Shown: one piece after another, positions 1-56,242 of the stretch | Layout: each line of letters begins with the position of its first letter | Numbering within the stretch: position 1 is the first letter of the stretch | Virus record (IMG/VR): IMGVR_UViG_3300045988_040265 | Coordinates: 1-56,242 of that record | Reading direction: 5' to 3' (one strand) | Length of the DNA stretch: 56,242 nucleotides | DNA from: a virus | The notes under the pieces: model-generated | The model's database searches: none | What the model was told of the DNA's origin: nothing | Seen by the model: the letters and a program-made list of their open reading frames with translations, nothing else | Position numbers and translations under genes: made by a program

Positions 1-119
1 ATACATCTTCAATATAAGGCTCATTTGACATGTTTTTGTAATAATCTACAATTGCATCTTCAATAGCGGATTCGTTAGTCCTTTTCAGAAGCCTTCTTCC
101 GGATTTCGAATGTTTATCA
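1..119. repeat. Terminal redundancy: identical to 56124-56242 (overlap from a circular or circularly permuted genome; unit length 56123 bp)
   Basis: Direct comparison of both window ends (atacatcttcaatataagg...gaatgtttatca). Confidence 0.95.
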
Positions 120-289
120 GGAAGATATGTGTAATATCTCTCGTCCTTTCCTTTCCAAACTTCATAATTATGTTGCTCCAAATACCTCTTACGTTCGTTC
201 ATTTCAATTTTTTCTTGTATGGTATCACGACTGATAATACCATTTTCAATTGCGTAATTCAACAATTCTTTATCGGTCAATTCACACAT
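1..289 (-). CDS. int: Tyrosine integrase, N-terminal part (MCELTDKELLNY...VWKGKDERYYTYLPDKHSKSGRRLLKRTNESAIEDAIVDYYKN). It continues in frame across the circular junction into 55189-56242.
   Basis: Hand translation of reverse strand 289->1 is open. 289 maps to 56412 in unrolled coordinates, and 56412-55189+1 = 1224 nt = 408 codons. The segment resembles an arm-binding N-domain. Confidence 0.8.
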   Translation of the reverse strand, partial: MCELTDKELLNYAIENGIISRDTIQEKIEMNERKRYLEQHNYEVWKGKDERYYTYLPDKHSKSGRRLLKRTNESAIEDAIVDYYKNMSNEPYIEDV

Positions 290-497
290 TTTCACTCACT
301 TCCAATCGTTTGATTTTTTCTTTTATGCCACTTATTCTTCGTTCAACAGTCCTAAGCGACAAGCAAGTTTTTATTGATATTTCCTTGTTTGAAAAACCAC
401 GGAAAAGAAATGTAAAAATCTGTTCCTCTTCCGTGGTAAAATTGGCGTTTGATTTTATTTTTTCAAGTTCTGGCTTAGTAAGTTTTGATAACTTCAT
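282..497 (-). CDS. Small HTH protein, sigma-70 region 4 / LuxR-like
   Basis: FTTEEEQIFTFLFRGFSNKEISIKTCLSLRTVERRISGIKEKI. Its stop overlaps the integrase ATG (ATGTGTGA). Confidence 0.6.
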   Translation of the reverse strand: MKLSKLTKPELEKIKSNANFTTEEEQIFTFLFRGFSNKEISIKTCLSLRTVERRISGIKEKIKRLEVSENV

Positions 498-509
498 AAG
501 CCGTTCTCC

Positions 510-1151
510 TTAATATTTCATAAAAAATCTTTTATCTTCTCTTTTCATTCTTTCTCTGTTATTTGTTGCATTTTCTGTGTGGAAATTATCCCAAACGATC
601 TGATAATGTTTTTCACATAGCTTAAACCCTTCCTTGGATTTATCTCCACAAACAGGACATAATCCATTTTTTACCCAGTTTTCTTTTTTTCTTGCATTTG
701 CTTCAACACTATCTCTTCTCCTCTCTACTGCTTGGTTATTTCGCTTTACTCTGCAAATTGAACAGACGGAAAGACCATCAACAGCTTTTCTCTTAAAACA
801 ATATGTACAAATTCCATTTTCTTTTGCTTCATGATATCGTTTTTTTCTGTGTTCTATGGAATGTTTTCTGTACTTTTCGAAATAATCTTTGCTTTTTTTC
901 TCTGGGTCATATGGTTGTTTTGATTTACAAATAATGCAAATCTTTTCTCCGTTATATAAACGTTCTTTTTTGCATATAGGGCATATATTGATAGACTGAT
1001 ACCATTTGCGGTCCTCATTGTGTTTAATATTATCTTTATCCTTGCAACTTTTACACAATACCTTTCCTTTTCTATCTTCTTCTACCTCTTTGCCACACGC
1101 AACACACAATCCAAGTTCTTTTCTCCTATAATAAGTATTTTTGCTAGTCAT
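510..1151 (-). CDS. Protein with four tandem CxxC...CxxC zinc-ribbon modules, function unknown
   Basis: GLCVACG..CKSC, ICPICK..CIICK, GICTYCF..CSICR, GLCPVCG..CEKH. Confidence 0.7.
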   Translation of the reverse strand: MTSKNTYYRRKELGLCVACGKEVEEDRKGKVLCKSCKDKDNIKHNEDRKWYQSINICPICKKERLYNGEKICIICKSKQPYDPEKKSKDYFEKYRKHSIEHRKKRYHEAKENGICTYCFKRKAVDGLSVCSICRVKRNNQAVERRRDSVEANARKKENWVKNGLCPVCGDKSKEGFKLCEKHYQIVWDNFHTENATNNRERMKREDKRFFMKY

Positions 1152-1336
1152 AAATCTTCCTCCACACGTATAAACCTTTTAGTTTTAGATTCTCCGTTTC
1201 TTTGCCTTTGAATTGATTTGAATATAGATTCTGGTTTCATTCCAACCATTAATGCAAGTTCCTTGCATGTTTCTGCCACACATACAGGCAATTCATATTC
1301 ATCCTGCGTAACTTCCATCCATAAATATCTTTTCAA
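1148..1336 (-). CDS. Hypothetical small protein (possible HTH)
   Basis: ORF with an ATGA-type overlap to its neighbours. Confidence 0.55.
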   Translation of the reverse strand: MKRYLWMEVTQDEYELPVCVAETCKELALMVGMKPESIFKSIQRQRNGESKTKRFIRVEEDL

Positions 1337-1539
1337 TCATCATCACCCTTTACCTCTGTAAAATCTGACAAAATGCAATTCTGGCACACTTCAAGTCCAC
1401 TATAATACCAGAGTTTTTCAACTTCTTCCTTGCATTTATCGCAATAAAATTTAGGAACCCTTAAGTTTGGACAAGTTGAACCTAAACATGGATAGCCAGA
1501 TGACGCACAATCGCAACATTCGTTTTCATACCTAACCAT
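1333..1539 (-). CDS. Hypothetical Cys-rich protein
   Basis: 12 Cys in 68 aa; overlapping start and stop with neighbours. Confidence 0.6.
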   Translation of the reverse strand: MVRYENECCDCASSGYPCLGSTCPNLRVPKFYCDKCKEEVEKLWYYSGLEVCQNCILSDFTEVKGDDD

Positions 1540-1543
1540 GAAA

Positions 1544-1747
1544 TCACCTTATATCCTTTCTTAAGACCATTCTTGTTCCTGCTGATATGCTTCCTGTACT
1601 TCTTACTGGATTATAAGTGCTTAACATTCTGTCTTTTTTTCTTTTATCCGCTCTTTCTTTTGATATTTTTATATAATCTTCACAAACTCCATGACAACCA
1701 AGCTTTCTGTCTGTGCAGTTTTTGCAATTAAAATACATATCAATCAC
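1544..1747 (-). CDS. Hypothetical Cys-rich protein
   Basis: CKNCTDRKLGCHGVCEDY motif, basic C-terminus. Confidence 0.6.
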   Translation of the reverse strand: MIDMYFNCKNCTDRKLGCHGVCEDYIKISKERADKRKKDRMLSTYNPVRSTGSISAGTRMVLRKDIR

Positions 1748-2273
1748 ATCCTATCTTTTTTAAGTTAGAAGACGAAATTTCATGCATCTTATTTTTGAGA
1801 TATTCAGGCAATTGCCTTGATTCGGTCTCTTTCAAAGCATACTGTTCATACATCATACGAAAATTAGCACGTTCAACAGAAATGTTTTCAGACATACATA
1901 ACGTATCGTATCCAATCCTGTCAGTACATCTAAGTGCAATCCTGTTTCTTTCGCCAATATATGCTATTCCCTCTTGTTGCCTGTACATTCCGTACTTGCT
2001 AATTGATGTAAGCACCAATTCCCAAGCTTCTCCCCAATCCGGAACATCACCAAAGGCAATGTTAGATGCATATGCCCTTATATCTGCTATTGACGGCGAC
2101 CATTTATTAGTTGCGACCCATTTATTAAGTGCAGCACTTGCTACATCATACGATAGATCCTGTAATTGCATATACCACAATCCCATAGCTTGCTGATTAA
2201 TAAGCAACTTTTCTTCCCTTGAGTAATATGTCTTTAATGCCATTGCGAATTTGCTAAATTCTTCCTTGGTCAT
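1740..2273 (-). CDS. Replicative helicase loader/inhibitor-like protein (G39P-like N-domain)
   Basis: MTKEEFSKFAMALKTYY...LNKWVATNKWSPSIADIRAYA. I prefer the ATG at 2273 (GGAGAG RBS) over the track start at 2300. Confidence 0.6.
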   Translation of the reverse strand: MTKEEFSKFAMALKTYYSREEKLLINQQAMGLWYMQLQDLSYDVASAALNKWVATNKWSPSIADIRAYASNIAFGDVPDWGEAWELVLTSISKYGMYRQQEGIAYIGERNRIALRCTDRIGYDTLCMSENISVERANFRMMYEQYALKETESRQLPEYLKNKMHEISSSNLKKIGCD

Positions 2274-2277
2274 ACCA

Positions 2278-3087
2278 TCACTCTCCATTCGCCCATTCAT
2301 TCATCATTGCATAAGAATCATTCATTGAGCTTTCGTTTGTATTAATCTTCTGATTAAGATAACTTTCAAACTTTGCTCCAAACAATGTTTCCGGTCTAAG
2401 ATACTGTTCCCATTGAGTGCCTTTCCACTCTGTAAGCTTTTTGTCTATTACTTCCAACATATCAGATTCTGTAAAACCATCCTTAAGCCTTGCCCGGATA
2501 TGTTTCTTCGTTGATGCAGTCTTGTAACTATAACGTGTTCCGCACTTTGCATTCAGATAATCAACTACATTTTTAACAACTTCCAGTTCGTTGTCATTAT
2601 CAGGAATATCAACTACACATGGCTCTGAAATGCATTTATCGTCATATTCTGGCGGTTTTTCATTGTTTGCAATGCAATTCATAACCTTGTATAAATAATC
2701 CCTAAATTCCGCACATTTAATGTGCTTAACAACACTCTCAACTCCGTTAAGTGTCTTAGGTGACTTTGACCAATTGTACTTATGCCAGTTCAAAATCAAT
2801 ACTTCTTTAGTTTCAGAATTGAACCGAATCACATTATGTACATTTTCGAATCTTTCAAGAAGTCTTATGCACGTATCCTTGTTGTATCCTGTATCATCAA
2901 CCATTGACTTATAGCTGATTTCATAGCATCCACATATATTCGTGTGTGGATTCGTAAGAAGATACAAGTAAAAATATTTATCCTCTGGTGTAAACTCATC
3001 TAAAACCTTATTGTCTGTCCAGAAAGAAAGTTGTACATTTCTGTATATTGCCATAACATCAAACCTCCTATCATTCAAATTCGACAT
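2278..3087 (-). CDS. Phage replication initiation protein (DnaD-like; conserved phage C-terminal domain)
   Basis: N-terminal FWTDNKVLDEFTPEDKYFYLYLLTNPHTN and C-terminal VVDYLNAKCGTRYSYKT...RARLKDGFTESD. Confidence 0.75.
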   Translation of the reverse strand: MSNLNDRRFDVMAIYRNVQLSFWTDNKVLDEFTPEDKYFYLYLLTNPHTNICGCYEISYKSMVDDTGYNKDTCIRLLERFENVHNVIRFNSETKEVLILNWHKYNWSKSPKTLNGVESVVKHIKCAEFRDYLYKVMNCIANNEKPPEYDDKCISEPCVVDIPDNDNELEVVKNVVDYLNAKCGTRYSYKTASTKKHIRARLKDGFTESDMLEVIDKKLTEWKGTQWEQYLRPETLFGAKFESYLNQKINTNESSMNDSYAMMNEWANGE

Positions 3088-3358
3088 TAAGCCCTTTCCC
3101 TAATGCATATCCATACTCTATACAGGCACCTTTTGATTCTCTCCACTTTTTGAGCATAAATATCGAATCGCACATTGATAACATCACAAGCGACATTTTC
3201 ATATAATCGTCCCATGTTGTATTTACTGGAAGATGTGAATTAATTTCCGCGGGATTTATCACATCATATCCTTGTGCTATCAACTTTTCTTCTGCTTCCT
3301 TGAATCTTTTCATATAATCATTTGTTCCTGTAATTGCACCGCTGATGTATATTTTCAC
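3071..3358 (-). CDS. DUF4406-like protein (nucleoside deoxyribosyltransferase-like fold)
   Basis: MKIYISGAITGTNDY...CDSIFMLKKWRESKGACIEYGYA. Confidence 0.65.
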   Translation of the reverse strand: MKIYISGAITGTNDYMKRFKEAEEKLIAQGYDVINPAEINSHLPVNTTWDDYMKMSLVMLSMCDSIFMLKKWRESKGACIEYGYALGKGLNVEFE

Positions 3359-3361
3359 AAC

Positions 3362-3619
3362 CTATTCGCATTCCTTTCTTAGATAATTCATATACCCCAT
3401 AGACTGATTAAGAACATATACCGATACTGCATTTGTAAGCCTTTCAATAAGTTCTCCACTATCTTTATTCAAGTTATAAGCATTCCTTACAACCTCACCA
3501 ATCTGCGTATACTGTGCTTTACCTTGACTGTTTATCCAATCTGTCAAATCCATAACAGATTTACTCTCAATCTTCTTGCCTAAGAAATCGGTTAATTCAA
3601 ATTGTCCGTCCTGTGTCAT
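3362..3619 (-). CDS. Hypothetical protein
   Basis: ORF tightly packed in the operon. Confidence 0.55.
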   Translation of the reverse strand: MTQDGQFELTDFLGKKIESKSVMDLTDWINSQGKAQYTQIGEVVRNAYNLNKDSGELIERLTNAVSVYVLNQSMGYMNYLRKECE

Positions 3620-4470
3620 AGTGTATCTCCTATAAAATCACTTATATTCATCTGACTATCCTTTTCAAATACAAGCATTTCATTTTTTGCACGCTCGTAA
3701 AAGTTTCTGTCAATCTCGAATCCGTATGCACTTCTGCCAAGTTCTGCGGCGGCTCTTAGCGTGCTACCGCTACCACAACAAGGGTCAATAACAACATCTC
3801 CCTCGTCTGTAAAAATCTCAATCAGCTTTTTAAGGACAGCCACGGGCTTTTGTGCTGGATGAATTTTCGGTATATCTTTTCCGTCTTTCTCCCAAGTAAA
3901 CCAATTAAAAATCATATGTCCTGTACCTCTGATATTCTTTCCGTTTTCATCAATCTGCAAGCCGTTTCTGAATTTCGGCAACTTATTTCGGTACAGTACA
4001 AGTGCATATTCCGTAGCACCTACGATACGCATATTCGCTTTAAACACCTGCGGACTGTAATTTTTACAGAATACAAGAGGTATGTAATTGACAAATCCGT
4101 GTTTCTTCGCCGCGGCAATCAATGTTGACAACTGCTCAAATGAGCAAAATACAATCATACAAGGACTGTTACTACTTCTGCCCCTTGCGATAGGCTTTGT
4201 GTCCTCTTTTTTCAACATCTTTGAGCAAAAATGGAAGTATTCATACAGATTAAAATTAAAATCTGAATTAAAAGCCGCCTTTTTCGCAAGTTTGCTCTCA
4301 CCGTTCTTATTATCGCCGCCGTTGTACCACATAGGGTTACTTCCGTAGAAGTTAGTTCCTACATTGTAAGGAACATCAGCTATAATCAACTGTGCTGGCG
4401 GTATTGCGTATTTCTTGTAATTCTGCATAGAATCACGATATATCTCACATTTAATCTTCTTTTTATACAT
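3616..4470 (-). CDS. Orphan DNA methyltransferase (N6-A/N4-C, beta class: motif IV before motif I)
   Basis: IIADVPYNVG (DPPY-like) near the N-terminus and VIDPCCGSGST (FxGxG) near the C-terminus. No adjacent restriction gene. Confidence 0.85.
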   Translation of the reverse strand: MYKKKIKCEIYRDSMQNYKKYAIPPAQLIIADVPYNVGTNFYGSNPMWYNGGDNKNGESKLAKKAAFNSDFNFNLYEYFHFCSKMLKKEDTKPIARGRSSNSPCMIVFCSFEQLSTLIAAAKKHGFVNYIPLVFCKNYSPQVFKANMRIVGATEYALVLYRNKLPKFRNGLQIDENGKNIRGTGHMIFNWFTWEKDGKDIPKIHPAQKPVAVLKKLIEIFTDEGDVVIDPCCGSGSTLRAAAELGRSAYGFEIDRNFYERAKNEMLVFEKDSQMNISDFIGDTL

Positions 4471-4541
4471 TCTAAATCTACCAAAAGGAAACCTCGGTTT
4501 TATGTGCGCACAACCTATTCCTTTCTTTGATTTCTAGTTAG

Positions 4542-4715
4542 TTACTGGGGCTTCCTGCCTGTCTGAAAATACTCGTCATAAGCGTCAACTGTATCGCGTA
4601 TTTCAACCATAGCCATATCAAGTGTTACATCTTTTTTATCCAAGGCTCTTTCTGCATAATCTTTAATTCTCATCATTAAAGCCTGTGCTATTACTATCTT
4701 TGCATTGTCATTCAC
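4542..4715 (-). CDS. Possible small ORF (57 aa, GTG start)
   Basis: Hand translation VNDNAKIVIAQALMMRIKDYAERALDKKDV... It starts in the same GTGATTCAGAGTGA junction motif used by neighbouring genes. Confidence 0.35.
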   Translation of the reverse strand: MNDNAKIVIAQALMMRIKDYAERALDKKDVTLDMAMVEIRDTVDAYDEYFQTGRKPQ

Positions 4716-4721
4716 TCTGAA

Positions 4722-4997
4722 TCACTCGCTTTCTTTTCTCTTAAAATCCTCGCAAGACACATCAAGCAAGCAACCGCATTTTTCGATTTCTGTCACTCCC
4801 CAATATGTCTTATATCTGTAAGAGTTTTCGCATTTAAAACAGAAATCCTTGCCATTATTCAACTTGCAACTTGTCTTTTTGTCCTCTAACTTTTTTCCAA
4901 GACTTTCATTTATCCTTTTGAGTTCCTCGACCTTTTTCTGTGATTTCTCAAAATCTTCAATGAGTTTGTTATATTTCTTATTACTTAAAATCTTCAT
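4722..4997 (-). CDS. Hypothetical protein (coiled coil plus Cys cluster)
   Basis: ORF; ends ..KESE, and the stop is embedded in the junction repeat. Confidence 0.6.
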   Translation of the reverse strand: MKILSNKKYNKLIEDFEKSQKKVEELKRINESLGKKLEDKKTSCKLNNGKDFCFKCENSYRYKTYWGVTEIEKCGCLLDVSCEDFKRKESE

Positions 4998-5299
4998 TCT
5001 GAATCACCCTTTCCATTCCTGTATTCTTCTATTGTCTTGTCAACTCTGTCTTTGCCCCAATCTGCACTACAATACCATTCAACAGCTTTGAAAACAGGAC
5101 TTAGCATTTCAAAGAGCGTTTCCACTCTTATTTTAGCTGATTTGATATATTCAACTAACCGCCTCGTATCTTTTGCAACATCTTCATATCCGTTTTGATT
5201 GAGATAATCAGCCATTTCTTCCAATGTTTCAATGCTGCTGTACTGCATAAGGTCATCAATCTCTTTTGAATATAAATAATTCCAACTTCCACCGCTCAC
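4994..5299 (-). CDS. Hypothetical protein
   Basis: ORF with a GTG start overlapping the upstream stop. Confidence 0.6.
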   Translation of the reverse strand: MSGGSWNYLYSKEIDDLMQYSSIETLEEMADYLNQNGYEDVAKDTRRLVEYIKSAKIRVETLFEMLSPVFKAVEWYCSADWGKDRVDKTIEEYRNGKGDSE

Positions 5300-5895
5300 T
5301 CTGAATCACCCACTTTCAATAAATCCATAAACTTCTCATACTGTTTCTGTGATACCTTGTTATGCTCTTTTTCCGGTTTTAAGCGGATTGTAAGGTGCTT
5401 TTCTGCGATAGACGATAATTCCCTCGCTAACACCTTTTTGCCTTGCTGTATGCCTTGCATATAGCCTTTAGGTGCTTTTCTCTCGCCTATTGAACCACTA
5501 GCACGATTTTCTCCTTGACCGCCCAAACTGACATTCCTAAGCTGATAGCCTTTGTCGGCATACAGCTTGATGTAATACTTCTCTTTCTCGTCAAGCTGAC
5601 TTTCGGAAAAATTCAGAAACTCAACTCGCCAGCCATAAGGATTTTTCTCTTTGTCGTATAGCTTATGTTTGCGTAAGCTAAGGTCTATATGCTGTTCATA
5701 ACCTACAAGGTGGCTTGCCAATCTGCTAAGTGTATGCACCGCCTGTCCAATATACGCATACTTAAATCCGTTTTCATCTTCTCGGAGTAGGAAATAAATC
5801 CCACTCCTGTCATTCAGCTTTGGATTTAACTTCAACAGTCGCTTTTTATTTTCCTGCTCAATCGCCTTGGCTCTTGCTATGTTCTGGTAATTCAA
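5296..5895 (-). CDS. GIY-YIG nuclease domain protein
   Basis: SGIYFLLRED..FKYAYIGQA, YYIKLY. Confidence 0.75.
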   Translation of the reverse strand: MNYQNIARAKAIEQENKKRLLKLNPKLNDRSGIYFLLREDENGFKYAYIGQAVHTLSRLASHLVGYEQHIDLSLRKHKLYDKEKNPYGWRVEFLNFSESQLDEKEKYYIKLYADKGYQLRNVSLGGQGENRASGSIGERKAPKGYMQGIQQGKKVLARELSSIAEKHLTIRLKPEKEHNKVSQKQYEKFMDLLKVGDSE

Positions 5896-6164
5896 GTGTT
5901 GCCACCTGCCTTTACTATTTCCACAGCTTCTTCAAAACACTCATCTATCAAAGCTTGAAAAGCAGGTGCCATAAATCTAAATCCAGGTATTCTTTTTATT
6001 GCCAAATCAAGCGCAGTCTTTGAAGCTAACTTCAACTGTTCCACAACCTTATCCACATCATAAGCTGTCGGCACATCGTCAACATTTATCAGCTTATTTA
6101 CTCCGCTATAACAGTGACTTGCAATTATTTTGCCTTTGTAATTATCTGCGTCAATTAGTCTCAT
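5892..6164 (-). CDS. Hypothetical protein, MRLIDADN family paralogue 1
   Basis: MRLIDADNYKG...PTAYDVDKVVEQL; paralogous to 8600-8833. Confidence 0.65.
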   Translation of the reverse strand: MRLIDADNYKGKIIASHCYSGVNKLINVDDVPTAYDVDKVVEQLKLASKTALDLAIKRIPGFRFMAPAFQALIDECFEEAVEIVKAGGNT

Positions 6165-6166
6165 GC

Positions 6167-6387
6167 TTACTCCTTTCCACCTCGTTTTACAATCTCAATG
6201 GCTTCTTTCAATGGTACCATTCCTATATGCCTTGACAGCATGCTTCTTTCCCCCAACTGCTCCACAACCGCATCCTCATCATAGGCGGTTGGTTGACTAT
6301 CCACAAAATCAAGAATCGCTTTCATTTGGCTTTTATTGTAATGTTGCCCTTCAAAATTCAGATTATCTGCGTGTCAATCAGTCTCAT
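6167..6387 (-). pseudogene. Frameshifted copy of the MRLIDADN-family gene
   Basis: 6253-6387 is near-identical to 8701-8833. A 2-nt insertion after the ATG gives MRLIDTQII-stop. The rest (LNFEGQHYNKSQMKAILDFVDSQPTAYDEDAVVEQL...) is open in another frame. Confidence 0.6.
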
Positions 6388-6589
6388 CGTTCGCCCTCCT
6401 GTTCCACGCCTCTATGGCTTCCTTCCATGTCTTGCACGGTTTTCCTTTTGCATGACACGCATAACATTCGCAATAGTGCTTAATTATTCCACCATCAACA
6501 ATAGTACCCCAGCCGCAAAATGGGCATGGTTTTAATTCTTCACATTCTTCCATATTCTCTCCTATTCTGCTCATCTCAACACCCTCCAA
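6374..6589 (-). CDS. lar: Lar-family restriction alleviation protein
   Basis: KPCPFCGW...C.C..C....EAIEAWNRRA. Confidence 0.8.
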   Translation of the reverse strand: MEGVEMSRIGENMEECEELKPCPFCGWGTIVDGGIIKHYCECYACHAKGKPCKTWKEAIEAWNRRANDETD

Positions 6590-6592
6590 ACA

Positions 6593-6787
6593 TCATTGTT
6601 TATACCAACGTCTTGTTCCATCGGAAAACTCTACCTCGATTTTGTGTGGAAGTTTAAAATGTGCAATGTATCTAGCGTCTGTGATTTTAACGCATTTGAA
6701 ATGGTCTTTTTCGCATTGCAAAGCGGTTTCTTTGTTGCAATAATCCGTATGGCAGATATCGCACGTATATAATTCTTTCTTAGTCAT
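6593..6787 (-). CDS. Hypothetical Cys-containing protein
   Basis: ORF; CDICHTDYC..ALQCEKDH. Confidence 0.55.
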   Translation of the reverse strand: MTKKELYTCDICHTDYCNKETALQCEKDHFKCVKITDARYIAHFKLPHKIEVEFSDGTRRWYKQ

Positions 6788-7142
6788 TTTCCTTACCTCT
6801 CAATTCTTCGAAATAGAATTTTACATCGTCAGACACATACTTAACGATTCCAAACCGCTCCGCCACTTGATAAGGTATGCTGTCACGCATAAGCCTTTTA
6901 TGTATTTCTGAAAGATACTTTCGAAATCCCTCGACATCTAAAGTGGCTTTATAGTGGTTGCAGCTCCTACAAGCTGGCATGTAATTTGAAATGTCGTCTG
7001 CTCCACCTATCCTAAGCGGTGTTGCATGGTCTACCTGCATATCTTTGTAGTCAATTTGCTTGCCACAGTAAGCACAATGTCCGTTATACATGAGATATAC
7101 AGATTGTCTCACTTTTTTAGGTATTGCTTTTCTTTTATTCAT
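6780..7142 (-). CDS. HNH endonuclease (paralogue A)
   Basis: GHCAYCG..VDHATPLRIGG..NYMPACRSCNHYK. Confidence 0.85.
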   Translation of the reverse strand: MNKRKAIPKKVRQSVYLMYNGHCAYCGKQIDYKDMQVDHATPLRIGGADDISNYMPACRSCNHYKATLDVEGFRKYLSEIHKRLMRDSIPYQVAERFGIVKYVSDDVKFYFEELRGKEND

Positions 7143-7818
7143 TACTGCCTCTCAATTCTTTCAGTTTTGCTTCTGCCTTACCTGCCGCCTTCCTCGGCTT
7201 TTCGCATTCAAATTCAATCACCCACACCCAAGGGTTGGCATCCCATCCATAACGGTCAATGTCTGATTTCTTGATAGTGCTGTTCCAAATATTAACAAAA
7301 GCGGTTTTATTTCCTGCGCAATCTGGCACAGGATGCAGGCAAGAGCATCTCGCACCCTCTTTCCACGCTCCTTGTGGTGTGATTTCCTGCAACCGCTCCA
7401 CTCTCACATTCGTAACTTTAAGCCAGATACGAGCTGCTTCTTTCGGCATGTGGATTGATGGGTGCCACGGTACACGCTCGTGTGTCACTCCACTCGCATC
7501 GACATACGTATCAAAAGGAATTGTATCTGTTGCTGCATAATAATATTTTCCGGTTCCTTCAATAATTTGCTCATTTCCGTCCAATTCATATAAATACTGC
7601 CATGTTTCCCGGACATAAAGGATATCGCCCGGCTGATATGGCGGTATACATAACTTGCTAATAATCTGCTCATCCTCCACCTCTGGATGCTCTTTGTGAT
7701 ACGGACTATTCAGAATCGCTTCAACATCATGTTTCACAATTCGTCTAGTGCAGCTCTTTCTCCCATCAAGAATCGCCTTTACCATATCCGTATTAAACAA
7801 TATTGGTTTCATACTCAT
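7135..7818 (-). CDS. ASCH/PUA-like domain protein
   Basis: MKPILFNTDMVKAILDGRKSCTRR..GDILYVRETW. The ATG at 7818 overlaps the upstream TGA. Confidence 0.55.
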   Translation of the reverse strand: MSMKPILFNTDMVKAILDGRKSCTRRIVKHDVEAILNSPYHKEHPEVEDEQIISKLCIPPYQPGDILYVRETWQYLYELDGNEQIIEGTGKYYYAATDTIPFDTYVDASGVTHERVPWHPSIHMPKEAARIWLKVTNVRVERLQEITPQGAWKEGARCSCLHPVPDCAGNKTAFVNIWNSTIKKSDIDRYGWDANPWVWVIEFECEKPRKAAGKAEAKLKELRGSNE

Positions 7819-8246
7819 TCGTCGTCCTTCCATAACAAATCTTGGGTGTCAAATATGTTGCCGATAACCTCTGCATTAACCATATTTATCCAATAACCTA
7901 AATCTTTTCTGTATCTTTTAGTATACTTGCCTGACCAGTCTACATAAAATCCAACATGTTCAGTTTTGGTGCTATCAAAGCAACTCTGATAACTGCCGTA
8001 TTTGATTTGTGCACAAGCATCACTAAATAAGTCTTTTACAATATCACTCTCCCAAATCAGATTACCGTTCTTGTCTTTCAAGCCTGTGCATTGGCAGATT
8101 GTGGATGGGTCTACTTCAATCATATTAGGCACATCATTTGTCATCCCCCAAAGAATATATCTCTTTTCCCAAATGCCGTATAAATAACCTTGTACCCATT
8201 TCCCATTGTCAGCTCTCTTTGCCTTGAATAAATGTCTATCTTTCAT
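7815..8246 (-). CDS. YopX family protein (paralogue A)
   Basis: FKAKRADNGKWVQGYL...CQCTGLKDKNGNLIWESDIV. Confidence 0.8.
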   Translation of the reverse strand: MKDRHLFKAKRADNGKWVQGYLYGIWEKRYILWGMTNDVPNMIEVDPSTICQCTGLKDKNGNLIWESDIVKDLFSDACAQIKYGSYQSCFDSTKTEHVGFYVDWSGKYTKRYRKDLGYWINMVNAEVIGNIFDTQDLLWKDDE

Positions 8247-8619
8247 CTATTCCATCTCCTTTCTCAAAATAGAACTTAATCGGTTCTCTGTTTTCCTGTA
8301 CCATGCCGTATCTGACTGCGATATTGTATGTACAAACATCCCTCGCCAACCGGTCCGGTATTTTCTGTAACTGCTTTCTGAATGTCTCTAAATCCATTGT
8401 TGCTTTATAACGATTGCACGAACCACAGGACGGCATCAGATTACTTATATCGTGTACGTCTATTCCAGTAAATTCTTCTGTGTACTCATAATTTCTAAGA
8501 CAATGTAAATGGTCTACATTGAAACCTTTCTCCGGTATCTCGCAACCACAGTAAGCACAATGACCATTGTATTTTTCGTATACCTGTTTTCTTACTGATT
8601 TAGGAATTGGCTTTCGCAT
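8236..8619 (-). CDS. HNH endonuclease (paralogue B)
   Basis: GHCAYCG..VDHLHCL..NLMPSCGSCNRYK. Confidence 0.85.
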   Translation of the reverse strand: MRKPIPKSVRKQVYEKYNGHCAYCGCEIPEKGFNVDHLHCLRNYEYTEEFTGIDVHDISNLMPSCGSCNRYKATMDLETFRKQLQKIPDRLARDVCTYNIAVRYGMVQENREPIKFYFEKGDGIDER

Positions 8620-8833
8620 CTACACCACCACCTTTCACAATCTGCATAACTGTCTGATATAGTGCTGATTTTCTACCTACAATTTTGGTTATGTATTCAT
8701 CCAACTGCTCCACAACCGCATCCACATCATAGGCGGTTGGTTGACTATCCACAAAATCAAGAATCGCTTTCATTTGGCTTTTATTGTAATGTTGCCCTTC
8801 AAAATTCAGATTATCTGCATCAATCAATCTCAT
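8600..8833 (-). CDS. Hypothetical protein, MRLIDADN family paralogue 2
   Basis: MRLIDADNLNFEGQHYNKSQMKAILDFVDSQPTAYDVDAVVEQL. Confidence 0.65.
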   Translation of the reverse strand: MRLIDADNLNFEGQHYNKSQMKAILDFVDSQPTAYDVDAVVEQLDEYITKIVGRKSALYQTVMQIVKGGGVDAKANS

Positions 8834-8856
8834 TGTTTTCCTCTCCTATTTCGCTT

Positions 8857-9285
8857 CTAATTGAACGGTAATTCTTCCTCAGCTCCGTCCGGAATGCTCA
8901 TAAAGCCATCGTCCGTGTATGCCGGTCTATCCTGCTGCCTTTGGTTCGTGTCCTGCTGCCCTGCATTCTTGCTCTCTGTGAACTCGACCTCTTCTATCAT
9001 GATCTGCACAGCATATACCTTCTGTCCGTCTTTGTTTGTATAATTGTCATTCTGTACCCGTCCGGATATCAGGATCTTCGTTCCTTTATGCAGATATTTC
9101 TCGATAAATTCTGCCTGTTTCCCGAAGGCAGTGCAGTTAAAGAAATCCGCATCCGGTTCGCCTTCTCGCTTCCATTTTCTGCTTACCGCAAGTGATAATC
9201 TAGCAACAGCCGTTGGCGTTGCCCCTTGTGAATATCTAACCTCCGGGTCTTTTGTTAATCTTCCACATAAAATAATTTTGTTCAT
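8857..9285 (-). CDS. ssb: Single-stranded DNA-binding protein
   Basis: MNKIILCGRLTKDPEVRY..., OB-fold core, acidic tail DGAEEELPFN. Confidence 0.92.
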   Translation of the reverse strand: MNKIILCGRLTKDPEVRYSQGATPTAVARLSLAVSRKWKREGEPDADFFNCTAFGKQAEFIEKYLHKGTKILISGRVQNDNYTNKDGQKVYAVQIMIEEVEFTESKNAGQQDTNQRQQDRPAYTDDGFMSIPDGAEEELPFN

Positions 9286-9758
9286 TACTTTTCCTCACTT
9301 TCTACTAACTCAAATCTGTATTTCTGTTCTGCATTAGGATATTTTTCCTTATCAACCTCGCTCATAAACATTTCCAGAGGTCTATTCCAGATATGTCCCT
9401 CATATTCATATACAATTGATATTTCTTCTGTTTCTGTATGTCTTGAAATACCGATAATAGTAACAATCTTGCCTAACTTAAAATGCTTATATTTCTCGCC
9501 TTTCTGTGGAATAGGTCTGTCAAATTCTGTACTGATATTATCTGCCTTAAAATGCCTTGTGAGCAACGCAAGGTCACAGTTTGGCTTATCTTCACCATCA
9601 AGATTAAATTCTTCCGACTGTTCGATGTGTAACTGTTGCCAGCTTTCGGCATATCCTACGTTGCTTATATCATCATATATATCTTCAAGTGAAATATTTT
9701 CACGATTGGAAACTAAATAACCGCTAAATCTAAATATCTTTGCCATATTATCCCTCAC
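9285..9758 (-). CDS. DUF1653 domain protein
   Basis: YKHFKLGK..IGISRHTETEE..RPLEMFMSEV. Confidence 0.7.
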   Translation of the reverse strand: MRDNMAKIFRFSGYLVSNRENISLEDIYDDISNVGYAESWQQLHIEQSEEFNLDGEDKPNCDLALLTRHFKADNISTEFDRPIPQKGEKYKHFKLGKIVTIIGISRHTETEEISIVYEYEGHIWNRPLEMFMSEVDKEKYPNAEQKYRFELVESEEK

Positions 9759-10182
9759 TTTCTAATAACTCTTTATTGTCAAAAATGTTGCCGATAACCT
9801 CATAGTCAACAGCTTTTCTATATTCTTTAAAATCATCAGTTTTCCAATCGCAAATCATTGGTTCCCATTTTCCCATTGGAATGTTATGTGAGTTGTTTAA
9901 TACAATGTCAAATCTTGCACAAGGCGCATTCCATTTAACAATAAAATAATTTCCGTTATGCAGAATATCATTTTCCCAAATCAGTTTATCATTCTTATCT
10001 TTCGAGCCTGTGCATTGGCAGATTGTTGTTTCATCCACAATCCTGCAAATATCAACATGGTCAACTGGATAAATTCTGTATGTTTCAGAGGGTTTATTCT
10101 TTTCAATATCCAAAAGAATATTTCCTTGCACCCATTCTCCGTTATCAAGTCTCTTTGCCTTGAATAAATATCTATCTTCCAT
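9748..10182 (-). CDS. YopX family protein (paralogue B)
   Basis: FKAKRLDNGEWVQGN...CQCTGSKDKNDKLIWENDIL. Confidence 0.8.
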   Translation of the reverse strand: MEDRYLFKAKRLDNGEWVQGNILLDIEKNKPSETYRIYPVDHVDICRIVDETTICQCTGSKDKNDKLIWENDILHNGNYFIVKWNAPCARFDIVLNNSHNIPMGKWEPMICDWKTDDFKEYRKAVDYEVIGNIFDNKELLESEG

Positions 10183-10194
10183 ATTTTCTCCTTT

Positions 10195-10479
10195 CTAATA
10201 CCTTGATATTTCTATCTCACTATTCAATATTGAATTAAGATCTTTGCTAAGCAAATCAAGCTCACGTTTCACTAATGATTGAGCTTCATTTATCGCAGCT
10301 ATCACAGATGTACTGCTTAATTTTCTATCTCGGATATTTAATGCCTGACAATTCATGTATAGCGTTTCTCCGCAACCACATATTTTGTGAACACATATAT
10401 CTAATCTTTTGTCGTAACTTCTGTAGATATTTCCTGTTTCTACAGGTTCTCCGTATTTTGCATTACTTATATATTTCAT
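10195..10479 (-). CDS. Hypothetical protein
   Basis: I prefer the ATG at 10479 (AGGAGAGATT RBS) over the track start at 10512. Confidence 0.55.
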   Translation of the reverse strand: MKYISNAKYGEPVETGNIYRSYDKRLDICVHKICGCGETLYMNCQALNIRDRKLSSTSVIAAINEAQSLVKRELDLLSKDLNSILNSEIEISRY

Positions 10480-10487
10480 AATCTCTC

Positions 10488-10688
10488 CTATTCTGCTTCT
10501 GATTGAAGCCACTCTCCTATTCTGGATTCTATATCAGTGTTGCGTGAAGTTAGTACAATTCCATAGCCAAAGTTAACCCAATCTCCATAATTCACGTCAT
10601 GTCCACTTCTAATGTGCGATAAGAATTCAATCAACTCTTCATCCGACATATTCCTTATCCTGTCTGCATTGGTCTGACTGTCACTCAT
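10488..10688 (-). CDS. Hypothetical protein
   Basis: I prefer the ATG at 10688 (GGAGGTGGAG RBS). Confidence 0.55.
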   Translation of the reverse strand: MSDSQTNADRIRNMSDEELIEFLSHIRSGHDVNYGDWVNFGYGIVLTSRNTDIESRIGEWLQSEAE

Positions 10689-11052
10689 TTTCTCCACCTC
10701 CAAACTCTTTAACTTTTGGTTCATATGGTTTAGGTAACTTCATCCACGCAGTAACCTTATCTGTGATTTCTGAATAGGAATAGTCCTCAAAGTAATCACA
10801 TACTTCATACCAGCCTTGCGGAATCCACCATGTATCTTCCTCTTCTATATATTCCCAATCATTAGGAACGCCATCACGCATATCCCAAGCCATATCATCA
10901 ATAGTACAGTGATGATATGGGAAATACACCACCTTAATCACTCTTCTGTAAAGTTTTCCACCATATCCTATGTGTTCTACCGTTGCCAAAACTTCATCTG
11001 AACAATTTTTATCTTTACAATTTGGGACTGTATTTTTATTCCATTGAGCCAT
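10681..11052 (-). CDS. Hypothetical protein
   Basis: I prefer the ATG at 11052 (GGTGGAG RBS). Confidence 0.6.
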   Translation of the reverse strand: MAQWNKNTVPNCKDKNCSDEVLATVEHIGYGGKLYRRVIKVVYFPYHHCTIDDMAWDMRDGVPNDWEYIEEEDTWWIPQGWYEVCDYFEDYSYSEITDKVTAWMKLPKPYEPKVKEFGGGENE

Positions 11053-11440
11053 TTTCTCCACCTCTCAATTCTTTCAGTTTTGCTTCTGCTTCGGATTTTG
11101 TGAGGAATACTGTTTTGCCAATATCAAACAATGCAAATCCTCTTCTTTTTGTGCAAAATTCAATTTTCATTTCTGAATCAATCTTTGCTCTTTGAATCTT
11201 CTGTACAGATATGTTTTTTCCAACAATAACGTAAACCGCATCTCCCACCTTGCAAGGCAATTTAACAAGTCTGCCCTGTTCCTCTAAGTCCTCATAATCC
11301 GCAAGTTTTTTAAGTGCATCACTGATATACTTACATTCTCTTGGTGGGATATTACAATTCCAACATATGTTACAACTAGGGCAATCTTCGTTCTTGTCTA
11401 TTCTGACTCCTAGTTCTGTTCTATATGTTAATCTCTCCAT
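11036..11440 (-). CDS. Hypothetical protein (MERLTYR..., C-terminal AEAKLKELRG)
   Basis: ORF; its 3' end carries a 29-nt repeat shared with 7148-7176. Confidence 0.6.
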   Translation of the reverse strand: MERLTYRTELGVRIDKNEDCPSCNICWNCNIPPRECKYISDALKKLADYEDLEEQGRLVKLPCKVGDAVYVIVGKNISVQKIQRAKIDSEMKIEFCTKRRGFALFDIGKTVFLTKSEAEAKLKELRGGENGSME

Positions 11441-11457
11441 TTCTACTCATCCCCCTC

Positions 11458-11610
11458 TTAATTATCTTTTTTCTCTTTCTTCTTGACTTCTACAAGGCAG
11501 TCGGCAATAGCTTCTTTAATAATCAAAGTATTGTATCTTCCAAGGCTGATTGTTATTGTATTGTCCTCATACTCCCTTACATTTCCTAAAATATCTTTGT
11601 ATTTAGCCAT
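11458..11610 (-). CDS. Possible small ORF (50 aa, MAKYKDILGNVREYED...)
   Basis: Hand translation; AAAGGAG RBS 6 nt upstream. Below the 60-aa cutoff of the ORF track. Confidence 0.45.
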   Translation of the reverse strand: MAKYKDILGNVREYEDNTITISLGRYNTLIIKEAIADCLVEVKKKEKKDN

Positions 11611-11622
11611 ATAATCTCCTTT

Positions 11623-11943
11623 CTAAAACGGACACTCTTTTTCTTTGCGTTTAGCAAATAATCTCTTTATCCACTTAGGCAACATACATTTCCATGTTGG
11701 AACATCAAAACCACCTTTTCTGTCGAATAAGCACCCGCAATCGCAACACTCTCCCTCATAGCTTCCGATTTCCCAACCACAAGGGCAATTCTCACAATCG
11801 TTGTCATACCAACAGTCAACTTCTGTGTAGTGTTCCCACTTATCAGAATTTTCAATATACTTTGAATATTTGAATGTTGAAATTCTCACATTCCCAAATC
11901 GCTTGTCTATTTCAATGTCTTTATGAATTTTGAATAATTTCAC
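11623..11943 (-). CDS. Hypothetical Cys-rich protein
   Basis: CENCPCGWE..GECCDCGC; ends KECPF-stop inside the junction repeat. Confidence 0.6.
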   Translation of the reverse strand: MKLFKIHKDIEIDKRFGNVRISTFKYSKYIENSDKWEHYTEVDCWYDNDCENCPCGWEIGSYEGECCDCGCLFDRKGGFDVPTWKCMLPKWIKRLFAKRKEKECPF

Positions 11944-11978
11944 TTTTTACCTCCTAAAACGGACACTCACTAGGATTT

Positions 11979-12365
11979 TTAATCTTTCAAAACCGACATA
12001 TCATATCCGCTTTCAATAAACTTCAATGTTTTTGCATGATTGCACCTATTTCCAAGATATGTATAAATCTGCTCCATATCTTTCTCTGTAAAATCGGTTT
12101 CCAAAAACTGATTTATACCGCCAAGTATAAATCTGTGAAATTCGTCATTGCTTCGTTTAGTGCTGTAAGGCTCTGTCTTGTATGCGGGTCTTGATAGCCA
12201 TTCCAAAACTTTACACTTTACATCTGTTTCGTTTTCACAATCTTTTAATCCAAAATATGTATTGCTTCTAATATGTGCTATAAATTCTGCGTTATGATTT
12301 ATAACGCTATTAGGAAAACAATTCATTAACTTTGTAACTATATCCCAACTAATCAAAACGGACAT
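11979..12365 (-). CDS. Hypothetical protein
   Basis: ORF; its start ATGTCCGTTTTGA lies inside the junction repeat. Confidence 0.6.
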   Translation of the reverse strand: MSVLISWDIVTKLMNCFPNSVINHNAEFIAHIRSNTYFGLKDCENETDVKCKVLEWLSRPAYKTEPYSTKRSNDEFHRFILGGINQFLETDFTEKDMEQIYTYLGNRCNHAKTLKFIESGYDMSVLKD

Positions 12366-13108
12366 TCATCTCCTTTCCTTAGAACCCATTCTTTATTAGG
12401 CTCTGCAACATCCACATTTGCGTTTCTGTCAACTTTTTTCATCTTCTCGATGAAACTATCTCTATCAGAATTTTCACTCGATAGATGGCACATTATGACG
12501 TTTTGCAAGCTATCTGAATAATTTGCTTTAACAAAATCACAAGCTGTGTCAATGGATAAATGACCTCTGAAAACGTGATTAGCTTTGCCTGCGTTATCCC
12601 TGTCGATTAAATCTTTGTCATAATTCACACCTAAGAGAATGTGGTTTATGTCTTTAAACTTCCACTTGATTAATTCACAATCGGTTATGTAAAGCATTCT
12701 TCCCATTTTCTTGTGAGTAATCAGAAAACCATATATCGGGCAAGGTGTTCCATCTGCGTTAGTGTGTGTCCAGCTTCCGTCTATTGTTGTTAGGTTAAAT
12801 GCCTTAACTTTAAAACCGCTAAATGGTATCGTGTGATAACGATGTATACCCTCGTGTTGTGCGTATTGTATATATGGTGCATAAATTGGTATTCCCATTG
12901 ACTTAAAATCGTTTAATGACTTGCTGTGATCTGAATGAACGTGGCTGACTATGCAGCCAACCACATTTCTTATGTTCCAATCTAAGCCTTTTTTAATCTC
13001 CTTAATCGGTATTCCACAATCAAGGATAAGTGTTTCTCCGCTATCTGCTTGCAAAAAATAGCAGTTACCTGCTGATGATGAGCCTAAGCATTTTAATCTC
13101 ATACTCAC
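12353..13108 (-). CDS. Metallo-beta-lactamase-fold hydrolase (recombination-module nuclease candidate)
   Basis: SHVHSDHS motif; position next to recT. Confidence 0.8.
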   Translation of the reverse strand: MSMRLKCLGSSSAGNCYFLQADSGETLILDCGIPIKEIKKGLDWNIRNVVGCIVSHVHSDHSKSLNDFKSMGIPIYAPYIQYAQHEGIHRYHTIPFSGFKVKAFNLTTIDGSWTHTNADGTPCPIYGFLITHKKMGRMLYITDCELIKWKFKDINHILLGVNYDKDLIDRDNAGKANHVFRGHLSIDTACDFVKANYSDSLQNVIMCHLSSENSDRDSFIEKMKKVDRNANVDVAEPNKEWVLRKGDECPF

Positions 13109-13413
13109 ACCTCGATTTCATCATCCTGTGGAAACTGAAAGTATTCCGTTGTAGCTTTGATAAAATCATCTTCGGTAAACCTTCTAATGAAGCTTTCATA
13201 ATTTGTCGTACCTGCTATAAGCTTCATAAACGAAAGCAAACCATATTGCTCTCTCAACATTTCCATAGCCTTATACGCTTTCTCCTGTGAAGAATACCTG
13301 CCTAAAACATATTCTTTCTCATTATGTAGGGCTGTGACATTCTCCATTGCGTGGCACACAACTATCTGCTCATAAGGCAAATCAACATTGCCATGTTGTG
13401 AAATTACTCTCAT
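13105..13413 (-). CDS. Hypothetical protein (102 aa)
   Basis: ATG at 13413 with an AGGAG RBS just after the recT stop. The longer track ORF (to 13620) overlaps recT and was rejected. Confidence 0.6.
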   Translation of the reverse strand: MRVISQHGNVDLPYEQIVVCHAMENVTALHNEKEYVLGRYSSQEKAYKAMEMLREQYGLLSFMKLIAGTTNYESFIRRFTEDDFIKATTEYFQFPQDDEIEV

Positions 13414-13423
13414 ACTCAATCTC

Positions 13424-14320
13424 CTATTCTGCCTGCATAAATGGCGGCAATGTGCTATCTTCTGCCTGTTTTTCGGTTGCTTCTGTGGCTGTACTGTCGA
13501 TAATGTCGCTTTCTTCAAAATCAACGCTATTTGCGTTCTGCTCAATGTCATAAGCAACATCCTGTTCAAGCATTTCATCGTGGCTGATTTCCTCATAATC
13601 ATCTTCTCCGCCAAAACCACTATGAGTATTGTTGATAGATTTAAGGAGCCTGTTCTTAACAGTTTTCATAGCCATCTGGTCTGTAAACTTCTGATGAACT
13701 CCGTTTCCATTCTCCTTATATCCAAATCCCTGTTTCCAAGCTGTCTTTATCTGCTTGATAGTCATAACTTCTGTTTTAACAGTTCCGTCTTTCATAACCG
13801 CAACCGCATAAGCACCCTTAATCTTGTCATTGTCGATATTGTCAATTTCCTGTGTGTGCTCTACGATTGTTTTCTTTCCATTCTTGATTGTGTAACTAAA
13901 CTTATCTCCCTCATAGACAACCTCTGCGTTAATATCAGCAAGCCCGTATCTTCTAGCAACGCAAGTTGCACCATAAACAGACGGCTGACAACTTAATTTG
14001 CCCGCATAAGCAACTGGGTAACACTGCTTCTTTCTTATTGATAATCCGTCTGTTACCATTTCAATAAGCGCATTTTCAATACTTGCCCTTGTGCAACTCT
14101 GTAATACAGGCTTCTTATTCATATCCTGTGTGTCCTGTAAAATAAGCATTGCTGACATAAGCTCGTTTGTATAGTTGTAATCTTTAGGGAATGTTAAGCC
14201 AAATTTCTCTTTCTGCTTGATTTTTACAACCATTCCCTCTGTAAAATCTTTTGCTACAAGCTCTCTGCTTTCAGCTTCTTTCTTTTCTGCAACTGCCGTA
14301 TTCTCTTCCATATTATTCAT
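13424..14320 (-). CDS. recT: RecT-family single-strand annealing recombinase
   Basis: ..CYPVAYAGKLSCQPSVYG..VVYEGDKFSY..GAYAVAVMKDG..MAMKTVKNRLLK, acidic C-terminal tail. Confidence 0.85.
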   Translation of the reverse strand: MNNMEENTAVAEKKEAESRELVAKDFTEGMVVKIKQKEKFGLTFPKDYNYTNELMSAMLILQDTQDMNKKPVLQSCTRASIENALIEMVTDGLSIRKKQCYPVAYAGKLSCQPSVYGATCVARRYGLADINAEVVYEGDKFSYTIKNGKKTIVEHTQEIDNIDNDKIKGAYAVAVMKDGTVKTEVMTIKQIKTAWKQGFGYKENGNGVHQKFTDQMAMKTVKNRLLKSINNTHSGFGGEDDYEEISHDEMLEQDVAYDIEQNANSVDFEESDIIDSTATEATEKQAEDSTLPPFMQAE

Positions 14321-14540
14321 CCTCCTCCATCATTTTCAAAACAGTTTTCACAAAGCTCTTAAGGCCTGCGTCTGACTGTTTTCTGATCTGTTCGTCAGTA
14401 AGTTCAGAATTTTTCAAGCAACGATCATAAGTTTCTTCTCCCAAAACCCTCTTGCAGTTTTTCAAAAGTGCCGTAAACTCTGCTTCTACAATAGGCTTGG
14501 GGCCTGTAATTTCCAGTTTATTAAAGTCTATTCTTATCAT
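14313..14540 (-). CDS. Hypothetical protein (75 aa)
   Basis: I prefer the ATG at 14540, just downstream of the RT stop. Confidence 0.55.
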   Translation of the reverse strand: MIRIDFNKLEITGPKPIVEAEFTALLKNCKRVLGEETYDRCLKNSELTDEQIRKQSDAGLKSFVKTVLKMMEEDE

Positions 14541-14548
14541 TGTAATTC

Positions 14549-15598
14549 CTACCTTTCTAATAATTCTTTCACATATAAATCCATCGAGTAACATAGTTTG
14601 ATACAATTTCCATGTAATGCGTGATTCTTCCAGGCATTATACTTTTCATAGAATTTTTTCTCTGTCATTCTTCCAGAATTGACAAGCTTCACCCACACCG
14701 TAATTTTTTTGCGGATTTTTCTTTTATTTACTCCATTTAATTTTCTTATATACTTTCCATCTTTGGTAACGTAATGATGAAAACCTGTAAACAACATTCC
14801 GTTCTTGAATGGTATAATCTGTGTTTTGCCATTAAGTGATAATCCAAGGCTTTCAGCAAACTGCTTTATGCAATCAAGACACCATTTCAAATATTCCTTA
14901 CTTGGTGCTATTAGGTAAAAATCATCCATGTATCTACCGTATAGCTTTATTCCTAACTCACCTGTGATAAAATGATCTAATCCATTCAGCATAAGCAAAG
15001 CATAAACCTGTGCCACCTGATTACCAAGTGGTAATCCCAAACCATCTGTACTGTCTATAAATAGGTGATTAAGCCACTTCGTATAATCATCTGCAAAATA
15101 GTAATCAACAATATCTTTCAACACTTCATGATCTATCTGATAGAAAAATTTTGTAATATCACATTTTAGAATCCAACCATCAAGTCCATGTTCTCTGTAA
15201 AATTCAAGCATATGTTCTTTCAAACAATCCATTCCAAAATGTGTACCTTTGCCTATCTGCCCTGCATAATTAGACTTAATAAACTCATCTGCCAACCTTG
15301 GATGCAAAATATTGTCGCACAAACAATGTTGAATTACCTTATCTTTGAATGAACACGATTTAATCACTCTTTCCTTTGGTTCGTAAACATTAAATTCATT
15401 GTACGGATTCATCCGGTATGTCTGATTTTCAAGTTGTTCCTTCAAAAGATGTAGTCCTTCAAGATCCATTGTCTGAAATCTTGCACTGCTGCCATTAAAT
15501 CCTTTGCCTGCTTTAGCCTTTCTATATGCTTTATACAGATTTTCATAACTGCAAATAATATCTTTATCCAATGTAAAAACTCCTTTGTATTTACCCAT
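14549..15598 (-). CDS. DGR reverse transcriptase
   Basis: YMDDF catalytic box and LPLGNQVAQ (a DGR-type variant of RT motif 4); about 350 aa; adjacent to the TR and Avd. Confidence 0.92.
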   Translation of the reverse strand: MGKYKGVFTLDKDIICSYENLYKAYRKAKAGKGFNGSSARFQTMDLEGLHLLKEQLENQTYRMNPYNEFNVYEPKERVIKSCSFKDKVIQHCLCDNILHPRLADEFIKSNYAGQIGKGTHFGMDCLKEHMLEFYREHGLDGWILKCDITKFFYQIDHEVLKDIVDYYFADDYTKWLNHLFIDSTDGLGLPLGNQVAQVYALLMLNGLDHFITGELGIKLYGRYMDDFYLIAPSKEYLKWCLDCIKQFAESLGLSLNGKTQIIPFKNGMLFTGFHHYVTKDGKYIRKLNGVNKRKIRKKITVWVKLVNSGRMTEKKFYEKYNAWKNHALHGNCIKLCYSMDLYVKELLER

Positions 15599-15667
15599 TT
15601 AGGGAAGGTCATACACTTTTTTGTATCTTGTACTGATTTCGGCTTATTGCCTACTCTTACTGTCTGT

Positions 15668-15746
15668 ATGATACAGAATGGGCGAACACCGTTGTTGTTA
15701 TTGCAATTGTTGTTGTTGATATTGCCAGCCGGGGCAACAACGGTTT
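15668..15746 (-). repeat. DGR template repeat (66-nt core 15681-15746 plus a divergent IMH*-like 3' end 15668-15680)
   Basis: Base-by-base alignment to both VRs; the coding strand is full of AAC/AAT codons. Confidence 0.9.
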
Positions 15747-15770
15747 ATACAGTGTATAACCTATATTTGT

Positions 15771-16142
15771 TTACCTTTCCCTGTCCTTTGTTCTCCAAGC
15801 AATAGCCATATGCTTTATATCAGAAACCATCTTTGACCAGTATTCCATGCTTTGCATATTTATAATGTTCAACTTCATTGACAGTTCAATGTAAAACATC
15901 AATTCGTCACAATGCGTTATGGCTTTAGTCTGCAATTCTGATCTCTCCCTTCGAAACAATCTCAAATCTGTTCTATTTGCTTCATACAAATACTCATATA
16001 TTTCAAGTGCTTTATTCTGCATCTTATCTACCAGTGAAAATCTGTATTTCTTTGGGTATCTGTTGCAATTTGAAGTTATACGCAAAGTATGTTCAGCTAA
16101 TTCTTTCGCCTTAAGAATTACTTTTAATTCTGTATCTACCAT
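15771..16142 (-). CDS. avd: Avd-like accessory variability determinant (four-helix-bundle family)
   Basis: About 123 aa, basic and helical (RYPKKYRFSLVDKMQNKALEIYEYLYEAN); canonical position between target and TR. Confidence 0.75.
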   Translation of the reverse strand: MVDTELKVILKAKELAEHTLRITSNCNRYPKKYRFSLVDKMQNKALEIYEYLYEANRTDLRLFRRERSELQTKAITHCDELMFYIELSMKLNIINMQSMEYWSKMVSDIKHMAIAWRTKDRER

Positions 16143-16146
16143 TTTA

Positions 16147-16755
16147 TTATTCCTCTGATTCAAAGATTAAAGAGGAAAAGATACAAACCGGGCGAACACC
16201 GAAGTTGTAATTGCAACTGATGCTGCTGATAACGCCAGCCGGGGCAACAACGGCCACAGATCTATTCCAGTCATTACAAGGTGTACTCCATGGAGAAATC
16301 AACCACCAATAAAAATTAGTATTAGGTATAAGTTTTCTGTATTTCCTATACTCATCAATAGTAAGAAGTGATACCATATCTTCGCATTCTCCGTATTCCG
16401 TCTGTCCATCAAGAGAAGTCAAATCACGGTTAAACGTAATAATGTTTTCTTCTCCAATTTCATCAGAAATCTTTTCAAAAAATTCTGTATTGAGATATTC
16501 TCTTAACTGGCTTCCTGCCCAATCACTGGATCTCTCATCAAATTCCATGGAATCTTCTAACTTATCAGCAAGACACATATAACCATTTTCTGTAATGTCA
16601 AGTATCTTCCAGTTAATCCCGGCTATTTCAAAAGTGTCTCCAATCCCTAATCCTACCGGAATCTTTCTAACTTTGTTTGTTGCTTCAAGAATCGCAACCT
16701 TATTTCTCAATTCATTAATCTGCTCCTGTAATACTTTCATTGTTAAATTAGCCAT
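16147..16755 (-). CDS. DGR target protein 2 (202 aa, C-terminal variable region)
   Basis: C-terminus ..YWWLISPWS..AVVAPAGVISSISCNYNFGVRPVCIF carries VR2. Confidence 0.9.
   Translation of the reverse strand: MANLTMKVLQEQINELRNKVAILEATNKVRKIPVGLGIGDTFEIAGINWKILDITENGYMCLADKLEDSMEFDERSSDWAGSQLREYLNTEFFEKISDEIGEENIITFNRDLTSLDGQTEYGECEDMVSLLTIDEYRKYRKLIPNTNFYWWLISPWSTPCNDWNRSVAVVAPAGVISSISCNYNFGVRPVCIFSSLIFESEE
16178..16256 (-). repeat. DGR variable repeat VR2 (core 16191-16256, IMH-like end 16178-16190)
   Basis: 12 mismatches to the TR, all at TR adenines (coding strand). Confidence 0.9.
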
Positions 16756-16757
16756 AA

Positions 16758-17357
16758 TTATTCTCCTTTCGATACAAAGATATTAGATTTTAAGATACAA
16801 ACCGGGCGAACACCGTTGACGTAATTGCAATCGTTGCAGCGGATACCGCCAGCCGGGGCAACAACGGCTATCTGATATTTCCAACCTCTATCATCAGTAG
16901 ACCACGGCGTGCAAGTCCACCACCAATCATCAAGGTCTTTATTAACAATAAAATCATTGTACTGTCTTGCTTCTTCAAAAGTTGCAACTCTAACTTTACT
17001 TTCAATCAAATCAAAACGATCTTGATTATCAACAGTTTTTACAGCAATATCTTCTTTGATAATGTTGTATTTACCTACGGCGTTTTCAATAACCGGCTGA
17101 ATTTCCTTTTCAATAATCTTTTTGAGATTAGAATTGTTATAATCAGGAGTATTTTCATCAAATACAACATCCTCTGCCATAAAATTCTTAGATATTACCC
17201 TTGTTGCATTTCCATAATGTCTAAGAACGATAAAGTCATGGGTACCAATCTTAAAAACGTCTCCCGGATTCAGTTCTGACAACTGTACCTTGTTATCCTT
17301 TTCTGCTTTTTCCAACTGCTTGACAAGTTCTCTTGCAATTTCTAATGCTTTGCTCAT
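16758..17357 (-). CDS. DGR target protein 1 (199 aa, C-terminal variable region)
   Basis: C-terminus ..WWWTCTPWS..AVVAPAGGIRCNDCNYVNGVRPVCIL carries VR1. Confidence 0.9.
   Translation of the reverse strand: MSKALEIARELVKQLEKAEKDNKVQLSELNPGDVFKIGTHDFIVLRHYGNATRVISKNFMAEDVVFDENTPDYNNSNLKKIIEKEIQPVIENAVGKYNIIKEDIAVKTVDNQDRFDLIESKVRVATFEEARQYNDFIVNKDLDDWWWTCTPWSTDDRGWKYQIAVVAPAGGIRCNDCNYVNGVRPVCILKSNIFVSKGE
16792..16870 (-). repeat. DGR variable repeat VR1 (core 16805-16870, IMH-like end 16792-16804)
   Basis: 12 mismatches to the TR, all at TR adenines (coding strand). Confidence 0.9.
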
Positions 17358-17374
17358 TTTTGTTCCTCGCTTTC

Positions 17375-17650
17375 TTATGATTCCTCAAAATGCTCCCTAA
17401 TATCGTTTCCGTTATCGTCATACCACTCACACCATTCCTGTTCCTCATCATCAAAATATTCAAGCCCGGAAGCATTACAATAGTTTGGCTTTATGTTGTT
17501 TTTGTACTGAAATAAGTCATAATCCCACAATGTATTAAGAATTTTCCAAGCCTGTTCAACACTTTCAACTTCTACATAAAAGTTTTTAACCGCTCCTACT
17601 TGGCAATTATGCCAAACTCTTAATTTCGTCATATTATTCCTCGCTTTCAT
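17375..17650 (-). CDS. Hypothetical protein
   Basis: ORF in the operon. Confidence 0.6.
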   Translation of the reverse strand: MKARNNMTKLRVWHNCQVGAVKNFYVEVESVEQAWKILNTLWDYDLFQYKNNIKPNYCNASGLEYFDDEEQEWCEWYDDNGNDIREHFEES

Positions 17651-17948
17651 TTATTATTTTTAATTCAGATTTGAGTTTTTCAATTTCTTCCAATTTGTCT
17701 GCAATTCTTCTTTCAGCCCTGTTCCGGAATGCCTCTTTTGCATATTCAAAGTTAGGTTTTGTAAGAAACAGGCAATTAAAATTAGTTATTCGCCCAACAT
17801 CATCTTTCCTTACCGTACTATAGTTGTTTGGAAAAACTCTATCAACAGGCTTGTATGTCTTGGGCTTCTCTTCTGCTTCACATTCCTTAACGTATAAACC
17901 TTTAGGGTTTCTACCATAAGTATTCAAAAAGTAAAAGTATAATTTCAT
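17634..17948 (-). CDS. Hypothetical protein
   Basis: ORF in the operon. Confidence 0.6.
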   Translation of the reverse strand: MKLYFYFLNTYGRNPKGLYVKECEAEEKPKTYKPVDRVFPNNYSTVRKDDVGRITNFNCLFLTKPNFEYAKEAFRNRAERRIADKLEEIEKLKSELKIINESEE

Positions 17949-17949
17949 A

Positions 17950-19884
17950 TCACACCGCCTTAATCACAAGCTCTTTGTCCTGTGTATGCTTTAACAAAAT
18001 TAACTGGCTCTCAACCTTTGGTATTCTCCAGTTGTCAACAGATTCAGCATCATCAATGATGATTGGAATGCTGATTCCAAGCTTTTTCTGAAATGCCATA
18101 CAAATATCCATTTCTGTAAGCATTCTGGCACCATGGTTAAGATTTCTTGAATAGCTTTCTCCGTCTTTGATAAAGTCGCAACACTCTTCAATCTCTCCAT
18201 TAACAAGAGGTCTGAACATTTTCACTTTGCAGAAGTCTAGGTATTTATTAACGTCAGCCGTGAGGATTTCGTTCTTTCTTCTTTCAAAGTCTTTAAGCAA
18301 CTCTTTGATTCTTTCCTGATCTGCAATTTTCTGTTCACAATCTCTCCACTCTTTTGTAAGCTCCTCAATTCTTTCATCAATCAGAACATCACCTTCGGCT
18401 TTAGAAATCTTAATTTCAACAGAAGAAAGTTCCTGTCTAATATCAAGTTCTCTTTCCTTTAATTCTGAATTGATTTCAGAAACAGATACATTTTTCAAAG
18501 AATCCTCAAGCTTGATTATTCGTGCTGACAATTCCTTATACTTTTCATCAGAAGAAATATCCGCAACACTTGGTAACTGAAAAATTTCTGATTCAATTCC
18601 CTTTAACTTTCTGTCCGCTTCAACCATTCTGTCCTCGTTTGACGAAATCATATTTTTTGTGCAGTCAAGCCTTTCCTGCAAATGCTCAATCTCTTTCTTG
18701 ATTTCGATTCCAGACTTTTCAATATTTGAAATCCTAGTTAATTTTTCGGATACAAAGTTGTCCTTTAACTTCTGTATTTCTTCACCCGGAAGCTCCCTGT
18801 GGCAAGTAGGGCAAGTCGTTGTAGATTCGTCAAAACATTCTTCCTTTACCGACTTCCACTGCCCTGCAAGTCTTTCTCTCTCGGAATTTTTCTTTTCAAT
18901 TTCCTCCCGGTATTTTAATAACTCCGTTTTGCAATTTTCTATTCCGTTTGCAATTTCAAACCTTTCAAGTTCCGCTTTAGACTTCTGATTCATCAGCTCT
19001 CTCTTCTGTTTTTGAAGTTCATCATTGGCAGAGTTTTGAATCTCTGAAATTTCAAACTTCAATTTCATAATTTCATCAAGAAAACCGTCATGCTCTTTAA
19101 CTGTTGATGATAAATCTTTCTGTCTTTCAATAACTTCGTTCAGTTCTTTCTTTAATCCGGATCTCTGTAGTTCAAGCTCCGCAACATCAATGTTTACTTT
19201 TTGCAGGTTCAATTCATCAATCCTTGACTGATATTCTGCTGCCTGCTGCTTTAATCCCTTTGTTGCGTTTTTGCCCTTTGAACCATTCAGTACCCTGTTG
19301 CAACGATCTTTAAGCTCTTTAACACTTCCGTCTTCAAACATAGGTTTTAACTCTTCAAAAGAAGAATCCATATCGCATATATCTGAATCTGTATGTGTGC
19401 TAAATACACCATTCAGAATTTCTCTCTGATCTGATGCGTTTTTTGAAAGAAGCGTCATTGCATTGATGCAGTAAGAAAGATTCTCAAAGTTTTCTTCTAA
19501 AAACTCTTTGTAGTCTCCGGCTTTCTTAAGAATGTCATTGATATAACATTCTGTTACATTTCCTGTAACTTCTCCTTTCTTGTTTACATTCTGCCTGTAC
19601 ACCTTTTTAAGCTGTTTTACGGTTCCGCCAATCTCCAATTCAATAAATGCCGTACAATCCTCGGAGTTAACGTCATTACCGTTTTTATCATGCGGTCTTA
19701 TTCCTGTAATTTCCTTGCCGTTTTCATCACGGCAATTTAATATCCACTGAATAATCTTCTTTATTGTTGATTTCCCAGCTTCGTTAATTCCGCATACCTC
19801 TGTAACATCACCAAAGGTTGCATCAAGTACATGATTTCCATAAAACTTAAAGCAATTATTCGCATATATTCTCTTTATTTTCAT
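17950..19884 (-). CDS. SMC/Rad50/SbcC-like AAA ATPase with coiled coil and zinc hook
   Basis: Walker A GINEAGKST, central coiled coil with CPTCHREL, Walker B-like IIIDDAES. The ATG at 19884 overlaps the upstream TGA. Confidence 0.8.
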   Translation of the reverse strand: MKIKRIYANNCFKFYGNHVLDATFGDVTEVCGINEAGKSTIKKIIQWILNCRDENGKEITGIRPHDKNGNDVNSEDCTAFIELEIGGTVKQLKKVYRQNVNKKGEVTGNVTECYINDILKKAGDYKEFLEENFENLSYCINAMTLLSKNASDQREILNGVFSTHTDSDICDMDSSFEELKPMFEDGSVKELKDRCNRVLNGSKGKNATKGLKQQAAEYQSRIDELNLQKVNIDVAELELQRSGLKKELNEVIERQKDLSSTVKEHDGFLDEIMKLKFEISEIQNSANDELQKQKRELMNQKSKAELERFEIANGIENCKTELLKYREEIEKKNSERERLAGQWKSVKEECFDESTTTCPTCHRELPGEEIQKLKDNFVSEKLTRISNIEKSGIEIKKEIEHLQERLDCTKNMISSNEDRMVEADRKLKGIESEIFQLPSVADISSDEKYKELSARIIKLEDSLKNVSVSEINSELKERELDIRQELSSVEIKISKAEGDVLIDERIEELTKEWRDCEQKIADQERIKELLKDFERRKNEILTADVNKYLDFCKVKMFRPLVNGEIEECCDFIKDGESYSRNLNHGARMLTEMDICMAFQKKLGISIPIIIDDAESVDNWRIPKVESQLILLKHTQDKELVIKAV

Positions 19885-20171
19885 GATACCGCCTCCCAAT
19901 ATTTCGCTACACCAGTTGCAATTGCTCTTGCCATGTTTCCAGATGGAAGAACACCTGCAAGCTTCGTTGTGTTGTAGTCGCTGTCTGATGGATGGGAAAT
20001 CTCTTCCGAAACCCTCCAGTTAGGTATTGCAATCCACCATGATTTTCCTTTGCCTAAAATGGTTCTGTACTTAAATCCATTGTACAGAACATCAAGCTCA
20101 AGTATTTCATAGCTACCACTGTACTTTACTTCCACGTCCTTATCTTCATCACTCGGCACAATATCTATCAT
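19881..20171 (-). CDS. Hypothetical protein (96 aa)
   Basis: The ATG at 20171 follows GGGGAGGGTGAATAAG. Confidence 0.55.
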   Translation of the reverse strand: MIDIVPSDEDKDVEVKYSGSYEILELDVLYNGFKYRTILGKGKSWWIAIPNWRVSEEISHPSDSDYNTTKLAGVLPSGNMARAIATGVAKYWEAVS

Positions 20172-20172
20172 C

Positions 20173-20778
20173 TTATTCACCCTCCCCATAAATCCAAATT
20201 TTGCTTCCGGAAACTTCATAAGCAACTTTTTCAAGAAGTGTTCCGTCTTCTTTTGGCTTTATATATTCTCTTGACTGAAATCTTCCTGTTATGTGTATTC
20301 TTTTTCCGCACTCTAAGTCGGATGCCATTTTCGCAAGTCTGTTCCATAAAATAACCGGAACATAGTCTGATTTTTCTCCTTGATTTATTGCAATCAAGAA
20401 GTCAGTAATTACTTTCTCAGATTCGCAAATTTCTTTTGTATATGGAGGTCTTGCAACATATCCATCAAGTTCAACCTCATTTACGCAGCCGACAGGTTCA
20501 GTAACCGTCATAACTTCCGGAGAAACTCTTACACTCAAATGATTTCGCCAGTTTCTAGTTGTTACTGCCCCTACAATGCTTACGCAGTCTCCAAGTTCAA
20601 TAGGAATCAGCCTATCCTCTCTCACAAGAACAGGAATCGTATCCTCTGTACCTGAAATCCTTACAGAAGCAAGATCAAAAGTATAATATTTTGTTCCTTT
20701 TTTTGATGTGAAAGAATATTCCGGAATAGACTTCGCATATCCAGTCACTTTAATTTGATTAATCTTATTTATTCCCAT
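20173..20778 (-). CDS. Tandem OB-fold, SSB-like protein
   Basis: The second half resembles an SSB core (VELDGYV..DFLIAIN..VPVILWNRLAKMA..GKRIHITGRFQSREY). Confidence 0.5.
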   Translation of the reverse strand: MGINKINQIKVTGYAKSIPEYSFTSKKGTKYYTFDLASVRISGTEDTIPVLVREDRLIPIELGDCVSIVGAVTTRNWRNHLSVRVSPEVMTVTEPVGCVNEVELDGYVARPPYTKEICESEKVITDFLIAINQGEKSDYVPVILWNRLAKMASDLECGKRIHITGRFQSREYIKPKEDGTLLEKVAYEVSGSKIWIYGEGE

Positions 20779-20824
20779 TTATTTCCTCCCAGTTATGTGA
20801 TATAATCCTTATGTTATATTTTTG

Positions 20825-20986
20825 TTAAGCATCCATTGATTTCCGGTCATGGGTGCTTTCTTTTATCCTGCACATTAAGAGAAGCACAAGTCCTATCAAT
20901 ATTATGCTTGCTCCAGGTGCAATGCTTTCTCCGTCCATGAAACAAGCTCCAAACATTATTAAAGCAAAACCTATGCATCCTAACAT
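20825..20986 (-). CDS. Possible small membrane protein (53 aa)
   Basis: Hand translation MLGCIGFALIMFGACFMDGESIAPGASIILIGLVLLLMC..; AAAGGAG RBS. Confidence 0.45.
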   Translation of the reverse strand: MLGCIGFALIMFGACFMDGESIAPGASIILIGLVLLLMCRIKESTHDRKSMDA

Positions 20987-21159
20987 TTTCGCTTATCTCC
21001 TTTCACGAATTTATCAACCGACCTTACTGCACCTGTGCTTCTATTGACAATTTTGTAATAGAAATCAGTTTCAGAAACAAATCCCCATTCCTTGGGATTA
21101 AGATTGTGTGTCATTAAACACTCTTTCTGATTTCTAGTTAGTTTCTTAGGTTGTTTCAT
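20980..21159 (-). CDS. Possible small protein (59 aa, MKQPKKLTRNQKECLMTHNLNPKEW...; DUF6906-like)
   Basis: Hand translation; overlaps the downstream start by 7 nt. Confidence 0.5.
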   Translation of the reverse strand: MKQPKKLTRNQKECLMTHNLNPKEWGFVSETDFYYKIVNRSTGAVRSVDKFVKGDKRKC

Positions 21160-21162
21160 TTT

Positions 21163-21747
21163 CTATCTCCCTTCTGTGTTAAAATAAAGATCACCAGATT
21201 GCATATACGGAACCCCAAAACTGTGATAATAACCATTTCTAAAATAGTACATATCTGATGGGTGCCTGTTTTCAATCAAGGCATTCTCAACTGCCTGCTC
21301 AACCTGTTCTGTCCATCCATAGTTTTCAAATCCGCTCCATGTGGTTACCTCATATTGGTTTTTCTGGTATATAACATCATGTAACGTATCCGGAAATTTA
21401 TCACTTTCAAGCCGATTAAGAATCGTCAGTGCTACCATTTCTTGTGCTTCAATACTCTGATTTCCAGCTTCGCAATACACGGCCCTACATAACAATTCTC
21501 TTTCTTCCTTATTTAAAAGGATTCTGTAAACCGTTTCTTCCGTGCTTGCCTGTTCCACAACCTCTACTTCTTTGACCTCTACTTCAACAGGTACAGGATC
21601 TGCATTTACTTCTTCAATCTGTATTTCCTGTCTTGGTTCAGTTGTCTTACATACAATTGCAGTAGCAACCATAACCGCTACAATTCCAATAAATACTACT
21701 CTTTCTTTTATCAATCCCTTAACTCCATTCTTATCTGTGCATTGCAA
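21163..21747 (-). CDS. SleB-type cell wall hydrolase with an N-terminal membrane anchor
   Basis: LLCRAVYCEAGNQS..VALTILNRLESDKFPDTLHDVIYQKNQYE; N-terminal hydrophobic helix. Confidence 0.8.
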   Translation of the reverse strand: MQCTDKNGVKGLIKERVVFIGIVAVMVATAIVCKTTEPRQEIQIEEVNADPVPVEVEVKEVEVVEQASTEETVYRILLNKEERELLCRAVYCEAGNQSIEAQEMVALTILNRLESDKFPDTLHDVIYQKNQYEVTTWSGFENYGWTEQVEQAVENALIENRHPSDMYYFRNGYYHSFGVPYMQSGDLYFNTEGR

Positions 21748-22421
21748 TCATGCACTTCTTCTTCAAGGATTCTCGGAAGCTCATAGCAATCTATGAAATC
21801 GTGAACATCTGCAATGTATTTCCGCTTAATGCTTTTATAAGTCGAAACGCAACCATATTCACGTTTCAACTGATTCCACATATCAGCGAACACCTTGTTT
21901 CTCGTGCTTGCATCCTTGTAAGCGTTACTCTGCTTTCCACCAAGGATGTTTACCGCCTTTCTCTTTACGTGAGACTGAATCTCGTCAATCTCGCATCCGT
22001 AAAGTGGCATATCATTTTCAAGCCTGTCCATACGTTCTGACAACTCTGTATTTCCCTGTGCCAGCAACTTAATCTGCTCTGCAGTTGTCATTGGCTTGTT
22101 GTATCCACCAGTCTTTCTAATTGATGGAAGAACCTCGGATGTCACCCAGTCTGTAAATCTTTCTGCACTGTCCTTACGGCTCTGAAAGATTGTCTTGTAA
22201 AGATTACTCTCATCAATAAAAACCATCTTCTGTTTACCGCCATTCGTAAGGGTATCGGTAGTAACTACCCCCTTTTGTCTTAATCTGCTTTTGCAATCAG
22301 AAACATTCTTAATTTCTAATATTCTGCATACATCAGCTAAGCAAAACATAGGCTCATTGTCTTTAGTAATGGTTCGGATTTCCCCAAACTCTTCATTGTT
22401 GAAAATCTGTACTTCGTTCAT
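21711..22421 (-). CDS. Antirepressor (BRO-N plus C-terminal antirepressor domain)
   Basis: MNEVQIFNNEEFGEIRTI..PMFCLADVCRILEI. Confidence 0.85.
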   Translation of the reverse strand: MNEVQIFNNEEFGEIRTITKDNEPMFCLADVCRILEIKNVSDCKSRLRQKGVVTTDTLTNGGKQKMVFIDESNLYKTIFQSRKDSAERFTDWVTSEVLPSIRKTGGYNKPMTTAEQIKLLAQGNTELSERMDRLENDMPLYGCEIDEIQSHVKRKAVNILGGKQSNAYKDASTRNKVFADMWNQLKREYGCVSTYKSIKRKYIADVHDFIDCYELPRILEEEVHDCNAQIRMELRD

Positions 22422-22424
22422 GCC

Positions 22425-22571
22425 CTACTCCTTTCCTTCTTCATTGCTACTGCTTCCCTTTGCCATTGCCATTCCGTCAGCAACACCAAGAATGTAATTT
22501 TTCTTATTATCATCAAGGTTTGATACTGTTTCTGACAGTTTCTTAATGATTTCTTTTTCCTTTTCGCTCAT
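22425..22571 (-). CDS. Possible first early gene (48 aa, MSEKEKEIIKKLSETVSNLDD...)
   Basis: Hand translation; lies immediately downstream of the leftward promoter and operator. Confidence 0.5.
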   Translation of the reverse strand: MSEKEKEIIKKLSETVSNLDDNKKNYILGVADGMAMAKGSSSNEEGKE

Positions 22572-22586
22572 ATACTCACCCCTTTC

Positions 22587-22696
22587 TTTGTACTTTGTAC
22601 ATTCTTAATATATTACATAGTACATAATATGTCAAGCGTTATTTTTGTACTTTGTACAATTATATTGTTGATTTTTTTCTACTTTTCATTTATAAT
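22587..22696. promoter_or_regulatory. Divergent early/lysogeny promoter region with two identical palindromic operators
   Basis: TTTGTACTTTGTACA at 22587-22601 and 22644-22658 (TGTAC-N3-GTACA), plus a degenerate third site at 22612-22624. Leftward TTGACA (22630-22635) -17- TATATT (22607-22612). Rightward TTGATT (22668-22673) -17- TATAAT (22691-22696). Confidence 0.7.
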
Positions 22697-22721
22697 ATGT
22701 TTTGTAAAGGAGGTGTGACTA

Positions 22722-23090
22722 ATGAAGGATAGATTAAAAGAAATAAGAAAAACCAACCAAGCTTGGAAGACGCAAGACGATTTTGCAGAATTTTTAGGAA
22801 TATCAAAATCAAATCTGTCAAGTTATGAAGCAGGACGCAGAATGCCATCAGATGCAGTTGTACAGTTGATTTGTCAAAAATGTAATATCAATGAAGAGTG
22901 GTTGCGTACCGGAAACGGTGAAATGTTTAATTCAAGGACTAGAAATCAAGAAATCGGTGCTTTTGCAAATGAAGTTATGATGCTTGATGATGATAACTTT
23001 AAGAAGAAGTTTATTGATGCATTAATTAAGCTTGATTCAAAAGACTGGGAACACTTGGAAGAAATAGCAAAGAAGTTATTAAGCAATTAA
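22722..23090 (+). CDS. XRE-family HTH regulator (122 aa, no peptidase domain)
   Basis: QDDFAEFLGISKSNLSSYEAGRRMPS; AAGGAGG RBS. Confidence 0.85.
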   Translation: MKDRLKEIRKTNQAWKTQDDFAEFLGISKSNLSSYEAGRRMPSDAVVQLICQKCNINEEWLRTGNGEMFNSRTRNQEIGAFANEVMMLDDDNFKKKFIDALIKLDSKDWEHLEEIAKKLLSN

Positions 23091-23092
23091 AA

Positions 23093-23116
23093 AGAGGGGA
23101 TTATCTCCCCTCTTTT
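23093..23116. terminator. Bidirectional intrinsic terminator
   Basis: AGAGGGGA-ttatc-TCCCCTCT flanked by an A-run and a T-run. Confidence 0.7.
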
Positions 23117-23211
23117 GTCATATTTATCACAAATAACCATATCTGTTTTAATATCCATGTGTCATCTGTTTTGTTTATAAGGTTGCAAATCTTCTTTCTG
23201 TACTCTTCCAT
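23101..23211 (-). CDS. Possible small ORF (36 aa, MEEYRKKICNLINKTDDTWILKQIWLFVINMTKEGR)
   Basis: GGGAGGG RBS. The longer track ORF (to 23349) runs through the operator region and was not preferred. Confidence 0.4.
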   Translation of the reverse strand: MEEYRKKICNLINKTDDTWILKQIWLFVINMTKEGR

Positions 23212-23264
23212 TTTACCCTCCCAATATCCTTCGGTAGCAATAGTCTTATTATAGAACAAATGTT

Positions 23265-23296
23265 TGTCAATGTCAATTCCCCCTGTCAACTTGACA
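23265..23296. promoter_or_regulatory. Second operator cluster (TGTCAA repeats and a TGTCAA-C-TTGACA palindrome)
   Basis: TGTCAA at 23265, 23271 and 23284, with an inverted TTGACA at 23291. It sits between divergent genes 23211(-) and 23490(+). Confidence 0.5.
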
Positions 23297-23489
23297 AAAA
23301 TAGAATTTAATGCTACCATGTGATGCATAGAGAGTGGTGCCAACGCCAATTAACACCACTCTCGCCAGAACTTGTCACCGTAATTCTTACGGTGATTCTA
23401 TTGTAATACAAACTGGGAGGGGATTCTATACGATTGAAGAAGAAAAACTAAAAAAATTATCTACAAAATTATCCACAGAGAAAAACTAC

Positions 23490-24197
23490 ATGGACGCATT
23501 AAGGCATAATATTGATTTATATGTCGAAGATAAGGGAATTACGTTGAATGATATATCTGAAAGATCTGGTCTATCAGTTTCAACAATATCCAATGTACTG
23601 TACAAGGATTCTAAGGATGTAATGTTGGGTACTGCAATTGCACTTGCTAAAGCATTTGGAGTTACAGTAGATGAATTAGTCGGTTCCCCAACAATGGATT
23701 CCAAGATGCGTGAATCTGTACGAATATGCAGGGGGCTTCCGGAGCATAGCTTATACTTGATAAGATACTTTATAAGGCATCAGAATAGAATATATTCGGA
23801 TATAGCAAATAAGGATGAGTATATATCGGTTTTAATACCTAGATATGAGAATGGTGTTATTCAGACAACCAATGTTGTTGAGCCTATGTGTATATCAAAT
23901 TTGCCTATTTATTCAAGAATAAGAGCATATATAGGTCTTAAGATACCATCAGAAAATTATATGCCATATTATCAAGAGGGTGAGATTATTCTTATTGCAT
24001 CAGACAGGAATGCAGAAAAAGGTGAAAGATGTGTTGTGACAAGCAATGGTGGCATTTATATTGTCGAGAAGTCGCGAAAAGAAAACGAATACTTATCTTT
24101 GGTGTCTAGGATAAAAATACCAGATACCAAGATTGATGATAATATAGGATACATTGTCGGATTTTTGAATCCGGATTTAACATGGGGAATAAGATAA
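23490..24197 (+). CDS. CI-like repressor (XRE HTH plus S24/LexA-like C-terminal domain)
   Basis: LNDISERSGLSVSTISNVLYK; the C-terminal GEIILIASDRNAEKGERCVV resembles an S24 fold. The start is uncertain (weak RBS; the frame is open from 23334). Confidence 0.65.
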   Translation: MDALRHNIDLYVEDKGITLNDISERSGLSVSTISNVLYKDSKDVMLGTAIALAKAFGVTVDELVGSPTMDSKMRESVRICRGLPEHSLYLIRYFIRHQNRIYSDIANKDEYISVLIPRYENGVIQTTNVVEPMCISNLPIYSRIRAYIGLKIPSENYMPYYQEGEIILIASDRNAEKGERCVVTSNGGIYIVEKSRKENEYLSLVSRIKIPDTKIDDNIGYIVGFLNPDLTWGIR

Positions 24198-24207
24198 GGA
24201 GAGAATT

Positions 24208-24930
24208 ATGGAAGAGAAAAAAGGTAAAGGTCTTGCAATTGCGGGAATGGTTTTAGGCATTATTTCATTGCTCGTAAGTGTTTGTGGCGGAGGTTTTATT
24301 GGTATTATCGGTTTGATTTTATCAATTGTCGCATTAGCAAAAGGTCAAATCAAGGGAATGAGTATTGCGGGCATTGTTACATCCGTCCTTGCAATCATAA
24401 TATCTATATTGTCTTTGAGTTTTGGCGGAGCATTGATTAATTCTGTTGCAGATGCAATAAACGAAGATTCTAACTATTCTTCAAGTAGCACTTCTGATTT
24501 AGCATCAGAATCTAATTCATCTAATTCTGAAACCTCGGATAGTGCAACAGATGATAATATATATGAACTTAATGAAACTTTTGATTATTATGGCGAACAA
24601 TTTACATTTTCAGATTTTAAGCCTTATGATTATCCGGACTATCCGCAGGATGGACTTGTGTATTATATTGTTACATTAACTGTAACGAACAATAGCGAAA
24701 GTCCTATTTATATAAGCCAGTATGATTTTAATTTCTATGGCGATAATCAAGCTGGTGATCTCTTTAACCTTCCTTCTGACTGTGATTTCAGTGATGCTGA
24801 TCTGTCAACCGGGAAAACAAAAACTGGTCATTTAATTTTTGAAGTTCCGGAAGGAAGCGAACATATAACAATTGAATATATGCCAAACGAATTATTTACA
24901 AACGAAGTTGTGGTATTCAATATGCAATAA
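24208..24930 (+). CDS. Membrane protein, DUF4190-like N-terminus plus DUF4352-like Ig-fold C-terminus (lysogeny-expressed; exclusion candidate)
   Basis: GLAIAGMVLGIISLL.. TM helices, Ser-rich linker, YYIVTLTVTNNSESPIYIS..GKTKTGHLIFEVPEGS. Confidence 0.75.
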   Translation: MEEKKGKGLAIAGMVLGIISLLVSVCGGGFIGIIGLILSIVALAKGQIKGMSIAGIVTSVLAIIISILSLSFGGALINSVADAINEDSNYSSSSTSDLASESNSSNSETSDSATDDNIYELNETFDYYGEQFTFSDFKPYDYPDYPQDGLVYYIVTLTVTNNSESPIYISQYDFNFYGDNQAGDLFNLPSDCDFSDADLSTGKTKTGHLIFEVPEGSEHITIEYMPNELFTNEVVVFNMQ

Positions 24931-24936
24931 AAAAAC

Positions 24937-24960
24937 AGGCAGAGGATAAACCCTCTGCCT
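24937..24960. terminator. Bidirectional intrinsic terminator between the lysogeny module and the endolysin
   Basis: AGGCAGAGG-ataaac-CCTCTGCCT with flanking A and T runs. Confidence 0.75.
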
Positions 24961-24966
24961 TTAATA

Positions 24967-25833
24967 TTACTTAGCTCCGTTCTTTTTCATTTTCGTAAAC
25001 TGCTCATAAAGCTCTGCAATTAAGTGTGACTTTAGCCATTCAGTCCAAAATTCAAGGCCTTTGCTATCTGCATTTCTGTTAAACACATTTTTATATGCAC
25101 ATTTTACCGCATACTTTCGTGCTTCATCTGACTTTGCAAATTCATTTTCAATTTCTACCAAACTTGCATCATCTGTCAGCTTATTTTTCCAGTAATTAAG
25201 TCCACCATCATCTGCCACTCTTCCAAGGTATGTTGCATACAACGTTTTAACAAAAACTATTTTTTGACCATCGTTCATATTATAAAAATCCCCTTTCTTT
25301 TCTTCTACCGGATGTAGTCTTTTATTTACTTCTTCCGCAATATAAAAATGCTTACTGTATAAGTATTCCCCAGGACAAGCTTTATTTGCAAACCATCTAT
25401 GAACCGTCATGTTCTGCTTATCTATTTGACCTATTAGAGACCTATCTGCTTGCCATTTAAGGCTATCAATTCCGTTTCTAGTACAAATATCTGTACACAA
25501 TTCAATTAATGCCTTCATAGCCTTTTCAGATACGTGCCATCCGGTAGATTCCCCACCATCATTTGCTACTTCAATTGTAACTGCCCTCATGTCATTTGAC
25601 TTATTAGAGCTACACCAAGAACCGTTACATTCTTCAACATACATTGCAATTCTTCCGTCAGAACCGATTCCGTAATTTGAAGACGCTTCTCGGTTTTGGA
25701 ATACATTTCCGCACTGTTCCACAGTTAAATCGCCTGCCATGCAGTGAATTGTAATCGTGTCTATTGTGTGCGTTCTTCCGTTATAATGATATGGACTTAA
25801 CAATATATAACTAATTAATTTACTATTACTCAT
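24967..25833 (-). CDS. Endolysin: N-acetylmuramoyl-L-alanine amidase (Amidase_2/PGRP) with DUF4214-like C-terminal repeats
   Basis: ITIHCMAGDLTVEQCGNVFQNREASSNYGIG..VTIEVAND; C-terminal LNYWKNKL / LEFWTEWL repeats. Confidence 0.88.
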   Translation of the reverse strand: MSNSKLISYILLSPYHYNGRTHTIDTITIHCMAGDLTVEQCGNVFQNREASSNYGIGSDGRIAMYVEECNGSWCSSNKSNDMRAVTIEVANDGGESTGWHVSEKAMKALIELCTDICTRNGIDSLKWQADRSLIGQIDKQNMTVHRWFANKACPGEYLYSKHFYIAEEVNKRLHPVEEKKGDFYNMNDGQKIVFVKTLYATYLGRVADDGGLNYWKNKLTDDASLVEIENEFAKSDEARKYAVKCAYKNVFNRNADSKGLEFWTEWLKSHLIAELYEQFTKMKKNGAK

Positions 25834-25845
25834 AGTATCATCTCC

Positions 25846-27783
25846 TTAAATTGTATAAGTAAATGTCCAATACATACTTGTTGCCGGCATGTTAGCAGCG
25901 GTTCCATCATTTTTCTTAGTGTATCCTATCTTGACTTCTCCTGTTGTTTCTATAACAATTTGACCGATATAAATTCCATTAAATCTATGATAATCAATAA
26001 TCCGATATAATGGCTTGCTATCGTCAGGAAGCGTTCCAACAAGTGCATATCCAGCAGATGTGCCAAGTTCTTGTGCAATTTTTGATACAATGCAGGTTAT
26101 TGTTGCTGAATTGTATCTTTTATTCAAAGTTATTGCTCCGGTTTCAATGTTTGTCTTATTGGTTATATCGGTCGAAGAAAAATTTGAAGCATCTAAGTCT
26201 CCAATATTCATTGACCCATGAACCCAAAGTCCATTTTCGATTACGGTTGCCTTGTTTATATGCAAAGTATTCGGATAAATTTTCCCAGCAATTATTGATA
26301 TTTCGTTTTCTGAATAATAAAAAATATTATCGTTATTTCTATAATTAAGTTCTAATTTATCCGTACCTTGTCCTTGATTTCCAGTCAGTGCTAGTGCCGT
26401 TATATATTCCCAAGGGTCAGTTGCACTCCCAACTATTTCCCACGGCAATCTAAGCTTTAGGCCTCCGTCAATAATGACATCATTACTTTTTATTGAACCT
26501 CCAACAATTGTTAAATCAGTGCATGTTTGTTTTCCATCTGCATCAACCTTCCATTTGTCAGAATCAATTACTACACGATTTCCTGTTAGTGTTATCTGTT
26601 CTGTTTCTAATGATAGTTGAGAACTTACTTCTCCTTTGGATACTTTTAGCTTTAGTCCCTCTTCGGTTTTTGCAATTTTGATTTTCAATCTTCCATTGTC
26701 TGAATTAAGTTTTGCCAACTGACCAATAACACTGTTTACGTCCTGCTGGATATACTCTTCTCCACTTGCTTCTATGGAATCAGTTAATGCTTGTATGCCG
26801 TTGATTTCTCTTTTTAATATATAAGTTGTATCCAAATTTCCAGATTCATCATTAAAAGAGACCTTATCTCCTAAGTCAAAATATGGCTGGCCAACTGATT
26901 CAATAGTTGCGGGTCTGTATGATATTCCGTTAATTTTTCCTGCAATCGTATTTGCAATGCTTATTAATTCCGCTTCGGTTTTGTCTGCAATAAGATAATT
27001 GTCTGTAATAATATATGGATTTGTATGGCTTGTAGACTGATATACAATATCACTGTCTGTAAACTTAATTGTAACTCCATCAATGGCAGAAGTATTATAG
27101 TCTTCACACTGCGGATATGATCTTAATATTCCGTTTAACGTATCTACTGGATCTCCAGTTGATAAATACACGTATTCAAAATTTCCACCCCTTGAAATGT
27201 TTCCAAAGCATCCGTTTAGCTCACAAATACCCTGCATTAAATCTAATCCATTAATCGCTCCATCATCATCTAGGGTTTTGTTTATTTCCATTGAATCAAA
27301 TGGTAATGTTGCTTCTACCTGCTCCAACCCCACATGCCCGCATAAACCATCTCTTAAATCCTTTACTGTAACCGGAAACACTAAACTTCTATACCATTCC
27401 CCAACATCAACAGATAGTTTTTTCATCCTGTCATATGCAGTAATCTTTCTGAATGGTCTTCCTACTTCTTTCTTTGAAGATTCTACCGTAAACAAGCCTA
27501 GTGAAAGTTCTGTTGTATCACTATCTACTAACAATTTTGGTTGTATCTCTTTACCAATCAAATCTTCTGTAATCTCAGCAACAGTAATTTCAAAACTGGT
27601 TGAATTACAAGAGCCAAACTTTATGTTTTCATCATCGGACAACGATTGCTTTATTCTCATGCTTTCTGAAACTATGTTACTGTTTGTTATTGTTGTTTCA
27701 TTTCCGGATATAGAAATATTCAGTTTCTTTCTTCCATTACCGCTTCTGTACAACTCTTTTAATTCATTACTTATATTAATCAT
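25846..27783 (-). CDS. Tail fibre / tail-associated minor structural protein (receptor-binding candidate)
   Basis: Size, position after tape measure and Dit, N-terminus MINISNELKELYRSGN.. The ATG at 27783 overlaps the upstream TGA. Confidence 0.65.
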   Translation of the reverse strand: MINISNELKELYRSGNGRKKLNISISGNETTITNSNIVSESMRIKQSLSDDENIKFGSCNSTSFEITVAEITEDLIGKEIQPKLLVDSDTTELSLGLFTVESSKKEVGRPFRKITAYDRMKKLSVDVGEWYRSLVFPVTVKDLRDGLCGHVGLEQVEATLPFDSMEINKTLDDDGAINGLDLMQGICELNGCFGNISRGGNFEYVYLSTGDPVDTLNGILRSYPQCEDYNTSAIDGVTIKFTDSDIVYQSTSHTNPYIITDNYLIADKTEAELISIANTIAGKINGISYRPATIESVGQPYFDLGDKVSFNDESGNLDTTYILKREINGIQALTDSIEASGEEYIQQDVNSVIGQLAKLNSDNGRLKIKIAKTEEGLKLKVSKGEVSSQLSLETEQITLTGNRVVIDSDKWKVDADGKQTCTDLTIVGGSIKSNDVIIDGGLKLRLPWEIVGSATDPWEYITALALTGNQGQGTDKLELNYRNNDNIFYYSENEISIIAGKIYPNTLHINKATVIENGLWVHGSMNIGDLDASNFSSTDITNKTNIETGAITLNKRYNSATITCIVSKIAQELGTSAGYALVGTLPDDSKPLYRIIDYHRFNGIYIGQIVIETTGEVKIGYTKKNDGTAANMPATSMYWTFTYTI

Positions 27784-28202
27784 GATAATGTATTCACCCC
27801 ATAACTTATCCATGCCATTCTTGTTGATTGATATTGTATTTTATTTTCATCCGCGAAGTACATCTGCGGACTAAAATCAGCCATGTACATGTCACTTGTG
27901 ACGTACTTATCTAGTTCCGGCACATAGACTTCTACACTTGCTTTCTTTTCTACTGAATCTATATAGTTATTTCTGATATTCAGCATAATCTCACTCATCT
28001 GACGATCATCAAGCATATTTCTAGTTTCAAATTCAACTTTAGGTGCCTGTTTTGCTAATGCCGTTCTGTGCAGTCCGCCATCTGTATCTCTGTAAGAATC
28101 CAAATCTTGTCCGTAATTTGTTGCAGAATAGCTTTCTGCAGCTATCATGGATAGTGGTATTTTATAATTTCCAACTTTAATTAAATATCCGTTATATTCC
28201 AT
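27780..28202 (-). CDS. Distal tail protein-like (called by position)
   Basis: Immediately downstream of the tape measure gene. Confidence 0.5.
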   Translation of the reverse strand: MEYNGYLIKVGNYKIPLSMIAAESYSATNYGQDLDSYRDTDGGLHRTALAKQAPKVEFETRNMLDDRQMSEIMLNIRNNYIDSVEKKASVEVYVPELDKYVTSDMYMADFSPQMYFADENKIQYQSTRMAWISYGVNTLS

Positions 28203-28247
28203 ATTTTTAACCTCATAAAAAGGAGAGGTTTTATCCTCTCCTTAATC

Positions 28248-31200
28248 TTAAATCAATAACGCATTGTTACCTGTTCTGTTGTAATACTGTCGATTTGAAC
28301 GTCTTACAGAATCAAATATATCACTGTCAGTAATTCCAAACTCTTTTTGGACAATCTGCATGAGCAAATCATTCTGTCTACGAAGCATTGCAAGCTCCTG
28401 CCTGCTTGAATCGTATATTGCATCTCGAATACCTGTAATCTCATTGTTTGACGCTACTGCACTCTTTCCGTTTACCGTTCCTACAAGCTCCGGGCCTGCT
28501 TCGTTCGCTACAAATAAATCACCCATATCTGGGAATCCGCCGTTTTTATAAAACCGAAGTTTAGGCCATCCGCTTAATCCGAACGCTCTTACAACCGCAC
28601 GTTGTATGATGTTTGCAGGTGTTGAAAATTCAACATGGAATCTAAGTATAAGATTCTGCTGAATCCATCCCATGGCATTATTCCATGCCTGCCGGATTCT
28701 TCCAAGTATGTCCGGCACTCCAATATTAGGTATTAAAGTAGAGACATTTCTTCTCCACCATGATTTCGCCGCTTCCCACGCTAGCCACAATTTATTTGCA
28801 ATTGTATCATCGCCACGTTCAAGTGATATTTTTGGAGTAAAGTTTACATTCTTCGCCCACCACTCTTTAGCGGTTTTCCATCCATGCCACAATCTGTTGG
28901 CTATATCCGGAATATTTACAACAGGTGTAAATTTAATCGCTTTTTTAATGTACTCCCTAGCTTTTCCCCATGCAGTAACGATTCTGGATTTTATATCTGG
29001 AACATTTACAGTTGGATTAACTTTAACATTTGTTTTAATCCAAGAAGAAGCTTCTCCCCATGCTCCGATAATCGTAGACTTTATATCCGGTTTGTCAACA
29101 TCAATCTTGATTTTGTTTTTGTTGTCTTTAATATCAACATCTTCACCAAAAAGATTATTCCAAAAATCAGTCCATACCTTTTTTATATCTTCGCCTAGAG
29201 TGTTTAACATTGCGATTATTGCGTTTTTAAGTGCATATGCAAGCTCTGCCCAAACAAGCGGATTATCAATGGTTGTCTTAAACGTCATGATTGCTCCCCA
29301 CAACAGGTCAGCAAATGTTTTTCCAACACTCTTCCAATCCACTTCTTTGATAAAGACCGTTATCGAATTAAATAGGGTAGCCGATACAGAAGCCCAGTCG
29401 ATTTCTGACAGAAAATCATCTATTGCGCTAACAAGTCCATTTACAAGGTCAGCTCCTGTTCCAATTGTTCTTGCCCATGTTTCCTTGTCAGTAAAAAGCT
29501 TATTAATTGCTTTTCCAAGTCCCTTTGCGACTTTCTCTGCACCATCCTTAAACGAATCTACATCAAGGGTATTAAGTCCATTGTTAATACCTCTTATAAT
29601 TGAATCTGCGAATCCATCGAAATCAAAAGTATCTCCAAATCCATTGAGAAATGCAAATGCGGTATTAAGCAATTTTGCAACAGTCTTTGTTACAGACGCA
29701 AATGTATTGGTGTCAAATAATCCGTTAAGAAAATCAGCAAGGCTCTCACCAAGTGATTTTCCGTTAGAAATAACCACACTCCAATTTATTCCATCCAAAG
29801 CAGACTTAATTGATTCTCCTACAAACTTACCTACGCTTTCAAAATTTGTATTTTTCAAAAATTCTCCGATGCCATAAGAAACGGTATTAACTGCCTGTGC
29901 AATTGTATTTCCTATTTTGTTTGCAAGGTCAGGAGTTTCTACAAATCCAGTAATCAATGTGCCTAATGATTTACCAATCTTCTTTGCTTTTTCCTGTATT
30001 TCAGACCAATCAATGCTATCAAGTGCAGACGAAAGATTATCTCCTATTATGCGTCCTATTCCGGCAAAATCAGCGTTTTCCCATGCTTCCTTTATCTTTT
30101 CTGAAAGTTTCTTAATGTTTTCTGGAATATCAGCATCTTCATAATTCGTTCCCTTGTTGTCTTTATTTCCGCTTCCGCTACCGCCTTTGCTTCCGTCATT
30201 AGTTGTGATGTTGTTTAATTCATCAAAACTCTGTAACTGTTTGTTCAAATCTTTTTGAGCTTTTGATGCACCACTTGCAGAATCCTTAAATGCGTCCATG
30301 TTTGCAGTAGCTTTAATGTATGTGTTTTGTCCAGATAATGCTGCAATTAATTGCGATAACGCATTGACGGCAAATAGTATTCCATTTGCTAACGCATTAA
30401 CCGCAGGCAACACGTAATTCAGTACAGGTTCAAATGCAGCTACAAACTGACCTCCGATCAGTTGCAATGTTACCTTAAGTTTGGTCATTTGTTCTTCAAG
30501 TCTTTTTGAGTGCTTTTGAAGATTTTCAAAACTATCACTCATGCTATCTGTAACTGCCGTAACTGCCATTGAACGAAGCCTGCTTGCCAAAGCCATAAAT
30601 ATTCGCTGAATGCCACGAATAAGTTTGTTTGATGATTTGGTTCCAGACTTTCCAAAATCGAATATTTTTTTGATTAAGTTCGTAAGACCATCAGCCATCT
30701 TCTTGAAAAAGTTGACTACATTTCTAACCATTGTGCTTATCACGTTTGCTACTTTTCGCAATCCATTTATAAGCATGGTTACACCGGCTAACACAAGTCC
30801 AATCACTGGTATTGCAGTTTGAAGTCCAGCCATTGCAGTGCCGGCCGTTTCTGATGTGGTGGCAACCTCTGTCATTCCACTTGCCATATTTGTAAGGTTT
30901 TGGCTTGCTGATTGTACTCTTGATGCAGTCTGACTGAATCCCATTCCCCTCAATACATTTGCAAGAGTTTTCCCAATTTCACTTGCTTTTAGTAAACTAT
31001 CTGAAAATCCAGAAGCCTTTTGCTCCATGTTTTCAATTGCCGTTCCTGATTCTTCCATGTCGATTGCTGAATCGACAAGCTTATTGTACCCCTCTGTTAC
31101 ATGATTTATATTCCACTCTAAATCTTTGTACTTTTGAGATTCTTTATCAACACCTGTATCTTCAAATCTTTGTTTTTTCAAAAACAATTTATCTAAGGAT

Positions 31201-32153
31201 GCAGACGTTTTTTCTATTTGCAATTGAAGATTTTTATAATCATCCGTAAATTTTTGACCGTTTTCTATTTCTGGCGATACATAAGTTCTTGGCTTTATAG
31301 TTTCTTTTGGTTTTTGAGCATCGTCAAGTTTATCCATGTATTCTTTAAAGCTTTCGGATGGGTCTTCAAACGGTATGTCCGTAATCGTATCTTGAATTTC
31401 TTTTATTAACTGTTCATAATCTTTTATTGTATCTTTTGCTTCTGGAAACTTCTCTTTTAGTTGTTCAAAAGCCTGCAGAAGTCCAAAATTATAATATCCC
31501 TTTGTTTCTGAATCAGTGATATTTGCATCATACCAATTCAATTGGTCTTTGTAATATTGAAGGTCTTTTCCTGATTCTTTTAACTCACTTTTGCTATGGT
31601 TTTCCTGTATTTCTTCCCATTGTTTCGCAAAGTCATTTTTTCTGTTTTCATTTCTCTTATTTTCTGCATCTGATAATAAACGAAGAGCTTTTTCTGCCTG
31701 TGCAATTCTAATTGAATATCGTTCAATACCTCTGCTTTGAGATAATGCATTGCTACTTGCCAATATTGCATTCAACTCATTTTGAGCCGTTGTAAGCCGT
31801 TCAGTCCATTTTTTTGTTTCTAACTCTGGTCTTTTTAAATCTACTTTTACTTGGACTGTTTCTCTTGCACTTTTCATGATTCTGTCTTGCATTTCTTGCA
31901 ATGATTCTTCTGCTTTTTTGGTGGCATTTTCCACGTTCTTCATTGCTTTCTTTGCATTGTTAGACAAATCGTCTAATGCACTTTTAGATTCTTTACTTGC
32001 CTGTTTAACTCCGCCTATATCCTTTGTTTTTCTTTCGGTGCTTCCAAGCTTAGAGACTATAATTTCAAGTTTTTGAGCAAGTCTATCTAGTGCTTCTTCC
32101 GCTTTCTCTGCTTCCGCTTTAATTTTAATCTCCAAGCTATCTGTTTCCGCCAT
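28248..32153 (-). CDS. Tail tape measure protein
   Basis: 1301 aa with long coiled coils and a central hydrophobic/Gly-rich segment; sits after the chaperone pair. Confidence 0.9.
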   Translation of the reverse strand: MAETDSLEIKIKAEAEKAEEALDRLAQKLEIIVSKLGSTERKTKDIGGVKQASKESKSALDDLSNNAKKAMKNVENATKKAEESLQEMQDRIMKSARETVQVKVDLKRPELETKKWTERLTTAQNELNAILASSNALSQSRGIERYSIRIAQAEKALRLLSDAENKRNENRKNDFAKQWEEIQENHSKSELKESGKDLQYYKDQLNWYDANITDSETKGYYNFGLLQAFEQLKEKFPEAKDTIKDYEQLIKEIQDTITDIPFEDPSESFKEYMDKLDDAQKPKETIKPRTYVSPEIENGQKFTDDYKNLQLQIEKTSASLDKLFLKKQRFEDTGVDKESQKYKDLEWNINHVTEGYNKLVDSAIDMEESGTAIENMEQKASGFSDSLLKASEIGKTLANVLRGMGFSQTASRVQSASQNLTNMASGMTEVATTSETAGTAMAGLQTAIPVIGLVLAGVTMLINGLRKVANVISTMVRNVVNFFKKMADGLTNLIKKIFDFGKSGTKSSNKLIRGIQRIFMALASRLRSMAVTAVTDSMSDSFENLQKHSKRLEEQMTKLKVTLQLIGGQFVAAFEPVLNYVLPAVNALANGILFAVNALSQLIAALSGQNTYIKATANMDAFKDSASGASKAQKDLNKQLQSFDELNNITTNDGSKGGSGSGNKDNKGTNYEDADIPENIKKLSEKIKEAWENADFAGIGRIIGDNLSSALDSIDWSEIQEKAKKIGKSLGTLITGFVETPDLANKIGNTIAQAVNTVSYGIGEFLKNTNFESVGKFVGESIKSALDGINWSVVISNGKSLGESLADFLNGLFDTNTFASVTKTVAKLLNTAFAFLNGFGDTFDFDGFADSIIRGINNGLNTLDVDSFKDGAEKVAKGLGKAINKLFTDKETWARTIGTGADLVNGLVSAIDDFLSEIDWASVSATLFNSITVFIKEVDWKSVGKTFADLLWGAIMTFKTTIDNPLVWAELAYALKNAIIAMLNTLGEDIKKVWTDFWNNLFGEDVDIKDNKNKIKIDVDKPDIKSTIIGAWGEASSWIKTNVKVNPTVNVPDIKSRIVTAWGKAREYIKKAIKFTPVVNIPDIANRLWHGWKTAKEWWAKNVNFTPKISLERGDDTIANKLWLAWEAAKSWWRRNVSTLIPNIGVPDILGRIRQAWNNAMGWIQQNLILRFHVEFSTPANIIQRAVVRAFGLSGWPKLRFYKNGGFPDMGDLFVANEAGPELVGTVNGKSAVASNNEITGIRDAIYDSSRQELAMLRRQNDLLMQIVQKEFGITDSDIFDSVRRSNRQYYNRTGNNALLI

Positions 32154-32198
32154 TGCCTTACACCTACTTTCATAATATTAAAAAAGACGGTACAAACG

Positions 32199-32510
32199 TT
32201 AGTCCGTACCGCCATTGTTTTTCTTCTTATTAAGTTCAAAATTGGACTGCATAACTTTTAGTTGTGCAAAGAACAATTCTGCTTTTTTCTTTCTGCTCTC
32301 TTCCGATTGCTCTTCTTCTATCAATTCAGGAATTGGCTTTTTATAATATTTGTTTTTTGAATTTAATGCACAAGCTATTGCCGACATCATATAGTGTCCA
32401 TTTAACCAATCTCTGTAATCTTCTTCTTTTTTCTTTTCCAAGTATCCTTTGGCTATCGAATTAAATTCTGCACAAGTAAGATTCCAAAATGTTTCCCATG
32501 AAATTCCCAT
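32199..32510 (-). CDS. Tail assembly chaperone, frameshift-extension part (T-like)
   Basis: Lies in the -1 frame relative to 32552-32902. That frame is open from the slippery site onward (hand translation). Confidence 0.65.
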   Translation of the reverse strand: MGISWETFWNLTCAEFNSIAKGYLEKKKEEDYRDWLNGHYMMSAIACALNSKNKYYKKPIPELIEEEQSEESRKKKAELFFAQLKVMQSNFELNKKKNNGGTD

Positions 32511-32551
32511 CTTGTATGCCTTTGGATACAGTTCTTCATGAATCCATTGTC

Positions 32552-32902
32552 TTAAGCTTTTGCATTTCTTTTCTTCTCTGCAACTTTCTCCGTATTCTCT
32601 GCTGCATTCTCTTCCGTTGTCTCGTTGTTGAGTGCGCGAAAAAAACCGGAATCTTCCATTTCTGCGTTCATTACGTCAATGAGGTCTTCAAACGTACCGC
32701 CGGCAATAATATGATTTTCGATTTCTTCACCTGCTAATTCCTGATTGTTTTCAAGATGCAATGCAAAATATGCTCTTACTGCTGACATAGGCTTTTGAAC
32801 CATCTTTTCAAGCGATACTCCCATATCCTCTAAGTCGCACAATGTATTGTACCCAAATTTCTTAGCAGTGTATGTTTTACCATTAATCTTAAATGTTCTC
32901 AT
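32552..32902 (-). CDS. Tail assembly chaperone (G-like)
   Basis: Position between the major tail and tape measure genes; acidic C-terminus. Confidence 0.7.
   Translation of the reverse strand: MRTFKINGKTYTAKKFGYNTLCDLEDMGVSLEKMVQKPMSAVRAYFALHLENNQELAGEEIENHIIAGGTFEDLIDVMNAEMEDSGFFRALNNETTEENAAENTEKVAEKKRNAKA
32639..32645 (-). promoter_or_regulatory. Candidate -1 programmed frameshift heptamer T_TTT_TTT (coding strand)
   Basis: GGT TTT TTT CGC in the 0 frame, correctly phased as X_XXY_YYZ. Confidence 0.6.
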
Positions 32903-33059
32903 GTTTATACCTTTTACCTTTCCTCCTATACAAGATGTATAGGAAAGGGGCAGTCCGAAGACCGCCCTTTCTTACTTAGTTAATAAAGTTCTGGCTCGGC
33001 TGTTTCTTCATTATAGCCAGTCGCAACAGCCTTGCTATTGTCCTTAACGGACTGGCTAT

Positions 33060-33533
33060 TTATTCCCCCGGTGTCAGTGCAATCTTTGTATCAGTTCCCT
33101 TGTACTCTTCAATAGTCAAGTTCATCTCGATAGTCAAAAGCTCATTCTGACCGACTTCCGGCATAGGAATACTTTCCGGCGGCTGTGCAATAACAAAGAA
33201 TCCTTTTGTAAGGTCTTTTGAAACTACCTCAAACCACATTCTCTTTCCGCCAGTCAATGCCTTATATGCAGTAATAAGGTCTTCCCACTCCTTGGCTGTT
33301 TCATCAGTGTAGTTTACTGTTACCGTCCATGTTCCACCTGTATCTGCACGTCCCTTAACGTAACGTGTAACATCGTCTTCCAATGCAGATGCATCAATCT
33401 GTTCCGGGTCAATTGTAATTCCGCCAATTGCATTAATACGATTTAACTGGTTAAAAGTTGTCGGCTTTGTTCCGGCCGTTTCTTCTACTCCATATCCTAA
33501 AGTGATACCGAGTGTACTAATCCCTGCTACCAT
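33060..33533 (-). CDS. Major tail protein
   Basis: Position and N-terminus MVAGISTLGITLGYGVEETAGTKPTTF. Confidence 0.75.
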   Translation of the reverse strand: MVAGISTLGITLGYGVEETAGTKPTTFNQLNRINAIGGITIDPEQIDASALEDDVTRYVKGRADTGGTWTVTVNYTDETAKEWEDLITAYKALTGGKRMWFEVVSKDLTKGFFVIAQPPESIPMPEVGQNELLTIEMNLTIEEYKGTDTKIALTPGE

Positions 33534-33591
33534 GTTTTCTACCTCCTATTTTTAAAAAAATAAGAGCCTTTTGGCTCTCTTAAACTTTTAT

Positions 33592-33999
33592 TTACACTAA
33601 CTTTTCATTCGCACCTATAATTCTTTGAAACCTTGCGGTGCTTTTGTTTGTATCTCCAAATTCCAGTGATGGAAATCCTTTAATTCCAAACCGTAATTTC
33701 TTGAATACTTCTGAAACTACGGACATTACATATCTTGCTTCTGATTCGTCTTTGTTAGTTGTTACATCTACTTGAAACGTTACCGACAATGCGTTTATTG
33801 ATTGACCGTCAATCGTTTTTCCCTCTTCCGTTGGCGGAAGAAGATGAATATATACCGTTGGAAATGTTGGTGTTTTTGTTGACTTGCTTTTTTGCGTGAA
33901 GTATATCTTTGGATATTTTTCAATCAGCTTCGGTTGTGCTATTGCTTTAACAATTGAATAAACTGACATTTCAATGTCATACGCCCACATATTATCCAT
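33592..33999 (-). CDS. Tail terminator / tail completion protein (called by position)
   Basis: The ATG at 33999 overlaps the upstream stop. Confidence 0.5.
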   Translation of the reverse strand: MDNMWAYDIEMSVYSIVKAIAQPKLIEKYPKIYFTQKSKSTKTPTFPTVYIHLLPPTEEGKTIDGQSINALSVTFQVDVTTNKDESEARYVMSVVSEVFKKLRFGIKGFPSLEFGDTNKSTARFQRIIGANEKLV

Positions 34000-34549
34000 A
34001 CTTAAACACCTCTTCCGCCGTTTCAACAATTATCTTTTTTAATTCATTTGCTGTATTGTGCATGAATGGTCGGCTCGGCATGCCTTTTGTGATATGCAAC
34101 TTTCCATCCTCGCCAATGTAGGTCCAGTAATATTCGCCAGCTTTTACAAACGTACTGCCGTGAATGACAATATCTTCCATCGCCTGACGAATTGTGCTTC
34201 CAGAGTTATAATCCCACGAAACACCGTCCGGAAACTCATATGGATATGGTGATTCCTTTCCAACAATTCCAGTTCCTAATTCAACAAATATTGCGTGTTT
34301 GGAATCTGCTATTACCACCCATACCCCACTGCCCCTTTCTTCGGAATGTATGCTTTCCAGAAGTTCACTGGTAAAAACAGCATCGAGACTTATGATTTCT
34401 GCCTTGGCGATTTCTACGCCCTTTTCTGCAAGGCTTTCCGCAAGTTTCTGACATTTATACGTTAATTCGCTTTTGTATGCCTTTAATTGCCTTATGGCAC
34501 GTTTTACACTGCTTTTAGATAGGCAATCAAGATTAATTGTTTCTGGCAT
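33992..34549 (-). CDS. HK97 gp10-family head-tail protein
   Basis: ..HAIFVELGTGIVG.. motif and position. Confidence 0.6.
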   Translation of the reverse strand: MPETINLDCLSKSSVKRAIRQLKAYKSELTYKCQKLAESLAEKGVEIAKAEIISLDAVFTSELLESIHSEERGSGVWVVIADSKHAIFVELGTGIVGKESPYPYEFPDGVSWDYNSGSTIRQAMEDIVIHGSTFVKAGEYYWTYIGEDGKLHITKGMPSRPFMHNTANELKKIIVETAEEVFKYG

Positions 34550-34550
34550 C

Positions 34551-34994
34551 TTAACTCACCTGCTCCGAATCAATAACATTCCGCTTAAGCAAAAACAAAT
34601 CCACTGTTAACCCTTCATCTGCAACACCCATGACGGTATAATCAGCAGACGTTGAATCAACAATGCCATCTTCATCATACTTAACATCCGATTTTTTCCA
34701 TATCAGATCACCGGCTTTAATCGGCAAAGCCCCTTTGTCGGTAATGATCTGTGCATAGTTTGTTGAATCGTCTATGCCAAACTGTTTTGCCAGAACCTCT
34801 GACAATTTATTGCTTATGTTGGCATAAAAAATTGTTGGCTCGCTAAAACCAACAACTTCCTTTTTTATAAGCGGTATTTTTTCTCCACTATCAGATTCAT
34901 AAAACTTAATATTCCCATCCTGATCTCTTTCGTATACTTCTATTCTTTTACCCTGCAATGAATACTTCATTTTTTGCTTATTAATGCGAAGCAT
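34551..34994 (-). CDS. Head closure / head-tail adaptor (called by position)
   Basis: Position only. Confidence 0.4.
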   Translation of the reverse strand: MLRINKQKMKYSLQGKRIEVYERDQDGNIKFYESDSGEKIPLIKKEVVGFSEPTIFYANISNKLSEVLAKQFGIDDSTNYAQIITDKGALPIKAGDLIWKKSDVKYDEDGIVDSTSADYTVMGVADEGLTVDLFLLKRNVIDSEQVS

Positions 34995-34995
34995 A

Positions 34996-35322
34996 TTACT
35001 TCACATCCTTGCCAAAACGTTTCCATAACTCGGATAACTTTTCCCATCCATACATTGCAACAAACGCAACAACAAATCCTGCAATAACGGAAGCAAGAAT
35101 CATATACCACAATATGGCCATCTGGATATACTGCATATATGCGATAAATGCAATAACAGTAATTCCGATTGAAAGTACGAATACCAAAACGTCCGTAGGC
35201 ACTTTGTTGAATATTCCAATTCCTTTAATCACCTGTGTAATAACAGATACTATAAAGGCTAATGCTCCGATAACTGCCAATATAATCGTCATGTTTGCGA
35301 TTAATGTCTGCATAATCTCCAT
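34996..35322 (-). CDS. Holin-like membrane protein (3-4 TM helices, basic C-terminal tail)
   Basis: TM1..VITQVIKGIGIFNKVPTDVL..TM2..TM3..WKRFGKDVK (Hol118/Phage_holin_1-like layout). Confidence 0.55.
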   Translation of the reverse strand: MEIMQTLIANMTIILAVIGALAFIVSVITQVIKGIGIFNKVPTDVLVFVLSIGITVIAFIAYMQYIQMAILWYMILASVIAGFVVAFVAMYGWEKLSELWKRFGKDVK

Positions 35323-35325
35323 TTG

Positions 35326-35649
35326 CTACACCTCCTTATCTTCATTAAGTCGCGCTTCCAATCCGTCTATACGGTGGTGTGCTGACTTTACACTCTCTTC
35401 AACTTTTACAATACGATTGTCATGAGAATTAAGCTCTTTTCTCATTTCTGTTACTTCGTTCTTAATCTCTGTTGTATTGCTAGATATTGTATCAAGCTTC
35501 ATATTTATTCGTGTATTTTCTCGTACACGTTCTGCAAGTTCTGAATTGTCGGACTTCTTATTGTTCTTTAAGTTAAAGAACAAAGTAAACAGTCCGAAAA
35601 AGACGGAAAAAGCAACTGAAATAATGCTTATAATTACTGCTATTGGCAT
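35326..35649 (-). CDS. N-terminally anchored coiled-coil membrane protein (holin partner or XhlA-like candidate)
   Basis: N-terminal TM helix followed by a ~75-aa coiled coil. Confidence 0.45.
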   Translation of the reverse strand: MPIAVIISIISVAFSVFFGLFTLFFNLKNNKKSDNSELAERVRENTRINMKLDTISSNTTEIKNEVTEMRKELNSHDNRIVKVEESVKSAHHRIDGLEARLNEDKEV

Positions 35650-35739
35650 TTATATACCGCCTTTCAAGTTTAATAATGGCACACCGCCCACCACCCTTAA
35701 AGTGTGCCGCCTGCTACCATAATGGCAACGCACAATCTT

Positions 35740-36102
35740 CTATAACATCTTTACAAATGGATATACCCCAACAAACAAATCGTCACGGTCTTTCCAGTTT
35801 CGGCTTATTCCGTTTTCTGAATACGATTTCATATAAGATTCTCCTGCCTGTGAATAGTCATACACTGCAAGGTTGACAACGACGCTATTCAGCTTTTTCA
35901 AATCATTATCTATTTGCTCTTGTGTATAACTTTCCGGGTATATCCGTTTGCTTATTACATCTTGCGTGGCTTGTTCTATTAATTGTTCAATCAGTGGATT
36001 TTCTTCCGGATGGTCAAATACAACCTTGTCCGAACCATCTTCTGACTGTTCAATATGAAATTGACCTAATCTAATCTTAACTTGTTCTAAGGTTGTATAC
36101 AT
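35740..36102 (-). CDS. gp6-like head-tail connector protein
   Basis: MYTTLEQVKIRLG.. N-terminus and position after the capsid gene. Confidence 0.6.
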   Translation of the reverse strand: MYTTLEQVKIRLGQFHIEQSEDGSDKVVFDHPEENPLIEQLIEQATQDVISKRIYPESYTQEQIDNDLKKLNSVVVNLAVYDYSQAGESYMKSYSENGISRNWKDRDDLFVGVYPFVKML

Positions 36103-36110
36103 ACGGTCTC

Positions 36111-36359
36111 CTATAATCCAAACTTCTCAATCAACAGTTTCTTTAATTCTGAACCATTTAATCCTTCCGCTTCTGCAATTCCTTCTTCAATGGCAAGGTT
36201 TATTAAATCCGACTTAGGCATTACATTGATTTCGGTTTTGGTATATTTCTTATTCTGCGGTTCAAACGGCAAAGGAGCGGTGTTGCCCGCCCCCTCGTCA
36301 ATTTCTTCCCACGGTTCATACCATCGACCATTATATTTAACACTGTGGTCATATTTCAT
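36111..36359 (-). CDS. Hypothetical protein with a SAP/Rho-N-like C-terminus
   Basis: ..SDLINLAIEEGIAEAEGLNGSELKKLLIEKFGL. Confidence 0.5.
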   Translation of the reverse strand: MKYDHSVKYNGRWYEPWEEIDEGAGNTAPLPFEPQNKKYTKTEINVMPKSDLINLAIEEGIAEAEGLNGSELKKLLIEKFGL

Positions 36360-36372
36360 GGTTCTGCACCTC

Positions 36373-37440
36373 CTAGTAGCACTTAATTACATAGGTGCTA
36401 TCCATTCCTTCGTATGAAGGAAGTACAATTTCTGAAACAGTTGTCTTTGTGTGTACCGGATCATTGGTTACTGTTACTGCTACTGCAACTCCTGTGTTTA
36501 CGATGGAAACATCTGCTGTTCCGCTTCCCATCAATGTTCTTTCCTCTGGAGTAGTTCCATACCATGTATTTCCAAGCTGTCCATTAGGGATTAATGTTGC
36601 AAAACCATCCGGATAGAATTTAGCAACAGTTCCGGCTTCATTCTTATACTGCTTGGTATAAACAATAATATTTACTCCAAGTTCGTTAGAGAACACTTCC
36701 TTGACACGATTATCGTTCATGAACACCGTTGCACTTGTGTTCTGCGCCAGAATTGCATTTTTTATCTTTGCATTCTGCTTTAAGTAGTCCATTGTCTTAC
36801 GTGAGATAATCATAATCGTAGGACGTTCTCCGGTATTTGCTTCTACTGCATCTAACGCCTTGGAAACATCACCAAGTGGATCGGAATTGGTTGCATCTGA
36901 CCACTTGTCGGTTGAACCACTCAATTCAGAAAAGTTGTTTGTGCTGTATGTATTGTCCGGGTCATAATTGTAAGCATAAGTTGCTCCGTTTGCCTGAATA
37001 GAAATCTTTGGGTGTCCATCTGCGGGTGCAAGCAACTGCATAATCATTCTTTCCGGAACAACTGCGGCACCAGAAATCAGTGTATTTGCATCATCATAAA
37101 TTCTGCTTAATACATCTGCCGCATATGGGTCTGATGCATCTGTCACCCTCATGATTTCCTGCTCGTCAGCTTCTTTAATAATCATTGATTCACGGAAGAA
37201 TGCCATTTCTGTTTCTGTGATAACAAATCCTTCTCTGCTTCTTAATGTAGACACTGCATCAAAAGTTGATGGAGCAAGCGAAACAGGAAGTCCCTTTGAA
37301 GTCTTAATCCACTTAAGATCAAGTCCCATCTTCTTTTTTGCAGGGAATAATCCCGCTCCTAAATATTCCTGTTCATTACTTGCAGCTTCTGTATTAACCA
37401 GTGCAATTGCTTTAGCTGAAAATGCATCTCTAATATTCAT
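36373..37440 (-). CDS. Major capsid protein (capsid protein E-like)
   Basis: 355 aa; N-terminus ..EYLGAGLFPAKKKMGLDLKWIKTSKGLPVSL..; sits after the scaffold and decoration genes. Confidence 0.88.
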   Translation of the reverse strand: MNIRDAFSAKAIALVNTEAASNEQEYLGAGLFPAKKKMGLDLKWIKTSKGLPVSLAPSTFDAVSTLRSREGFVITETEMAFFRESMIIKEADEQEIMRVTDASDPYAADVLSRIYDDANTLISGAAVVPERMIMQLLAPADGHPKISIQANGATYAYNYDPDNTYSTNNFSELSGSTDKWSDATNSDPLGDVSKALDAVEANTGERPTIMIISRKTMDYLKQNAKIKNAILAQNTSATVFMNDNRVKEVFSNELGVNIIVYTKQYKNEAGTVAKFYPDGFATLIPNGQLGNTWYGTTPEERTLMGSGTADVSIVNTGVAVAVTVTNDPVHTKTTVSEIVLPSYEGMDSTYVIKCY

Positions 37441-37451
37441 TGTTTTACCTC

Positions 37452-37814
37452 CTATTCAAACACAATTAACGAAAGTGCAGTCTTAACAGCGGTTGCAATT
37501 GTGATGCCCGCATTTGTGTTTGCATTTGATTCATTTACGCAAGCAAACGCCTTTACAATAGTTCCATTTGGGTTTTCCTCATAAACATCGTTTAAAAGAA
37601 TCCCAACTGCATCTCCATCGTCTGTAGAAACTGCTCCACCAGAAGTAGTTCTTCCGTTTACAAATTTTCCATCTTTGTCAATTGGGCTTCCGGCCTTGCA
37701 TACCCCATCTGTAAATGCCGTTGAATCAAGGGTGATTTCTTCAAAAAGCTCTCCACCTAATCTTCTTTTTAAGATTTCCTTTTGAGTTGTTACACTCGTA
37801 TTAGTAACTTTCAT
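37452..37814 (-). CDS. Head decoration-like protein
   Basis: Position between scaffold and capsid genes; Gly/Thr-rich and beta-rich. Confidence 0.45.
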   Translation of the reverse strand: MKVTNTSVTTQKEILKRRLGGELFEEITLDSTAFTDGVCKAGSPIDKDGKFVNGRTTSGGAVSTDDGDAVGILLNDVYEENPNGTIVKAFACVNESNANTNAGITIATAVKTALSLIVFE

Positions 37815-37826
37815 GTTTTTAACCTC

Positions 37827-38390
37827 CTATAAATAACTGTCTACAATAGACTTTGCCGATTCGTTTGAACCGGATAATGTCTTTCCAATAATTTCAGCAG
37901 TTTTTTCAACTTCTGTTTTTCCTTTACCGCCATTGTTTGCGGTGCCTCCACCAGGAATCGCCTGATTCTTTGCTATTTCCTGTTCTTTTGCCTGTGCGGC
38001 GGCGGTCTCTTTTTCGGACATAATCTTGCCAAGCTCTGTGTAATCAAGACTTCCATCATCCTTAACAATTGCTTTTGCCTGATCTGCGGTAATCTTGAAA
38101 TTAGTCATTGCTGATTCTCTCTGATCTCTTACTGCATTTTCTTTCTGCAACTTTGCAATCTGACTATTTGCAGCTTCTAAAGCCTTATTGGCTTTTTCAA
38201 TTTCAGAAAGATTACCTGCTTCTAACTCATCCAGTTTTTTCTGCAGCTCATCTGCATTGTCGGCTTTTTCCTTGTATGCCTTGTTTTTTTCTTTTTCCCT
38301 TGCAACTTCTGAATTTGTCTGATTTAACAATCCTGTGATCTGCTCATCTGTTGCATCTGGAAACAACTTCAATACCTGTTCTCTTGTCAT
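37827..38390 (-). CDS. Scaffolding protein (DUF4355-like)
   Basis: MTREQVLKLFPDATDEQITGLLNQ.. followed by a long coiled coil. Confidence 0.75.
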   Translation of the reverse strand: MTREQVLKLFPDATDEQITGLLNQTNSEVAREKEKNKAYKEKADNADELQKKLDELEAGNLSEIEKANKALEAANSQIAKLQKENAVRDQRESAMTNFKITADQAKAIVKDDGSLDYTELGKIMSEKETAAAQAKEQEIAKNQAIPGGGTANNGGKGKTEVEKTAEIIGKTLSGSNESAKSIVDSYL

Positions 38391-38505
38391 AATTACCTCC
38401 GTTTAACTCACGCTTTTGATTTCGCAGGTTGCTCCTGCCGAGTTATCTGCTATTTTTCGCATAGCTGCTTTTTTATATAGAAAAAGGCAACCATAAATGG
38501 CTGCC

Positions 38506-39138
38506 TTAATTCTTCGTGTACATAATTGAGCATCTGCAATTCACTATCTCATTTGCACTTGCTCCAAGCGACATATCTTTTGGAAACATTAATTCCGAAT
38601 TTCCGACTTTGAACGGTTCAAAAATGTTGATTTTCTTATCGTCAACGTCAACATGTGTATGCCTAACATATTTATCTTTCATTGTCTTCCAAGTTTTGAA
38701 TTTATACCCTTTACTTATCATCTTTGTTTGAAGCCTGTAATTTCCTATCGTGTTTGCTTCATTTGCTGATATATTTAGCAATCGTGCAATAGAGGTATAG
38801 TATTCATATTGGACATTTTCCAAGGTTGTATCTATTATTTCCATTGTTATGTATGCGGCATAAGAAACTATATAGGCAGGTGTTATTTTCTTACCCATAT
38901 AATCTGTTGCAATTTCGCAATACGCATTATCTATGTTCTCATAACATTCTTCCCTTGTGCTGTCCTTAATCATTTCAAACAGTCTTTCAAAAGCTCTTTC
39001 GAATTTTTTAGCAAGGTTTATTCTGTCTTTCTTCTCCTGGTCTGATATTTCCATTTCACCGAAATAATCTTCGTATTCAATTATGTTCAGTTCATCTATC
39101 TTATTCATATCAATTAAATAAGCGGTAGCATTATTCAA
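38506..39138 (-). CDS. Minor head / head morphogenesis protein (SPP1 gp7 / Mu F-like)
   Basis: C-terminal VRHTHVDVDDKKI..PFKVG..FPKD..NCRCS. Confidence 0.75.
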   Translation of the reverse strand: MNNATAYLIDMNKIDELNIIEYEDYFGEMEISDQEKKDRINLAKKFERAFERLFEMIKDSTREECYENIDNAYCEIATDYMGKKITPAYIVSYAAYITMEIIDTTLENVQYEYYTSIARLLNISANEANTIGNYRLQTKMISKGYKFKTWKTMKDKYVRHTHVDVDDKKINIFEPFKVGNSELMFPKDMSLGASANEIVNCRCSIMYTKN

Positions 39139-40561
39139 CTACCGCTTTGTTACTGTTTATGTTCTTTACTATTTCTTTTGCCTTAGATTCTTGTTCTTCT
39201 GCATCATCAATAGTTTTGTATATATTGTCAATGTATGGTTTTGATAATAAAAATGTCTTTTCCGCATCTCCCCATAATCCTACTGTTTTTATTGCTACAA
39301 GAGGATGTATTCCACTTTGTAACAATACTGTAAGTGTCTGTGCTTTGGTGTACATGTTATCCTGCGGACTGTGATTAATCTGCACATCAAAATCCCTAAT
39401 TGACAGTTTCAAGTCTTTGCCGGCAAGTCTTAATACATTAAGAACCACCATTGCAAGTCTTTTTTCCGCCGTTTTAACAACCGGGTCTTTTAACTTTGCT
39501 CTTGTTTTAGAGAAGTCCCATCCGTTTCTAAGCTCAACCGCCCCTTGAGTATCTCCGCCTGTATTTCCCTGTTTGTTTGGAATAGCTAAAATGGATAATG
39601 TGTTATTCCACATATCTTCTTTAGCTACCTGACACTGTGTCTGGTCGAGTTCCTGTGTCATAATTTCAACATCAGCTTTGTTATCTTTATTTGTTGATGT
39701 AACAACTAATGCATGACTTTCTTTCATTTTTGAAAATGTTTCTTCATCAATCTGGCAGTTGACAAACTTTACAAAATATTCCACGAATTGCTGGATTCCA
39801 TCTACACGATTAGACTGCATATTGTTAATCGCATCAAGCATTCCAATAACAAGTTCAATATCTGATATTCTTTCGTGATTGTTCGGAAACTCAACAATTG
39901 GTATTTGTCCATATGTGTGAAGTTTTGTTTCAACAACATTGCTATTTTCTATTCTGAATGACATTGTTTCAGAAAACGCCATTTTATAATGATTGCCGTC
40001 AAGATCTTTAAGCTCCTGCACTGCAAGGATTGGTTCTTCTGTATTCTCGTTGTATATCACAAAGGTATTCATTGGTGTTGGTGCCACAATCCTAAATGGA
40101 ATATCACCATTATCTTTAGGTTGAATTGCCTTAAATGAAGTACCTGTTGCCGATTGCCACTCTCCAGCTTTAATATCTTTTTCCTGCTTATTTGCATCAG
40201 CCATAAAATCATTAAGAATATCAACGGCTTTGTTGATAGTTGCATCGTCTTTTCTGCTTATGAATTGAATAGGCTCTCCATATGTCTGTCCAACCTTAAA
40301 TTGAACAATTTCATATGCATGATTTTCAACAACTTTGTTTAATATGTCCTCATTTGAAAGCTTTGTGCGATACAAAACAGGTTGGTCACCTTTGTAATAA
40401 TCCCAAAGATACTTAATAGCCGTTTTATTCCAGTAAAACGCACCAATACAACTGCCAATTACTTTCACAACATTTTTAGCATTTATTATTTCGACATTTG
40501 TGTATGCAATTTTTCTGCCATAACAACCTCTGACAAGATCGTTAAAACTTCTCTTATTCAT
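39131..40561 (-). CDS. Portal protein
   Basis: 476 aa, positioned upstream of the head morphogenesis genes. Confidence 0.85.
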   Translation of the reverse strand: MNKRSFNDLVRGCYGRKIAYTNVEIINAKNVVKVIGSCIGAFYWNKTAIKYLWDYYKGDQPVLYRTKLSNEDILNKVVENHAYEIVQFKVGQTYGEPIQFISRKDDATINKAVDILNDFMADANKQEKDIKAGEWQSATGTSFKAIQPKDNGDIPFRIVAPTPMNTFVIYNENTEEPILAVQELKDLDGNHYKMAFSETMSFRIENSNVVETKLHTYGQIPIVEFPNNHERISDIELVIGMLDAINNMQSNRVDGIQQFVEYFVKFVNCQIDEETFSKMKESHALVVTSTNKDNKADVEIMTQELDQTQCQVAKEDMWNNTLSILAIPNKQGNTGGDTQGAVELRNGWDFSKTRAKLKDPVVKTAEKRLAMVVLNVLRLAGKDLKLSIRDFDVQINHSPQDNMYTKAQTLTVLLQSGIHPLVAIKTVGLWGDAEKTFLLSKPYIDNIYKTIDDAEEQESKAKEIVKNINSNKAVVE

Positions 40562-40752
40562 ATAAATGTCACTCCACTGCTTGTAGCTCTAATTGGTAAG
40601 GATTTTGCTTTTGTTTCTCCTGTATCAGTGTAATAGACAATTTTCTTATTACACTTCTTGCATCTGTACATCTGATTTATTGTTGCTTTCCCATCATAAT
40701 CGCCAACTTTTCGTTTACAAATAGGACAGTATATTGTTTTTTCCATCTTCAT
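40558..40752 (-). CDS. Zinc-ribbon protein (Com-like layout CPICK...CKKC)
   Basis: YCPICKRKVGDYDGKATINQMYRCKKCNKKIVYY; the Com assignment is tentative. Confidence 0.45.
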   Translation of the reverse strand: MKMEKTIYCPICKRKVGDYDGKATINQMYRCKKCNKKIVYYTDTGETKAKSLPIRATSSGVTFI

Positions 40753-40769
40753 TTTCCTTTAAAATATCA

Positions 40770-40796
40770 AAGGCACCATATTAAATATGGTGCCTT
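40770..40796 (-). terminator. Strong hairpin (12-bp stem) between the sigma-like gene and the Com-like/portal genes
   Basis: AAGGCACCATAT-taa-ATATGGTGCCTT, followed on the coding strand by TGATATTTTAAAGG. Confidence 0.55.
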
Positions 40797-40905
40797 GATG
40801 AGAGGGTTTGTTAACTTATTGTTTTGGATTAGAATGAAGTTCATTTCTGATACTTCTTCTGATTGTCAGTTTATCATGTCAACTTTTTAACATCAATGTG
40901 AAATT

Positions 40906-41340
40906 TTATGAATTTTTATGCAAATATGTATCTCCATACATTTTTTCAAATTCCTGTAATGCTCTTCCGTGAATGTTAAAAACCTGTCTTATGCTCCAGT
41001 TTTCGGAATCTGCTATGTCTTGGAACGTTCTTCTTTCGACATAATGTTTATGTAATACATCATAGTGGTCTATATTTTTCATGTTGTCAATTTGTCTTAA
41101 TATTTCTTTTCTTTTATCAACCAACGAATCAACTAATTCATCTGTTTCTCTTTCCAAATCTACAATCTTTGCAATTGTTGACCCAAGTTTATCCTGATTA
41201 CCGGAAGTCTGCACCCTTTCACTGTCTCCGGAGACAGTTATACTACAAGCCATTATTTTAAGTTGGTAAATTTCAGAAAGTTTATTTGTAATCATTTTAT
41301 CCAGACGTTCAATCTGATTCAGATATTCCTTTGTTGTCAT
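40906..41340 (-). CDS. DUF1492 / sigma-70 region-4-like phage transcriptional regulator
   Basis: ..ERVQTSGNQDKL..DLERE..; C-terminal HYVERRTFQDIADSENWSIRQVFNIHGRAL. Confidence 0.7.
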   Translation of the reverse strand: MTTKEYLNQIERLDKMITNKLSEIYQLKIMACSITVSGDSERVQTSGNQDKLGSTIAKIVDLERETDELVDSLVDKRKEILRQIDNMKNIDHYDVLHKHYVERRTFQDIADSENWSIRQVFNIHGRALQEFEKMYGDTYLHKNS

Positions 41341-41343
41341 AGC

Positions 41344-43080
41344 TTAATACCTCCTAAACGGATTAACCGCTGCTTCCACTCTTGCAACTCTATTCCCTTG
41401 TGTTACCCGTAATGCAAAGTTTGAAAAAACGTCAGGAACATCATCAAGTTGCTTTTTCCCGGAAACAGAGTATTGCTTTAATAACGCCATCATAACACCG
41501 TATGGTTCGTTTGGTTTGTAAAGTGACTGGTCCTTAAATATAACATGTTGCAAAATCCAACTAGAGCATTGAAATATACGTGCTTCTTTATTTGTTTCTG
41601 TTGGAACATCTGTAATATTGCATATCCATCCGACAGATTCGACACGTTTATTAACTTCCATTGCAACTCTATCTCCTCCTGCATTACGTTCAAACTCGCA
41701 TTCTTGCACTTTATTGTTTACAATAACACCTGCTGCATTTCTGTACTGTTCCTCATAATCTGCGGTATTATCGCAAACACAATCAACACAATAATAATCA
41801 TCGCCATATTTTTGAAGCACCGGCAATACAAAATAATCTGTTCCTTTGCCTTTTGTATCACATTGTGCAGTAATAATTTCCGGTTCACCATGTGGAAGAT
41901 TGAGATACCTTCGAATTTTATCATCCGGAAACAATAATCCCTCACGCTCAATTGGCTCCTGTTTGTACAAGCACTTGTAGGAAATTTCATCCATGAGCAA
42001 TTGCTGGTCTTCAAAAAACTCTTTCGTAAATCCACTATACTCATAATCAAAATTGCTTTCTCCTGTTGTCGGGTCCACATCGGGTACTGATATTGTTTTG
42101 ACTCTCGGATTTCCAATATACATATTTTGAATGCGTCCAATAACATCATGTACGCTCCAACGAGTGGCAATATGTATCTCTTTACATGGTTTTCCGTCTG
42201 TATCTTGTGTCTTACGTTGTCTTGCGTCTACTGCGTATTTATCCCATAATTTATCAAGTATTGTAGGATTTAAGGCTTCCTCAATTCCGCCTATCATATC
42301 ATCAACTAGCAAAAATTTACTCGCACGGACTTTTCCGGCATTCTTACTTCCAACAGAAGTACATTGTACTGACGGAAAAGGTTTGTATTTTCCAATATTG
42401 AATTGCTCCATTTTGGCATTCGTGCTTGTAACTGATAGATTAGGAAAAATGTCATGCCACGCATAATCATCATCATTGGTAACAATGTCGTATACTCCAT
42501 CGTAGTACATTCGTGTAATATCGCCACTGTGCGAATAAAATAGGCTGTAGTCTTTTGGAAACCAACCGGCAACTGCCGAATGAAAAAATTTCTCAATTGT
42601 ACTCTTTCCGGCTCCAGGCACTAGGCTCACACATAATATGTCGTATTTATCATCAACCATGCCTTGCAGTGCGTCCACAAGTCCGATTTTGATTAATTGT
42701 TTCCTACGTGGCATATAAAATCGGTCTTTAGGCTCGCGCTTTTTCTCTATGTACTGAAAATAGCTGTCAACTATTTTATTTTGTGCTTCCAGCAACAAAA
42801 TCTCATAATATTTATCCAAAAGATCAAAAGAACCGTTATTTGCAAAAACAACCTTTTCTATCTCCCACATAGATAGGCCTGTATCGCGTTTACAAGCCGT
42901 TTCTATGAGTTCTTTTGCTCTAGTCGTACATTTTAACATTGTTTCTGTTTCTTTGTCTTTACAAGCCAATTGGCACACATCACAGTATGCATTTATAACA
43001 TTTTCGTCTATTCCTTTTTGAGATATATATTTTTCACATTCTGAAATCAATTGATCTAATTCAGATTTCAAGAAAAGCAC
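41344..43080 (-). CDS. terL: Terminase large subunit
   Basis: Walker A VPGAGKST, LLVDDM Walker B-like motif, 578 aa. Confidence 0.88.
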   Translation of the reverse strand: MLFLKSELDQLISECEKYISQKGIDENVINAYCDVCQLACKDKETETMLKCTTRAKELIETACKRDTGLSMWEIEKVVFANNGSFDLLDKYYEILLLEAQNKIVDSYFQYIEKKREPKDRFYMPRRKQLIKIGLVDALQGMVDDKYDILCVSLVPGAGKSTIEKFFHSAVAGWFPKDYSLFYSHSGDITRMYYDGVYDIVTNDDDYAWHDIFPNLSVTSTNAKMEQFNIGKYKPFPSVQCTSVGSKNAGKVRASKFLLVDDMIGGIEEALNPTILDKLWDKYAVDARQRKTQDTDGKPCKEIHIATRWSVHDVIGRIQNMYIGNPRVKTISVPDVDPTTGESNFDYEYSGFTKEFFEDQQLLMDEISYKCLYKQEPIEREGLLFPDDKIRRYLNLPHGEPEIITAQCDTKGKGTDYFVLPVLQKYGDDYYCVDCVCDNTADYEEQYRNAAGVIVNNKVQECEFERNAGGDRVAMEVNKRVESVGWICNITDVPTETNKEARIFQCSSWILQHVIFKDQSLYKPNEPYGVMMALLKQYSVSGKKQLDDVPDVFSNFALRVTQGNRVARVEAAVNPFRRY

Positions 43081-43170
43081 CTCGCTTTCACAGCAAAGGT
43101 GCCTGTAAGACCTCTGCCCATAATTGTTTTAGGTTAGCGACTAACTCTTATTGTTAGCCGGTAATTGTTT

Positions 43171-43380
43171 TTATTCGTTTGCTTTGAAATTGTAAATTGG
43201 TTTAATAATGTCAACTATTTCAACAGTATCTTGTATATTTCCAATTATTTCATCCATTGTTTTATATGCCATAGGGCTTTCGTCAATCGTAGATGTATTT
43301 ACGGATGTTGTAAATATTCCATCCATTGCTTTTTGATACTCTTCTAGCAAAATGCTTTCTTTTGCTTTTGACCTGCTCAT
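43171..43380 (-). CDS. Hypothetical protein
   Basis: ORF. Confidence 0.5.
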   Translation of the reverse strand: MSRSKAKESILLEEYQKAMDGIFTTSVNTSTIDESPMAYKTMDEIIGNIQDTVEIVDIIKPIYNFKANE

Positions 43381-43640
43381 TGTTCGCCCTGCTCCATGCG
43401 GTGCTGAATAATTCCAATCTTCATTTCCTCTGTCAACACTTCTGTCTTATCGTTATTCAGAACCAAATTACCATCTTTGTCCTCCTTATGCCATTGAGCA
43501 TCTACGGTAATCATTGGTTGGCTGTCTACATGGCCGCTAAAGTGCAATTCCATATCGGTACATCTTACCTTTTTGCCATCAATGTAAACCTCTGCTTTTT
43601 CTCCATCTGTAATAATTTTTACTCTTTCTTTCATAAACAA
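43377..43640 (-). CDS. Hypothetical protein
   Basis: ORF with overlapping start and stop. Confidence 0.55.
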   Translation of the reverse strand: MFMKERVKIITDGEKAEVYIDGKKVRCTDMELHFSGHVDSQPMITVDAQWHKEDKDGNLVLNNDKTEVLTEEMKIGIIQHRMEQGEQ

Positions 43641-43894
43641 TTCTCCTTTTCTATTTTTTCATTCCTCATAAACCTCTTAAAATCTCTCCTACACTTAGGG
43701 CATAAATCGTATTGCATATCATCTCTCCATATAGCCATTGGAAACGCTTCCTTTGCTAAATCTTCGGCTGTGTATATGCTTGTTTCGTGAAGAGGTTTTA
43801 TCTCTCTTGTTTTGATATATGCATATTTTTCATCGTAGCGTATTATTTCTTTTCCGCACCTGTCGCAAGTGTGCCATTCTTTTTGATGTTTCAT
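43631..43894 (-). CDS. Hypothetical zinc-ribbon protein
   Basis: CDRCGKE...CPKCRRD. Confidence 0.55.
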   Translation of the reverse strand: MKHQKEWHTCDRCGKEIIRYDEKYAYIKTREIKPLHETSIYTAEDLAKEAFPMAIWRDDMQYDLCPKCRRDFKRFMRNEKIEKENCL

Positions 43895-43995
43895 TATTCC
43901 ACTACCTATTCTATATGCTTAAATGTTCGCTACAATCATTGTCAAAACTCCTGTATATCGTCACAGGGAACGGTGAGTACCTTATTGCTGGGCTA

Positions 43996-44020
43996 TGCTC
44001 ACAGGTGGATTCGAACCACC
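43996..44020 (-). other. Orphan tRNA 3' fragment (T-arm plus acceptor 3' strand) with no matching 5' half
   Basis: Coding sense GGTGG-TTCGAAT-CCACC-TGTGAGCA. Only 30 nt separate its T arm from tRNA-Gln. Confidence 0.5.
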
Positions 44021-44050
44021 ATTCTGCAACCTTGCTTGCTCCGGAAATAA

Positions 44051-44122
44051 CTGGGCTAGCTGGATTCGAACCAGCGAATGCAGGAGTCAAAGTCCTGTGC
44101 CTTACCGCTTGGCGATAGCCCA
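44051..44122 (-). tRNA. tRNA-Gln (anticodon UUG)
   Basis: TGGGCTATCGCCAAGCGGTAAGGCACAGGA-CTTTGAC-TCCTGCATTCGCTGGTTCGAATCCAGCTAGCCCAG folded by hand as a cloverleaf; collinear with the E. coli tRNA-Gln layout. Confidence 0.88.
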
Positions 44123-44332
44123 TTAATTTTTCTTTCTTATTCTCTTCTTTTTCTCAAACAATGTGTCTGGCATAGGTTCTTGATTTACAAACTTAAAAAT
44201 ATATTTTTGAAATGTTGGTGTACTCATTCCTGCAATTTTTGCTGCCTTTGTCAAGCTACAGTTACCGTTCAAAAATTCTGCGCAAGCTTCTGAAAACTTA
44301 TCAATATCGCGTGTCTTTACTCCTTTTGCCAT
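44123..44332 (-). CDS. Small HTH-like protein
   Basis: ..[24 protein letters not shown]..; its stop abuts the tRNA-Gln 5' end. Confidence 0.5.
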
Positions 44333-44357
44333 AAAATTCACCACCTTTATTTTTTAG

Positions 44358-44429
44358 TTGGAATGGTTGGAATCGAACCAACTACACACGGCTTATAAGG
44401 CCACCGCTCTACCAGTGAGCTACATTCCA
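44358..44429 (-). tRNA. tRNA-Ile (anticodon UAU)
   Basis: TGGAATG-TA-GCTC-ACTGGTA-GAGC-G-GTGGC-CTTATAA-GCCGT-GTGTA-GTTGG-TTCGATT-CCAAC-CATTCCA-A. The anticodon stem has two G-U pairs. Confidence 0.78.
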
Positions 44430-44615
44430 AGAATGCTTTAACGCATCCAGAATATGTGGGAGGTCATTTCTGAATGCGTCCCTTTTGAAAATGCAGTCTC
44501 TCCGACTGCAATCCCCACCGAACCTTGTGACGGTTCTTTAACAGCATTCCGCTAGTGGGCCAGAAAGGAGATGCGTAAAAGAGGACATTACGCACGCCAC
44601 AAACCATTGTGGCAA
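44430..44615 (-). ncRNA. Unclassified structured intergenic RNA candidate (~186 nt)
   Basis: Five or more hairpins seen by eye on the coding strand: GCCACA/TGTGGC, GCGTAA/TTACGC, GAACC/GGTTC, GCAGTC/GACTGC, ACGCATTCAGAA/TTCTGGATGCGT. No ORF. Confidence 0.4.
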
Positions 44616-44655
44616 AGACCTATCCCGGATTCGAACCGGGTCAGCCATTAGGTCT
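44616..44655 (-). ncRNA. tRNA-like acceptor/T-arm minihelix overlapping the stop codon of 44648-44887
   Basis: Coding sense AGACCTA-atggctga-CCCGG-TTCGAAT-CCGGG-a-TAGGTCT. Confidence 0.5.
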
Positions 44656-44887
44656 GGCTTAAGGCAATGTATTTATCAATATACCATTTTGCCTTTTCTA
44701 TATCTTCTAAACCATTTTTCCCATTATGCCTGTAAAGATACTTAAATGCATTGCACAAGCAAAAATTCTTTGTTGCTTCAATTCCCTGTGTTTCCACCAT
44801 TACATCTATACATTCGTATTTTCCGGTGCAGTAATGGCTTGGGTGGTTTACAATGTCACTGAATAATTCTGTTTCTCCTGTACTCAT
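44648..44887 (-). CDS. DUF3310 protein
   Basis: NHPSHY..IDVM..NAFKYLYRH..DIEKAKWYI. Confidence 0.8.
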   Translation of the reverse strand: MSTGETELFSDIVNHPSHYCTGKYECIDVMVETQGIEATKNFCLCNAFKYLYRHNGKNGLEDIEKAKWYIDKYIALSQT

Positions 44888-45267
44888 TAAATATCACCTT
44901 TTTTTCTATGATTTGCTAAATAAGTATCAAACCCTTCCGGATACCTTGATTTCAGTTTATCAACATTCGTCTGCATTACATCATCAAGATCAAACCCAGC
45001 AGATTCACAAATCATAGCGACATACCACATAACATCACCAATTTCTTTTTTCAGATGATCCTTATCAAGTTCCTTTTCGTGAAATACCCACTTCTTAATC
45101 ATGTCTAATGTTTCACCAGATTCACCTGCAAGTCCTAAACATCCGTTTATTAATCCACCGAAATCGACCACAGTATTTTCATCTCTACTTGTCAAAAATC
45201 CTAATCTTTCAGTAGATTCTCCATCATTAGTTCTCATTGCAAATTTCTGATATTCGTTTCCTGTCAT
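44887..45267 (-). CDS. mazG: MazG-like nucleotide pyrophosphohydrolase
   Basis: GLAGESGE..EIGDVMWYVAMI..DKLKSRY. Confidence 0.88.
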   Translation of the reverse strand: MTGNEYQKFAMRTNDGESTERLGFLTSRDENTVVDFGGLINGCLGLAGESGETLDMIKKWVFHEKELDKDHLKKEIGDVMWYVAMICESAGFDLDDVMQTNVDKLKSRYPEGFDTYLANHRKKGDI

Positions 45268-45309
45268 TTCTAATCTCCTTAATCTTTGTTTGAATTACTT
45301 ATAACCAAA

Positions 45310-45501
45310 TCATTCATACCTGATCGGTATAAACAAAAATGTTAGCGGATACATAATCAAATTTCTAAATGTTATATCTGGCTTTCTGCCATACACATTT
45401 TTACTAGCCACAGATACAAGGTATATGCCACTGAAAAGTTTAATTACTCTGAAATCCCTATGTAATTCCATCATTTGTCTGGTATTAACTCTTTTAAGCA
45501 T
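45310..45501 (-). CDS. Hypothetical protein (63 aa)
   Basis: AAGGAG RBS 8 nt upstream of the ATG. Confidence 0.4.
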   Translation of the reverse strand: MLKRVNTRQMMELHRDFRVIKLFSGIYLVSVASKNVYGRKPDITFRNLIMYPLTFLFIPIRYE

Positions 45502-45835
45502 TATATGGCTCCTTTATTTATCTATTTATTGTGTATGGTTTATAATTATATTTATATATAATATATAGGGCCTTTTTGTTTTTGCGGTTATTTGGGGGAC
45601 CTAGTTGCCCGGTTTTTCCCTCCGGATTCAACCCCCACCCCATCCCGGATGATCTGGGGTCATTCGCCATCCGTCAAAAGTAAGGTTTCTGAATTTTCAA
45701 ACAATTCGCCTAATTGTGTACGAGTATTTCTAAGCTAGCGGATAAATAAAGGTTTATCCGCATCTAACACCATTCAAAGACGTGCAAAGCCTTATAAAAT
45801 AAGGGTTTGAAATTGTGTGTAAATCCCATACAATT

Positions 45836-46489
45836 CTAGCCGTCTTTTTCCGTCTGATCTATGGCGAATTGTTCGCCTGTTTGGCTCAATTTCTCGCGTA
45901 TATCTGCAGCGGTTAGGGTCGGCCTGGTCACATGTTCACGGCTCACACCCGGCAGATTCCAACTATACCAGCGATTGAGAATCGCCAGAACGCCCACAGG
46001 ATTTCCCTTTCCGGAGGTCAATTTATTGCTTAGACTTTCTTCTCTATATTGACTCAATTTTTGCGAAATGTCAAACCCGCGCGCGCTTAGTTTCCCCGCC
46101 GAATCTCTCCAGTTGAGCAGCGTTTGATTTTCAACACCCGTTAAAAGTGAAAAACCCATTGCGCTACATTCTTTATCATATTTATTACACAGATAATAAT
46201 ATATATATAGTACATCTTCTAACTTATCATAATCATATAAATAATAATTAGATTTAGGAGCATTGGGTATATTACTAATTATATTTTTACTCCTTAACTG
46301 ATTATTGGAAAACATATGCTTATATATATACATTAAACAAGCATTCCATCGCCCCTGACTTTCTTTGTTCATGTCCTGGATTGGCGGCTTGCATTCGTCA
46401 CAGAACATTTCTATGTACATCTCTATCTCATTAGAATACACCTCTGTATCCGGGATCTGCTCAATCTCTGCTTTCTGTTCCTGTTTCAT
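45836..46489 (-). CDS. terS: Terminase small subunit candidate
   Basis: ..GFSLLTGVENQTLLNWRD..GKGNPVGVLAILNRWYSWN.. The ATG at 46489 follows GGAGGTGGCAAAG. It is the first gene after the AT-rich late regulatory region. Confidence 0.55.
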   Translation of the reverse strand: MKQEQKAEIEQIPDTEVYSNEIEMYIEMFCDECKPPIQDMNKESQGRWNACLMYIYKHMFSNNQLRSKNIISNIPNAPKSNYYLYDYDKLEDVLYIYYYLCNKYDKECSAMGFSLLTGVENQTLLNWRDSAGKLSARGFDISQKLSQYREESLSNKLTSGKGNPVGVLAILNRWYSWNLPGVSREHVTRPTLTAADIREKLSQTGEQFAIDQTEKDG

Positions 46490-46903
46490 CTTTGCCACCT
46501 CCAGACATTTTACTTTTAAACAAAAAAAATAGAGAAAGTCAAAGATACTATACATCTATATCTTTTCTTTCTCTCAATGTAATATAAGATATATATATCA
46601 CATGTTTGTACATCTGTCCATAATAAATTTATATTTTTATTCTCTATGTCTATATATTATAATATTATATATTTATATAAATACTTAGTAGGTTTTAAAA
46701 TATTAATAATATCATAGATAATAAACAGATACAGTATCAGTATCAGAAAACAGATGCTTACATGGGGTATATATGCCCCTTGTATGGGGCATAATTATTT
46801 TACATTTTTACACTTAATTAATTCAGAAACCGGGATAGATTAGCTATTGTATTTATTTGCTAAATGTGATATATTAATACTTACAATCTAACCAGAATGG
46901 AAA

Positions 46904-46931
46904 AGGCCCCTTTCAGGGCCTTTATTTTTTT
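46904..46931. terminator. Intrinsic terminator (bidirectional)
   Basis: AGGCCC-ctttca-GGGCCT plus a T-run. Confidence 0.65.
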
Positions 46932-46945
46932 GATATTTAAAATAT

Positions 46946-47386
46946 TTAGAAGTTACATTTTAGCGCATCTATTAGATCTATACAATCGCACCTGTCAGCT
47001 TCAACTAATGCATTATTTATATAATCAATGTCATTTATATAGAATTTCGAAATTGAATAAATGTTATTTCCACCATATCCATTTTCTCTACTTTTTACAA
47101 GCTTTCGCGTTCTTGGTAGTAAACAATACGGAATAATGCTTACAGCGACTTTTTTTGTAATATTAATTTGTGTATTGTAATTGTAAGCCTGTAAAAGATT
47201 TAATTTAAAATCATACTTAAGTTTTTCTTTGTCCTCTACCTCTTCATTTTTAGCTCTTTCATATTCAAATAACTGCCGCATGTTCATGCACCATCCGGAG
47301 TTTTCTAAAAATTTAAAAATATCATCGTATTGAATAATGTCTATAAGATTTTTATCATAATAGACATACATAGAATGTACTAACAT
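46946..47386 (-). CDS. Hypothetical protein (146 aa, very AT-rich)
   Basis: ATG at 47386; the longer track ORF crosses a terminator hairpin. Confidence 0.55.
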   Translation of the reverse strand: MLVHSMYVYYDKNLIDIIQYDDIFKFLENSGWCMNMRQLFEYERAKNEEVEDKEKLKYDFKLNLLQAYNYNTQINITKKVAVSIIPYCLLPRTRKLVKSRENGYGGNNIYSISKFYINDIDYINNALVEADRCDCIDLIDALKCNF

Positions 47387-47413
47387 ATTTATTTCCCCTT
47401 TCACGTGAAGAAA

Positions 47414-47433
47414 GGCCGGTGCAGTTACCGGCC
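47414..47433. terminator. Intrinsic terminator hairpin
   Basis: GGCCGGT-gcagtt-ACCGGCC with flanking T runs. Confidence 0.6.
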
Positions 47434-47444
47434 TAACATTTTTT

Positions 47445-47915
47445 TTAGATTGTTGAATAGATTGTAGCATCATCATCTATTACAATTTCTTCTAAATCCG
47501 TCCCGGCGTTCAGGACACGCCCAGGAACGGCAAACGGAAAGAGAAGATCAATTGTGCATTCCCCGCCTTCCCTGATTGGCTCAGAATCAAACGCATTTAC
47601 GGCTGTTCCAGATTCAGAAAGCGCATCCTTGCGCTCAGGCGAAAGATCGCCCCATTTCGTGCCCTCTAAATGGAGGTACGAATAATTGCCGGAAATTTCC
47701 GCCGCTGTCTCTTCTGCTTCCTCAACTGTAAACAGTCCGGCGAATGTCTCCGCCATGTCATTAATCCCGGTCTGTGCGATAACATCCCGCGCAACCTCTG
47801 AAAGATCCAGGGTGTCCAGATAATCAGCAACAACCTTATCAAGCTTTCGCTTCTTATCTCCTCCCCTGTTTACAATGTCCCTGATTTCGTTTCTGCTCAT
47901 CTCTAAATATTCCAT
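47445..47915 (-). CDS. Hypothetical acidic protein (156 aa)
   Basis: ORF with its own TTGACG-17-TATTAT promoter copy. Confidence 0.6.
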   Translation of the reverse strand: MEYLEMSRNEIRDIVNRGGDKKRKLDKVVADYLDTLDLSEVARDVIAQTGINDMAETFAGLFTVEEAEETAAEISGNYSYLHLEGTKWGDLSPERKDALSESGTAVNAFDSEPIREGGECTIDLLFPFAVPGRVLNAGTDLEEIVIDDDATIYSTI

Positions 47916-47967
47916 AATTTTTCACCTTTGCACCTTTTCCGGTGCCCTTTCTTTATTTGATATAATG

Positions 47968-48363
47968 ATAATATCATATGTGCATTATATCGTCAAGCAT
48001 ATATTGCACATATTTTTATTTTTTTTGGTACTTTTCCATTTTTTCAAGCTCCGTTGCAATCACTTCTTTAATAAATGTGCCCGGCTTTTCAATTCCGAGC
48101 CGGTCCATGCGTTCCCTAGTTCCAGCCGGGAAAACAATATTGATCCTGTCGTTCCTTTCCTCGTACGCTCTTGACGCTCTAAGCTGCGCCGCGCTTGTTT
48201 TGTTTTCGCTCATTTTTCAAAACCTCCGTTTTTTTCTTTATATAATAGCATATGTGCATTATATTGTCAATGTTATATGTGCATTATACATATTATACAA
48301 TAACCCCTTGTTTATATGTGCAATATTTGGTTATTTTTACATCTTGTATATGTGCATTATAAA
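47968..48363. promoter_or_regulatory. Operator/iteron array (ATATGTGCATTATA, 5 direct copies plus 1 inverted) embedded in three promoters around the RHH gene
   Basis: Copies at 47975-47996, 48249-48270, 48275-48291, 48313-48327 and 48347-48363, inverted at 48001-48013. Minus-sense promoters TTGAC(G/A)-N17-TATTAT lie at 47996-47968 and 48270-48242. Confidence 0.7.
48016..48213 (-). CDS. Ribbon-helix-helix (Arc/CopG-like) regulator candidate
   Basis: 65 aa: ..NDRINIVFPAGTRERMDRLGIEKPGTFIKEVIATELEK; flanked by repeated operators. Confidence 0.6.
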   Translation of the reverse strand: MSENKTSAAQLRASRAYEERNDRINIVFPAGTRERMDRLGIEKPGTFIKEVIATELEKMEKYQKK

Positions 48364-48412
48364 TGGTATTATAAATACAAGTTAAGAAAAGAAAAAACAG
48401 GAGGACAAACAC

Positions 48413-48526
48413 ATGAAAGCATATCAGGTAGAGGACAAGGAAACAAAGTTAATTATAGGCATTCTGGTTATGACACCAGATCAGGCAAGAAAAGCCGAGC
48501 GGGATTTCATAATAAAAGAAGTCTAG
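48413..48526 (+). CDS. Possible small ORF (37 aa)
   Basis: AGGAGG RBS 9 nt upstream; MKAYQVEDKETKLIIGILVMTPDQARKAERDFIIKEV. Confidence 0.45.
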   Translation: MKAYQVEDKETKLIIGILVMTPDQARKAERDFIIKEV

Positions 48527-48677
48527 CCGAAACGCCGCAAGGCGTCAGCCGGGGACAGCCTCCCGGCTCTGATGATGGCAGGCTAGAAAAAAAGCCGGTT
48601 GCAGGTCCTCCAGATCACGCAGCCGGCACCAATCAAAAAAAAGAAAGGTAGCTATATTATAGCACAGGTAAAAAGAA

Positions 48678-49010
48678 ATGAGAAGAACAAACAGCAAGGA
48701 AGTCAAGGCAGCGGTTAGAAATTATTTAACAGAGGTTGCACAGGGTGAAGAACTTAGCACAATTAATGATCTCAAGAACAAGTTTATAAACGAGTACGGA
48801 TGGGCGGTTGCAAGGCTTGGAGAGCGTAACGCTTGTATAGAATGGCTTAGAGGTTTAGGCGTTGGCGTTGATTATAGTTATTACAATATTATTCAGCGCA
48901 TGGCTGAATGGTTAGGCGAAAGCACAGAAGAAGCCGAAAAATGGCTTGATAAGCGCGGCGATGGTCTTTACTGGGACTTATTAGCAAGGGAGATTTTAGC
49001 AAGCAAATAA
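48678..49010 (+). CDS. Hypothetical protein (110 aa)
   Basis: ORF in a visibly GC-richer segment. Confidence 0.6.
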   Translation: MRRTNSKEVKAAVRNYLTEVAQGEELSTINDLKNKFINEYGWAVARLGERNACIEWLRGLGVGVDYSYYNIIQRMAEWLGESTEEAEKWLDKRGDGLYWDLLAREILASK

Positions 49011-49012
49011 TT

Positions 49013-49053
49013 AGCAAGGGCGGCTTTTCCGGGGTTCGATTCCCCGGCTTGCT
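49013..49053 (+). ncRNA. tRNA-like acceptor/T-arm minihelix (could also act as an intrinsic terminator)
   Basis: AGCAAG-ggcggctttt-CCGGGG-TTCGATT-CCCCGG-CTTGCT-TTT, starting 3 nt after the stop codon. Confidence 0.5.
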
Positions 49054-49098
49054 TTTACCGGATCACCGGGAAAAATTAAAAATATGGAGGTTTTGAAA

Positions 49099-49308
49099 AT
49101 GGGAAAAATAAATATTGATATGTGGTATGGAGACAAGCCGGAACAGGTGACAGGATTAGACATATATTTTAATGACTTATACGGTGGTTATTCCGGCAAT
49201 CTTCGCATTTTTGGAAAAATTGTTGGCGATTATTACGCCGACAGCGTGCAAGACATAGAAAAAGCATTTCCACACCTTGCGAAAGATATTGAAAACTGTT
49301 TGAATTAA
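49099..49308 (+). CDS. Hypothetical protein (69 aa)
   Basis: GGAGG RBS before the ATG at 49099. Confidence 0.55.
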   Translation: MGKINIDMWYGDKPEQVTGLDIYFNDLYGGYSGNLRIFGKIVGDYYADSVQDIEKAFPHLAKDIENCLN

Positions 49309-49324
49309 CCGCCGCAGAGGATGC

Positions 49325-49345
49325 CCGCCGGATCACTACCGGCGG
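49325..49345 (+). terminator. Intrinsic terminator
   Basis: CCGCCGG-atcacta-CCGGCGG followed by cggTTCTTTCTT. Confidence 0.6.
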
Positions 49346-49394
49346 CGGTTCTTTCTTCCGTAATGGATAATATTAAAAAAGGAGGGTTTAAATT

Positions 49395-49565
49395 ATGAAA
49401 AATAGTAATATAAAAAAGGTCTTGGACGCTCACAGCGTCCCAAATTTTGAAAAAGAAGGGCGGATATATGCAGATTCTATGCTTGCCGGGTCTGATCTTT
49501 TTGAAGAAGTAGAAGACTTGACCGGCTGGAGCATGGAAAGGCTCCGTGCATGGCTTGGATATTAG
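49395..49565 (+). CDS. Possible small ORF (56 aa)
   Basis: AAGGAGGG RBS; hand translation MKNSNIKKVLDAHSVPNFEKEGRIYADSML... Confidence 0.5.
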   Translation: MKNSNIKKVLDAHSVPNFEKEGRIYADSMLAGSDLFEEVEDLTGWSMERLRAWLGY

Positions 49566-49586
49566 GGCGCAAATGCGCCCTTTTTT
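49565..49586 (+). terminator. Intrinsic terminator
   Basis: GGGCGC-aaat-GCGCCC-TTTTTT. Confidence 0.8.
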
Positions 49587-49715
49587 CAGTTGAAAAAAAA
49601 TAAAATCCGGGGTATAATCTGTGTTAATTATATCCGGTTTTGTTATACATTTTTTTGAAAATTAAAAATTGGGTTTCTATGCCCTTTTGCGCGATTTTTT
49701 CGGAGGTGGTCAACT

Positions 49716-50033
49716 ATGCCCAAAAATCAAATAAAAAATATAGACAAGATCAAGGCGGAACTGTGCCGGCAGATCAACGATCTGGACCCGTCCGGGTTAT
49801 ATTTACTATGTTCTTTTTTAGATGATCCGGGTGCAGCGCTTCCACTTGTTAATCCTGTTAGCTGTGAAGATTGCCGGGATACGTTCGCCGGATGTGATCC
49901 GGAAAAATGCCGGGTTCGTTTTGCTGAATTTTGCGACCAGATAACGCCGGGTGATGGTCTGCACCTTTCGAGAAATGAAATCAATAGAGATTATAAGGCA
50001 TTAGAGAATCGAGGGCAGCCGAGGGGGCAGTGA
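49716..50033 (+). CDS. Hypothetical Cys-containing protein (105 aa)
   Basis: GGAGGTGG RBS. Confidence 0.55.
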   Translation: MPKNQIKNIDKIKAELCRQINDLDPSGLYLLCSFLDDPGAALPLVNPVSCEDCRDTFAGCDPEKCRVRFAEFCDQITPGDGLHLSRNEINRDYKALENRGQPRGQ

Positions 50034-50196
50034 GGGGTAAATTTTTTTCGCAGGAGATTTTACCCTGGCATCTTTTTTTGAGATTTTTTCTGGGATTTTT
50101 GAAAAAATTCAGATTTTTTTATTTTTCTCAAAAAAGTAAGGTTTTTGTATTTCAAAAATTTTTTCGTTTATTTTTATAAAATGGGAGGGAATATAT

Positions 50197-51240
50197 ATGG
50201 CATGTTTACCGCTTGAAATAACGAACAAAATAGCAAGCAAATATCCGGGATGTTGGGATGATCTGGATATGATTGTTGATGGTGTTCCGATAGACGAACA
50301 CTGTATGTATCCGATAGCCACAGGAATATCTGTTGTTACAAAAGGTGTCAGTGTTCCAGAAGCAAAAAGAGAATTAAGAAATAACATGGAGTTAATTGCT
50401 GATGCAACAACAATGGTTACTGTGGCATCATGGAGAAAGCATAAGCAGATATACAAATTTGAAGAGGAAATGCAGAATCTATTGTTAGAGCAGGGTGATT
50501 CTGATTTAGTGTTGCCGATTGAAGTGCTATATGAAATACCCTATAACTGCATATACGTTCAGCTAAATAATATAGAATCTATGCAGAACGATACAATAGA
50601 TGGATTCTTTGTATCATTTGAGTATGACATGAATACATCGGAAATGGAATTGCGATTGCTTGTGGCATATTCTAACGGAATCACATCACCTATTCCAATA
50701 CATCTTATGAAAGGTGCAACAATTGCTGAGGGTTTCAAAAAGACTTTGCAGATTGCAGACATGAATTCAGATTTTGCAGATAAGTACAATATAAACACAG
50801 AAGATATTCATAGATGGGATAAGGCAGCACTCGATACTGCTTCCAGACTGATTCAACTTGTTTTATATATATGTTCACAGAACAAAGAGATTGAAGAGAA
50901 TCCAGTTCAGAAAAAGATTACAAGAAAACCAAGCCAAAATAATATAAAGGACAAGTTTAGAGAAGTACAGATGTGGGACTGCGGCAAGGAAACATCCGAA
51001 AAGATAAGAAAGATTAATCTTAACCGAAGCAATGTTCAATATGTATATGATGGCCATACCTCTACCGGTCATGGATCACCAAAATCTCCGCATAGCAGAC
51101 GTGGGCACTGGCATCATTTCTGGACTGGGAAGAAAAATTCTGACGAAAGAAAACTTGTTCTTAAATGGTTGGCACCTATGTTTATAAATGGTGGCAATGA
51201 AAACGAAGTAAACATAAATGTAATTGGGGACAGGAGTTAA
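50197..51240 (+). CDS. Hypothetical protein (347 aa) with a basic C-terminal RRGHWHHFWTG...LKWLAPMF motif
   Basis: GGGAGGG RBS; no family recognised. Confidence 0.7.
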   Translation: MACLPLEITNKIASKYPGCWDDLDMIVDGVPIDEHCMYPIATGISVVTKGVSVPEAKRELRNNMELIADATTMVTVASWRKHKQIYKFEEEMQNLLLEQGDSDLVLPIEVLYEIPYNCIYVQLNNIESMQNDTIDGFFVSFEYDMNTSEMELRLLVAYSNGITSPIPIHLMKGATIAEGFKKTLQIADMNSDFADKYNINTEDIHRWDKAALDTASRLIQLVLYICSQNKEIEENPVQKKITRKPSQNNIKDKFREVQMWDCGKETSEKIRKINLNRSNVQYVYDGHTSTGHGSPKSPHSRRGHWHHFWTGKKNSDERKLVLKWLAPMFINGGNENEVNINVIGDRS

Positions 51241-51251
51241 AAATCCTGTCC
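51228..51251 (+). terminator. Intrinsic terminator overlapping the stop codon
   Basis: GGACAGGA-gttaaaaa-TCCTGTCC followed by a T-rich tract. Confidence 0.65.
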
Positions 51252-51381
51252 TCTTATGTTTTTAGAAGATAATGACAATGCAATTATGCCATACGAATTA
51301 CTTGCTTTTAATTTTTCTACAAGAATTTCTCTAGTCATATATTTATTAGTTCTTCTCACATATTCCAAAACTTTATCTATA

Positions 51382-51711
51382 CTATCCATATCGTTTCCTT
51401 TCCATAAATCCATTCATAATATCGTCAGCAAGGTAAATAATATCTCTACCATACAATGATAAAAAATCCGCCACAATTTCTTCCGTCTCAATAGGAATCG
51501 TATAATCATATTCCATTGCATGAACGTGTGTTAATTCGTGGCACAACACTTTATCAGTCATATCTTTTGATAAGCAGTTTGCTATTGTTACAGTTTTTGT
51601 ATTTCTGTCTGTAACCCCCAATGTATACGTGCCGTCTGAACGCATTAATTCGCTTGTATTTGGATTTTTATATTCTATGTGCCAGATTGTACCATTAATA
51701 CTAAAAACCAT
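51382..51711 (-). CDS. Small HExxH metallopeptidase-like protein
   Basis: VLCHELTHVHAMEY; ATG at 51711. Confidence 0.6.
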   Translation of the reverse strand: MVFSINGTIWHIEYKNPNTSELMRSDGTYTLGVTDRNTKTVTIANCLSKDMTDKVLCHELTHVHAMEYDYTIPIETEEIVADFLSLYGRDIIYLADDIMNGFMERKRYG

Positions 51712-51796
51712 TTGTATGCCCCTTTCTGAACTGTTTCCTTTTTGGAAATAATTAATTAAAAACAGGCTATGAATATTTCTACTCATAGCCTATGTC

Positions 51797-52414
51797 CTAC
51801 ATTTTAGAGACAAGTGTACTTAACTTTGATTTTGCTAAGTTTTTTTCTTCCGGAATCATACCTGCAATTAACTCTGTCAGATCGTCTGACAATTCACGCA
51901 TATAAGTTTCCAGATCATGCATTTTTGCTTCCTTGTCCTGCTGCGTATTAGCCTTGTGTGCATCTCTTGTATTCATGTACGTTCTTCTGCTCATTCCACT
52001 CTTTCCTTCTCTGGAATCATGCATATGAGTAGGCTCTGTATAATACATACGTCCATATGGTTCTCTGTCCATATCCCTGTACATTTCAGGTGTCATATGC
52101 CACATAGGTTCATCGTAATTTCTACGATACGTTCCTCTTCCCTTTGGTGCAAATCTTCCATCTTCGTACCGGTAATGATCGTAAAATCTCTTATCTCGTC
52201 CATATCTGTCAAACATCTTTAAGATTTCTTCATCTTCTGATTCATCCATAGTCTTGGCCAACGTCCGATAATACATAGCTTCTGCAAGGTCTTTTATCAT
52301 GTCTATAACTTTTCCCATCTCGCAAGTATCAACACTTTCAAGTCCCTTATCAAACTGTGATTTCGTACATTCAGTAAGTTTTTCAATCATATCATGCATT
52401 CTTTTAATATCCAT
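51797..52414 (-). CDS. Hypothetical protein rich in Arg/Tyr/Met/Asp
   Basis: ..RFYDHYRYEDGRFAPKGRGTYRRNYDEPMWHMTPEMYRDMDREPYGRMYY.. Confidence 0.6.
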   Translation of the reverse strand: MDIKRMHDMIEKLTECTKSQFDKGLESVDTCEMGKVIDMIKDLAEAMYYRTLAKTMDESEDEEILKMFDRYGRDKRFYDHYRYEDGRFAPKGRGTYRRNYDEPMWHMTPEMYRDMDREPYGRMYYTEPTHMHDSREGKSGMSRRTYMNTRDAHKANTQQDKEAKMHDLETYMRELSDDLTELIAGMIPEEKNLAKSKLSTLVSKM

Positions 52415-52415
52415 G

Positions 52416-52832
52416 TTATTTTGCCCCCTTTACTGTCGAAGATTGCGTAACAGGTGTACTATCACCATTAATCGCAGTTAAACGATTGTCTGGAGAACAG
52501 CATGGATTTCCAAGCATTCTAAACAATCCGGAATTGTTAGTTGTTTCAACGATTGTTGAATATCTTGTGCGTGTTCTAAGTCCACATGCCGTAACATGTC
52601 TACAATTTCTCTTTACTAACGGATAAAGTACCGCTCCACCGCCAATTGTAATATAAACAGGAGCATTGATTGTTGTTGCATCTGGTATTGACTGTGCTAC
52701 AACGATACATACTTTTCTATTATTTGCGTAACTTCCGGCAGGCAAGTCAATAACAAGGTTTCCACCTGTAAAAGTTACAGAATTTGAAATTATAAAATTG
52801 TCACATAAATGACATACATTTTTACAACTCAT
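52416..52832 (-). CDS. Hypothetical beta-rich protein bracketed by Cys clusters
   Basis: MSCKNVCHLC...GNPCCSPDN; AGGAGG RBS before the ATG at 52832. Confidence 0.6.
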   Translation of the reverse strand: MSCKNVCHLCDNFIISNSVTFTGGNLVIDLPAGSYANNRKVCIVVAQSIPDATTINAPVYITIGGGAVLYPLVKRNCRHVTACGLRTRTRYSTIVETTNNSGLFRMLGNPCCSPDNRLTAINGDSTPVTQSSTVKGAK

Positions 52833-52881
52833 ATATATACCTCCTAAAAGTAAAGGGCAGATTTTCACCTGCCCTTAAAAA

Positions 52882-53103
52882 TCAAACCTTTTGGCGAAAA
52901 TCGGATAAAATATTAAGTATTTCATTCTGATTCTGAATTATCTTATCAAGGTATTCCCTGTCTTGCTTCTGCAACTCTCTCAACAAATCATCGTTAGATG
53001 TCTGCATCTGGTCATTCTGATAACCGATCATTTGCAGGATTACAGAAAATACATTAAGTGCATCAAGGTAAGATAATCCGTTTGTGCTTTGATTGTTATT
53101 CAT
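52882..53103 (-). CDS. Hypothetical Gln/Asn-rich helical protein (73 aa)
   Basis: The ATG overlaps the upstream TAA (TAATG). Confidence 0.5.
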   Translation of the reverse strand: MNNNQSTNGLSYLDALNVFSVILQMIGYQNDQMQTSNDDLLRELQKQDREYLDKIIQNQNEILNILSDFRQKV

Positions 53104-53888
53104 TAACAACCACATCCGTTGTTATATCCACACCCATATGCATATGCATTTGGATTAGGTACAACGTATGCCGGGATTGCAGTAGGATTTACTGCATTAA
53201 TAATCTGGCTTGTCTGTGCAGTCATGGCGTTAGTCAGAAGTGCGTTCTGTCTATCCTGTGAAGCAGCTCTTCTCAAATCGTTATTCTCTGCCTGTAAGGT
53301 TGCAATCTTGTCATTTGTCAGGAAGTCAAGGATAGCCCTCGTTCCTGCCTGCTGGCTGTCAATAATATCTCTTGTATTATTGTTCATTGTGTTCTGTAAA
53401 GCACAAGTGTTAGTTGCCATGTTGTAGTTTACACCCTGGATGGCTTCTCTCGTCTCGCAGCAGCAGTTAGCAAGCTGTGACTGTAAAGCATTGGTGTTCT
53501 GCATATTAGCGACTGTATCAGCATTAATAGCCTGCTGAATGCCATAACCGGTCTGCATGATATTTGTGTTAATACCATTAAAACCTGTGAGCATACTGTT
53601 GTTCATAGCATAGAAACCATCGCAAAGTCCGTTAGAAATGCCATCTAACTTGCTAATGACTGCGGAATTGTCAAATCCTCTCTGAATATCAGCCTGAGTA
53701 GCTGCAGTAGCGACATAACCGCCATTACCGCCAAAACCTCCGCCAAATCCATTATTTCCCCATCCAAACAACAGGGCGAATACAACGATTATCCACAACC
53801 AACCACCGTCTCCCCAGCCGGCTCCAGAACCATAATTTGAGCCAGCAGGTGTAACCGGCATCATGAAAGGTGTATTTGATTCAAACAT
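53103..53888 (-). CDS. Hypothetical membrane-anchored Gly/Asn/Gln-rich protein with Cys clusters
   Basis: GGWLWIIVVFALLFGWGNNGFGGGFGGNGG..., CCCETRE, C-terminal YGCGYNNGCGC. Confidence 0.65.
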   Translation of the reverse strand: MFESNTPFMMPVTPAGSNYGSGAGWGDGGWLWIIVVFALLFGWGNNGFGGGFGGNGGYVATAATQADIQRGFDNSAVISKLDGISNGLCDGFYAMNNSMLTGFNGINTNIMQTGYGIQQAINADTVANMQNTNALQSQLANCCCETREAIQGVNYNMATNTCALQNTMNNNTRDIIDSQQAGTRAILDFLTNDKIATLQAENNDLRRAASQDRQNALLTNAMTAQTSQIINAVNPTAIPAYVVPNPNAYAYGCGYNNGCGC

Positions 53889-53941
53889 ACCATTTTACCT
53901 CCTAAAAAAATTATTTATACGTAATCTTGCAAGAATTAGTA

Positions 53942-54175
53942 TCATATTCCAAATTTCTGTTTATATGAATTGTATATTTCATCTGCATTTATTCCCTTTT
54001 CTTTGCAGAGATTTCTGGCCATCTGTTCAATGCCGTTCATGTCTCCCTTTTGAGCCATTTCAATTGTGTTTTTAGCCATAGGATTTTGCATAATTTGGCT
54101 ATTTCCAATCATGCTTTGCATAAACTGTTGAGGATTCCCATTTTTAGCCATCTGAAAAATATTAAGTAGATTCAT
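53942..54175 (-). CDS. Hypothetical Met/Gln/Asn-rich protein (77 aa)
   Basis: ORF. Confidence 0.5.
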   Translation of the reverse strand: MNLLNIFQMAKNGNPQQFMQSMIGNSQIMQNPMAKNTIEMAQKGDMNGIEQMARNLCKEKGINADEIYNSYKQKFGI

Positions 54176-54195
54176 TCAAAATCACCACTTTCTTT

Positions 54196-54705
54196 TTAAT
54201 CTTGGACTAAATCTTGACTAATCTTTGACTTAGATGCTGTTTTGGTTGTAGATTTAGTCAAAGACGATTCTAAGCTGCATAACTTTGTTTCTATCTCATC
54301 AAAACGTTTCATAATACCATCTGTAACCTCTTCTGATAGGCTTATTTTCGATTCTGAACCGATGTTTGATGTATTTATACCATTGTTGTTTGAAACAGGC
54401 TTAAAAACGGTTGTGCGGATTGTACCATCTGCATTCCAACCTTTAACATAAATTTCTGACAAGTCCTGTTTAGGGAAAAATGCCATTGAACCATCCATAG
54501 GTACTTCGTTTGCATTTATATTTTCAAGCTCCTGCACAACTCTTCCGTTTATCCCAACGTTTTGAACCGCCTGTTGCGGTTGCGAAAATTGAGGAAATTG
54601 CTGATCGTAGCTTTGCATCCTCTGCTGAGCTGAAATCATAGGATTATATGAAAATGGTTGCGTATATCCAATTTGCGGATTATACATTGTCGGATTCATC
54701 TGCAT
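54196..54705 (-). CDS. Hypothetical protein with a Gln/Pro-rich N-terminus
   Basis: The ATG at 54705 follows GAGGAGG; MQMNPTMYNPQIGYTQPFSYNP.. Confidence 0.6.
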   Translation of the reverse strand: MQMNPTMYNPQIGYTQPFSYNPMISAQQRMQSYDQQFPQFSQPQQAVQNVGINGRVVQELENINANEVPMDGSMAFFPKQDLSEIYVKGWNADGTIRTTVFKPVSNNNGINTSNIGSESKISLSEEVTDGIMKRFDEIETKLCSLESSLTKSTTKTASKSKISQDLVQD

Positions 54706-54826
54706 TATCTTCAACCTCCTCAAGAACATCTTCTATTGCGTGAATTACTTCTGATTGTGTTTGCAGGTCTAATCTTTGCAATTCTTTTCTCATAAATATC
54801 TTTTCTAAAACTTCATCTGAAAACAT
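54680..54826 (-). CDS. Possible small acidic ORF (48 aa), first gene of the cargo operon
   Basis: GGAGG RBS; hand translation MFSDEVLEKIFMRKELQRLDLQTQSEV... Confidence 0.4.
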   Translation of the reverse strand: MFSDEVLEKIFMRKELQRLDLQTQSEVIHAIEDVLEEVEDNADESDNV

Positions 54827-54867
54827 AAGAATCAACCTCCTTATGATTAAATTTTTGCATAAAAAAA

Positions 54868-54934
54868 GACGGTAAAACCGTCAAAAAACCGCCAATATAA
54901 ATTTTTAAAATAAAAAAAGAACGCAAAAACGTTC
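54868..54934 (-). terminator. Two tandem intrinsic terminators downstream of int/attP
   Basis: GACGG-taaaa-CCGTC (54868-54882) and GAACG-caaaaa-CGTTC (54919-54934). Each is followed by a T-run on the minus sense. Confidence 0.65.
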
Positions 54935-54970
54935 AAAAATAATTTAATATAATAAGTATCAATTTGCTAC

Positions 54971-55189
54971 TTGATTACCTCGTTGATTACCTTTCACTTT
55001 TTCACCTATTTTAGGTGATACCATACAAGTCTCCTTTCCCTAGTATTTACAAGGCTTTCAGACCGTTTCTCTATATTCTAAAATAATGAGACACGGGGGA
55101 TTCGAACCCCGCCGCAATTCCTCTAAAGCCTTGATTTTCCTAACTTTTTTGGTTTTCATTTTGATTACCATGATTACTTTTTGATTACT
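54971..55189. promoter_or_regulatory. attP candidate: tRNA 3'-end-like core (55087-55115) flanked by TTGATTAC arm-type repeats
   Basis: Core minus sense GCGGCGGGG-TTCGAAT-CCCCC-GTGTCTC-A. TTGATTAC(C/T) occurs at 54971, 54983, 55161 and 55181, with ATGATTACT at 55170. Inverted repeat TCACCTA-ttt-TAGGTGA at 55002-55018. Confidence 0.6.
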
Positions 55190-56242
55190 TATGCAGAAAA
55201 AGCACTCTCAATAATCCGCTCTGCTTCTTCTCTGCTTTTGTTGTTGTAGTAATAAAAAGCTCTAGTAGTCTTAATGTCTGTGTGACCCATCTGTGATATT
55301 GTAATGTTATCAGGAACACCTGCATCAATAAGGTGAGTACCGTATGTCATTCTTGCCTTATGTCCCGATCTCCTCTGAATTTTCAGATCATCGCATATAC
55401 GATATAATTTTTCCGTAAATGCGTGTCCTCGCATCCTTTTACCAGACTTGGTAAAAATGTACTCATTACAACTACCACTTATTTCTTTGATTTTTTTCAA
55501 CAAATTAATTGTCTGTTTGGTTATTATAACATTTCTAAATCCAGCATCCGTTTTTGGAAAATCCCTTACTTCAAAAATGTAATTTCCATCATCATCTTTG
55601 TAGCGTATCTCCGTTTTGCTGATATTAATAGAATTTTCATTTATATCCGACCATTTTAAGGATGATAACTCTCCAACTCTCATGCCTGTTTGAAATGCTA
55701 AAAGAACACCATATAAAAGCAATGATGGTTCCTGATTTAAGATGTAATCCGCTATCATTCTTTCTTCTTCGGCGGTGAATACTTTCAAACTATCATCAAC
55801 ATATTTCTTTGTGAAAATCTTCTTTGACAAGTCAAGATCTCCCATGAAATTTGTTATACTGATATTTGTGTATCCTTTTTTCTTTCCATATTTGAAAATT
55901 CCATTAATTAACGTTCTAAGTCCGCTCCAAGCCTTAGATGTAAGATTCATAGAATGAATCGTTGTTTTTATAAATTCTTCAAGCAAATCTTCTGTAATGA
56001 ACCTAAATTCAATTTCAGAAATGAAAGAGTTTTTAATATACCTATCATAGTCGGTTGAATATCTATCATATGTCTGCCGTTGAATCTCTCCATAACTTAA
56101 TTTGCTTTCAATCCACATATTATATACATCTTCAATATAAGGCTCATTTGACATGTTTTTGTAATAATCTACAATTGCATCTTCAATAGCGGATTCGTTA
56201 GTCCTTTTCAGAAGCCTTCTTCCGGATTTCGAATGTTTATCA
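55189..56242 (-). CDS. int: Tyrosine integrase (catalytic body). The ORF is open to the window end and continues at 289->1; full length 407 aa.
   Basis: RVGELSSLKWSDI, HKARMTYGTHL, GHTDIKTTRAFYY (R..HxxR..Y-type motifs). Confidence 0.9.
   Translation of the reverse strand, partial: DKHSKSGRRLLKRTNESAIEDAIVDYYKNMSNEPYIEDVYNMWIESKLSYGEIQRQTYDRYSTDYDRYIKNSFISEIEFRFITEDLLEEFIKTTIHSMNLTSKAWSGLRTLINGIFKYGKKKGYTNISITNFMGDLDLSKKIFTKKYVDDSLKVFTAEEERMIADYILNQEPSLLLYGVLLAFQTGMRVGELSSLKWSDINENSINISKTEIRYKDDDGNYIFEVRDFPKTDAGFRNVIITKQTINLLKKIKEISGSCNEYIFTKSGKRMRGHAFTEKLYRICDDLKIQRRSGHKARMTYGTHLIDAGVPDNITISQMGHTDIKTTRAFYYYNNKSREEAERIIESAFSA
56124..56242. repeat. Second copy of the terminal redundancy (same as 1-119)
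   Basis: Identical sequence. Confidence 0.95.

Follow-up and report, generated by a model that had tools for sequence, protein, structure and literature searches.

The 56,242-nucleotide window (IMG/VR record IMGVR_UViG_3300045988_040265) carries on its minus strand, in this order, target gene 2, target gene 1, avd (accessory variability determinant), a non-coding template repeat (TR) and a reverse transcriptase (RT) gene. The initial annotation had read this arrangement as a diversity-generating retroelement (DGR).

Repeats and genes of the cassette

The three repeat copies lie on the minus (coding) strand at 15680-15746, 16190-16256 and 16804-16870, and the 66-nt non-coding segment recurs at the 3′ ends of the two upstream genes exactly where it had been annotated. 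A recount over 15681-15746 reproduced the 12 differences from the TR in each gene copy (variable repeats VR1 and VR2), with 24/24 at coding-strand A. The hypergeometric chance of such an adenine-only pattern is 1.3e-7 per repeat and 1.7e-14 for both repeats. A flank pattern with a free 33-nt middle has exactly 3 matches in the window, where shuffles expect none. The VR-encoded peptides are GVISSISCNYNFG and GGIRCNDCNYVNG, identical to those first reported.

When the extent of the TR is defined by which of its bases turn up in the VRs, the 66-nt core stands but its edges shift. The invariant, AAY-codon-rich TR then occupies 15676..15745, in register with VR1 (16186..16255) and VR2 (16800..16869), all on the minus strand. 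Position 15746 is T in 4/4 VRs examined and is therefore probably just beyond the template edge; 15745 and 15744 fall within the template, the AA there being retained by a sister phage. At the other end, repeat homology extends 3′ of the 66-nt end through 15670. Mismatches at non-adenine positions, which would have spoken against a DGR, are absent inside the template and confined to the 3′ junction. Since an exact scan for the VR flanks in metagenome and genome collections returned only GC-rich chance matches (L002-L005), related loci were retrieved via the RT protein instead of the DNA pattern. About 75 related IMG/VR loci have the same gene order and, as in the window, their TR/VR mismatches are almost all at A.

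The RT gene (14549..15598, minus strand) encodes 349 aa from its first ATG. Translation probably begins at TTG 15571 (340 aa) rather than at ATG 15598, because 22/22 aligned relatives have ATG in that column; a conserved AAAGGAG lies upstream of TTG 15571, with the SD GGAG at 15580-15583. The annotated RT of about 350 aa is of DGR type and probably somewhat shorter. It matches the RT of the Bordetella phage DGR (bRT; PDB 8ub7) with E 6e-37 and 130 bits; group II intron and “retron-type” RTs match much less well (about 1e-10 to 5e-11; group II RT 45 bits), and by sequence comparison the protein sides with bRT rather than with group II, retron or other kinds of RT. The bRT residues F66, R74, I76, G182 and Q187 and the catalytic aspartates are kept, and I181 and S186 are replaced by L and A. 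The motif reads LGNQVAQ instead of the usual IGxxxSQ, retaining G and Q with S changed to A. The nearest phage RTs are themselves DGR RTs (nd12, 49% identical; nd4, FP_Brigit, FP_Toutatis and Lelie, about 40%). That the RT belongs instead to another retroelement (group II, retron or defence-associated), the repeats being paralogous sequence kept alike by recombination, is hardly credible: NCBIfam group_II_RT_mat scores 90.6 bits and several PADLOC DRT models match weakly, but these models fall far short of their cut-offs (300 bits in the group II case) and score lower than the bRT match, Pfam gives nothing beyond RVT_1 over the 340-349 residues, a search of 14000-18000 at E up to 1 revealed neither a group II intron nor a retron RNA family, and recombination cannot yield mismatches limited to the adenines of the non-coding copy. 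We therefore assigned the gene neither a group II intron nor a retron/DRT identity.

The avd gene (15771..16142, minus strand) encodes a 123-aa four-helix bundle beside the TR. Its start is probably ATG 16142, not TTG 16163; 123 aa is the length of nearly all listed Avd homologues. Searches by sequence against the PDB found nothing, and fold comparison alone gave matches: the AlphaFold model (pLDDT 90.8) aligned in Foldseek with TM 0.74-0.85 to 4dwl (BPP-1 Avd) and to the Avd chains of 8ub7. NCBIfam DivGenRetAVD (E 1.4e-12, 47.8 bits, cut-off 80), Pfam bAvd and 23S_rRNA_IVP all match below their curated cut-offs. The “Avd-like helical protein” of the initial annotation can accordingly be called Avd by fold and by sub-threshold profiles, with a corrected start. 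A close Avd homologue is annotated from a Lachnospiraceae MAG, which is the sole hint at a host.

Target gene 1 (16147..16755, 202 aa) and target gene 2 (16758..17357, 199 aa), both on the minus strand, encode proteins with an N-terminal helix, a DUF6273 domain and the VR at the C-terminus. Both the domain and the C-terminal VR position were confirmed for each protein: target 1 scores 38.2 bits against Pfam DUF6273 and matches PHROG 9958 with E 1.4e-44, and target 2 scores 25.1 bits (cut-off 23.5) and matches the same PHROG. The AlphaFold model of target 1 places the N-terminal helix at residues 2-29 and has a mean pLDDT of 62, falling to about 33 over residues 146-202 (the VR region); at such low confidence over that region, its Foldseek matches in the PDB are meaningless. 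When the targets were compared with the PDB by sequence and by profile, the one match was marginal, to the DUF6273 N-terminal domain of the IgA protease 9qa6. DUF6273 has been assigned as C-lectin-like (PMC10743442, bioRxiv 10.1101/2024.10.15.618418), and the DUF6273 targets of gut-phage DGRs as C-lectin-like, probable receptor-binding proteins (PMC10743442, PMC11792537, bioRxiv 10.1101/2024.10.15.618418).

DGR RNA and the 3′ junction

The template is bracketed by a 12-bp long-range helix on the minus strand, in which the 5′ arm AGGUUAUACACU (15751..15762) pairs with the 3′ arm AGUGUAUGACCU (15606..15617). Across the alignment 98.5% of cells are paired, and compensatory changes occur at 9/12 pairs (34 sequences). 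By analogy with the BPP-1 RNA (bioRxiv 10.1101/2023.10.23.563531), this helix is equivalent to the avd:Sp “cPRT Stop” duplex; in BPP-1, re-establishing the pairing by compensatory mutation failed to rescue synthesis. It is followed by a stem-loop, CCC-UAAAU-GGG (15594..15604, minus strand), and a nearly invariant A-rich segment, UAAAUACAAAGG; two of the three stem pairs show compensatory changes (16 and 5 sequences). The same analogy makes this stem-loop correspond to the stem-loop and adenosines of the cPRT Stop element. Within the spacer, the hairpin GGC-AAUAA-GCC (15641..15651, minus strand) is 100% paired and flanked by an invariant AGUAG and by CGAAAUCAG, and is a candidate protein-binding stem-loop.

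The segment UGUAUC (15670..15675, minus strand), common to the TR and the VRs, is the proposed template strand of a template:primer duplex, with GAUACA in the spacer (15622..15627, minus strand) as the proposed primer strand. By analogy with Sp47-56 and A56 of BPP-1, we propose A15622 as the priming adenosine. UGUAUC could alternatively form part of a local hairpin spanning 15676-15664; 98-99% of cells are paired either way, and little covariation separates the two. We consider the template:primer duplex likely, albeit too conserved for proof by covariation and in competition with the local hairpin. The elements expected of a DGR RNA (stop duplex, stem-loop, adenosines and template:primer duplex) can all be recognised here, the last of them hardly tested by covariation. 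Two further pairings were discarded. The alternative spacer pairing CAUACA/UGUAUG is only 69.5% paired, the partner of that spacer segment being the TR 5′ flank, and the TR self-complementarity ACCGUUGUUG/CAACAACGGU is 90% paired without compensatory change and may be a by-product of coding sequence. The first 90 nt of the RT ORF contain no conserved RNA structure, and promoter and terminator scans gave counts no higher than chance.

At the 3′ junction the TR reads ATTC-TGTATC and both VRs read GGTT-TGTATC. This leaves two non-adenine differences (T>G and C>T) where IMH/IMH* differences are expected, consistent with a directional junction (IMH in the VR, IMH* in the TR). The TR junction is ATTC in 68/70 loci and TATTC in the remaining two; VR junctions include GGTT, AGTT, ATTT and others, each followed by the common TGTATC. 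In a few loci the VR and TR junctions are the same, so directionality there must rest on sequence further 3′. Among 136 distinct VRs, TR-like bases account for 40% at the second base of the junction but for 10% at C15676, beyond which the sequence is shared. This boundary of transfer fits a cDNA start at C15676. Downstream of VR1 and VR2 the DNA folded no better than its shuffles did (z -0.57 and +1.25), and there was no sign of a GC-rich cruciform.

In the mechanism that we propose, the RNA would begin just past the stop codon of avd, reach into the start region of the RT gene and be folded by the long-range helix (15762-15751 with 15617-15606), with the stem-loop and A-rich tail (15604-15580) after it. 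Pairing of the spacer GAUACA (15627-15622) with UGUAUC at the template 3′ end would let A15622 serve in cis as the primer, so that the cDNA would start opposite C15676. A complex of RT and Avd would then copy the template faithfully save at adenines and halt before the long-range helix. The cDNA would replace the homologous stretch in either target gene, rewriting per target nine AAY codons, one ATC and one ACC at the C-terminus of the DUF6273 (putatively C-type-lectin-like) domain. Taken as a whole, the locus is almost certainly a canonical, complete DGR of a temperate siphovirus-type gut phage.

Activity of the element among relatives

We read activity from differences between metagenomes, using assembled contigs. 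In the sister phage (L001) the TR is identical and the flanking genes diverge by 1-2%, whereas the VRs diverge by 20-27%, so that both of its VRs differ from those of this phage although the TR is the same. The VR peptide is unique in each of the 42 proteins with at least 91% identity to target 1 and in each of the 35 with at least 83% identity to target 2. Variation is limited to residues 168 and 175-185 of target 1 (C181 invariant) and to residues 171-181 of target 2 (C177 invariant). Entropy exceeds 2.5 bits only at the nine template-AAY codons; the ATC codon between AAY codons varies as I/V/F, and the cysteine encoded by TGC is invariant. The concern that VRs might prove invariant among relatives is thereby removed, and the earlier suggestion that the element has been active is borne out by a different VR in each near-identical homologue with variation at adenine codons only. 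That every near-identical genome sampled has a different VR indicates recent activity, and the DGR is, on these sequence comparisons, evidently active.

A decayed DGR, in which the VR differences are old and template information is no longer mobilised, could appeal to the two deviating positions of the RT motif (L for I181, A for S186). We regard this as very improbable: every ORF is intact, the VRs are entirely different between genomes that are otherwise 96-99% identical, and the RNA helices are maintained by compensatory changes. Moreover, among the roughly 75 related contigs, lineage-specific non-adenine changes are common to the TR and both VRs of one locus, while TR and VRs differ at adenines; non-adenine TR changes are copied into both VRs in each lineage, and template and repeats evolve in concert.

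Genomic setting and comparison with known DGRs

The cassette lies within an early recombination operon, downstream of the repressor/Cro switch and at a distance of about 8 kb from the tail genes. Its neighbours encode an SbcC-like ATPase, a gp17-like protein of a “superinfection exclusion” family (Pfam GP17, E 1.5e-22), RecT and an MBL-fold hydrolase. This early-operon position does not favour a virion role for the targets. We nonetheless lean slightly toward both targets being surface-exposed virion binders with an accessory receptor-binding or adhesion function and with their N-terminal helices as anchors; by diversifying them, the phage would widen or shift its attachment range.

A different possibility, unlikely in our view but deserving attention, is that the DGR is real and its targets are early cytoplasmic variable binders that serve in conflicts with the host or with other phages, such as superinfection exclusion or the neutralisation of variable host defence proteins. 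The placement of the whole cassette amid the early genes suggests as much, and in a more distant relative the cassette has other neighbours (a Lin1244_N-domain protein and a DNA methylase), none recognisably structural. Neither target has an N-terminal hydrophobic segment as judged from its sequence, and Quimbyvirus offers a precedent, with a proposed non-structural DGR target beside defence genes (PMC8008677). Gene position by itself is weak evidence, however, and in other gut phages the diversified head of tail-associated and Hoc-like/tentaclin proteins is this same DUF6273 domain. The N-terminal helix is a plausible virion-docking or oligomerisation module, and neither target protein matches a defence-system family. 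Somewhat more doubtful still is the stronger form, in which the DGR and both targets belong to the early operon and the targets are intracellular binders and not virion parts. If so, the phage would continually re-randomise its targets against variable molecules of the host or of competitor phages (superinfection exclusion, counter-defence). Accessory virion binders remain our preferred reading.

The prototype DGR of BPP-1 (mtd-avd-TR-brt) resembles this locus in the order of target, avd, TR and RT, in adenine-specific mutagenesis, in the VR at the target C-terminus and in the Avd fold. The RTs can be aligned over about 290 residues (E 6e-37) with conservation of template-contacting residues, and the predicted RNA elements follow the same order: template:primer duplex, upstream:spacer “stop” duplex, short stem-loop and adenosines. 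BPP-1 has one target, whereas here there are two in tandem, both DUF6273 proteins of about 200 aa without the beta-prism and beta-sandwich domains of Mtd. The TR (about 70 nt versus 134 nt) and the spacer (about 98 nt to the conserved start codon versus 140 nt) are shorter, and no counterpart of the long bRT-binding stem of BPP-1 was found here. Between the primer strand and the stop duplex there are four unpaired A here and two nucleotides in BPP-1. The junction differs at 1-3 bases and lacks both the 14-bp GC-only block of BPP-1 and a detectable cruciform. Finally, the BPP-1 cassette sits at the end of the tail genes, and ours in the early region.

Closer parallels are found in nd4/nd12 and the Faecalibacterium phages Lelie, CP11 and Toutatis-like, which also have one TR, two VRs and two DUF6273 targets, including a small single-domain target between short helices, and whose RTs are 40-49% identical. 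Their cassettes, by contrast, are set among structural and lysis genes and include one target that is a large Ig-domain “tentaclin” or Hoc-like protein; here both targets are small adjacent paralogues in an early recombination module. The phage GenBank set that we searched held no near DNA relative, the sole match being a 5.6-kb fragment at 70% identity. The Quimbyvirus DGR (Benler et al. 2021, PMC8008677) likewise has two targets, one of them away from the structural genes and proposed to be non-structural, but it comes from a phage of a Bacteroidetes host, and its RT is spread across three frames. In Quimbyvirus a single target lies apart from the structural module; in our phage the RT and both targets do.

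The RNA also resembles the Rfam RT-2 RNA motif (RF03077; Weinberg et al. 2017), which adjoins an RT gene and has AGUAG-hairpin-CGAAAUCAG and a second hairpin followed by UAAAUA. The hairpin at 15641..15651 is the core of this match. We did not assign the RNA to that family: at 30 bits (E 2.8e-5) the match stays short of the gathering score of 40, the model's outer stem is missing here, 113 positions of the model have no counterpart, and 0/11 related loci reached the gathering score.

Since dual-target DUF6273 DGRs in gut phages have already been described, the locus is a further example of a well-known system; its less usual point is the position of the cassette in an early recombination operon. 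No new principle emerges from it, but a known one is illustrated by exceptionally clean natural data: a short template, two or three targets and a compact DGR RNA recur in hundreds of related phage contigs. From covariation in this RNA a stop duplex, a stem-loop and a candidate priming adenosine can be located, and they supply specific predictions, open to test, on a Firmicutes-phage DGR that is distant from the Bordetella one. With its early-operon cassette, the family is also a good test of whether the targets of phage DGRs are always virion proteins.

Organization of the cassette

All genes in the region lie on the minus strand, in the order target 2 (a 199-aa ORF, 17357-16758), target 1 (a 202-aa ORF, 16755-16147), avd, which encodes a small helical protein (16142-15771), a ~170 nt non-coding gap carrying the template repeat (TR, 15676-15745), and the reverse transcriptase (RT) ORF (15598-14549). 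Each upstream ORF carries a copy of the non-coding repeat at its 3′ end (VR1, 16186-16255, in target 1; VR2, 16800-16869, in target 2), and a pattern in which 33 unconstrained bases separate the common flanks has exactly three matches in the window, with none expected by chance. The initial annotation described 12 differences per gene copy relative to the non-coding copy, all 24 at coding-strand adenines. We reproduced this count over the same 66 nt, obtained identical VR-encoded peptides, and confirm the overall observation of a non-coding repeat with two adenine-differing gene copies. Under random placement of mismatches, 24 of 24 at coding-strand adenines has a probability of 1.7e-14. The limits of the repeat shift, however. 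At the 5′ end, previously set at 15746, the template includes 15745 and 15744, since a sister phage keeps AA at both, and 15746 is probably flank because all four variable repeats examined have T there. At the 3′ end, homology extends as far as 15670; CGCCC is followed by ATTC-TGTATC in the template and by GGTT-TGTATC in the window's repeats.

The RT matches Pfam RVT_1 in a profile search and is, as proposed earlier, of the diversity-generating retroelement (DGR) type: its best solved-structure match is the Bordetella phage DGR RT (8ub7, E 6e-37), and the next hits, none stronger than 5e-11, are to group II intron RTs and a "retron-type" RT. Assignment as a group II intron, retron or DRT enzyme was rejected on profile scores far under the family cut-offs, and an RNA family search of the region found no intron or retron RNA family. 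Alignment to 8ub7 shows that F66, R74, I76, G182, Q187 and the catalytic aspartates are kept, while I181 is replaced by L and S186 by A; in the BPP-1 enzyme, these residues contact the template base or incoming nucleotide (bioRxiv 10.1101/2023.10.23.563531). The closest RTs among deposited phages are gut-phage DGR RTs (nd12, 49%; nd4, FP_Brigit, FP_Toutatis and Lelie, ~40%). The RT probably does not begin at the annotated ATG (15598); alignment points instead to TTG 15571, a column at which 22 of 22 aligned relatives have ATG, with a conserved AAAGGAG upstream. Many of these relatives have no in-frame ATG upstream of that column (start region, window 15569-15598).

The matches of the avd product to DivGenRetAVD (E 1.4e-12) and to Pfam bAvd both fall under curated cut-offs. 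Its predicted structure is confident (pLDDT 90.8) and aligns, at TM 0.74-0.85, with 4dwl (BPP-1 Avd) and with the Avd chains in the DGR ribonucleoprotein. A close Avd homologue annotated from a Lachnospiraceae MAG is the sole host hint for the phage.

Target variation and the transfer boundary

Both targets match Pfam DUF6273 above cut-off as well as PHROG 9958; the predicted model of target 1 is too poor to bear on a putative C-type-lectin-like fold. Variable repeats that stay invariant across related genomes, named by the initial annotation as counter-evidence, were not seen: 42 proteins with ≥91% identity to target 1 each carry a distinct variable peptide. Entropy above 2.5 bits occurs solely at residues 175, 177-180 and 182-185, which correspond to template-AAY codons. 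Among the same homologues, I176 (ATC) is I, V or F, residue 168 (ACC) is A, T or S, and C181, encoded by the adenine-free codon TGC, is constant. Target 2 shows the same pattern across 35 relatives. In sister phage L001 (IMGVR_UViG_3300045988_057627), the template is identical to that of the window and the flanking genes are 1-2% divergent, compared with 20-27% for the two variable repeats.

IMG/VR holds 548 relatives of the RT. Across ~75 loci (RT identity 76-99%), the order target-target-avd-TR-RT is conserved and nearly all mismatches fall at A. Lineage-specific non-adenine changes are common to the template and both repeats within one locus, as with GCCCCGGCTGGC to TCGTCCGCTGGC in all three copies of a locus. 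Together with the adenine mismatches, such concerted changes are, as read from the alignments, the hallmark of information passing repeatedly from template to target.

To follow the extent of this transfer, 136 distinct variable repeats were compared over the four bases that come 3′ of CGCCC. The first base, A in the template, is G in 78, A in 44, T in 13 and C in 1; the second, T in the template, is T in 40%; the fourth, template C15676, is C in 10%. Since template-like bases fall along the junction, the boundary is graded rather than fixed, and by sequence comparison it lies at the shared UGUAUC or immediately 5′ of it. VR and TR junctions are identical in a few related loci (window equivalent 15676-15679).

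Several rearrangements were also observed. The related locus L052 carries three tandem target genes (3621-5448), in which the target-1 type is duplicated; one of its copies ends in the kind of C-terminal tail usually seen in target 2, and the copies have separate VR states. A database target-1 protein (P0031) likewise has a target-2 C-terminal tail, which suggests recombination between target paralogues. Two other homologues (P0039 and P0040) have 1-2 additional residues within the VR, the TR of locus L028 has two additional AAC codons, and several VRs differ from their own TR by indels of 3 or 6 nt.

Conserved pairing in the DGR RNA

We aligned the stretch between the avd stop codon and the RT start in 34 distinct sequences. 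A 12-bp long-range helix joins AGGUUAUACACU (15762-15751) to AGUGUAUGACCU (15617-15606); 98.5% of cells are paired, 9 of the 12 pairs show compensatory changes, and pairing far exceeds shuffled and slid controls. Downstream of the helix come a 3-bp stem-loop (15604-15594), with compensatory changes at two pairs (in 16 and 5 sequences), and then a nearly invariant UAAAUACAAAGG. In L052, an in-frame GTG upstream of the RT start column lies inside the 3′ arm of the helix. Because the RT start aligns with TTG 15571 in 22 relatives, the spacer measures ~98 nt.

Within the spacer, GAUACA (15627-15622), four adenosines 5′ of the 3′ arm of the helix, is complementary to template UGUAUC (15675-15670). 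The two can pair in 98% of cells, where a single compensatory change is seen, and the sequences are equally compatible with a duplex between them and with a local hairpin. By analogy with BPP-1, A15622 would be the priming adenosine and C15676 the first templated base, which agrees with the graded transfer boundary. The spacer also resembles the Rfam RT-2 motif, below threshold (30 bits vs 40, E 2.8e-5); that motif was described only as occurring near RT genes (PMC5737381). The template ends (15736-15745 and 15686-15695) are perfectly self-complementary (ACCGUUGUUG / CAACAACGGU) and could fold the TR RNA into a hairpin of 10 bp; in VR transcripts, the corresponding hairpin would be weakened by adenine mutagenesis of AAC codons. 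This hairpin may be incidental, since it is conserved yet lacks compensatory change.

Genomic setting and comparison with known DGRs

The window is the genome of a temperate phage of siphovirus type, with terminase, portal, major head protein, tape measure, tail protein and endolysin genes at 24967-43080 (large terminase, 41344-43080), two phage tRNAs, Gln (TTG) and Ile (TAT), just beyond the large terminase (44051-44429), and an integrase at 55189-56154. The cassette lies outside the structural module, within an early operon that begins at the repressor/antirepressor region. It is bordered on one side by SSB, SbcC-like ATPase and gp17-like genes and on the other by RecT and an MBL-fold hydrolase. 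The setting is the same in a near-identical phage; in a more distant relative, the cassette sits between different genes, none recognisably structural.

The gene directly upstream of target 2 (17375-17650) matches Pfam GP17, "superinfection exclusion gene product 17" (E 1.5e-22), and one 291-aa database protein (P0279) combines a GP17 domain with coverage of the entire target 2, which could reflect either a gene fusion or an error in gene calling. The ATPase (649 aa, 17950-19899) is an SbcC/Rad50-like coiled-coil protein with a possible zinc hook. It also matches LmuB (Lamassu) PADLOC models (E 1.8e-13), probably through shared SMC-like architecture rather than as a defence gene. The hydrolase (12353-13108, downstream of RecT) scores 16.7 bits against a cut-off of 50 for anti-Pycsar Apyc1, insufficient to call it an anti-defence nuclease.

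In the BPP-1 ribonucleoprotein, cryo-EM shows a template:primer duplex followed by an upstream:spacer duplex, a short stem-loop and adenosines, the last three forming the "cPRT Stop"; comparable stop duplexes are predicted in 207 of 278 Avd-encoding DGRs (bioRxiv 10.1101/2023.10.23.563531). The order of elements in the window RNA, as read from alignment pairing, is alike, and a stem comparable to the long bRT-binding one of BPP-1 was not detected. One template with two DUF6273 targets has been described in gut phages nd4 and nd12 (PMC10743442), in Faecalibacterium phages (PMC11792537) and in Toutatis-like phages (bioRxiv 10.1101/2024.10.15.618418), and the window element therefore belongs to a known kind. 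DUF6273 was modelled in these studies as C-type-lectin-like, with the VR as a surface hairpin (PMC10743442, PMC11792537, bioRxiv 10.1101/2024.10.15.618418), and a proposed DGR target outside the structural module has been reported in Quimbyvirus (PMC8008677). The window DGR is distinguished by its two small, adjacent, paralogous targets (three, via duplication, in L052), and is further set apart by its short template and compact spacer and by the placement of the whole cassette in the early region.

Follow-up and report, generated by a model that had tools for sequence, protein, structure and literature searches.

The window, by which we mean the whole 56,242-nt stretch of DNA analysed, is the genome (~56 kb) of a temperate, siphovirus-type gut phage of Lachnospiraceae, and is a complete circular assembly because its termini overlap by 119 nt. 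On sequence evidence it carries a complete, naturally active diversity-generating retroelement (DGR) that rewrites the 3' ends of two adjacent genes, T1 and T2. The usual reading of phage DGRs is that they switch tropism by acting on tail proteins. The present cassette is a clean, naturally active case in which every diversified protein has its gene among those for early recombination. We propose that T1 and T2 are lectin-like binders that would be made from the early operon and act off the virion, and we put the probability of this explanation as a whole at about 0.6.

The template repeat (TR) recurs once in T1, as VR1, and once in T2, as VR2 (Table 1). Compared with the TR over the 64-nt core, VR1 differs at 10 positions and VR2 at 9, and 19/19 of these mismatches fall at TR adenines. 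All 19 adenines of the TR lie inside the 10 variable codons (nine AAY and one ATC), which surround a fixed Cys, and the flanks that code for scaffold contain zero adenines; these rewritable positions allow ~1.5e11 possible peptides per target. Exactly three copies of the repeat occur within the window (TR, VR1 and VR2), against ~0.2 expected by chance. No third VR was found in the virion genes, and matches elsewhere were only of low quality, with 3 mismatches. Both VRs end in ...GGTGTTCGCCCGGTTTGTATC (IMH) and the TR in ...GGTGTTCGCCCATTCTGTATC (IMH*), a 3' difference of GGTT in the VRs vs ATTC in the TR. Reading the sequence 3' of either VR by eye revealed no convincing GC-rich hairpin or cruciform.

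Table 1. Features of the cassette and of the operon around it, in coordinates of the window
Feature	Coordinates	Strand	Evidence and remarks
RecT single-strand annealing protein	13424..14320	-	PF03837 E 1e-35
Reverse transcriptase (RT), 349 aa, YMDD box	14549..15598	-	RVT_1 E 1.8e-14; PADLOC generic RT E 1e-29
Template repeat (TR)	15670..15743	-	64-nt core (15680-15743) plus IMH*; encodes VVAPAG-NINNNNCNNNN-GVR
Avd accessory protein, 123 aa	15771..16142	-	PHROG 3206 'Avd protein of DGR' E 1.7e-21
T2, 202 aa	16147..16755	-	PF19789 E 1.7e-9, 38.2 bits; PHROG 9958 E 1.4e-44; AF2 pLDDT 94.2
VR2 (in T2)	16180..16253	-	64-nt repeat 16190-16253 plus 10-nt IMH 16180-16189
T1, 199 aa	16758..17357	-	PF19789 (DUF6273) 25.1 bits; PHROG 9958 E 1e-26; AF2 pLDDT 95.1
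VR1 (in T1)	16794..16867	-	64-nt repeat 16804-16867 plus 10-nt IMH 16794-16803
GP17-like small protein	17375..17650	-	PF17420 E 1.5e-22; PHROG 1510 'superinfection exclusion' E 2.7e-24
104-aa protein, no assigned function	17634..17948	-	Accompanies the ATPase and T1 in L004 and L024; absent from L013
SbcC/Rad50-like ATPase	17950..19899	-	PHROG SbcC-like subunit E 2e-33; recombinase E 6e-36; weak Rad50 zinc hook
Predicted sigma-70-like promoter, TTGACA-17-TATATT	22607..22635	-	Before the cro-like gene; 11/12 consensus matches

The RT gene starts 71 nt past IMH*. Read directly from the sequence, the DGR-type RT motif [I/L]GxxxSQ is present as LGNQVAQ, with Ser changed to Ala. Beyond its PHROG match, Avd reached E 1.4e-12 and 47.8 bits with NCBIfam NF033474, under the curated cutoff of 80, and a weak match to bAvd of Pfam. 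The hallmarks of a DGR are found together here: adenine-only TR/VR differences, an RT beside the TR, Avd, the IMH/IMH* difference, and variation. The initial annotation had described a DGR with two tandem targets of ~200 aa, and this description holds, both ORFs being on the minus strand at the coordinates given there.

Natural variants indicate where the element has been at work. For T2, 42 variants at 91–100% identity differ almost only at residues 175–185; for T1, 35 close variants give a mean column entropy of 2.10 bits in the VR vs 0.24 elsewhere. Jointly the T1 and T2 variants span 83–100% identity, with variation almost only at the 10 TR-encoded residues, and because dozens of near-identical variants differ in this way the DGR is active in nature. 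Reverse transcription of TR RNA yields cDNA in which the 19 adenine positions carry random substitutions, and this cDNA takes the place of the corresponding 64 nt at the 3' end of each of the two adjacent paralogous genes.

T1 and T2 are tandem paralogues, 34% identical, each of ~23 kDa and of the same architecture. Both passed the Pfam cutoff for DUF6273 (PF19789, 23.5 bits), and confident AF2 models of both consist of an N-terminal amphipathic helix followed by a DUF6273 C-type-lectin-like globule. The helix spans residues 2–21 in T1 and 6–31 in T2 and is heptad-like, in line with the ~25-aa starting helix noted from sequence; the quoted N-termini are present. Both proteins also end in the proposed scaffold, WW..PWS..AVVAPAG-[variable]-GVRPVCI. 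The DUF6273 matches and the AF2 fold agree with the suggestion that it belongs to a C-type-lectin-like domain, on which the variable residues form a beta-hairpin. By hydropathy neither target has a TM- or signal-peptide-like stretch (maximum Kyte-Doolittle 19-residue mean 0.76 for T1 and 1.25 for T2), as had been claimed, and a signal-peptide-like N-terminus is missing from 149 of the 150 best family representatives. Among family sequences C124, C181 and C191 of T2 showed no clear co-occurrence as a disulfide pair, a pattern that would have pointed to life outside the cell. T1 and T2 matched no PADLOC defence model at E ≤ 0.01 and no NCBIfam model. A local match of 52–56 residues to PHROG 10993, 'Hoc-like head decoration', lies over the VR scaffold, and some structural neighbours in BFVD are labelled 'receptor binding protein' or tail. 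PDB matches to S100 proteins in the family-profile search (E ~0.04) were dismissed as noise.

Gene order runs from a cI/cro-type switch through Ant, SSB, SbcC-like, GP17-like, T1, T2, Avd, TR and RT to RecT, and on through MBL, SSB, methylase, replication initiator and loader, integrase, terminase and virion genes to endolysin. The predicted promoter on the cro side, opposed by a divergent + strand promoter of the cI-like repressor gene (22722–23090), is presumed to be the start of a leftward early operon containing the cassette, which lies ~5 kb downstream of it and upstream of the replication genes. No terminator-like site was found on the minus strand from 21080 to 13073, and the gaps are short: 17 nt between the GP17-like gene and T1, 2 nt between T1 and T2, and 4 nt between T2 and the Avd ATG (16142). 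The packed leftward operon of the initial annotation is thus upheld, as are its flanking genes, matched here as the SbcC/Rad50-like ATPase upstream and RecT downstream. Early expression of T1 and T2 is suggested by gene order together with consensus promoter and terminator scans. The GP17-like gene was detected in some relatives only (in L012, not in L011); a GP17-like protein is a typical early accessory gene product.

The cassette had also been placed far beyond the structural genes. On the map the tail genes end at 25846 and endolysin at 24967, leaving the cassette ~8.5 kb past the tail genes, and counted in the direction of transcription it is ~30 kb upstream of the virion genes. Only TMP, DUF6711 (140 aa) and one 655-aa tail protein make up the tail-tip module, a minimal set without a separate RBP gene. 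No relative of the 655-aa protein was found in PDB or Pfam, and the phage's own RBP was not identified.

Comparison with relatives shows that the cassette and its two targets are accessory cargo in a variable slot, bounded in this phage by the SbcC-like ATPase and RecT. Relatives with targets at 68–95% identity have it in the same position, and in relatives that retain the cassette the RT is 66–99% identical. In L014 and L015 the whole cassette is swapped for an unrelated 412-aa ORF, within a similar early recombination order (SSB, SbcC-like, RecT-like, MBL). Its behaviour is indel-like, and it shifts within the early region, lying before RecT here and after RecT and MBL in L026, L028, L031 and L032. 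Targets can outlast the machinery: they are intact in L024 after RT loss, and a Lachnospira intestinalis prophage has retained them after deletion of RT and TR.

We extended the survey to prophages and more distant phages. A scan of genome contigs with T2 only gave no match, and patterns from a 13-sequence alignment worked. Among 28 prophage loci, 0/28 were beside TMP, tail or capsid markers, and 13/28 had SSB, SbcC, RecT or MBL within 10 kb. Homologues in ~30 further contexts, taken from other phages and prophages, were never beside a recognised virion-structure gene, in a survey whose structural markers came from two phages only, so that divergent virion genes could be missed, and which included several loci without any identifiable neighbours. 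Identifiable neighbours were recombination, replication or methylase genes. The nearest virion-type genes were downstream: terminase at ~2.4 kb (L037) or 8 kb (L039), and terminase with portal at ~5–7 kb in L019, where the order is SSB, two targets, Avd, RT, Rep, terminase. One target (L022) adjoins a Lar restriction-alleviation gene, and the neighbours of distant homologues include methylases, HNH, Rep, SbcC-like, Ant and integrase genes.

Unrelated phages repeat the pattern, so the placement that the initial annotation had asked to be surveyed does recur. Gp06 of Faecalibacterium phage Brigit lies directly after the cI/cro switch, beside exonuclease and RecT genes; it is 41 kb from its TR and still has a VR. 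A BLAST comparison of the gp06 3' end with the sequence between Avd and RT in Brigit gave no match because the TR is within the annotated Avd ORF, where whole-genome BLAST placed it; this one TR serves both the small protein and a Hoc-like one. An early-region position is likewise seen for Toutatis gp24 and Lelie orf58, and nd4 tgt2 is among exonuclease, SSB and DnaC genes. Early-region placement may therefore be typical of the whole class of small DUF6273 targets, across several unrelated phage lineages. We considered whether the RecT/SSB neighbourhood reflects a need for annealing proteins in cDNA integration, and rejected this as the main explanation because Brigit gp06, nd4 tgt2 and Toutatis gp24 are in early regions with their RT/TR elsewhere.

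T1 and T2 might instead be carried on the particle, as accessory adhesins or receptor-binding proteins that trimerise through the N-terminal helix and dock on the tail tip or capsid, in function akin to Mtd or a decoration protein, with the DGR switching tropism or environmental adhesion as in BPP-1. The lectin-like VR scaffold does have the general fold of Mtd, a hairpin VR is common to Hoc-like tentaclins (PMC10743442), the Brigit TR serves a Hoc-like virion decoration protein as well as the small one, the minimal tail tip leaves room for an accessory adhesin, and to the BFVD labels can be added the published hypotheses for small targets, which favour receptor binding (PMC10743442; bioRxiv 10.1101/2024.10.15.618418). 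However, T1 and T2 lack the beta-prism and beta-sandwich domains by which Mtd attaches and have only a helix of ~25 residues; the ~30 contexts beside no recognised virion-structure gene point elsewhere, as do the dispensability of the cassette, replaced in L014 and L015, and the Lachnospira intestinalis prophage that keeps its targets after losing RT and TR. On balance we regard a virion role as unlikely, while giving it real weight. A protein made early can still enter particles at a later stage, and the genes of some genuine receptor-binding proteins lie at a distance from the tail genes. To our knowledge, the DGR binders characterised to date depend on multivalent display, and a coiled-coil neck is no less suited to binding at a surface or through avidity than to binding inside the cell.

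Two further explanations keep the proteins off the virion or deny them a function. Expressed from the prophage or during infection, T1 and T2 could be sensors or exclusion factors that recognise proteins of superinfecting phages in the cell, acting with neighbours such as the GP17-like protein; they would then resemble the CLec sensor domains of DGR-diversified STAND/NLR-type bacterial proteins. The adjoining gene of the GP17 'superinfection exclusion' family, the leaderless and (by hydropathy) cytoplasmic nature of the targets and their variable accessory slot suit such a role, and bacterial DGR targets linked to putative defence or signalling systems are known from work cited in PMC8008677. 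We nevertheless think it quite improbable: the proteins have no effector domain and no PADLOC defence match, GP17 is present in some relatives only, and T1 and T2, as genes of the lytic early operon that lies behind the cro-side promoter, are probably repressed in lysogens. The targets might also be of little or no use to the phage, the DGR and targets together being a self-contained mobile cassette in a permissive accessory slot. Indel behaviour and a shifting position within the early region would follow, yet scaffolds are well conserved while VRs turn over, the family is very large (1,816 clusters at 50% identity), the L024 targets are intact despite RT loss, and 98.8% of Toutatis-like phages, whether or not they have a DGR, carry the small target as a core gene (bioRxiv 10.1101/2024.10.15.618418). 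This last explanation we find hard to credit at all.

Action off the virion, intracellular or post-lysis, seems to us the most likely for T1 and T2. They would be made in the cytoplasm from the early operon, may oligomerise through the N-terminal helix in a collectin-like arrangement of 'neck plus CRD', and would be variable ligand binders rather than canonical tail-module receptor-binding proteins. Their ligand might be a variable molecule of the host or of a competitor within the infected cell, or they might act once lysis has released them. If so, targeted hypermutation by phages also serves intracellular or post-lysis conflicts, and a compact natural scaffold of 23 kDa, with ~1e11 variants, is available for binding in the cytoplasm. 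A bolder extension is that small helix-plus-DUF6273 proteins are widespread early, cytoplasmic, hypervariable binders ('intrabodies') of Clostridia phages, retuned by DGRs against fast-evolving intracellular targets such as host defence or competing-phage proteins, this cassette being a pure case with no adsorption role; we offer it as speculation, and would not expect it to hold in full. The role of small DUF6273 targets is directly testable, since family members are present in systems that can be cultured, namely the Faecalibacterium phages Brigit, Toutatis and Lelie and a prophage of the isolate Lachnospira intestinalis CLA-AA-H89B.

T1 and T2 belong to a published class of small DUF6273 DGR targets, and tblastn matched them to nd4 tgt2 (31% identity, E 7e-21), nd12 (E 2e-15), and Toutatis gp24 and Lelie orf58 (~30%). 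The novelty of target type implied by the initial annotation accordingly falls away: small single-domain DUF6273 targets with flanking helices were described as nd4/nd12 tgt2 (Baykov et al. 2023, PMC10743442), as the 'small target' of Lelie/CP11 (PMC11792537), and as the remote target of Toutatisvirus, a core gene 17.5 kb from the TR (bioRxiv 10.1101/2024.10.15.618418). Like the tgt2 class, T1 and T2 have a single DUF6273 C-lec-like domain, short helices and a C-terminal VR beta-hairpin within ~170–300 aa, and are encoded in a non-structural region. Phages of the tgt2 class have a large Hoc-like 'tentaclin' as one target and the small protein, often at a remote site, as the second; in a tentaclin, Ig-like domains come after an N-terminal DUF6273 whose VR is close to the 5' end. 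T1 and T2, in contrast, lack Ig-like domains and have the VR at the 3' end; there is no large or virion target here, and two small paralogues lie directly upstream of Avd-TR-RT in a recombination operon.

Nor is a non-structural phage DGR target without precedent, as had also been implied. The Quimbyvirus DGR, reported in 2021 (Benler et al. 2021, PMC8008677), has a target of the C-type-lectin kind, described as non-structural, in a neighbourhood of defence and counter-defence genes; its authors proposed that it takes part in phage-host conflict. It differs in its Bacteroidetes host, in having one of its two targets beside tail fibre genes, and in its frameshifted RT.

The cassette follows the retrohoming logic of BPP-1 (Avd, TR, RT, IMH and adenine mutagenesis), and in both the VR is C-terminal in a fold of the C-type-lectin type. 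BPP-1 Mtd is a 381-aa trimer whose beta-prism and beta-sandwich dock on tail fibres and whose gene is at the end of the tail module, whereas T1 and T2 have only a 20–26-residue helix before the lectin-like domain, and their genes are in the early operon. Mtd was not among PDB matches in the Foldseek or family-profile sequence searches. The best Foldseek match to T2 (E 1.7e-7, TM 0.61 on query), and the only credible PDB sequence match, was 9qa6, the N-terminal DUF6273 of a Thomasclavelia ramosa IgA protease (PMC12402451) and the only solved structure of the domain; that protein, unlike T1 and T2, is no DGR target but a secreted, cell-wall-anchored, 137-kDa multidomain enzyme. Collectins (mannose-binding protein, SP-A, SP-D) likewise have an N-terminal helical neck and then a lectin-fold globule, by analogy only, with weak Foldseek matches to neck-plus-CRD structures (E 0.2–1). 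Set against these systems, what is new here is a DGR serving early-region targets only.

In minus-strand order the cassette consists of T1, T2, Avd, TR and a reverse transcriptase (RT), T1 and T2 being tandem paralogues with 34% identity. Two tandem DGR targets of ~200 aa had been proposed at 16147–17357 in the initial annotation; two ORFs of this size were found there, with VR/TR differences at adenines only, and the gaps and motifs described around T1 and T2 hold on re-reading the sequence.

Features of the DGR cassette
Feature	Position	Strand	Note
T1	16758–17357	minus	199 aa
VR1	16804–16867	minus	within T1
T2	16147–16755	minus	202 aa
VR2	16190–16253	minus	within T2
Avd	15771–16142	minus	
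TR	15680–15743	minus	64-nt core
Reverse transcriptase	14549–15598	minus	

The TR-like repeat is present in exactly three copies in the 56-kb window, versus ~0.2 expected by chance; this search of the whole window found no VR in virion genes. Counted over the core, VR1 has 10 differences from TR and VR2 has 9; TR adenines account for all of them (19/19). Just 3′ of the core, both VRs have GGTT versus ATTC in TR, the expected IMH/IMH* asymmetry. TR translates as VVAPAG-NINNNNCNNNN-GVR; its adenines (19/19) fall within ten codons (nine AAY, one ATC), with none in the scaffold-coding flanks, and the computed peptide space is ~1.5e11 per target (15^9 × 4). The steps of DGR retrohoming are well established, and the sequence features that they need are present in the cassette.

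Natural variants were available for both targets. In 42 T2 variants from the protein database (91–100% identity), variation was almost confined to residues 175–185, the internal Cys of the VR being invariant. Mean column entropy among 35 close T1 variants was 2.10 bits in the VR versus 0.24 elsewhere. All residues found in variants (N, D, Y, S, G, C, I, F, V, L, R, H) can arise from AAY when its adenines mutate; judging from these sequences, the DGR is active in nature. Some variants (T2-type P0031; T1-type P0151 and P0156) carry after the VR the C-terminal tail of the other paralogue (ILKSNIFVSKGE versus IFSSLIFESEE; window 16147–16200 and 16758–16810), a sign that the two VR regions have recombined or undergone gene conversion.

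An exact 119-nt direct repeat at the window ends (1–119 and 56124–56242) is the assembler k-mer overlap of a circular contig, so the phage genome is complete and circular, at ~56.1 kb. Close homologues in named Lachnospiraceae genomes, e.g. Lachnospira, Roseburia, Agathobacter and Dorea, point to hosts in that family. The minus-strand order starts at a cI/cro-type divergent switch with a near-consensus promoter (22635–22607), followed by Ant, a membrane-anchored Hydrolase_2 protein, DUF6906, an SSB-like protein, the SbcC-like ATPase, p104, a GP17-like protein and then the cassette. After RT come RecT, an MBL hydrolase, YopX, a second SSB, a DNA methylase, a DnaD-like initiator and a helicase loader; integrase, MazG, terminase and virion genes end the map, endolysin last. 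This order puts the cassette ~5 kb into a presumptive early operon, upstream of the replication genes. Its placement between an SMC/Rad50-like ATPase and recT, without visible terminators, was confirmed: the SbcC-like and RecT genes flank it, and a simple scan of the coding strand from 21080 to 13073 found no terminator-like site.

Other features of this genome deserve mention. A perfect 12/12 sigma-70 consensus promoter (23248–23276, minus) is directed leftward and reads through the cI-like gene (22722–23090) in antisense, with a strong hairpin terminator-like site adjoining (23090–23116); this antisense promoter may add a layer to the lysis-lysogeny switch. The tyrosine-type integrase (55189–56154, minus) lies between replication and packaging genes, away from the repressor genes, atypical for a lysogeny module. 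The tail-tip module (25846–28202) is unusually small: a 1,301-aa tape measure is followed only by a 140-aa DUF6711 protein and one 655-aa tail protein, then endolysin. No Pfam or PDB relative of the 655-aa protein was found, and no separate receptor-binding protein gene was recognisable in the module.

T1 and T2 both score above the Pfam DUF6273 threshold and match PHROG 9958. AlphaFold2 models from a 99-sequence alignment (pLDDT 94.2 for T2, 95.1 for T1) have an N-terminal helix (residues 6–31 in T2, 2–21 in T1), then an alpha/beta globule that includes the VR as a beta-hairpin. With 7–8 of 10 a/d heptad positions hydrophobic at the N-termini, the models and the DUF6273 match support the heptad-like helix and C-type-lectin-like VR fold of the initial annotation; likewise hydropathy found no TM or signal-peptide segment in either protein. 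Both are acidic (pI 5.25 and 4.43). By analogy with Mtd, the BPP-1 target, and TvpA, and from the fold, the variable hairpin is probably the ligand-binding surface. The family comprises 1,816 clusters at 50% identity (E ≤ 1e-3), most members being 170–270 aa, and a signal-peptide-like N-terminus is absent in 149 of the 150 best representatives. Cysteine co-variation in the family did not separate cytoplasmic from extracellular life, and PADLOC made no defence assignment for T1 or T2.

Relatives with targets 68–95% identical keep the order SbcC, T1, T2, Avd, RT, RecT. Two others (L014 and L015) keep SSB, SbcC-like, RecT-like and MBL genes and lack the whole cassette, the slot from the SbcC-like ATPase to RecT holding an unrelated 412-aa ORF (3481–4719 in L014, the equivalent position in L015). 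The DGR and its targets are thus like accessory cargo of a variable slot, and the slot is like an accessory-gene hotspot. The 412-aa protein is rich in Cys and KxG repeats.

The T1-T2 tandem was found in 15 of 28 prophage loci from named genomes, 12 of the 15 with Avd and 10 with RT. In four loci (L026, L028, L031, L032) the cassette follows RecT and MBL rather than preceding RecT. Flanking markers (SSB, SbcC, RecT or MBL) were detected in 13/28 loci and a downstream terminase in 2/28, at ~2.4 kb (L037) and 8 kb (L039). TMP, tail or capsid markers adjoined the targets in 0/28, with structural markers drawn from two phages only, such that divergent virion genes could escape detection; several surveyed loci had zero identifiable neighbours. 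Distant homologues neighbour DNA methylases, HNH, replication initiators, SbcC-like, Hydrolase_2-like, Ant, integrase and a Lar restriction-alleviation gene. Across the loci surveyed, no small target lies beside a recognised virion-structure gene; every identifiable neighbourhood is early, replication or accessory.

One prophage (L024 9392–11080), from the cultured isolate Lachnospira intestinalis CLA-AA-H89B (NZ_JBBMFS010000001.1), retains T1, T2 and Avd, having lost TR and nearly all of RT; the last ~14 RT codons remain before RecT. The DGR here is frozen and its targets are kept; the prophage could serve for experiments. In our phage the Hydrolase_2 (SleB-like) cell-wall hydrolase of the early operon (21163–21747, minus) has an N-terminal hydrophobic anchor. 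In distant phages, too, Hydrolase_2-like genes occur close to small DUF6273 genes (L017 313–945, L050 10597–11214, L051 10605–11216), immediately downstream in the latter two, a recurrence that could hint at a ligand related to the cell wall.

Isolated Faecalibacterium phages carry homologues in the early region: Toutatis gp24, Lelie orf58 and Brigit gp06. Brigit gp06, a small DUF6273 protein gene, directly follows the cI/cro genes and precedes exonuclease and RecT. Its 3′ end (4373–4449) matches the Brigit TR (45411–45487) and the VR (47476–47552) of gp60, a Hoc-like large virion decoration target, at 89.6% over 77 nt, making gp06 a second and remote DGR target, which lies 41 kb away from TR. 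The Brigit TR is nested in the annotated 'Avd' ORF, at its 3′ end. Among clusters of gp06 protein at 90% identity, several have thousands of members, consistent with hypervariation. The neighbours of tgt2 in phage nd4 are exonuclease, SSB and DnaC genes, and no RT homologue was detected within 7 kb of it.

We propose that T1 and T2 would be soluble binders, probably oligomeric, that are produced early and work away from the virion. We give off-virion action overall a probability of about 0.5; one form of it, a target inside the cell, is by itself rather unlikely. The main rival, a virion-attached adhesin docking through the N-terminal helix, seems to us rather unlikely. Its support comes from the minimal tail tip (TMP, DUF6711, one 655-aa protein), from other phages, where Hoc-like proteins share the TR, and from the way DGR binders rely on avidity. 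Because virion-gene neighbours are consistently absent and cultivable carriers exist, the role of T1 and T2 is directly testable. Of the initial annotation, the observation stands, and its interpretation as an intracellular binder only in part.

Small DUF6273 DGR targets are a class already described (PMC10743442; PMC11792537; bioRxiv 10.1101/2024.10.15.618418); the authors suggested receptor binding or left function open, and these publications report no virion proteomics of them. That DGR targets are typically tail proteins, as first noted, agrees with a global survey classing most viral targets so (PMC8144416). The accompanying claim of a different use for a DGR has a precedent: in Quimbyvirus a non-structural phage target lies among defence-related genes, and a part in phage-host conflict was proposed for it (PMC8008677). 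What is distinctive, besides the neighbourhoods of the surveyed class, is the arrangement: retroelement and target family are both known, and their configuration is given over wholly to early-region targets. Here the DGR serves only such targets, as a tandem pair and without a virion target, whereas in other phages one TR feeds both a small target and a Hoc-like protein.

What the first reader, a model, noticed from the sequence alone, without database searches (positions are those of the whole stretch)
51382..54826. attP-proximal cargo operon of low-complexity, Cys-cluster and membrane proteins with no recognisable function
Two tandem terminators (54868-54934) isolate this eight-gene minus-strand operon from int. 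It does not look like phage structural or replication genes.
- A 48-aa acidic peptide.
- A protein with a Gln/Pro-rich prion-like N-terminus.
- Two 73-77-aa Met/Gln/Asn-rich helical proteins.
- A 261-aa protein with one TM helix, a GNNGFGGGFGGNGG tract, CCCE and a C-terminal YGCGYNNGCGC.
- A 138-aa beta-rich protein bracketed by Cys clusters (SCKNVCHLC ... GNPCCSP).
- An Arg/Tyr/Met-rich 205-aa protein.
- A small HExxH protein.
The composition (Cys brackets, Tyr/Gly richness) is reminiscent of self-assembling, cross-linked surface or spore-coat/appendage-type proteins. That comparison is speculation only. The position next to attP is the classical site for lysogenic-conversion or defence cargo.
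Basis: inference. Interest (0 to 1): 0.65.

Follow-up and report, generated by a model that had tools for sequence, protein, structure and literature searches.

The report
Widespread unexplained gut-phage gene cassette
The odd-looking operon is real, and it is one copy of a gene cassette of unknown function that thousands of gut phages carry, from Clostridia phages to crAss-like Bacteroides phages, so it is not private lysogeny cargo of this phage.

Summary
Nine (not eight) co-oriented minus-strand genes lie at 51237-54826, behind two terminators and a genuine-looking attP. The window is a complete circular 56.1-kb phage genome.

No gene matches a characterised family, apart from a borderline M78-like HExxH peptidase. 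The set is a conserved cassette:
- **Core genes:** a Q/P-rich protein, a Met/Gln-rich small helical protein, a hydrophobic-anchor coiled-coil protein with an invariant CCC motif, a small helical protein, an exchangeable Cys-bearing beta protein, and an Arg/Tyr-rich protein.
- **Accessories:** a GerE-type HTH gene and one of two alternative putative peptidases.
- **Size of the anchor family:** 973 clusters at 50% identity (E<=1e-10).

The same gene order recurs in Clostridia prophages, in a Butyrivibrio phage its authors consider virulent, in C. perfringens phages and in Bacteroides/crAss-like phages. It lies next to int/att, after lysis genes, or inside head operons.

"Lysogenic-conversion or defence cargo" and "spore-coat-like" are therefore only weakly supported.

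My best reading (low confidence) is an autonomous, mobile accessory cassette. It would build a membrane-associated, cysteine- or metal-stabilised complex inside infected cells.

The parts
54868..54934 (-). Two tandem intrinsic-terminator-like hairpins upstream of P1. The proximal one (54882-54868) belongs to a conserved cassette leader.
   Evidence: Terminator scan. In nine loci a GC hairpin of varying sequence plus a T7 run sits at the same place upstream of P1, whatever lies further upstream.
54836..54867 (-). Conserved leader box TTTTTTTATGCAAAAATTTAATCATAAGGAGG. It is a possible extended -10-type promoter (TGnnAAAAT) followed by the ribosome-binding site.
   Evidence: Invariant columns in alignments A9 and A10. 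One exact copy in the window and one per related locus. The promoter reading is inference.
54680..54826 (-). P1, a 48-aa acidic peptide.
   Evidence: AAGGAGG ribosome-binding site. Homologues at the same position in 14 loci. No family hit.
54196..54705 (-). P2, 169 aa. It has a Q/P/Y-rich N-terminal disordered region, a conserved beta domain of about 55 aa, a short coiled coil and a charged tail.
   Evidence: phrog_21718 at 3.5e-14, function unknown. Present in 45 of 47 loci. Alignment A6. No PDB sequence match.
53942..54175 (-). P3, a 77-aa Met/Gln/Asn-rich helical protein.
   Evidence: A 66-94-aa ORF of the same composition lies between P2 and P4 in 43 or more loci. Composition. No consistent Pfam hit across 31 members.
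53103..53888 (-). P4, 261 aa, the hallmark protein. It has a Gly-flanked hydrophobic anchor, a long Asn/Gln/Ala-rich helical region with an invariant CCC motif, a PxPAY motif and a Cys/Gly tail ending in GCGC.
   Evidence: phrog_16490 at 1.7e-60, function unknown. At least 7950 clusters at 90% identity. 973 clusters at 50% identity with E<=1e-10, lengths about 220-300 aa and no fusions. CCC is invariant in 41 of 41 sequences. The crAss-like cr52_1 gp23 aligns at 1e-15.
52882..53115 (-). P5, a 73-77-aa Gln/Asn-rich helical protein.
   Evidence: ORF. Homologues lie between P4 and the P6 slot in L001, L024 and L039 and in many IMG/VR loci.
52416..52832 (-). P6, a 138-aa beta-rich protein. Cys3, Cys7 and Cys10 (CX3CX2C), Cys42 and Cys77 are invariant. 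The C-terminal CC pair is partly conserved (Cys111 nearly invariant). P6 occupies an exchangeable slot.
   Evidence: More than 5150 clusters. Invariant residues from alignment A4. In relatives, DNA homology stops at the P4 stop codon and resumes at the P7 start, with an unrelated 'P6alt' gene in between. AlphaFold2 models have low confidence, pLDDT 37 and 47.
51797..52414 (-). P7, 205 aa. Helical ends flank an Arg/Tyr/Asp/Met-rich disordered centre.
   Evidence: Present in 40 of 47 loci. In other lineages the slot holds an RDY-rich region plus Pfam DUF7841. Composition.
51382..51711 (-). P8, a 109-aa HExxH putative metallopeptidase.
   Evidence: Pfam Peptidase_M78 at 21.2 bits, against a gathering threshold of 22. 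phrog_1233 at 2.3e-14. Mutually exclusive across loci with a Cys-His-Asp protein, 'cysP'. A P8-like HExxH gene closes the cassette in Bacteroides phage C3_41T2LP.
51237..51389 (-). P9, a 50-aa protein.
   Evidence: Ribosome-binding site. Co-occurs with P8 in 12 or more loci. Its stop codon lies in the hairpin shared with the convergent gene.
54975..55195 (-). attP. A tRNA/tmRNA-like 3'-end core lies at about 55088-55120, flanked by GTAATCA arm-type repeats.
   Evidence: Integrase at 55189-56154 (phrog_1 at 1e-42).
282..497 (-). A 71-aa GerE/LuxR-type (sigma-70 region-4-like) HTH gene. In this circular genome it is separated from P1 only by int and attP.
   Evidence: Pfam GerE at 25.9 bits, above the gathering threshold of 23.5. 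Circularity. The same family lies directly upstream of the cassette in L033, L035, L036 and many IMG/VR loci.

Best explanation
The operon is one copy of an autonomous, horizontally mobile accessory cassette of gut phages.

**Composition.** The core is P2-P3-P4-P5-(P6 or P6alt)-P7. It comes with a small GerE/sigma-r4-type HTH gene and one of two alternative putative peptidases. In this lineage it also has P1 and P9.

**Proposed working (inferred).**
- P4 inserts its Gly-flanked hydrophobic segment into the cytoplasmic membrane.
- P4 oligomerises through its long heptad-like helical region. The invariant CCC layer and the Cys/Gly tail would then form a thiol cluster that binds metal or cross-links subunits.
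- The exchangeable Cys-bearing beta protein in the P6 slot is a second component of the same assembly. Direct docking onto P4 is not supported by the swap data, because near-identical P4 proteins pair with either occupant. The occupant is P6 here and a BclA-C/C1q-like protein in relatives.
- The Q/P/Y-rich P2 and the Arg/Tyr-rich P7 provide multivalent, disordered scaffolding.
- The Met/Gln-rich P3 and P5 act as small helical adaptors or chaperones.
- The peptidase (P8 here, a Cys-His-Asp protein elsewhere) matures or regulates the assembly.

No component has a signal peptide, so the complex would form on the cytoplasmic side inside the infected cell.

**Role.** The cassette occurs in phages with no evident lysogeny module and inside late head operons. 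Its role therefore belongs at least to lytic development, for example as a membrane-associated platform or compartment, or in control of the cell envelope or membrane. It is not specific to lysogenic conversion.

**Shown:** the genes, their conservation, gene order, slot swapping, complementary distribution of the two peptidases, genomic contexts, and the insulated leader.

**Inferred:** membrane anchoring, oligomerisation, physical complex formation, proteolysis, timing of expression and purpose.
For: **Conserved order across many loci.**
- Order is conserved in 47 loci from genomes and phage records.
- It is conserved in 80 IMG/VR loci, out of at least 575 matching contigs.

**Size of the P4 family.**
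- At least 7950 clusters at 90% identity.
- 973 clusters at 50% identity with E<=1e-10, of uniform length.

**Cross-phylum conservation of the whole set.**
- crAss-like cr52_1 has gp22 (DUF7841 plus an RYGD tail), gp23 (P4-like, 1e-15), gp24 (beta-rich) and gp25 (beta domain plus coiled coil).
- Bacteroides phage C3_41T2LP has an HTH gene, P4, a P6-like protein sharing the G[LI]FR[ML][LM]G motif and a CC pair, a P2-like protein, an RDY-rich protein, DUF7841 and an HExxH peptidase.

**Mobility between contexts.**
- At the end of the early operon next to int and attP (window, L041-L046).
- After lysis genes at prophage ends.
- Between the MuF-like and scaffold genes of head operons.
- In Ceridwen, after the endolysin gene. 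Its authors regard this phage as virulent.

**Autonomy.** A conserved terminator plus an invariant leader box lies upstream of P1.

**Exchangeable slot.** DNA homology breaks exactly at the gene borders. hhalign finds no relationship between P6 and P6alt.

**Peptidase complementarity.** P8 and cysP never co-occur. cysP has invariant Cys, His and Asp.

**P4 and P6 anatomy.**
- P4: invariant CCC motif, Gly-flanked hydrophobic core and heptad-like helical region.
- P6: invariant CX3CX2C.

**No compositional anomaly.** GC content here is 0.34-0.41, like the rest of the genome, so this is not a recent foreign insert.
Against: - No experiment or homology ties any core protein to a function.
- Structure prediction of P6 failed (pLDDT 37 and 47). 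Foldseek found nothing.
- The P4 hydrophobic segment is short (12-15 residues) and lacks flanking positive charges, so membrane insertion is uncertain.
- Interaction among the proteins is inferred from gene order alone.
- Placement at prophage ends behind terminators, with a possible host-type promoter, equally fits expression in lysogens.
- Placement inside head operons equally fits a virion-associated role.
- No sigma-70-type promoter was detected by the standard scan.
Confidence: 0.35

Rival explanations
1. The cassette is expressed from the prophage. It acts on the lysogen through superinfection exclusion, defence or cell-envelope modification. This is essentially the first reader's view.
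For: - It is next to attP here.
- It is at prophage ends, next to host genes or a reversed int, in L047-L049, L050 and about 18 of 80 IMG/VR loci.
- It is insulated by terminators and has a conserved -10-like leader box that could work with host RNA polymerase.
- P4 resembles a membrane protein.
- The variable P6 slot is reminiscent of specificity modules.
Against: - No PADLOC model matches, apart from a compositional 0.002 hit to the coiled-coil tail of ZorA.
- The cassette is present in Ceridwen, which is regarded as virulent, and in crAss-like and Bacteroides phages, including inside the structural block of crAss-like cr52_1.
- It is embedded in late head operons in about 33 of 80 loci.
- Five to nine genes rich in low-complexity sequence are unlike known exclusion proteins.
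- No secreted component is evident: no protein has a signal peptide.
Confidence: 0.2
2. The cassette encodes virion-associated proteins. One form would be a trimeric coiled-coil fibre (P4) with an exchangeable knob (P6 or P6alt). The other would be internal or ejected proteins that enter the host membrane, processed by the peptidase.
For: - It lies between the MuF-like and scaffold/major capsid genes in many Oscillospiraceae phages.
- It lies in the structural block of crAss-like cr52_1.
- Annotators of crAss-like genomes labelled the P4 homologue 'viral fiber' or 'spike'.
- There is weak similarity to the coronavirus HR1 coiled coil (E 0.2-0.4).
- P6alt has a sub-threshold BclA_C match, a trimeric knob fold.
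- The slot swapping resembles exchange of receptor-binding tips.
Against: - The same cassette moves between unrelated virion types: siphophage-like Clostridia phages and crAss-like phages. In this window and in C3_41T2LP it sits among early, replication or recombination genes. That is unexpected for a part that must dock onto a specific capsid or tail.
- No match to any solved virion protein.
- A hydrophobic anchor and a dedicated HTH gene are atypical for fibres.
Confidence: 0.2
3. The cassette makes spore-coat, exosporium or appendage-like proteins that remodel the spores of lysogens.
For: - The composition is Cys-, Gly- and Tyr-rich, and no protein has a signal peptide, as is the case for coat proteins.
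- P6alt has a BclA_C lead (1.6e-5, below threshold).
- Many hosts are Clostridia.
Against: - P6 in this window has no hit to BclA_C, DUF3992 or any other Pfam family at E<=1.
- No NCBIfam sporulation family matches.
- The cassette occurs in phages of Bacteroides and Butyrivibrio, which to my knowledge do not form spores, and in a MAG assigned to Collinsella.
- It is embedded in lytic head operons.
Confidence: 0.04

Closest known systems
Phage morons and lysogenic-conversion cassettes (for example lambda bor and lom): insulated accessory transcription units between core phage operons
   Same: - It is a self-contained unit with an upstream terminator and a conserved leader box.
- It is found at module boundaries: near att/int, after lysis genes, and between head genes.
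- It moves between unrelated phages.
   Different: - It has six to nine co-evolving genes rather than one or two.
- It is present in phages with no evident lysogeny module.
- Its GC content is like the rest of the genome.
- Expression in lysogens is untested.
BclA C-terminal domain (Pfam PF18573): the TNF/C1q-like trimerising knob of Bacillus exosporium filaments
   Same: The P6alt proteins that replace P6 in relatives match the BclA_C model over its full length (positions 5-127 of 128) at 1.6e-5 to 5.5e-5.
   Different: - The score of 23.5 bits is below the gathering threshold of 38.
- Only 3 of 19 P6alt proteins hit.
- There is no collagen-like region.
- A P6alt profile finds no PDB sequence.
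- The window's own P6 shows no relationship to P6alt or BclA_C.
ImmA/IrrE (Peptidase_M78) metallopeptidases of phages and integrative elements
   Same: P8 has the HExxH motif (HELTH) and matches Peptidase_M78 at 21.2 bits, with E=2.7e-4.
   Different: - The score is just below the gathering threshold of 22.
- P8 is only 109 aa.
- It is not paired with an XRE-type repressor. P9 has no HTH hit.
- In other lineages it is replaced by an unrelated Cys-His-Asp protein.
Coiled-coil membrane proteins of phage infection: spanins, phi29 p16.7, and the cytoplasmic coiled-coil tail of Zorya ZorA
   Same: P4 has an N-terminal hydrophobic anchor followed by a long helical, heptad-like region with conserved cysteines. 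There is a weak compositional hit to the ZorA tail (0.002) and to viral HR1 coiled coils.
   Different: - There is no significant homology to any of them.
- The cassette occurs in phages of both Bacillota and Bacteroides hosts, whose cell envelopes differ, so a spanin role is unlikely.
- No DNA-binding or motor domain is present.
Cys-rich self-assembling spore-surface proteins (CotY/ExsY, Ena subunits). This comparison is from memory and is a lead only.
   Same: P6 is a small beta-rich protein with terminal cysteine clusters and no signal peptide.
   Different: - There is no Pfam or NCBIfam hit to these families.
- The host range includes bacteria that, to my knowledge, do not form spores.
- The fold is undetermined.

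Membership tests
BclA_C (PF18573) | Pfam model score at or above the gathering threshold (38 bits) | tested here: not met
   Window P6 gives no Pfam hit at E<=1. P6alt from relatives scores at best 23.5 bits, and only 3 of 19 members hit.
Endospore appendage and spore-surface families (DUF3992/Ena, CotY/ExsY, YjcZ) | A match to the Pfam or NCBIfam family models | tested here: not met
   None of P1-P9 hit a model of these families; P6 gave no hit at all at E<=1.
Endospore appendage and spore-surface families (DUF3992/Ena, CotY/ExsY, YjcZ) | Restriction to spore-forming hosts | tested here: not met
   The cassette is found in Bacteroides and crAss-like phages and in a Butyrivibrio phage. That these hosts do not form spores is my own knowledge, not a tool result.
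Peptidase_M78 (ImmA/IrrE) | HExxH motif and a Pfam score at or above the gathering threshold (22 bits) | tested here: inconclusive
   The HELTH motif is present. The score is 21.2 bits at E=2.7e-4, just under threshold.
Peptidase_M78 (ImmA/IrrE) | An adjacent XRE-type repressor as substrate | tested here: not met
   The neighbours are P7 and P9, and neither has an HTH_3 hit.
Known anti-phage defence systems (PADLOC-DB 2.0) | A match of any component to a defence-system model | tested here: not met
   The only hit is P4 against the ZorA tail, at 0.002 and 15 bits over the coiled-coil region. The other nine proteins scanned (eight cassette proteins and the convergent 347-aa neighbour) give nothing.
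Moron or lysogenic-conversion unit | Its own terminator and promoter, insulating it from the neighbouring operons | tested here: inconclusive
   The upstream terminators are confirmed and conserved. The leader box resembles an extended -10 element, but no canonical promoter was found.
Moron or lysogenic-conversion unit | Expression from the repressed prophage | not testable with these tools
   This needs transcriptomics of a lysogen.
Virion structural proteins | Homology to known or solved virion components, or a structural PHROG category | tested here: not met
   All PHROG hits are 'unknown function'. PDB sequence and profile searches are negative.
GerE/LuxR HTH (the associated regulator at 282-497) | Pfam GerE score at or above the gathering threshold (23.5 bits) | tested here: met
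   25.9 bits at E=7.6e-6.

The most novel reading that the evidence does not exclude
The cassette builds a membrane-tethered proteinaceous body inside infected gut anaerobes. This could be a condensate or a cross-linked or metal-bridged lattice.

The proposed parts are:
- a prion-like Tyr/Gln/Pro-rich domain (P2);
- an Arg/Tyr-rich disordered protein (P7);
- a Gly/aromatic anchor protein with a tri-cysteine coiled coil (P4);
- an exchangeable beta-sandwich subunit (P6 or P6alt);
- a dedicated maturation peptidase.

This would be a previously undescribed, cross-phylum phage 'organelle'. It might act as a viral factory, an assembly platform or a protective matrix, and it would be shared by Clostridia phages and crAss-like phages.
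Probability: 0.15. Interest if true: 0.85.

Novelty: categorically new. Interest (0 to 1): 0.6.

Why it matters
Gut viromes are dominated by genes of unknown function.

This cassette is a large, coherent piece of that unknown fraction. It is a syntenic set of six to nine genes whose hallmark protein forms about 1,000 clusters at 50% identity. It is present in prophages of Lachnospiraceae and Oscillospiraceae, in cultured Butyrivibrio, C. perfringens and Bacteroides phages, and in crAss-like phages.

A module kept across hosts with such different cell envelopes, and moved between early, late and prophage-end positions, must do something general for phage success in the anaerobic gut.

It is experimentally tractable, because cultured phage-host pairs carry it. 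Working out its function would annotate thousands of phage genomes at once. It could also reveal a new type of intracellular phage assembly, or a new interaction between phage and host membrane.

Tried and rejected
**Family and structure-sequence searches that found nothing useful.**
- Pfam, NCBIfam, PHROGs and PADLOC scans of all nine proteins gave no functional family, apart from the borderline M78 hit for P8.
- PDB sequence searches with P6 and P4 gave nothing.
- PDB profile searches with the P6alt, cysP, P2 and P4 alignments gave nothing significant.

**Structure prediction of P6.**
- AlphaFold2 with 25 aligned sequences gave pLDDT 37. With 86 sequences it gave pLDDT 47.
- Foldseek against the PDB gave only noise, with E>=1.7.
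- The family is too uniform (at least 56% identity among retrievable hits) for coevolution signal.

**Homology and domain ideas that failed.**
- hhalign of P6 against P6alt found no relationship.
- The idea that P3 and P5 are STI1/XPC-binding-like helical chaperones was not supported. A Pfam scan of 31 P3 members gave only scattered noise.
- BLASTP of crAss-like gp24 against P6 was not significant. A local HMM gave only a weak hit.

**Other searches.**
- Literature searches for DUF7841 and the PHROG identifiers returned no papers. A broader search returned nothing relevant.
- No close annotated relative of the whole phage exists in the phage collection.
- The cassette is essentially absent from plasmids. 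Of only two hits, one is a prophage on a Vescimonas replicon and the other a partial match on a 2.3-kb Parabacteroides record.
- The alignment-based scan of viral contigs failed for lack of a conserved stretch. It was replaced by a single-protein scan.

**Considered and rejected from the sequence alone.**
- RiPP/SCIFF-type precursor: no maturase gene is present.
- Spanin: the hosts span different cell-envelope types.
- Radical-SAM enzyme: P6 has the CX3CX2C motif, but at 138 aa and beta-rich it is too small.

Full report
**What is in the window.**

The window is a complete circular phage genome. Bases 1-119 repeat exactly at 56124-56242, which gives 56,123 bp. Terminase, portal and tail genes lie on the minus strand, and there are two tRNA genes.

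The region in question holds nine co-oriented minus-strand genes, here called P1 to P9, at 51237-54826. Ribosome-binding sites and homologue lengths refine four starts:
- P2 at 54705
- P6 at 52832
- P8 at 51711
- P9 at 51389

The two terminator-like hairpins at 54934-54919 and 54882-54868 are confirmed.

Between them and the integrase gene (55189-56154; phrog_1 at 1e-42) lies a convincing attP:
- A tRNA/tmRNA-like T-arm and acceptor 3' end sits at about 55088-55120.
- Five of the window's seven minus-strand GTAATCA copies bracket it.

One gene (P9) was missed. The hydrophobic segment of P4 is only borderline for a transmembrane helix (Kyte-Doolittle 1.59 over 19 residues).

**No known family.**

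Pfam, NCBIfam, PHROGs and PADLOC scans, and PDB sequence searches, give nothing functional for P1 to P7. PHROGs recognises P2 (phrog_21718), P4 (phrog_16490, 1.7e-60) and P8 (phrog_1233), all labelled 'unknown function'.

P8 has an HExxH motif and scores 21.2 bits against Peptidase_M78, where the threshold is 22.

Two AlphaFold2 runs on P6 failed, with pLDDT 37 and 47. The retrievable family members are at least 56% identical, which leaves too little variation. Foldseek then returned noise.

**It is a conserved cassette, not private cargo.**

P4 has at least 7950 relatives at 90% clustering. At 50% clustering there are 973 clusters with E<=1e-10, all about 220-300 aa and without fusions. P6 has more than 5150 clusters.

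I fetched 36 loci from species-representative genomes. Their hosts include Lachnospiraceae, Oscillospiraceae, Ruminococcus, Acutalibacteraceae and Faecousia. I added phage records and encoding contigs and ran iterative HMMs over all ORFs. The results were:
- P4 in all 47 loci
- P2 in 45
- P7 in 40
- a P3-type Met/Gln-rich ORF of 66-94 aa between P2 and P4 in 43 or more
- either P6 (16 loci) or an unrelated 'P6alt' (27 loci) in the same slot

The order P2-P3-P4-(P5)-P6|P6alt-P7 is invariant.

A scan of IMG/VR with an Oscillospiraceae-type P4 found at least 575 contigs. All 80 loci examined showed the same order.

**Accessory parts.**

A small GerE/sigma-70-region-4-type HTH gene usually precedes the cassette. 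In this circular genome it is the 71-aa gene at 282-497 (GerE at 25.9 bits, above threshold). Only int and attP separate it from P1. In L033 it abuts P1 directly.

Relatives L041-L046 have a different, 415-aa integrase in the same place. The int-attP unit is therefore an insertion specific to this lineage. It lies between the regulator and the cassette.

P8 and P9 occur in one set of loci. A 125-aa protein with invariant Cys18, His97 and Asp108 ('cysP') occurs in the other set. The two never occur together. This complementary distribution suggests that the cassette needs a peptidase of either kind. That is an inference.

**The P6 slot is exchangeable.**

DNA homology between the window and relatives L033 and L004 stops at the P4 stop codon (53103). 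It resumes at the P7 start (52414). The segment in between encodes P5 and P6 here and P6alt there.

hhalign finds no similarity between the two families. Three of 19 P6alt proteins hit Pfam BclA_C over the full model at about 1e-5, which is below threshold. A P6alt profile finds no PDB sequence. The window's P6 hits nothing.

P6 has invariant Cys3, Cys7 and Cys10 (CX3CX2C), Cys42 and Cys77.

**Cross-phylum reach.**

*crAss-like phage cr52_1:*
- gp23 aligns with P4 at 1e-15 over almost its whole length. It shares the Gly-flanked hydrophobic segment, the CCC(D/E)xRE motif, the PxPAY motif and the GCGC tail.
- gp22 is Pfam DUF7841 (8.6e-43) plus an Arg/Tyr/Gly/Asp tail.
- gp24 is a beta-rich protein.
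- gp25 is a beta domain plus a coiled coil.

*Clostridia prophages.* DUF7841 joined to an RDY-rich region also fills the P7 slot there.

*Cultured Bacteroides phage C3_41T2LP:*
- an HTH gene
- P4
- a P6-like protein that shares a G[LI]FR[ML][LM]G motif and a CC pair with P6
- a P2-like protein
- a 77-aa RDY-rich protein
- DUF7841 (5e-16)
- an HExxH protein recognised by the P8 HMM (4e-5)

*Other cultured carriers.* Butyrivibrio phage Ceridwen carries the cassette, and its authors regard it as virulent (PMC7372960). C. perfringens phage XP41-N3 also carries it.

**Where the cassette sits.**

There are four recurrent contexts:
1. At the end of the replication/early operon next to int and attP. 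This applies to the window and L041-L046.
2. Among recombination genes, in C3_41T2LP.
3. After the holin and endolysin genes, before att or a reversed int. This applies to L047-L049, the Vescimonas fastidiosa MM35 prophage, and Ceridwen after its endolysin.
4. Inside the head operon, in the order terL, portal, MuF-like, cysP, HTH, P2 to P7, scaffold, major capsid. This applies to about 33 of 80 IMG/VR loci and 8 genome loci.

It is always co-oriented with its neighbours. GC content here matches the rest of the genome.

**A conserved leader.**

In nine P1-bearing loci the sequence just upstream of P1 has the same layout:
- a GC hairpin whose sequence differs from locus to locus;
- an invariant T7 run;
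- an invariant ATGCMAAAATWTAAKCA;
- the ribosome-binding site.

The box occurs exactly once in the window and once per related locus. The proximal 'terminator' therefore belongs to the cassette and is not a feature of int.

The box contains TGnnAAAAT, which could be an extended -10 promoter. This is inference, and the standard promoter scan finds nothing there. The Vescimonas prophage also has two terminators ahead of its cassette. The head-operon copies lack such a terminator.

**Interpretation.**

The data show a self-contained, mobile accessory cassette that has been maintained across very different phages and hosts.

- *Against a spore-specific role.* The host range includes Bacteroides and Butyrivibrio.
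- *Against a purely lysogenic role.* The cassette occurs in phages without an evident lysogeny module, and in head operons.
- *Against an integral virion part.* It moves between unrelated virion types and into early regions. It also matches no solved virion protein. The head-operon copies keep this rival alive.

No component has a signal peptide, so any complex would form in the cytoplasm or on the inner face of the membrane.

The anatomy points to a self-assembling complex that is anchored in the membrane and stabilised by thiols or metal:
- a hydrophobic anchor followed by a long helical region with an invariant tri-cysteine layer;
- an exchangeable Cys-bearing beta protein;
- a Tyr/Gln/Pro-rich disordered protein and an Arg/Tyr-rich disordered protein;
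- Met/Gln-rich small helical proteins;
- a peptidase and a dedicated HTH gene.

I commit to that reading at about 0.35. I place its action at least in the lytic cycle. Its purpose is unresolved. It could be an assembly platform or compartment, membrane control, or exclusion.

**Verdict.**

'No recognisable function, insulated, attP-proximal' is right. 'Lysogenic-conversion or defence cargo' and 'spore-coat-like' are weakly supported at best.
- No described system matches.
- The finding matters less for this one phage than because it exposes a very widespread, experimentally tractable and uncharacterised phage module.

Noticed in passing
window 1-119 and 56124-56242: There is an exact 119-bp terminal repeat. 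The window is therefore a circularly assembled, complete phage genome of 56,123 bp, and genes at the left end lie upstream of int and the cassette.
   Followed up: yes
window 54975-55195: attP anatomy: a tRNA/tmRNA-like 3' end at about 55088-55120, flanked by three and two GTAATCA repeats. The host attB (which tRNA gene) was not identified.
   Followed up: partly
L007 1023-3189: In this Firmicutes CAG:882 scaffold the P4 gene is split into two pieces (residues about 30-150 and 144-251) by an insertion of about 1.26 kb. This could be a mobile element or intron inside the hallmark gene.
   Followed up: no
L035 8436-8849 and 23 other loci (cysP): This is a family of about 125 aa with invariant Cys18, His97 and Asp108 and an N-terminal NPNP motif (phrog_3754, function unknown). 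It has no Pfam or PDB match and looks like an undescribed small papain-like peptidase or amidase. It is strictly complementary to the HExxH protein P8.
   Followed up: partly
L040 (crAss-like cr52_1) 1751-5640: Several ORFs contain in-frame stop codons under translation table 11. This is consistent with stop-codon reassignment in this crAss-like phage. A reverse-transcriptase gene sits just upstream of the cassette-like genes.
   Followed up: no
window 6248-6370 and 8696-8818; also 7833-8252 and 9763-10188: A 123-nt direct repeat at 98% identity and several repeats at 83-89% identity indicate duplicated paralogous genes in the early region.
   Followed up: no
window 47968-48004 and 48242-48278: A 37-nt repeat (86% identity) lies in the divergent region between the late operon and the plus-strand gene cluster. 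It overlaps promoter-like sites and could be an operator pair.
   Followed up: no
window 50197-51240 (+): A 347-aa protein (phrog_6160 at 1.8e-51, function unknown) with a His/Gly/Ser-rich C-terminal part. It is convergent with the cassette and shares the terminator hairpin at 51226-51253. It was not found in the related loci.
   Followed up: partly
window 510-1151 (-): A 213-aa protein made of repeated CxxC...CxxC units, resembling a zinc ribbon. It lies just upstream of the GerE-type HTH gene. Relatives L041-L046 have a similar gene there, with faint DZR_2 hits.
   Followed up: no
window 44051-44122 and 44357-44429 (-): The phage encodes tRNA-Gln(UUG) and tRNA-Ile(UAU) upstream of the packaging genes.
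   Followed up: no
L002 9359-9685 and L011 11754-12089: A conserved protein of about 110 aa (motif GDSEFYRAIKGK...VWxxMDELMxT) follows P7 in Ceridwen and in the locus assigned to Collinsella. It may be a further optional member of the cassette.
   Followed up: no
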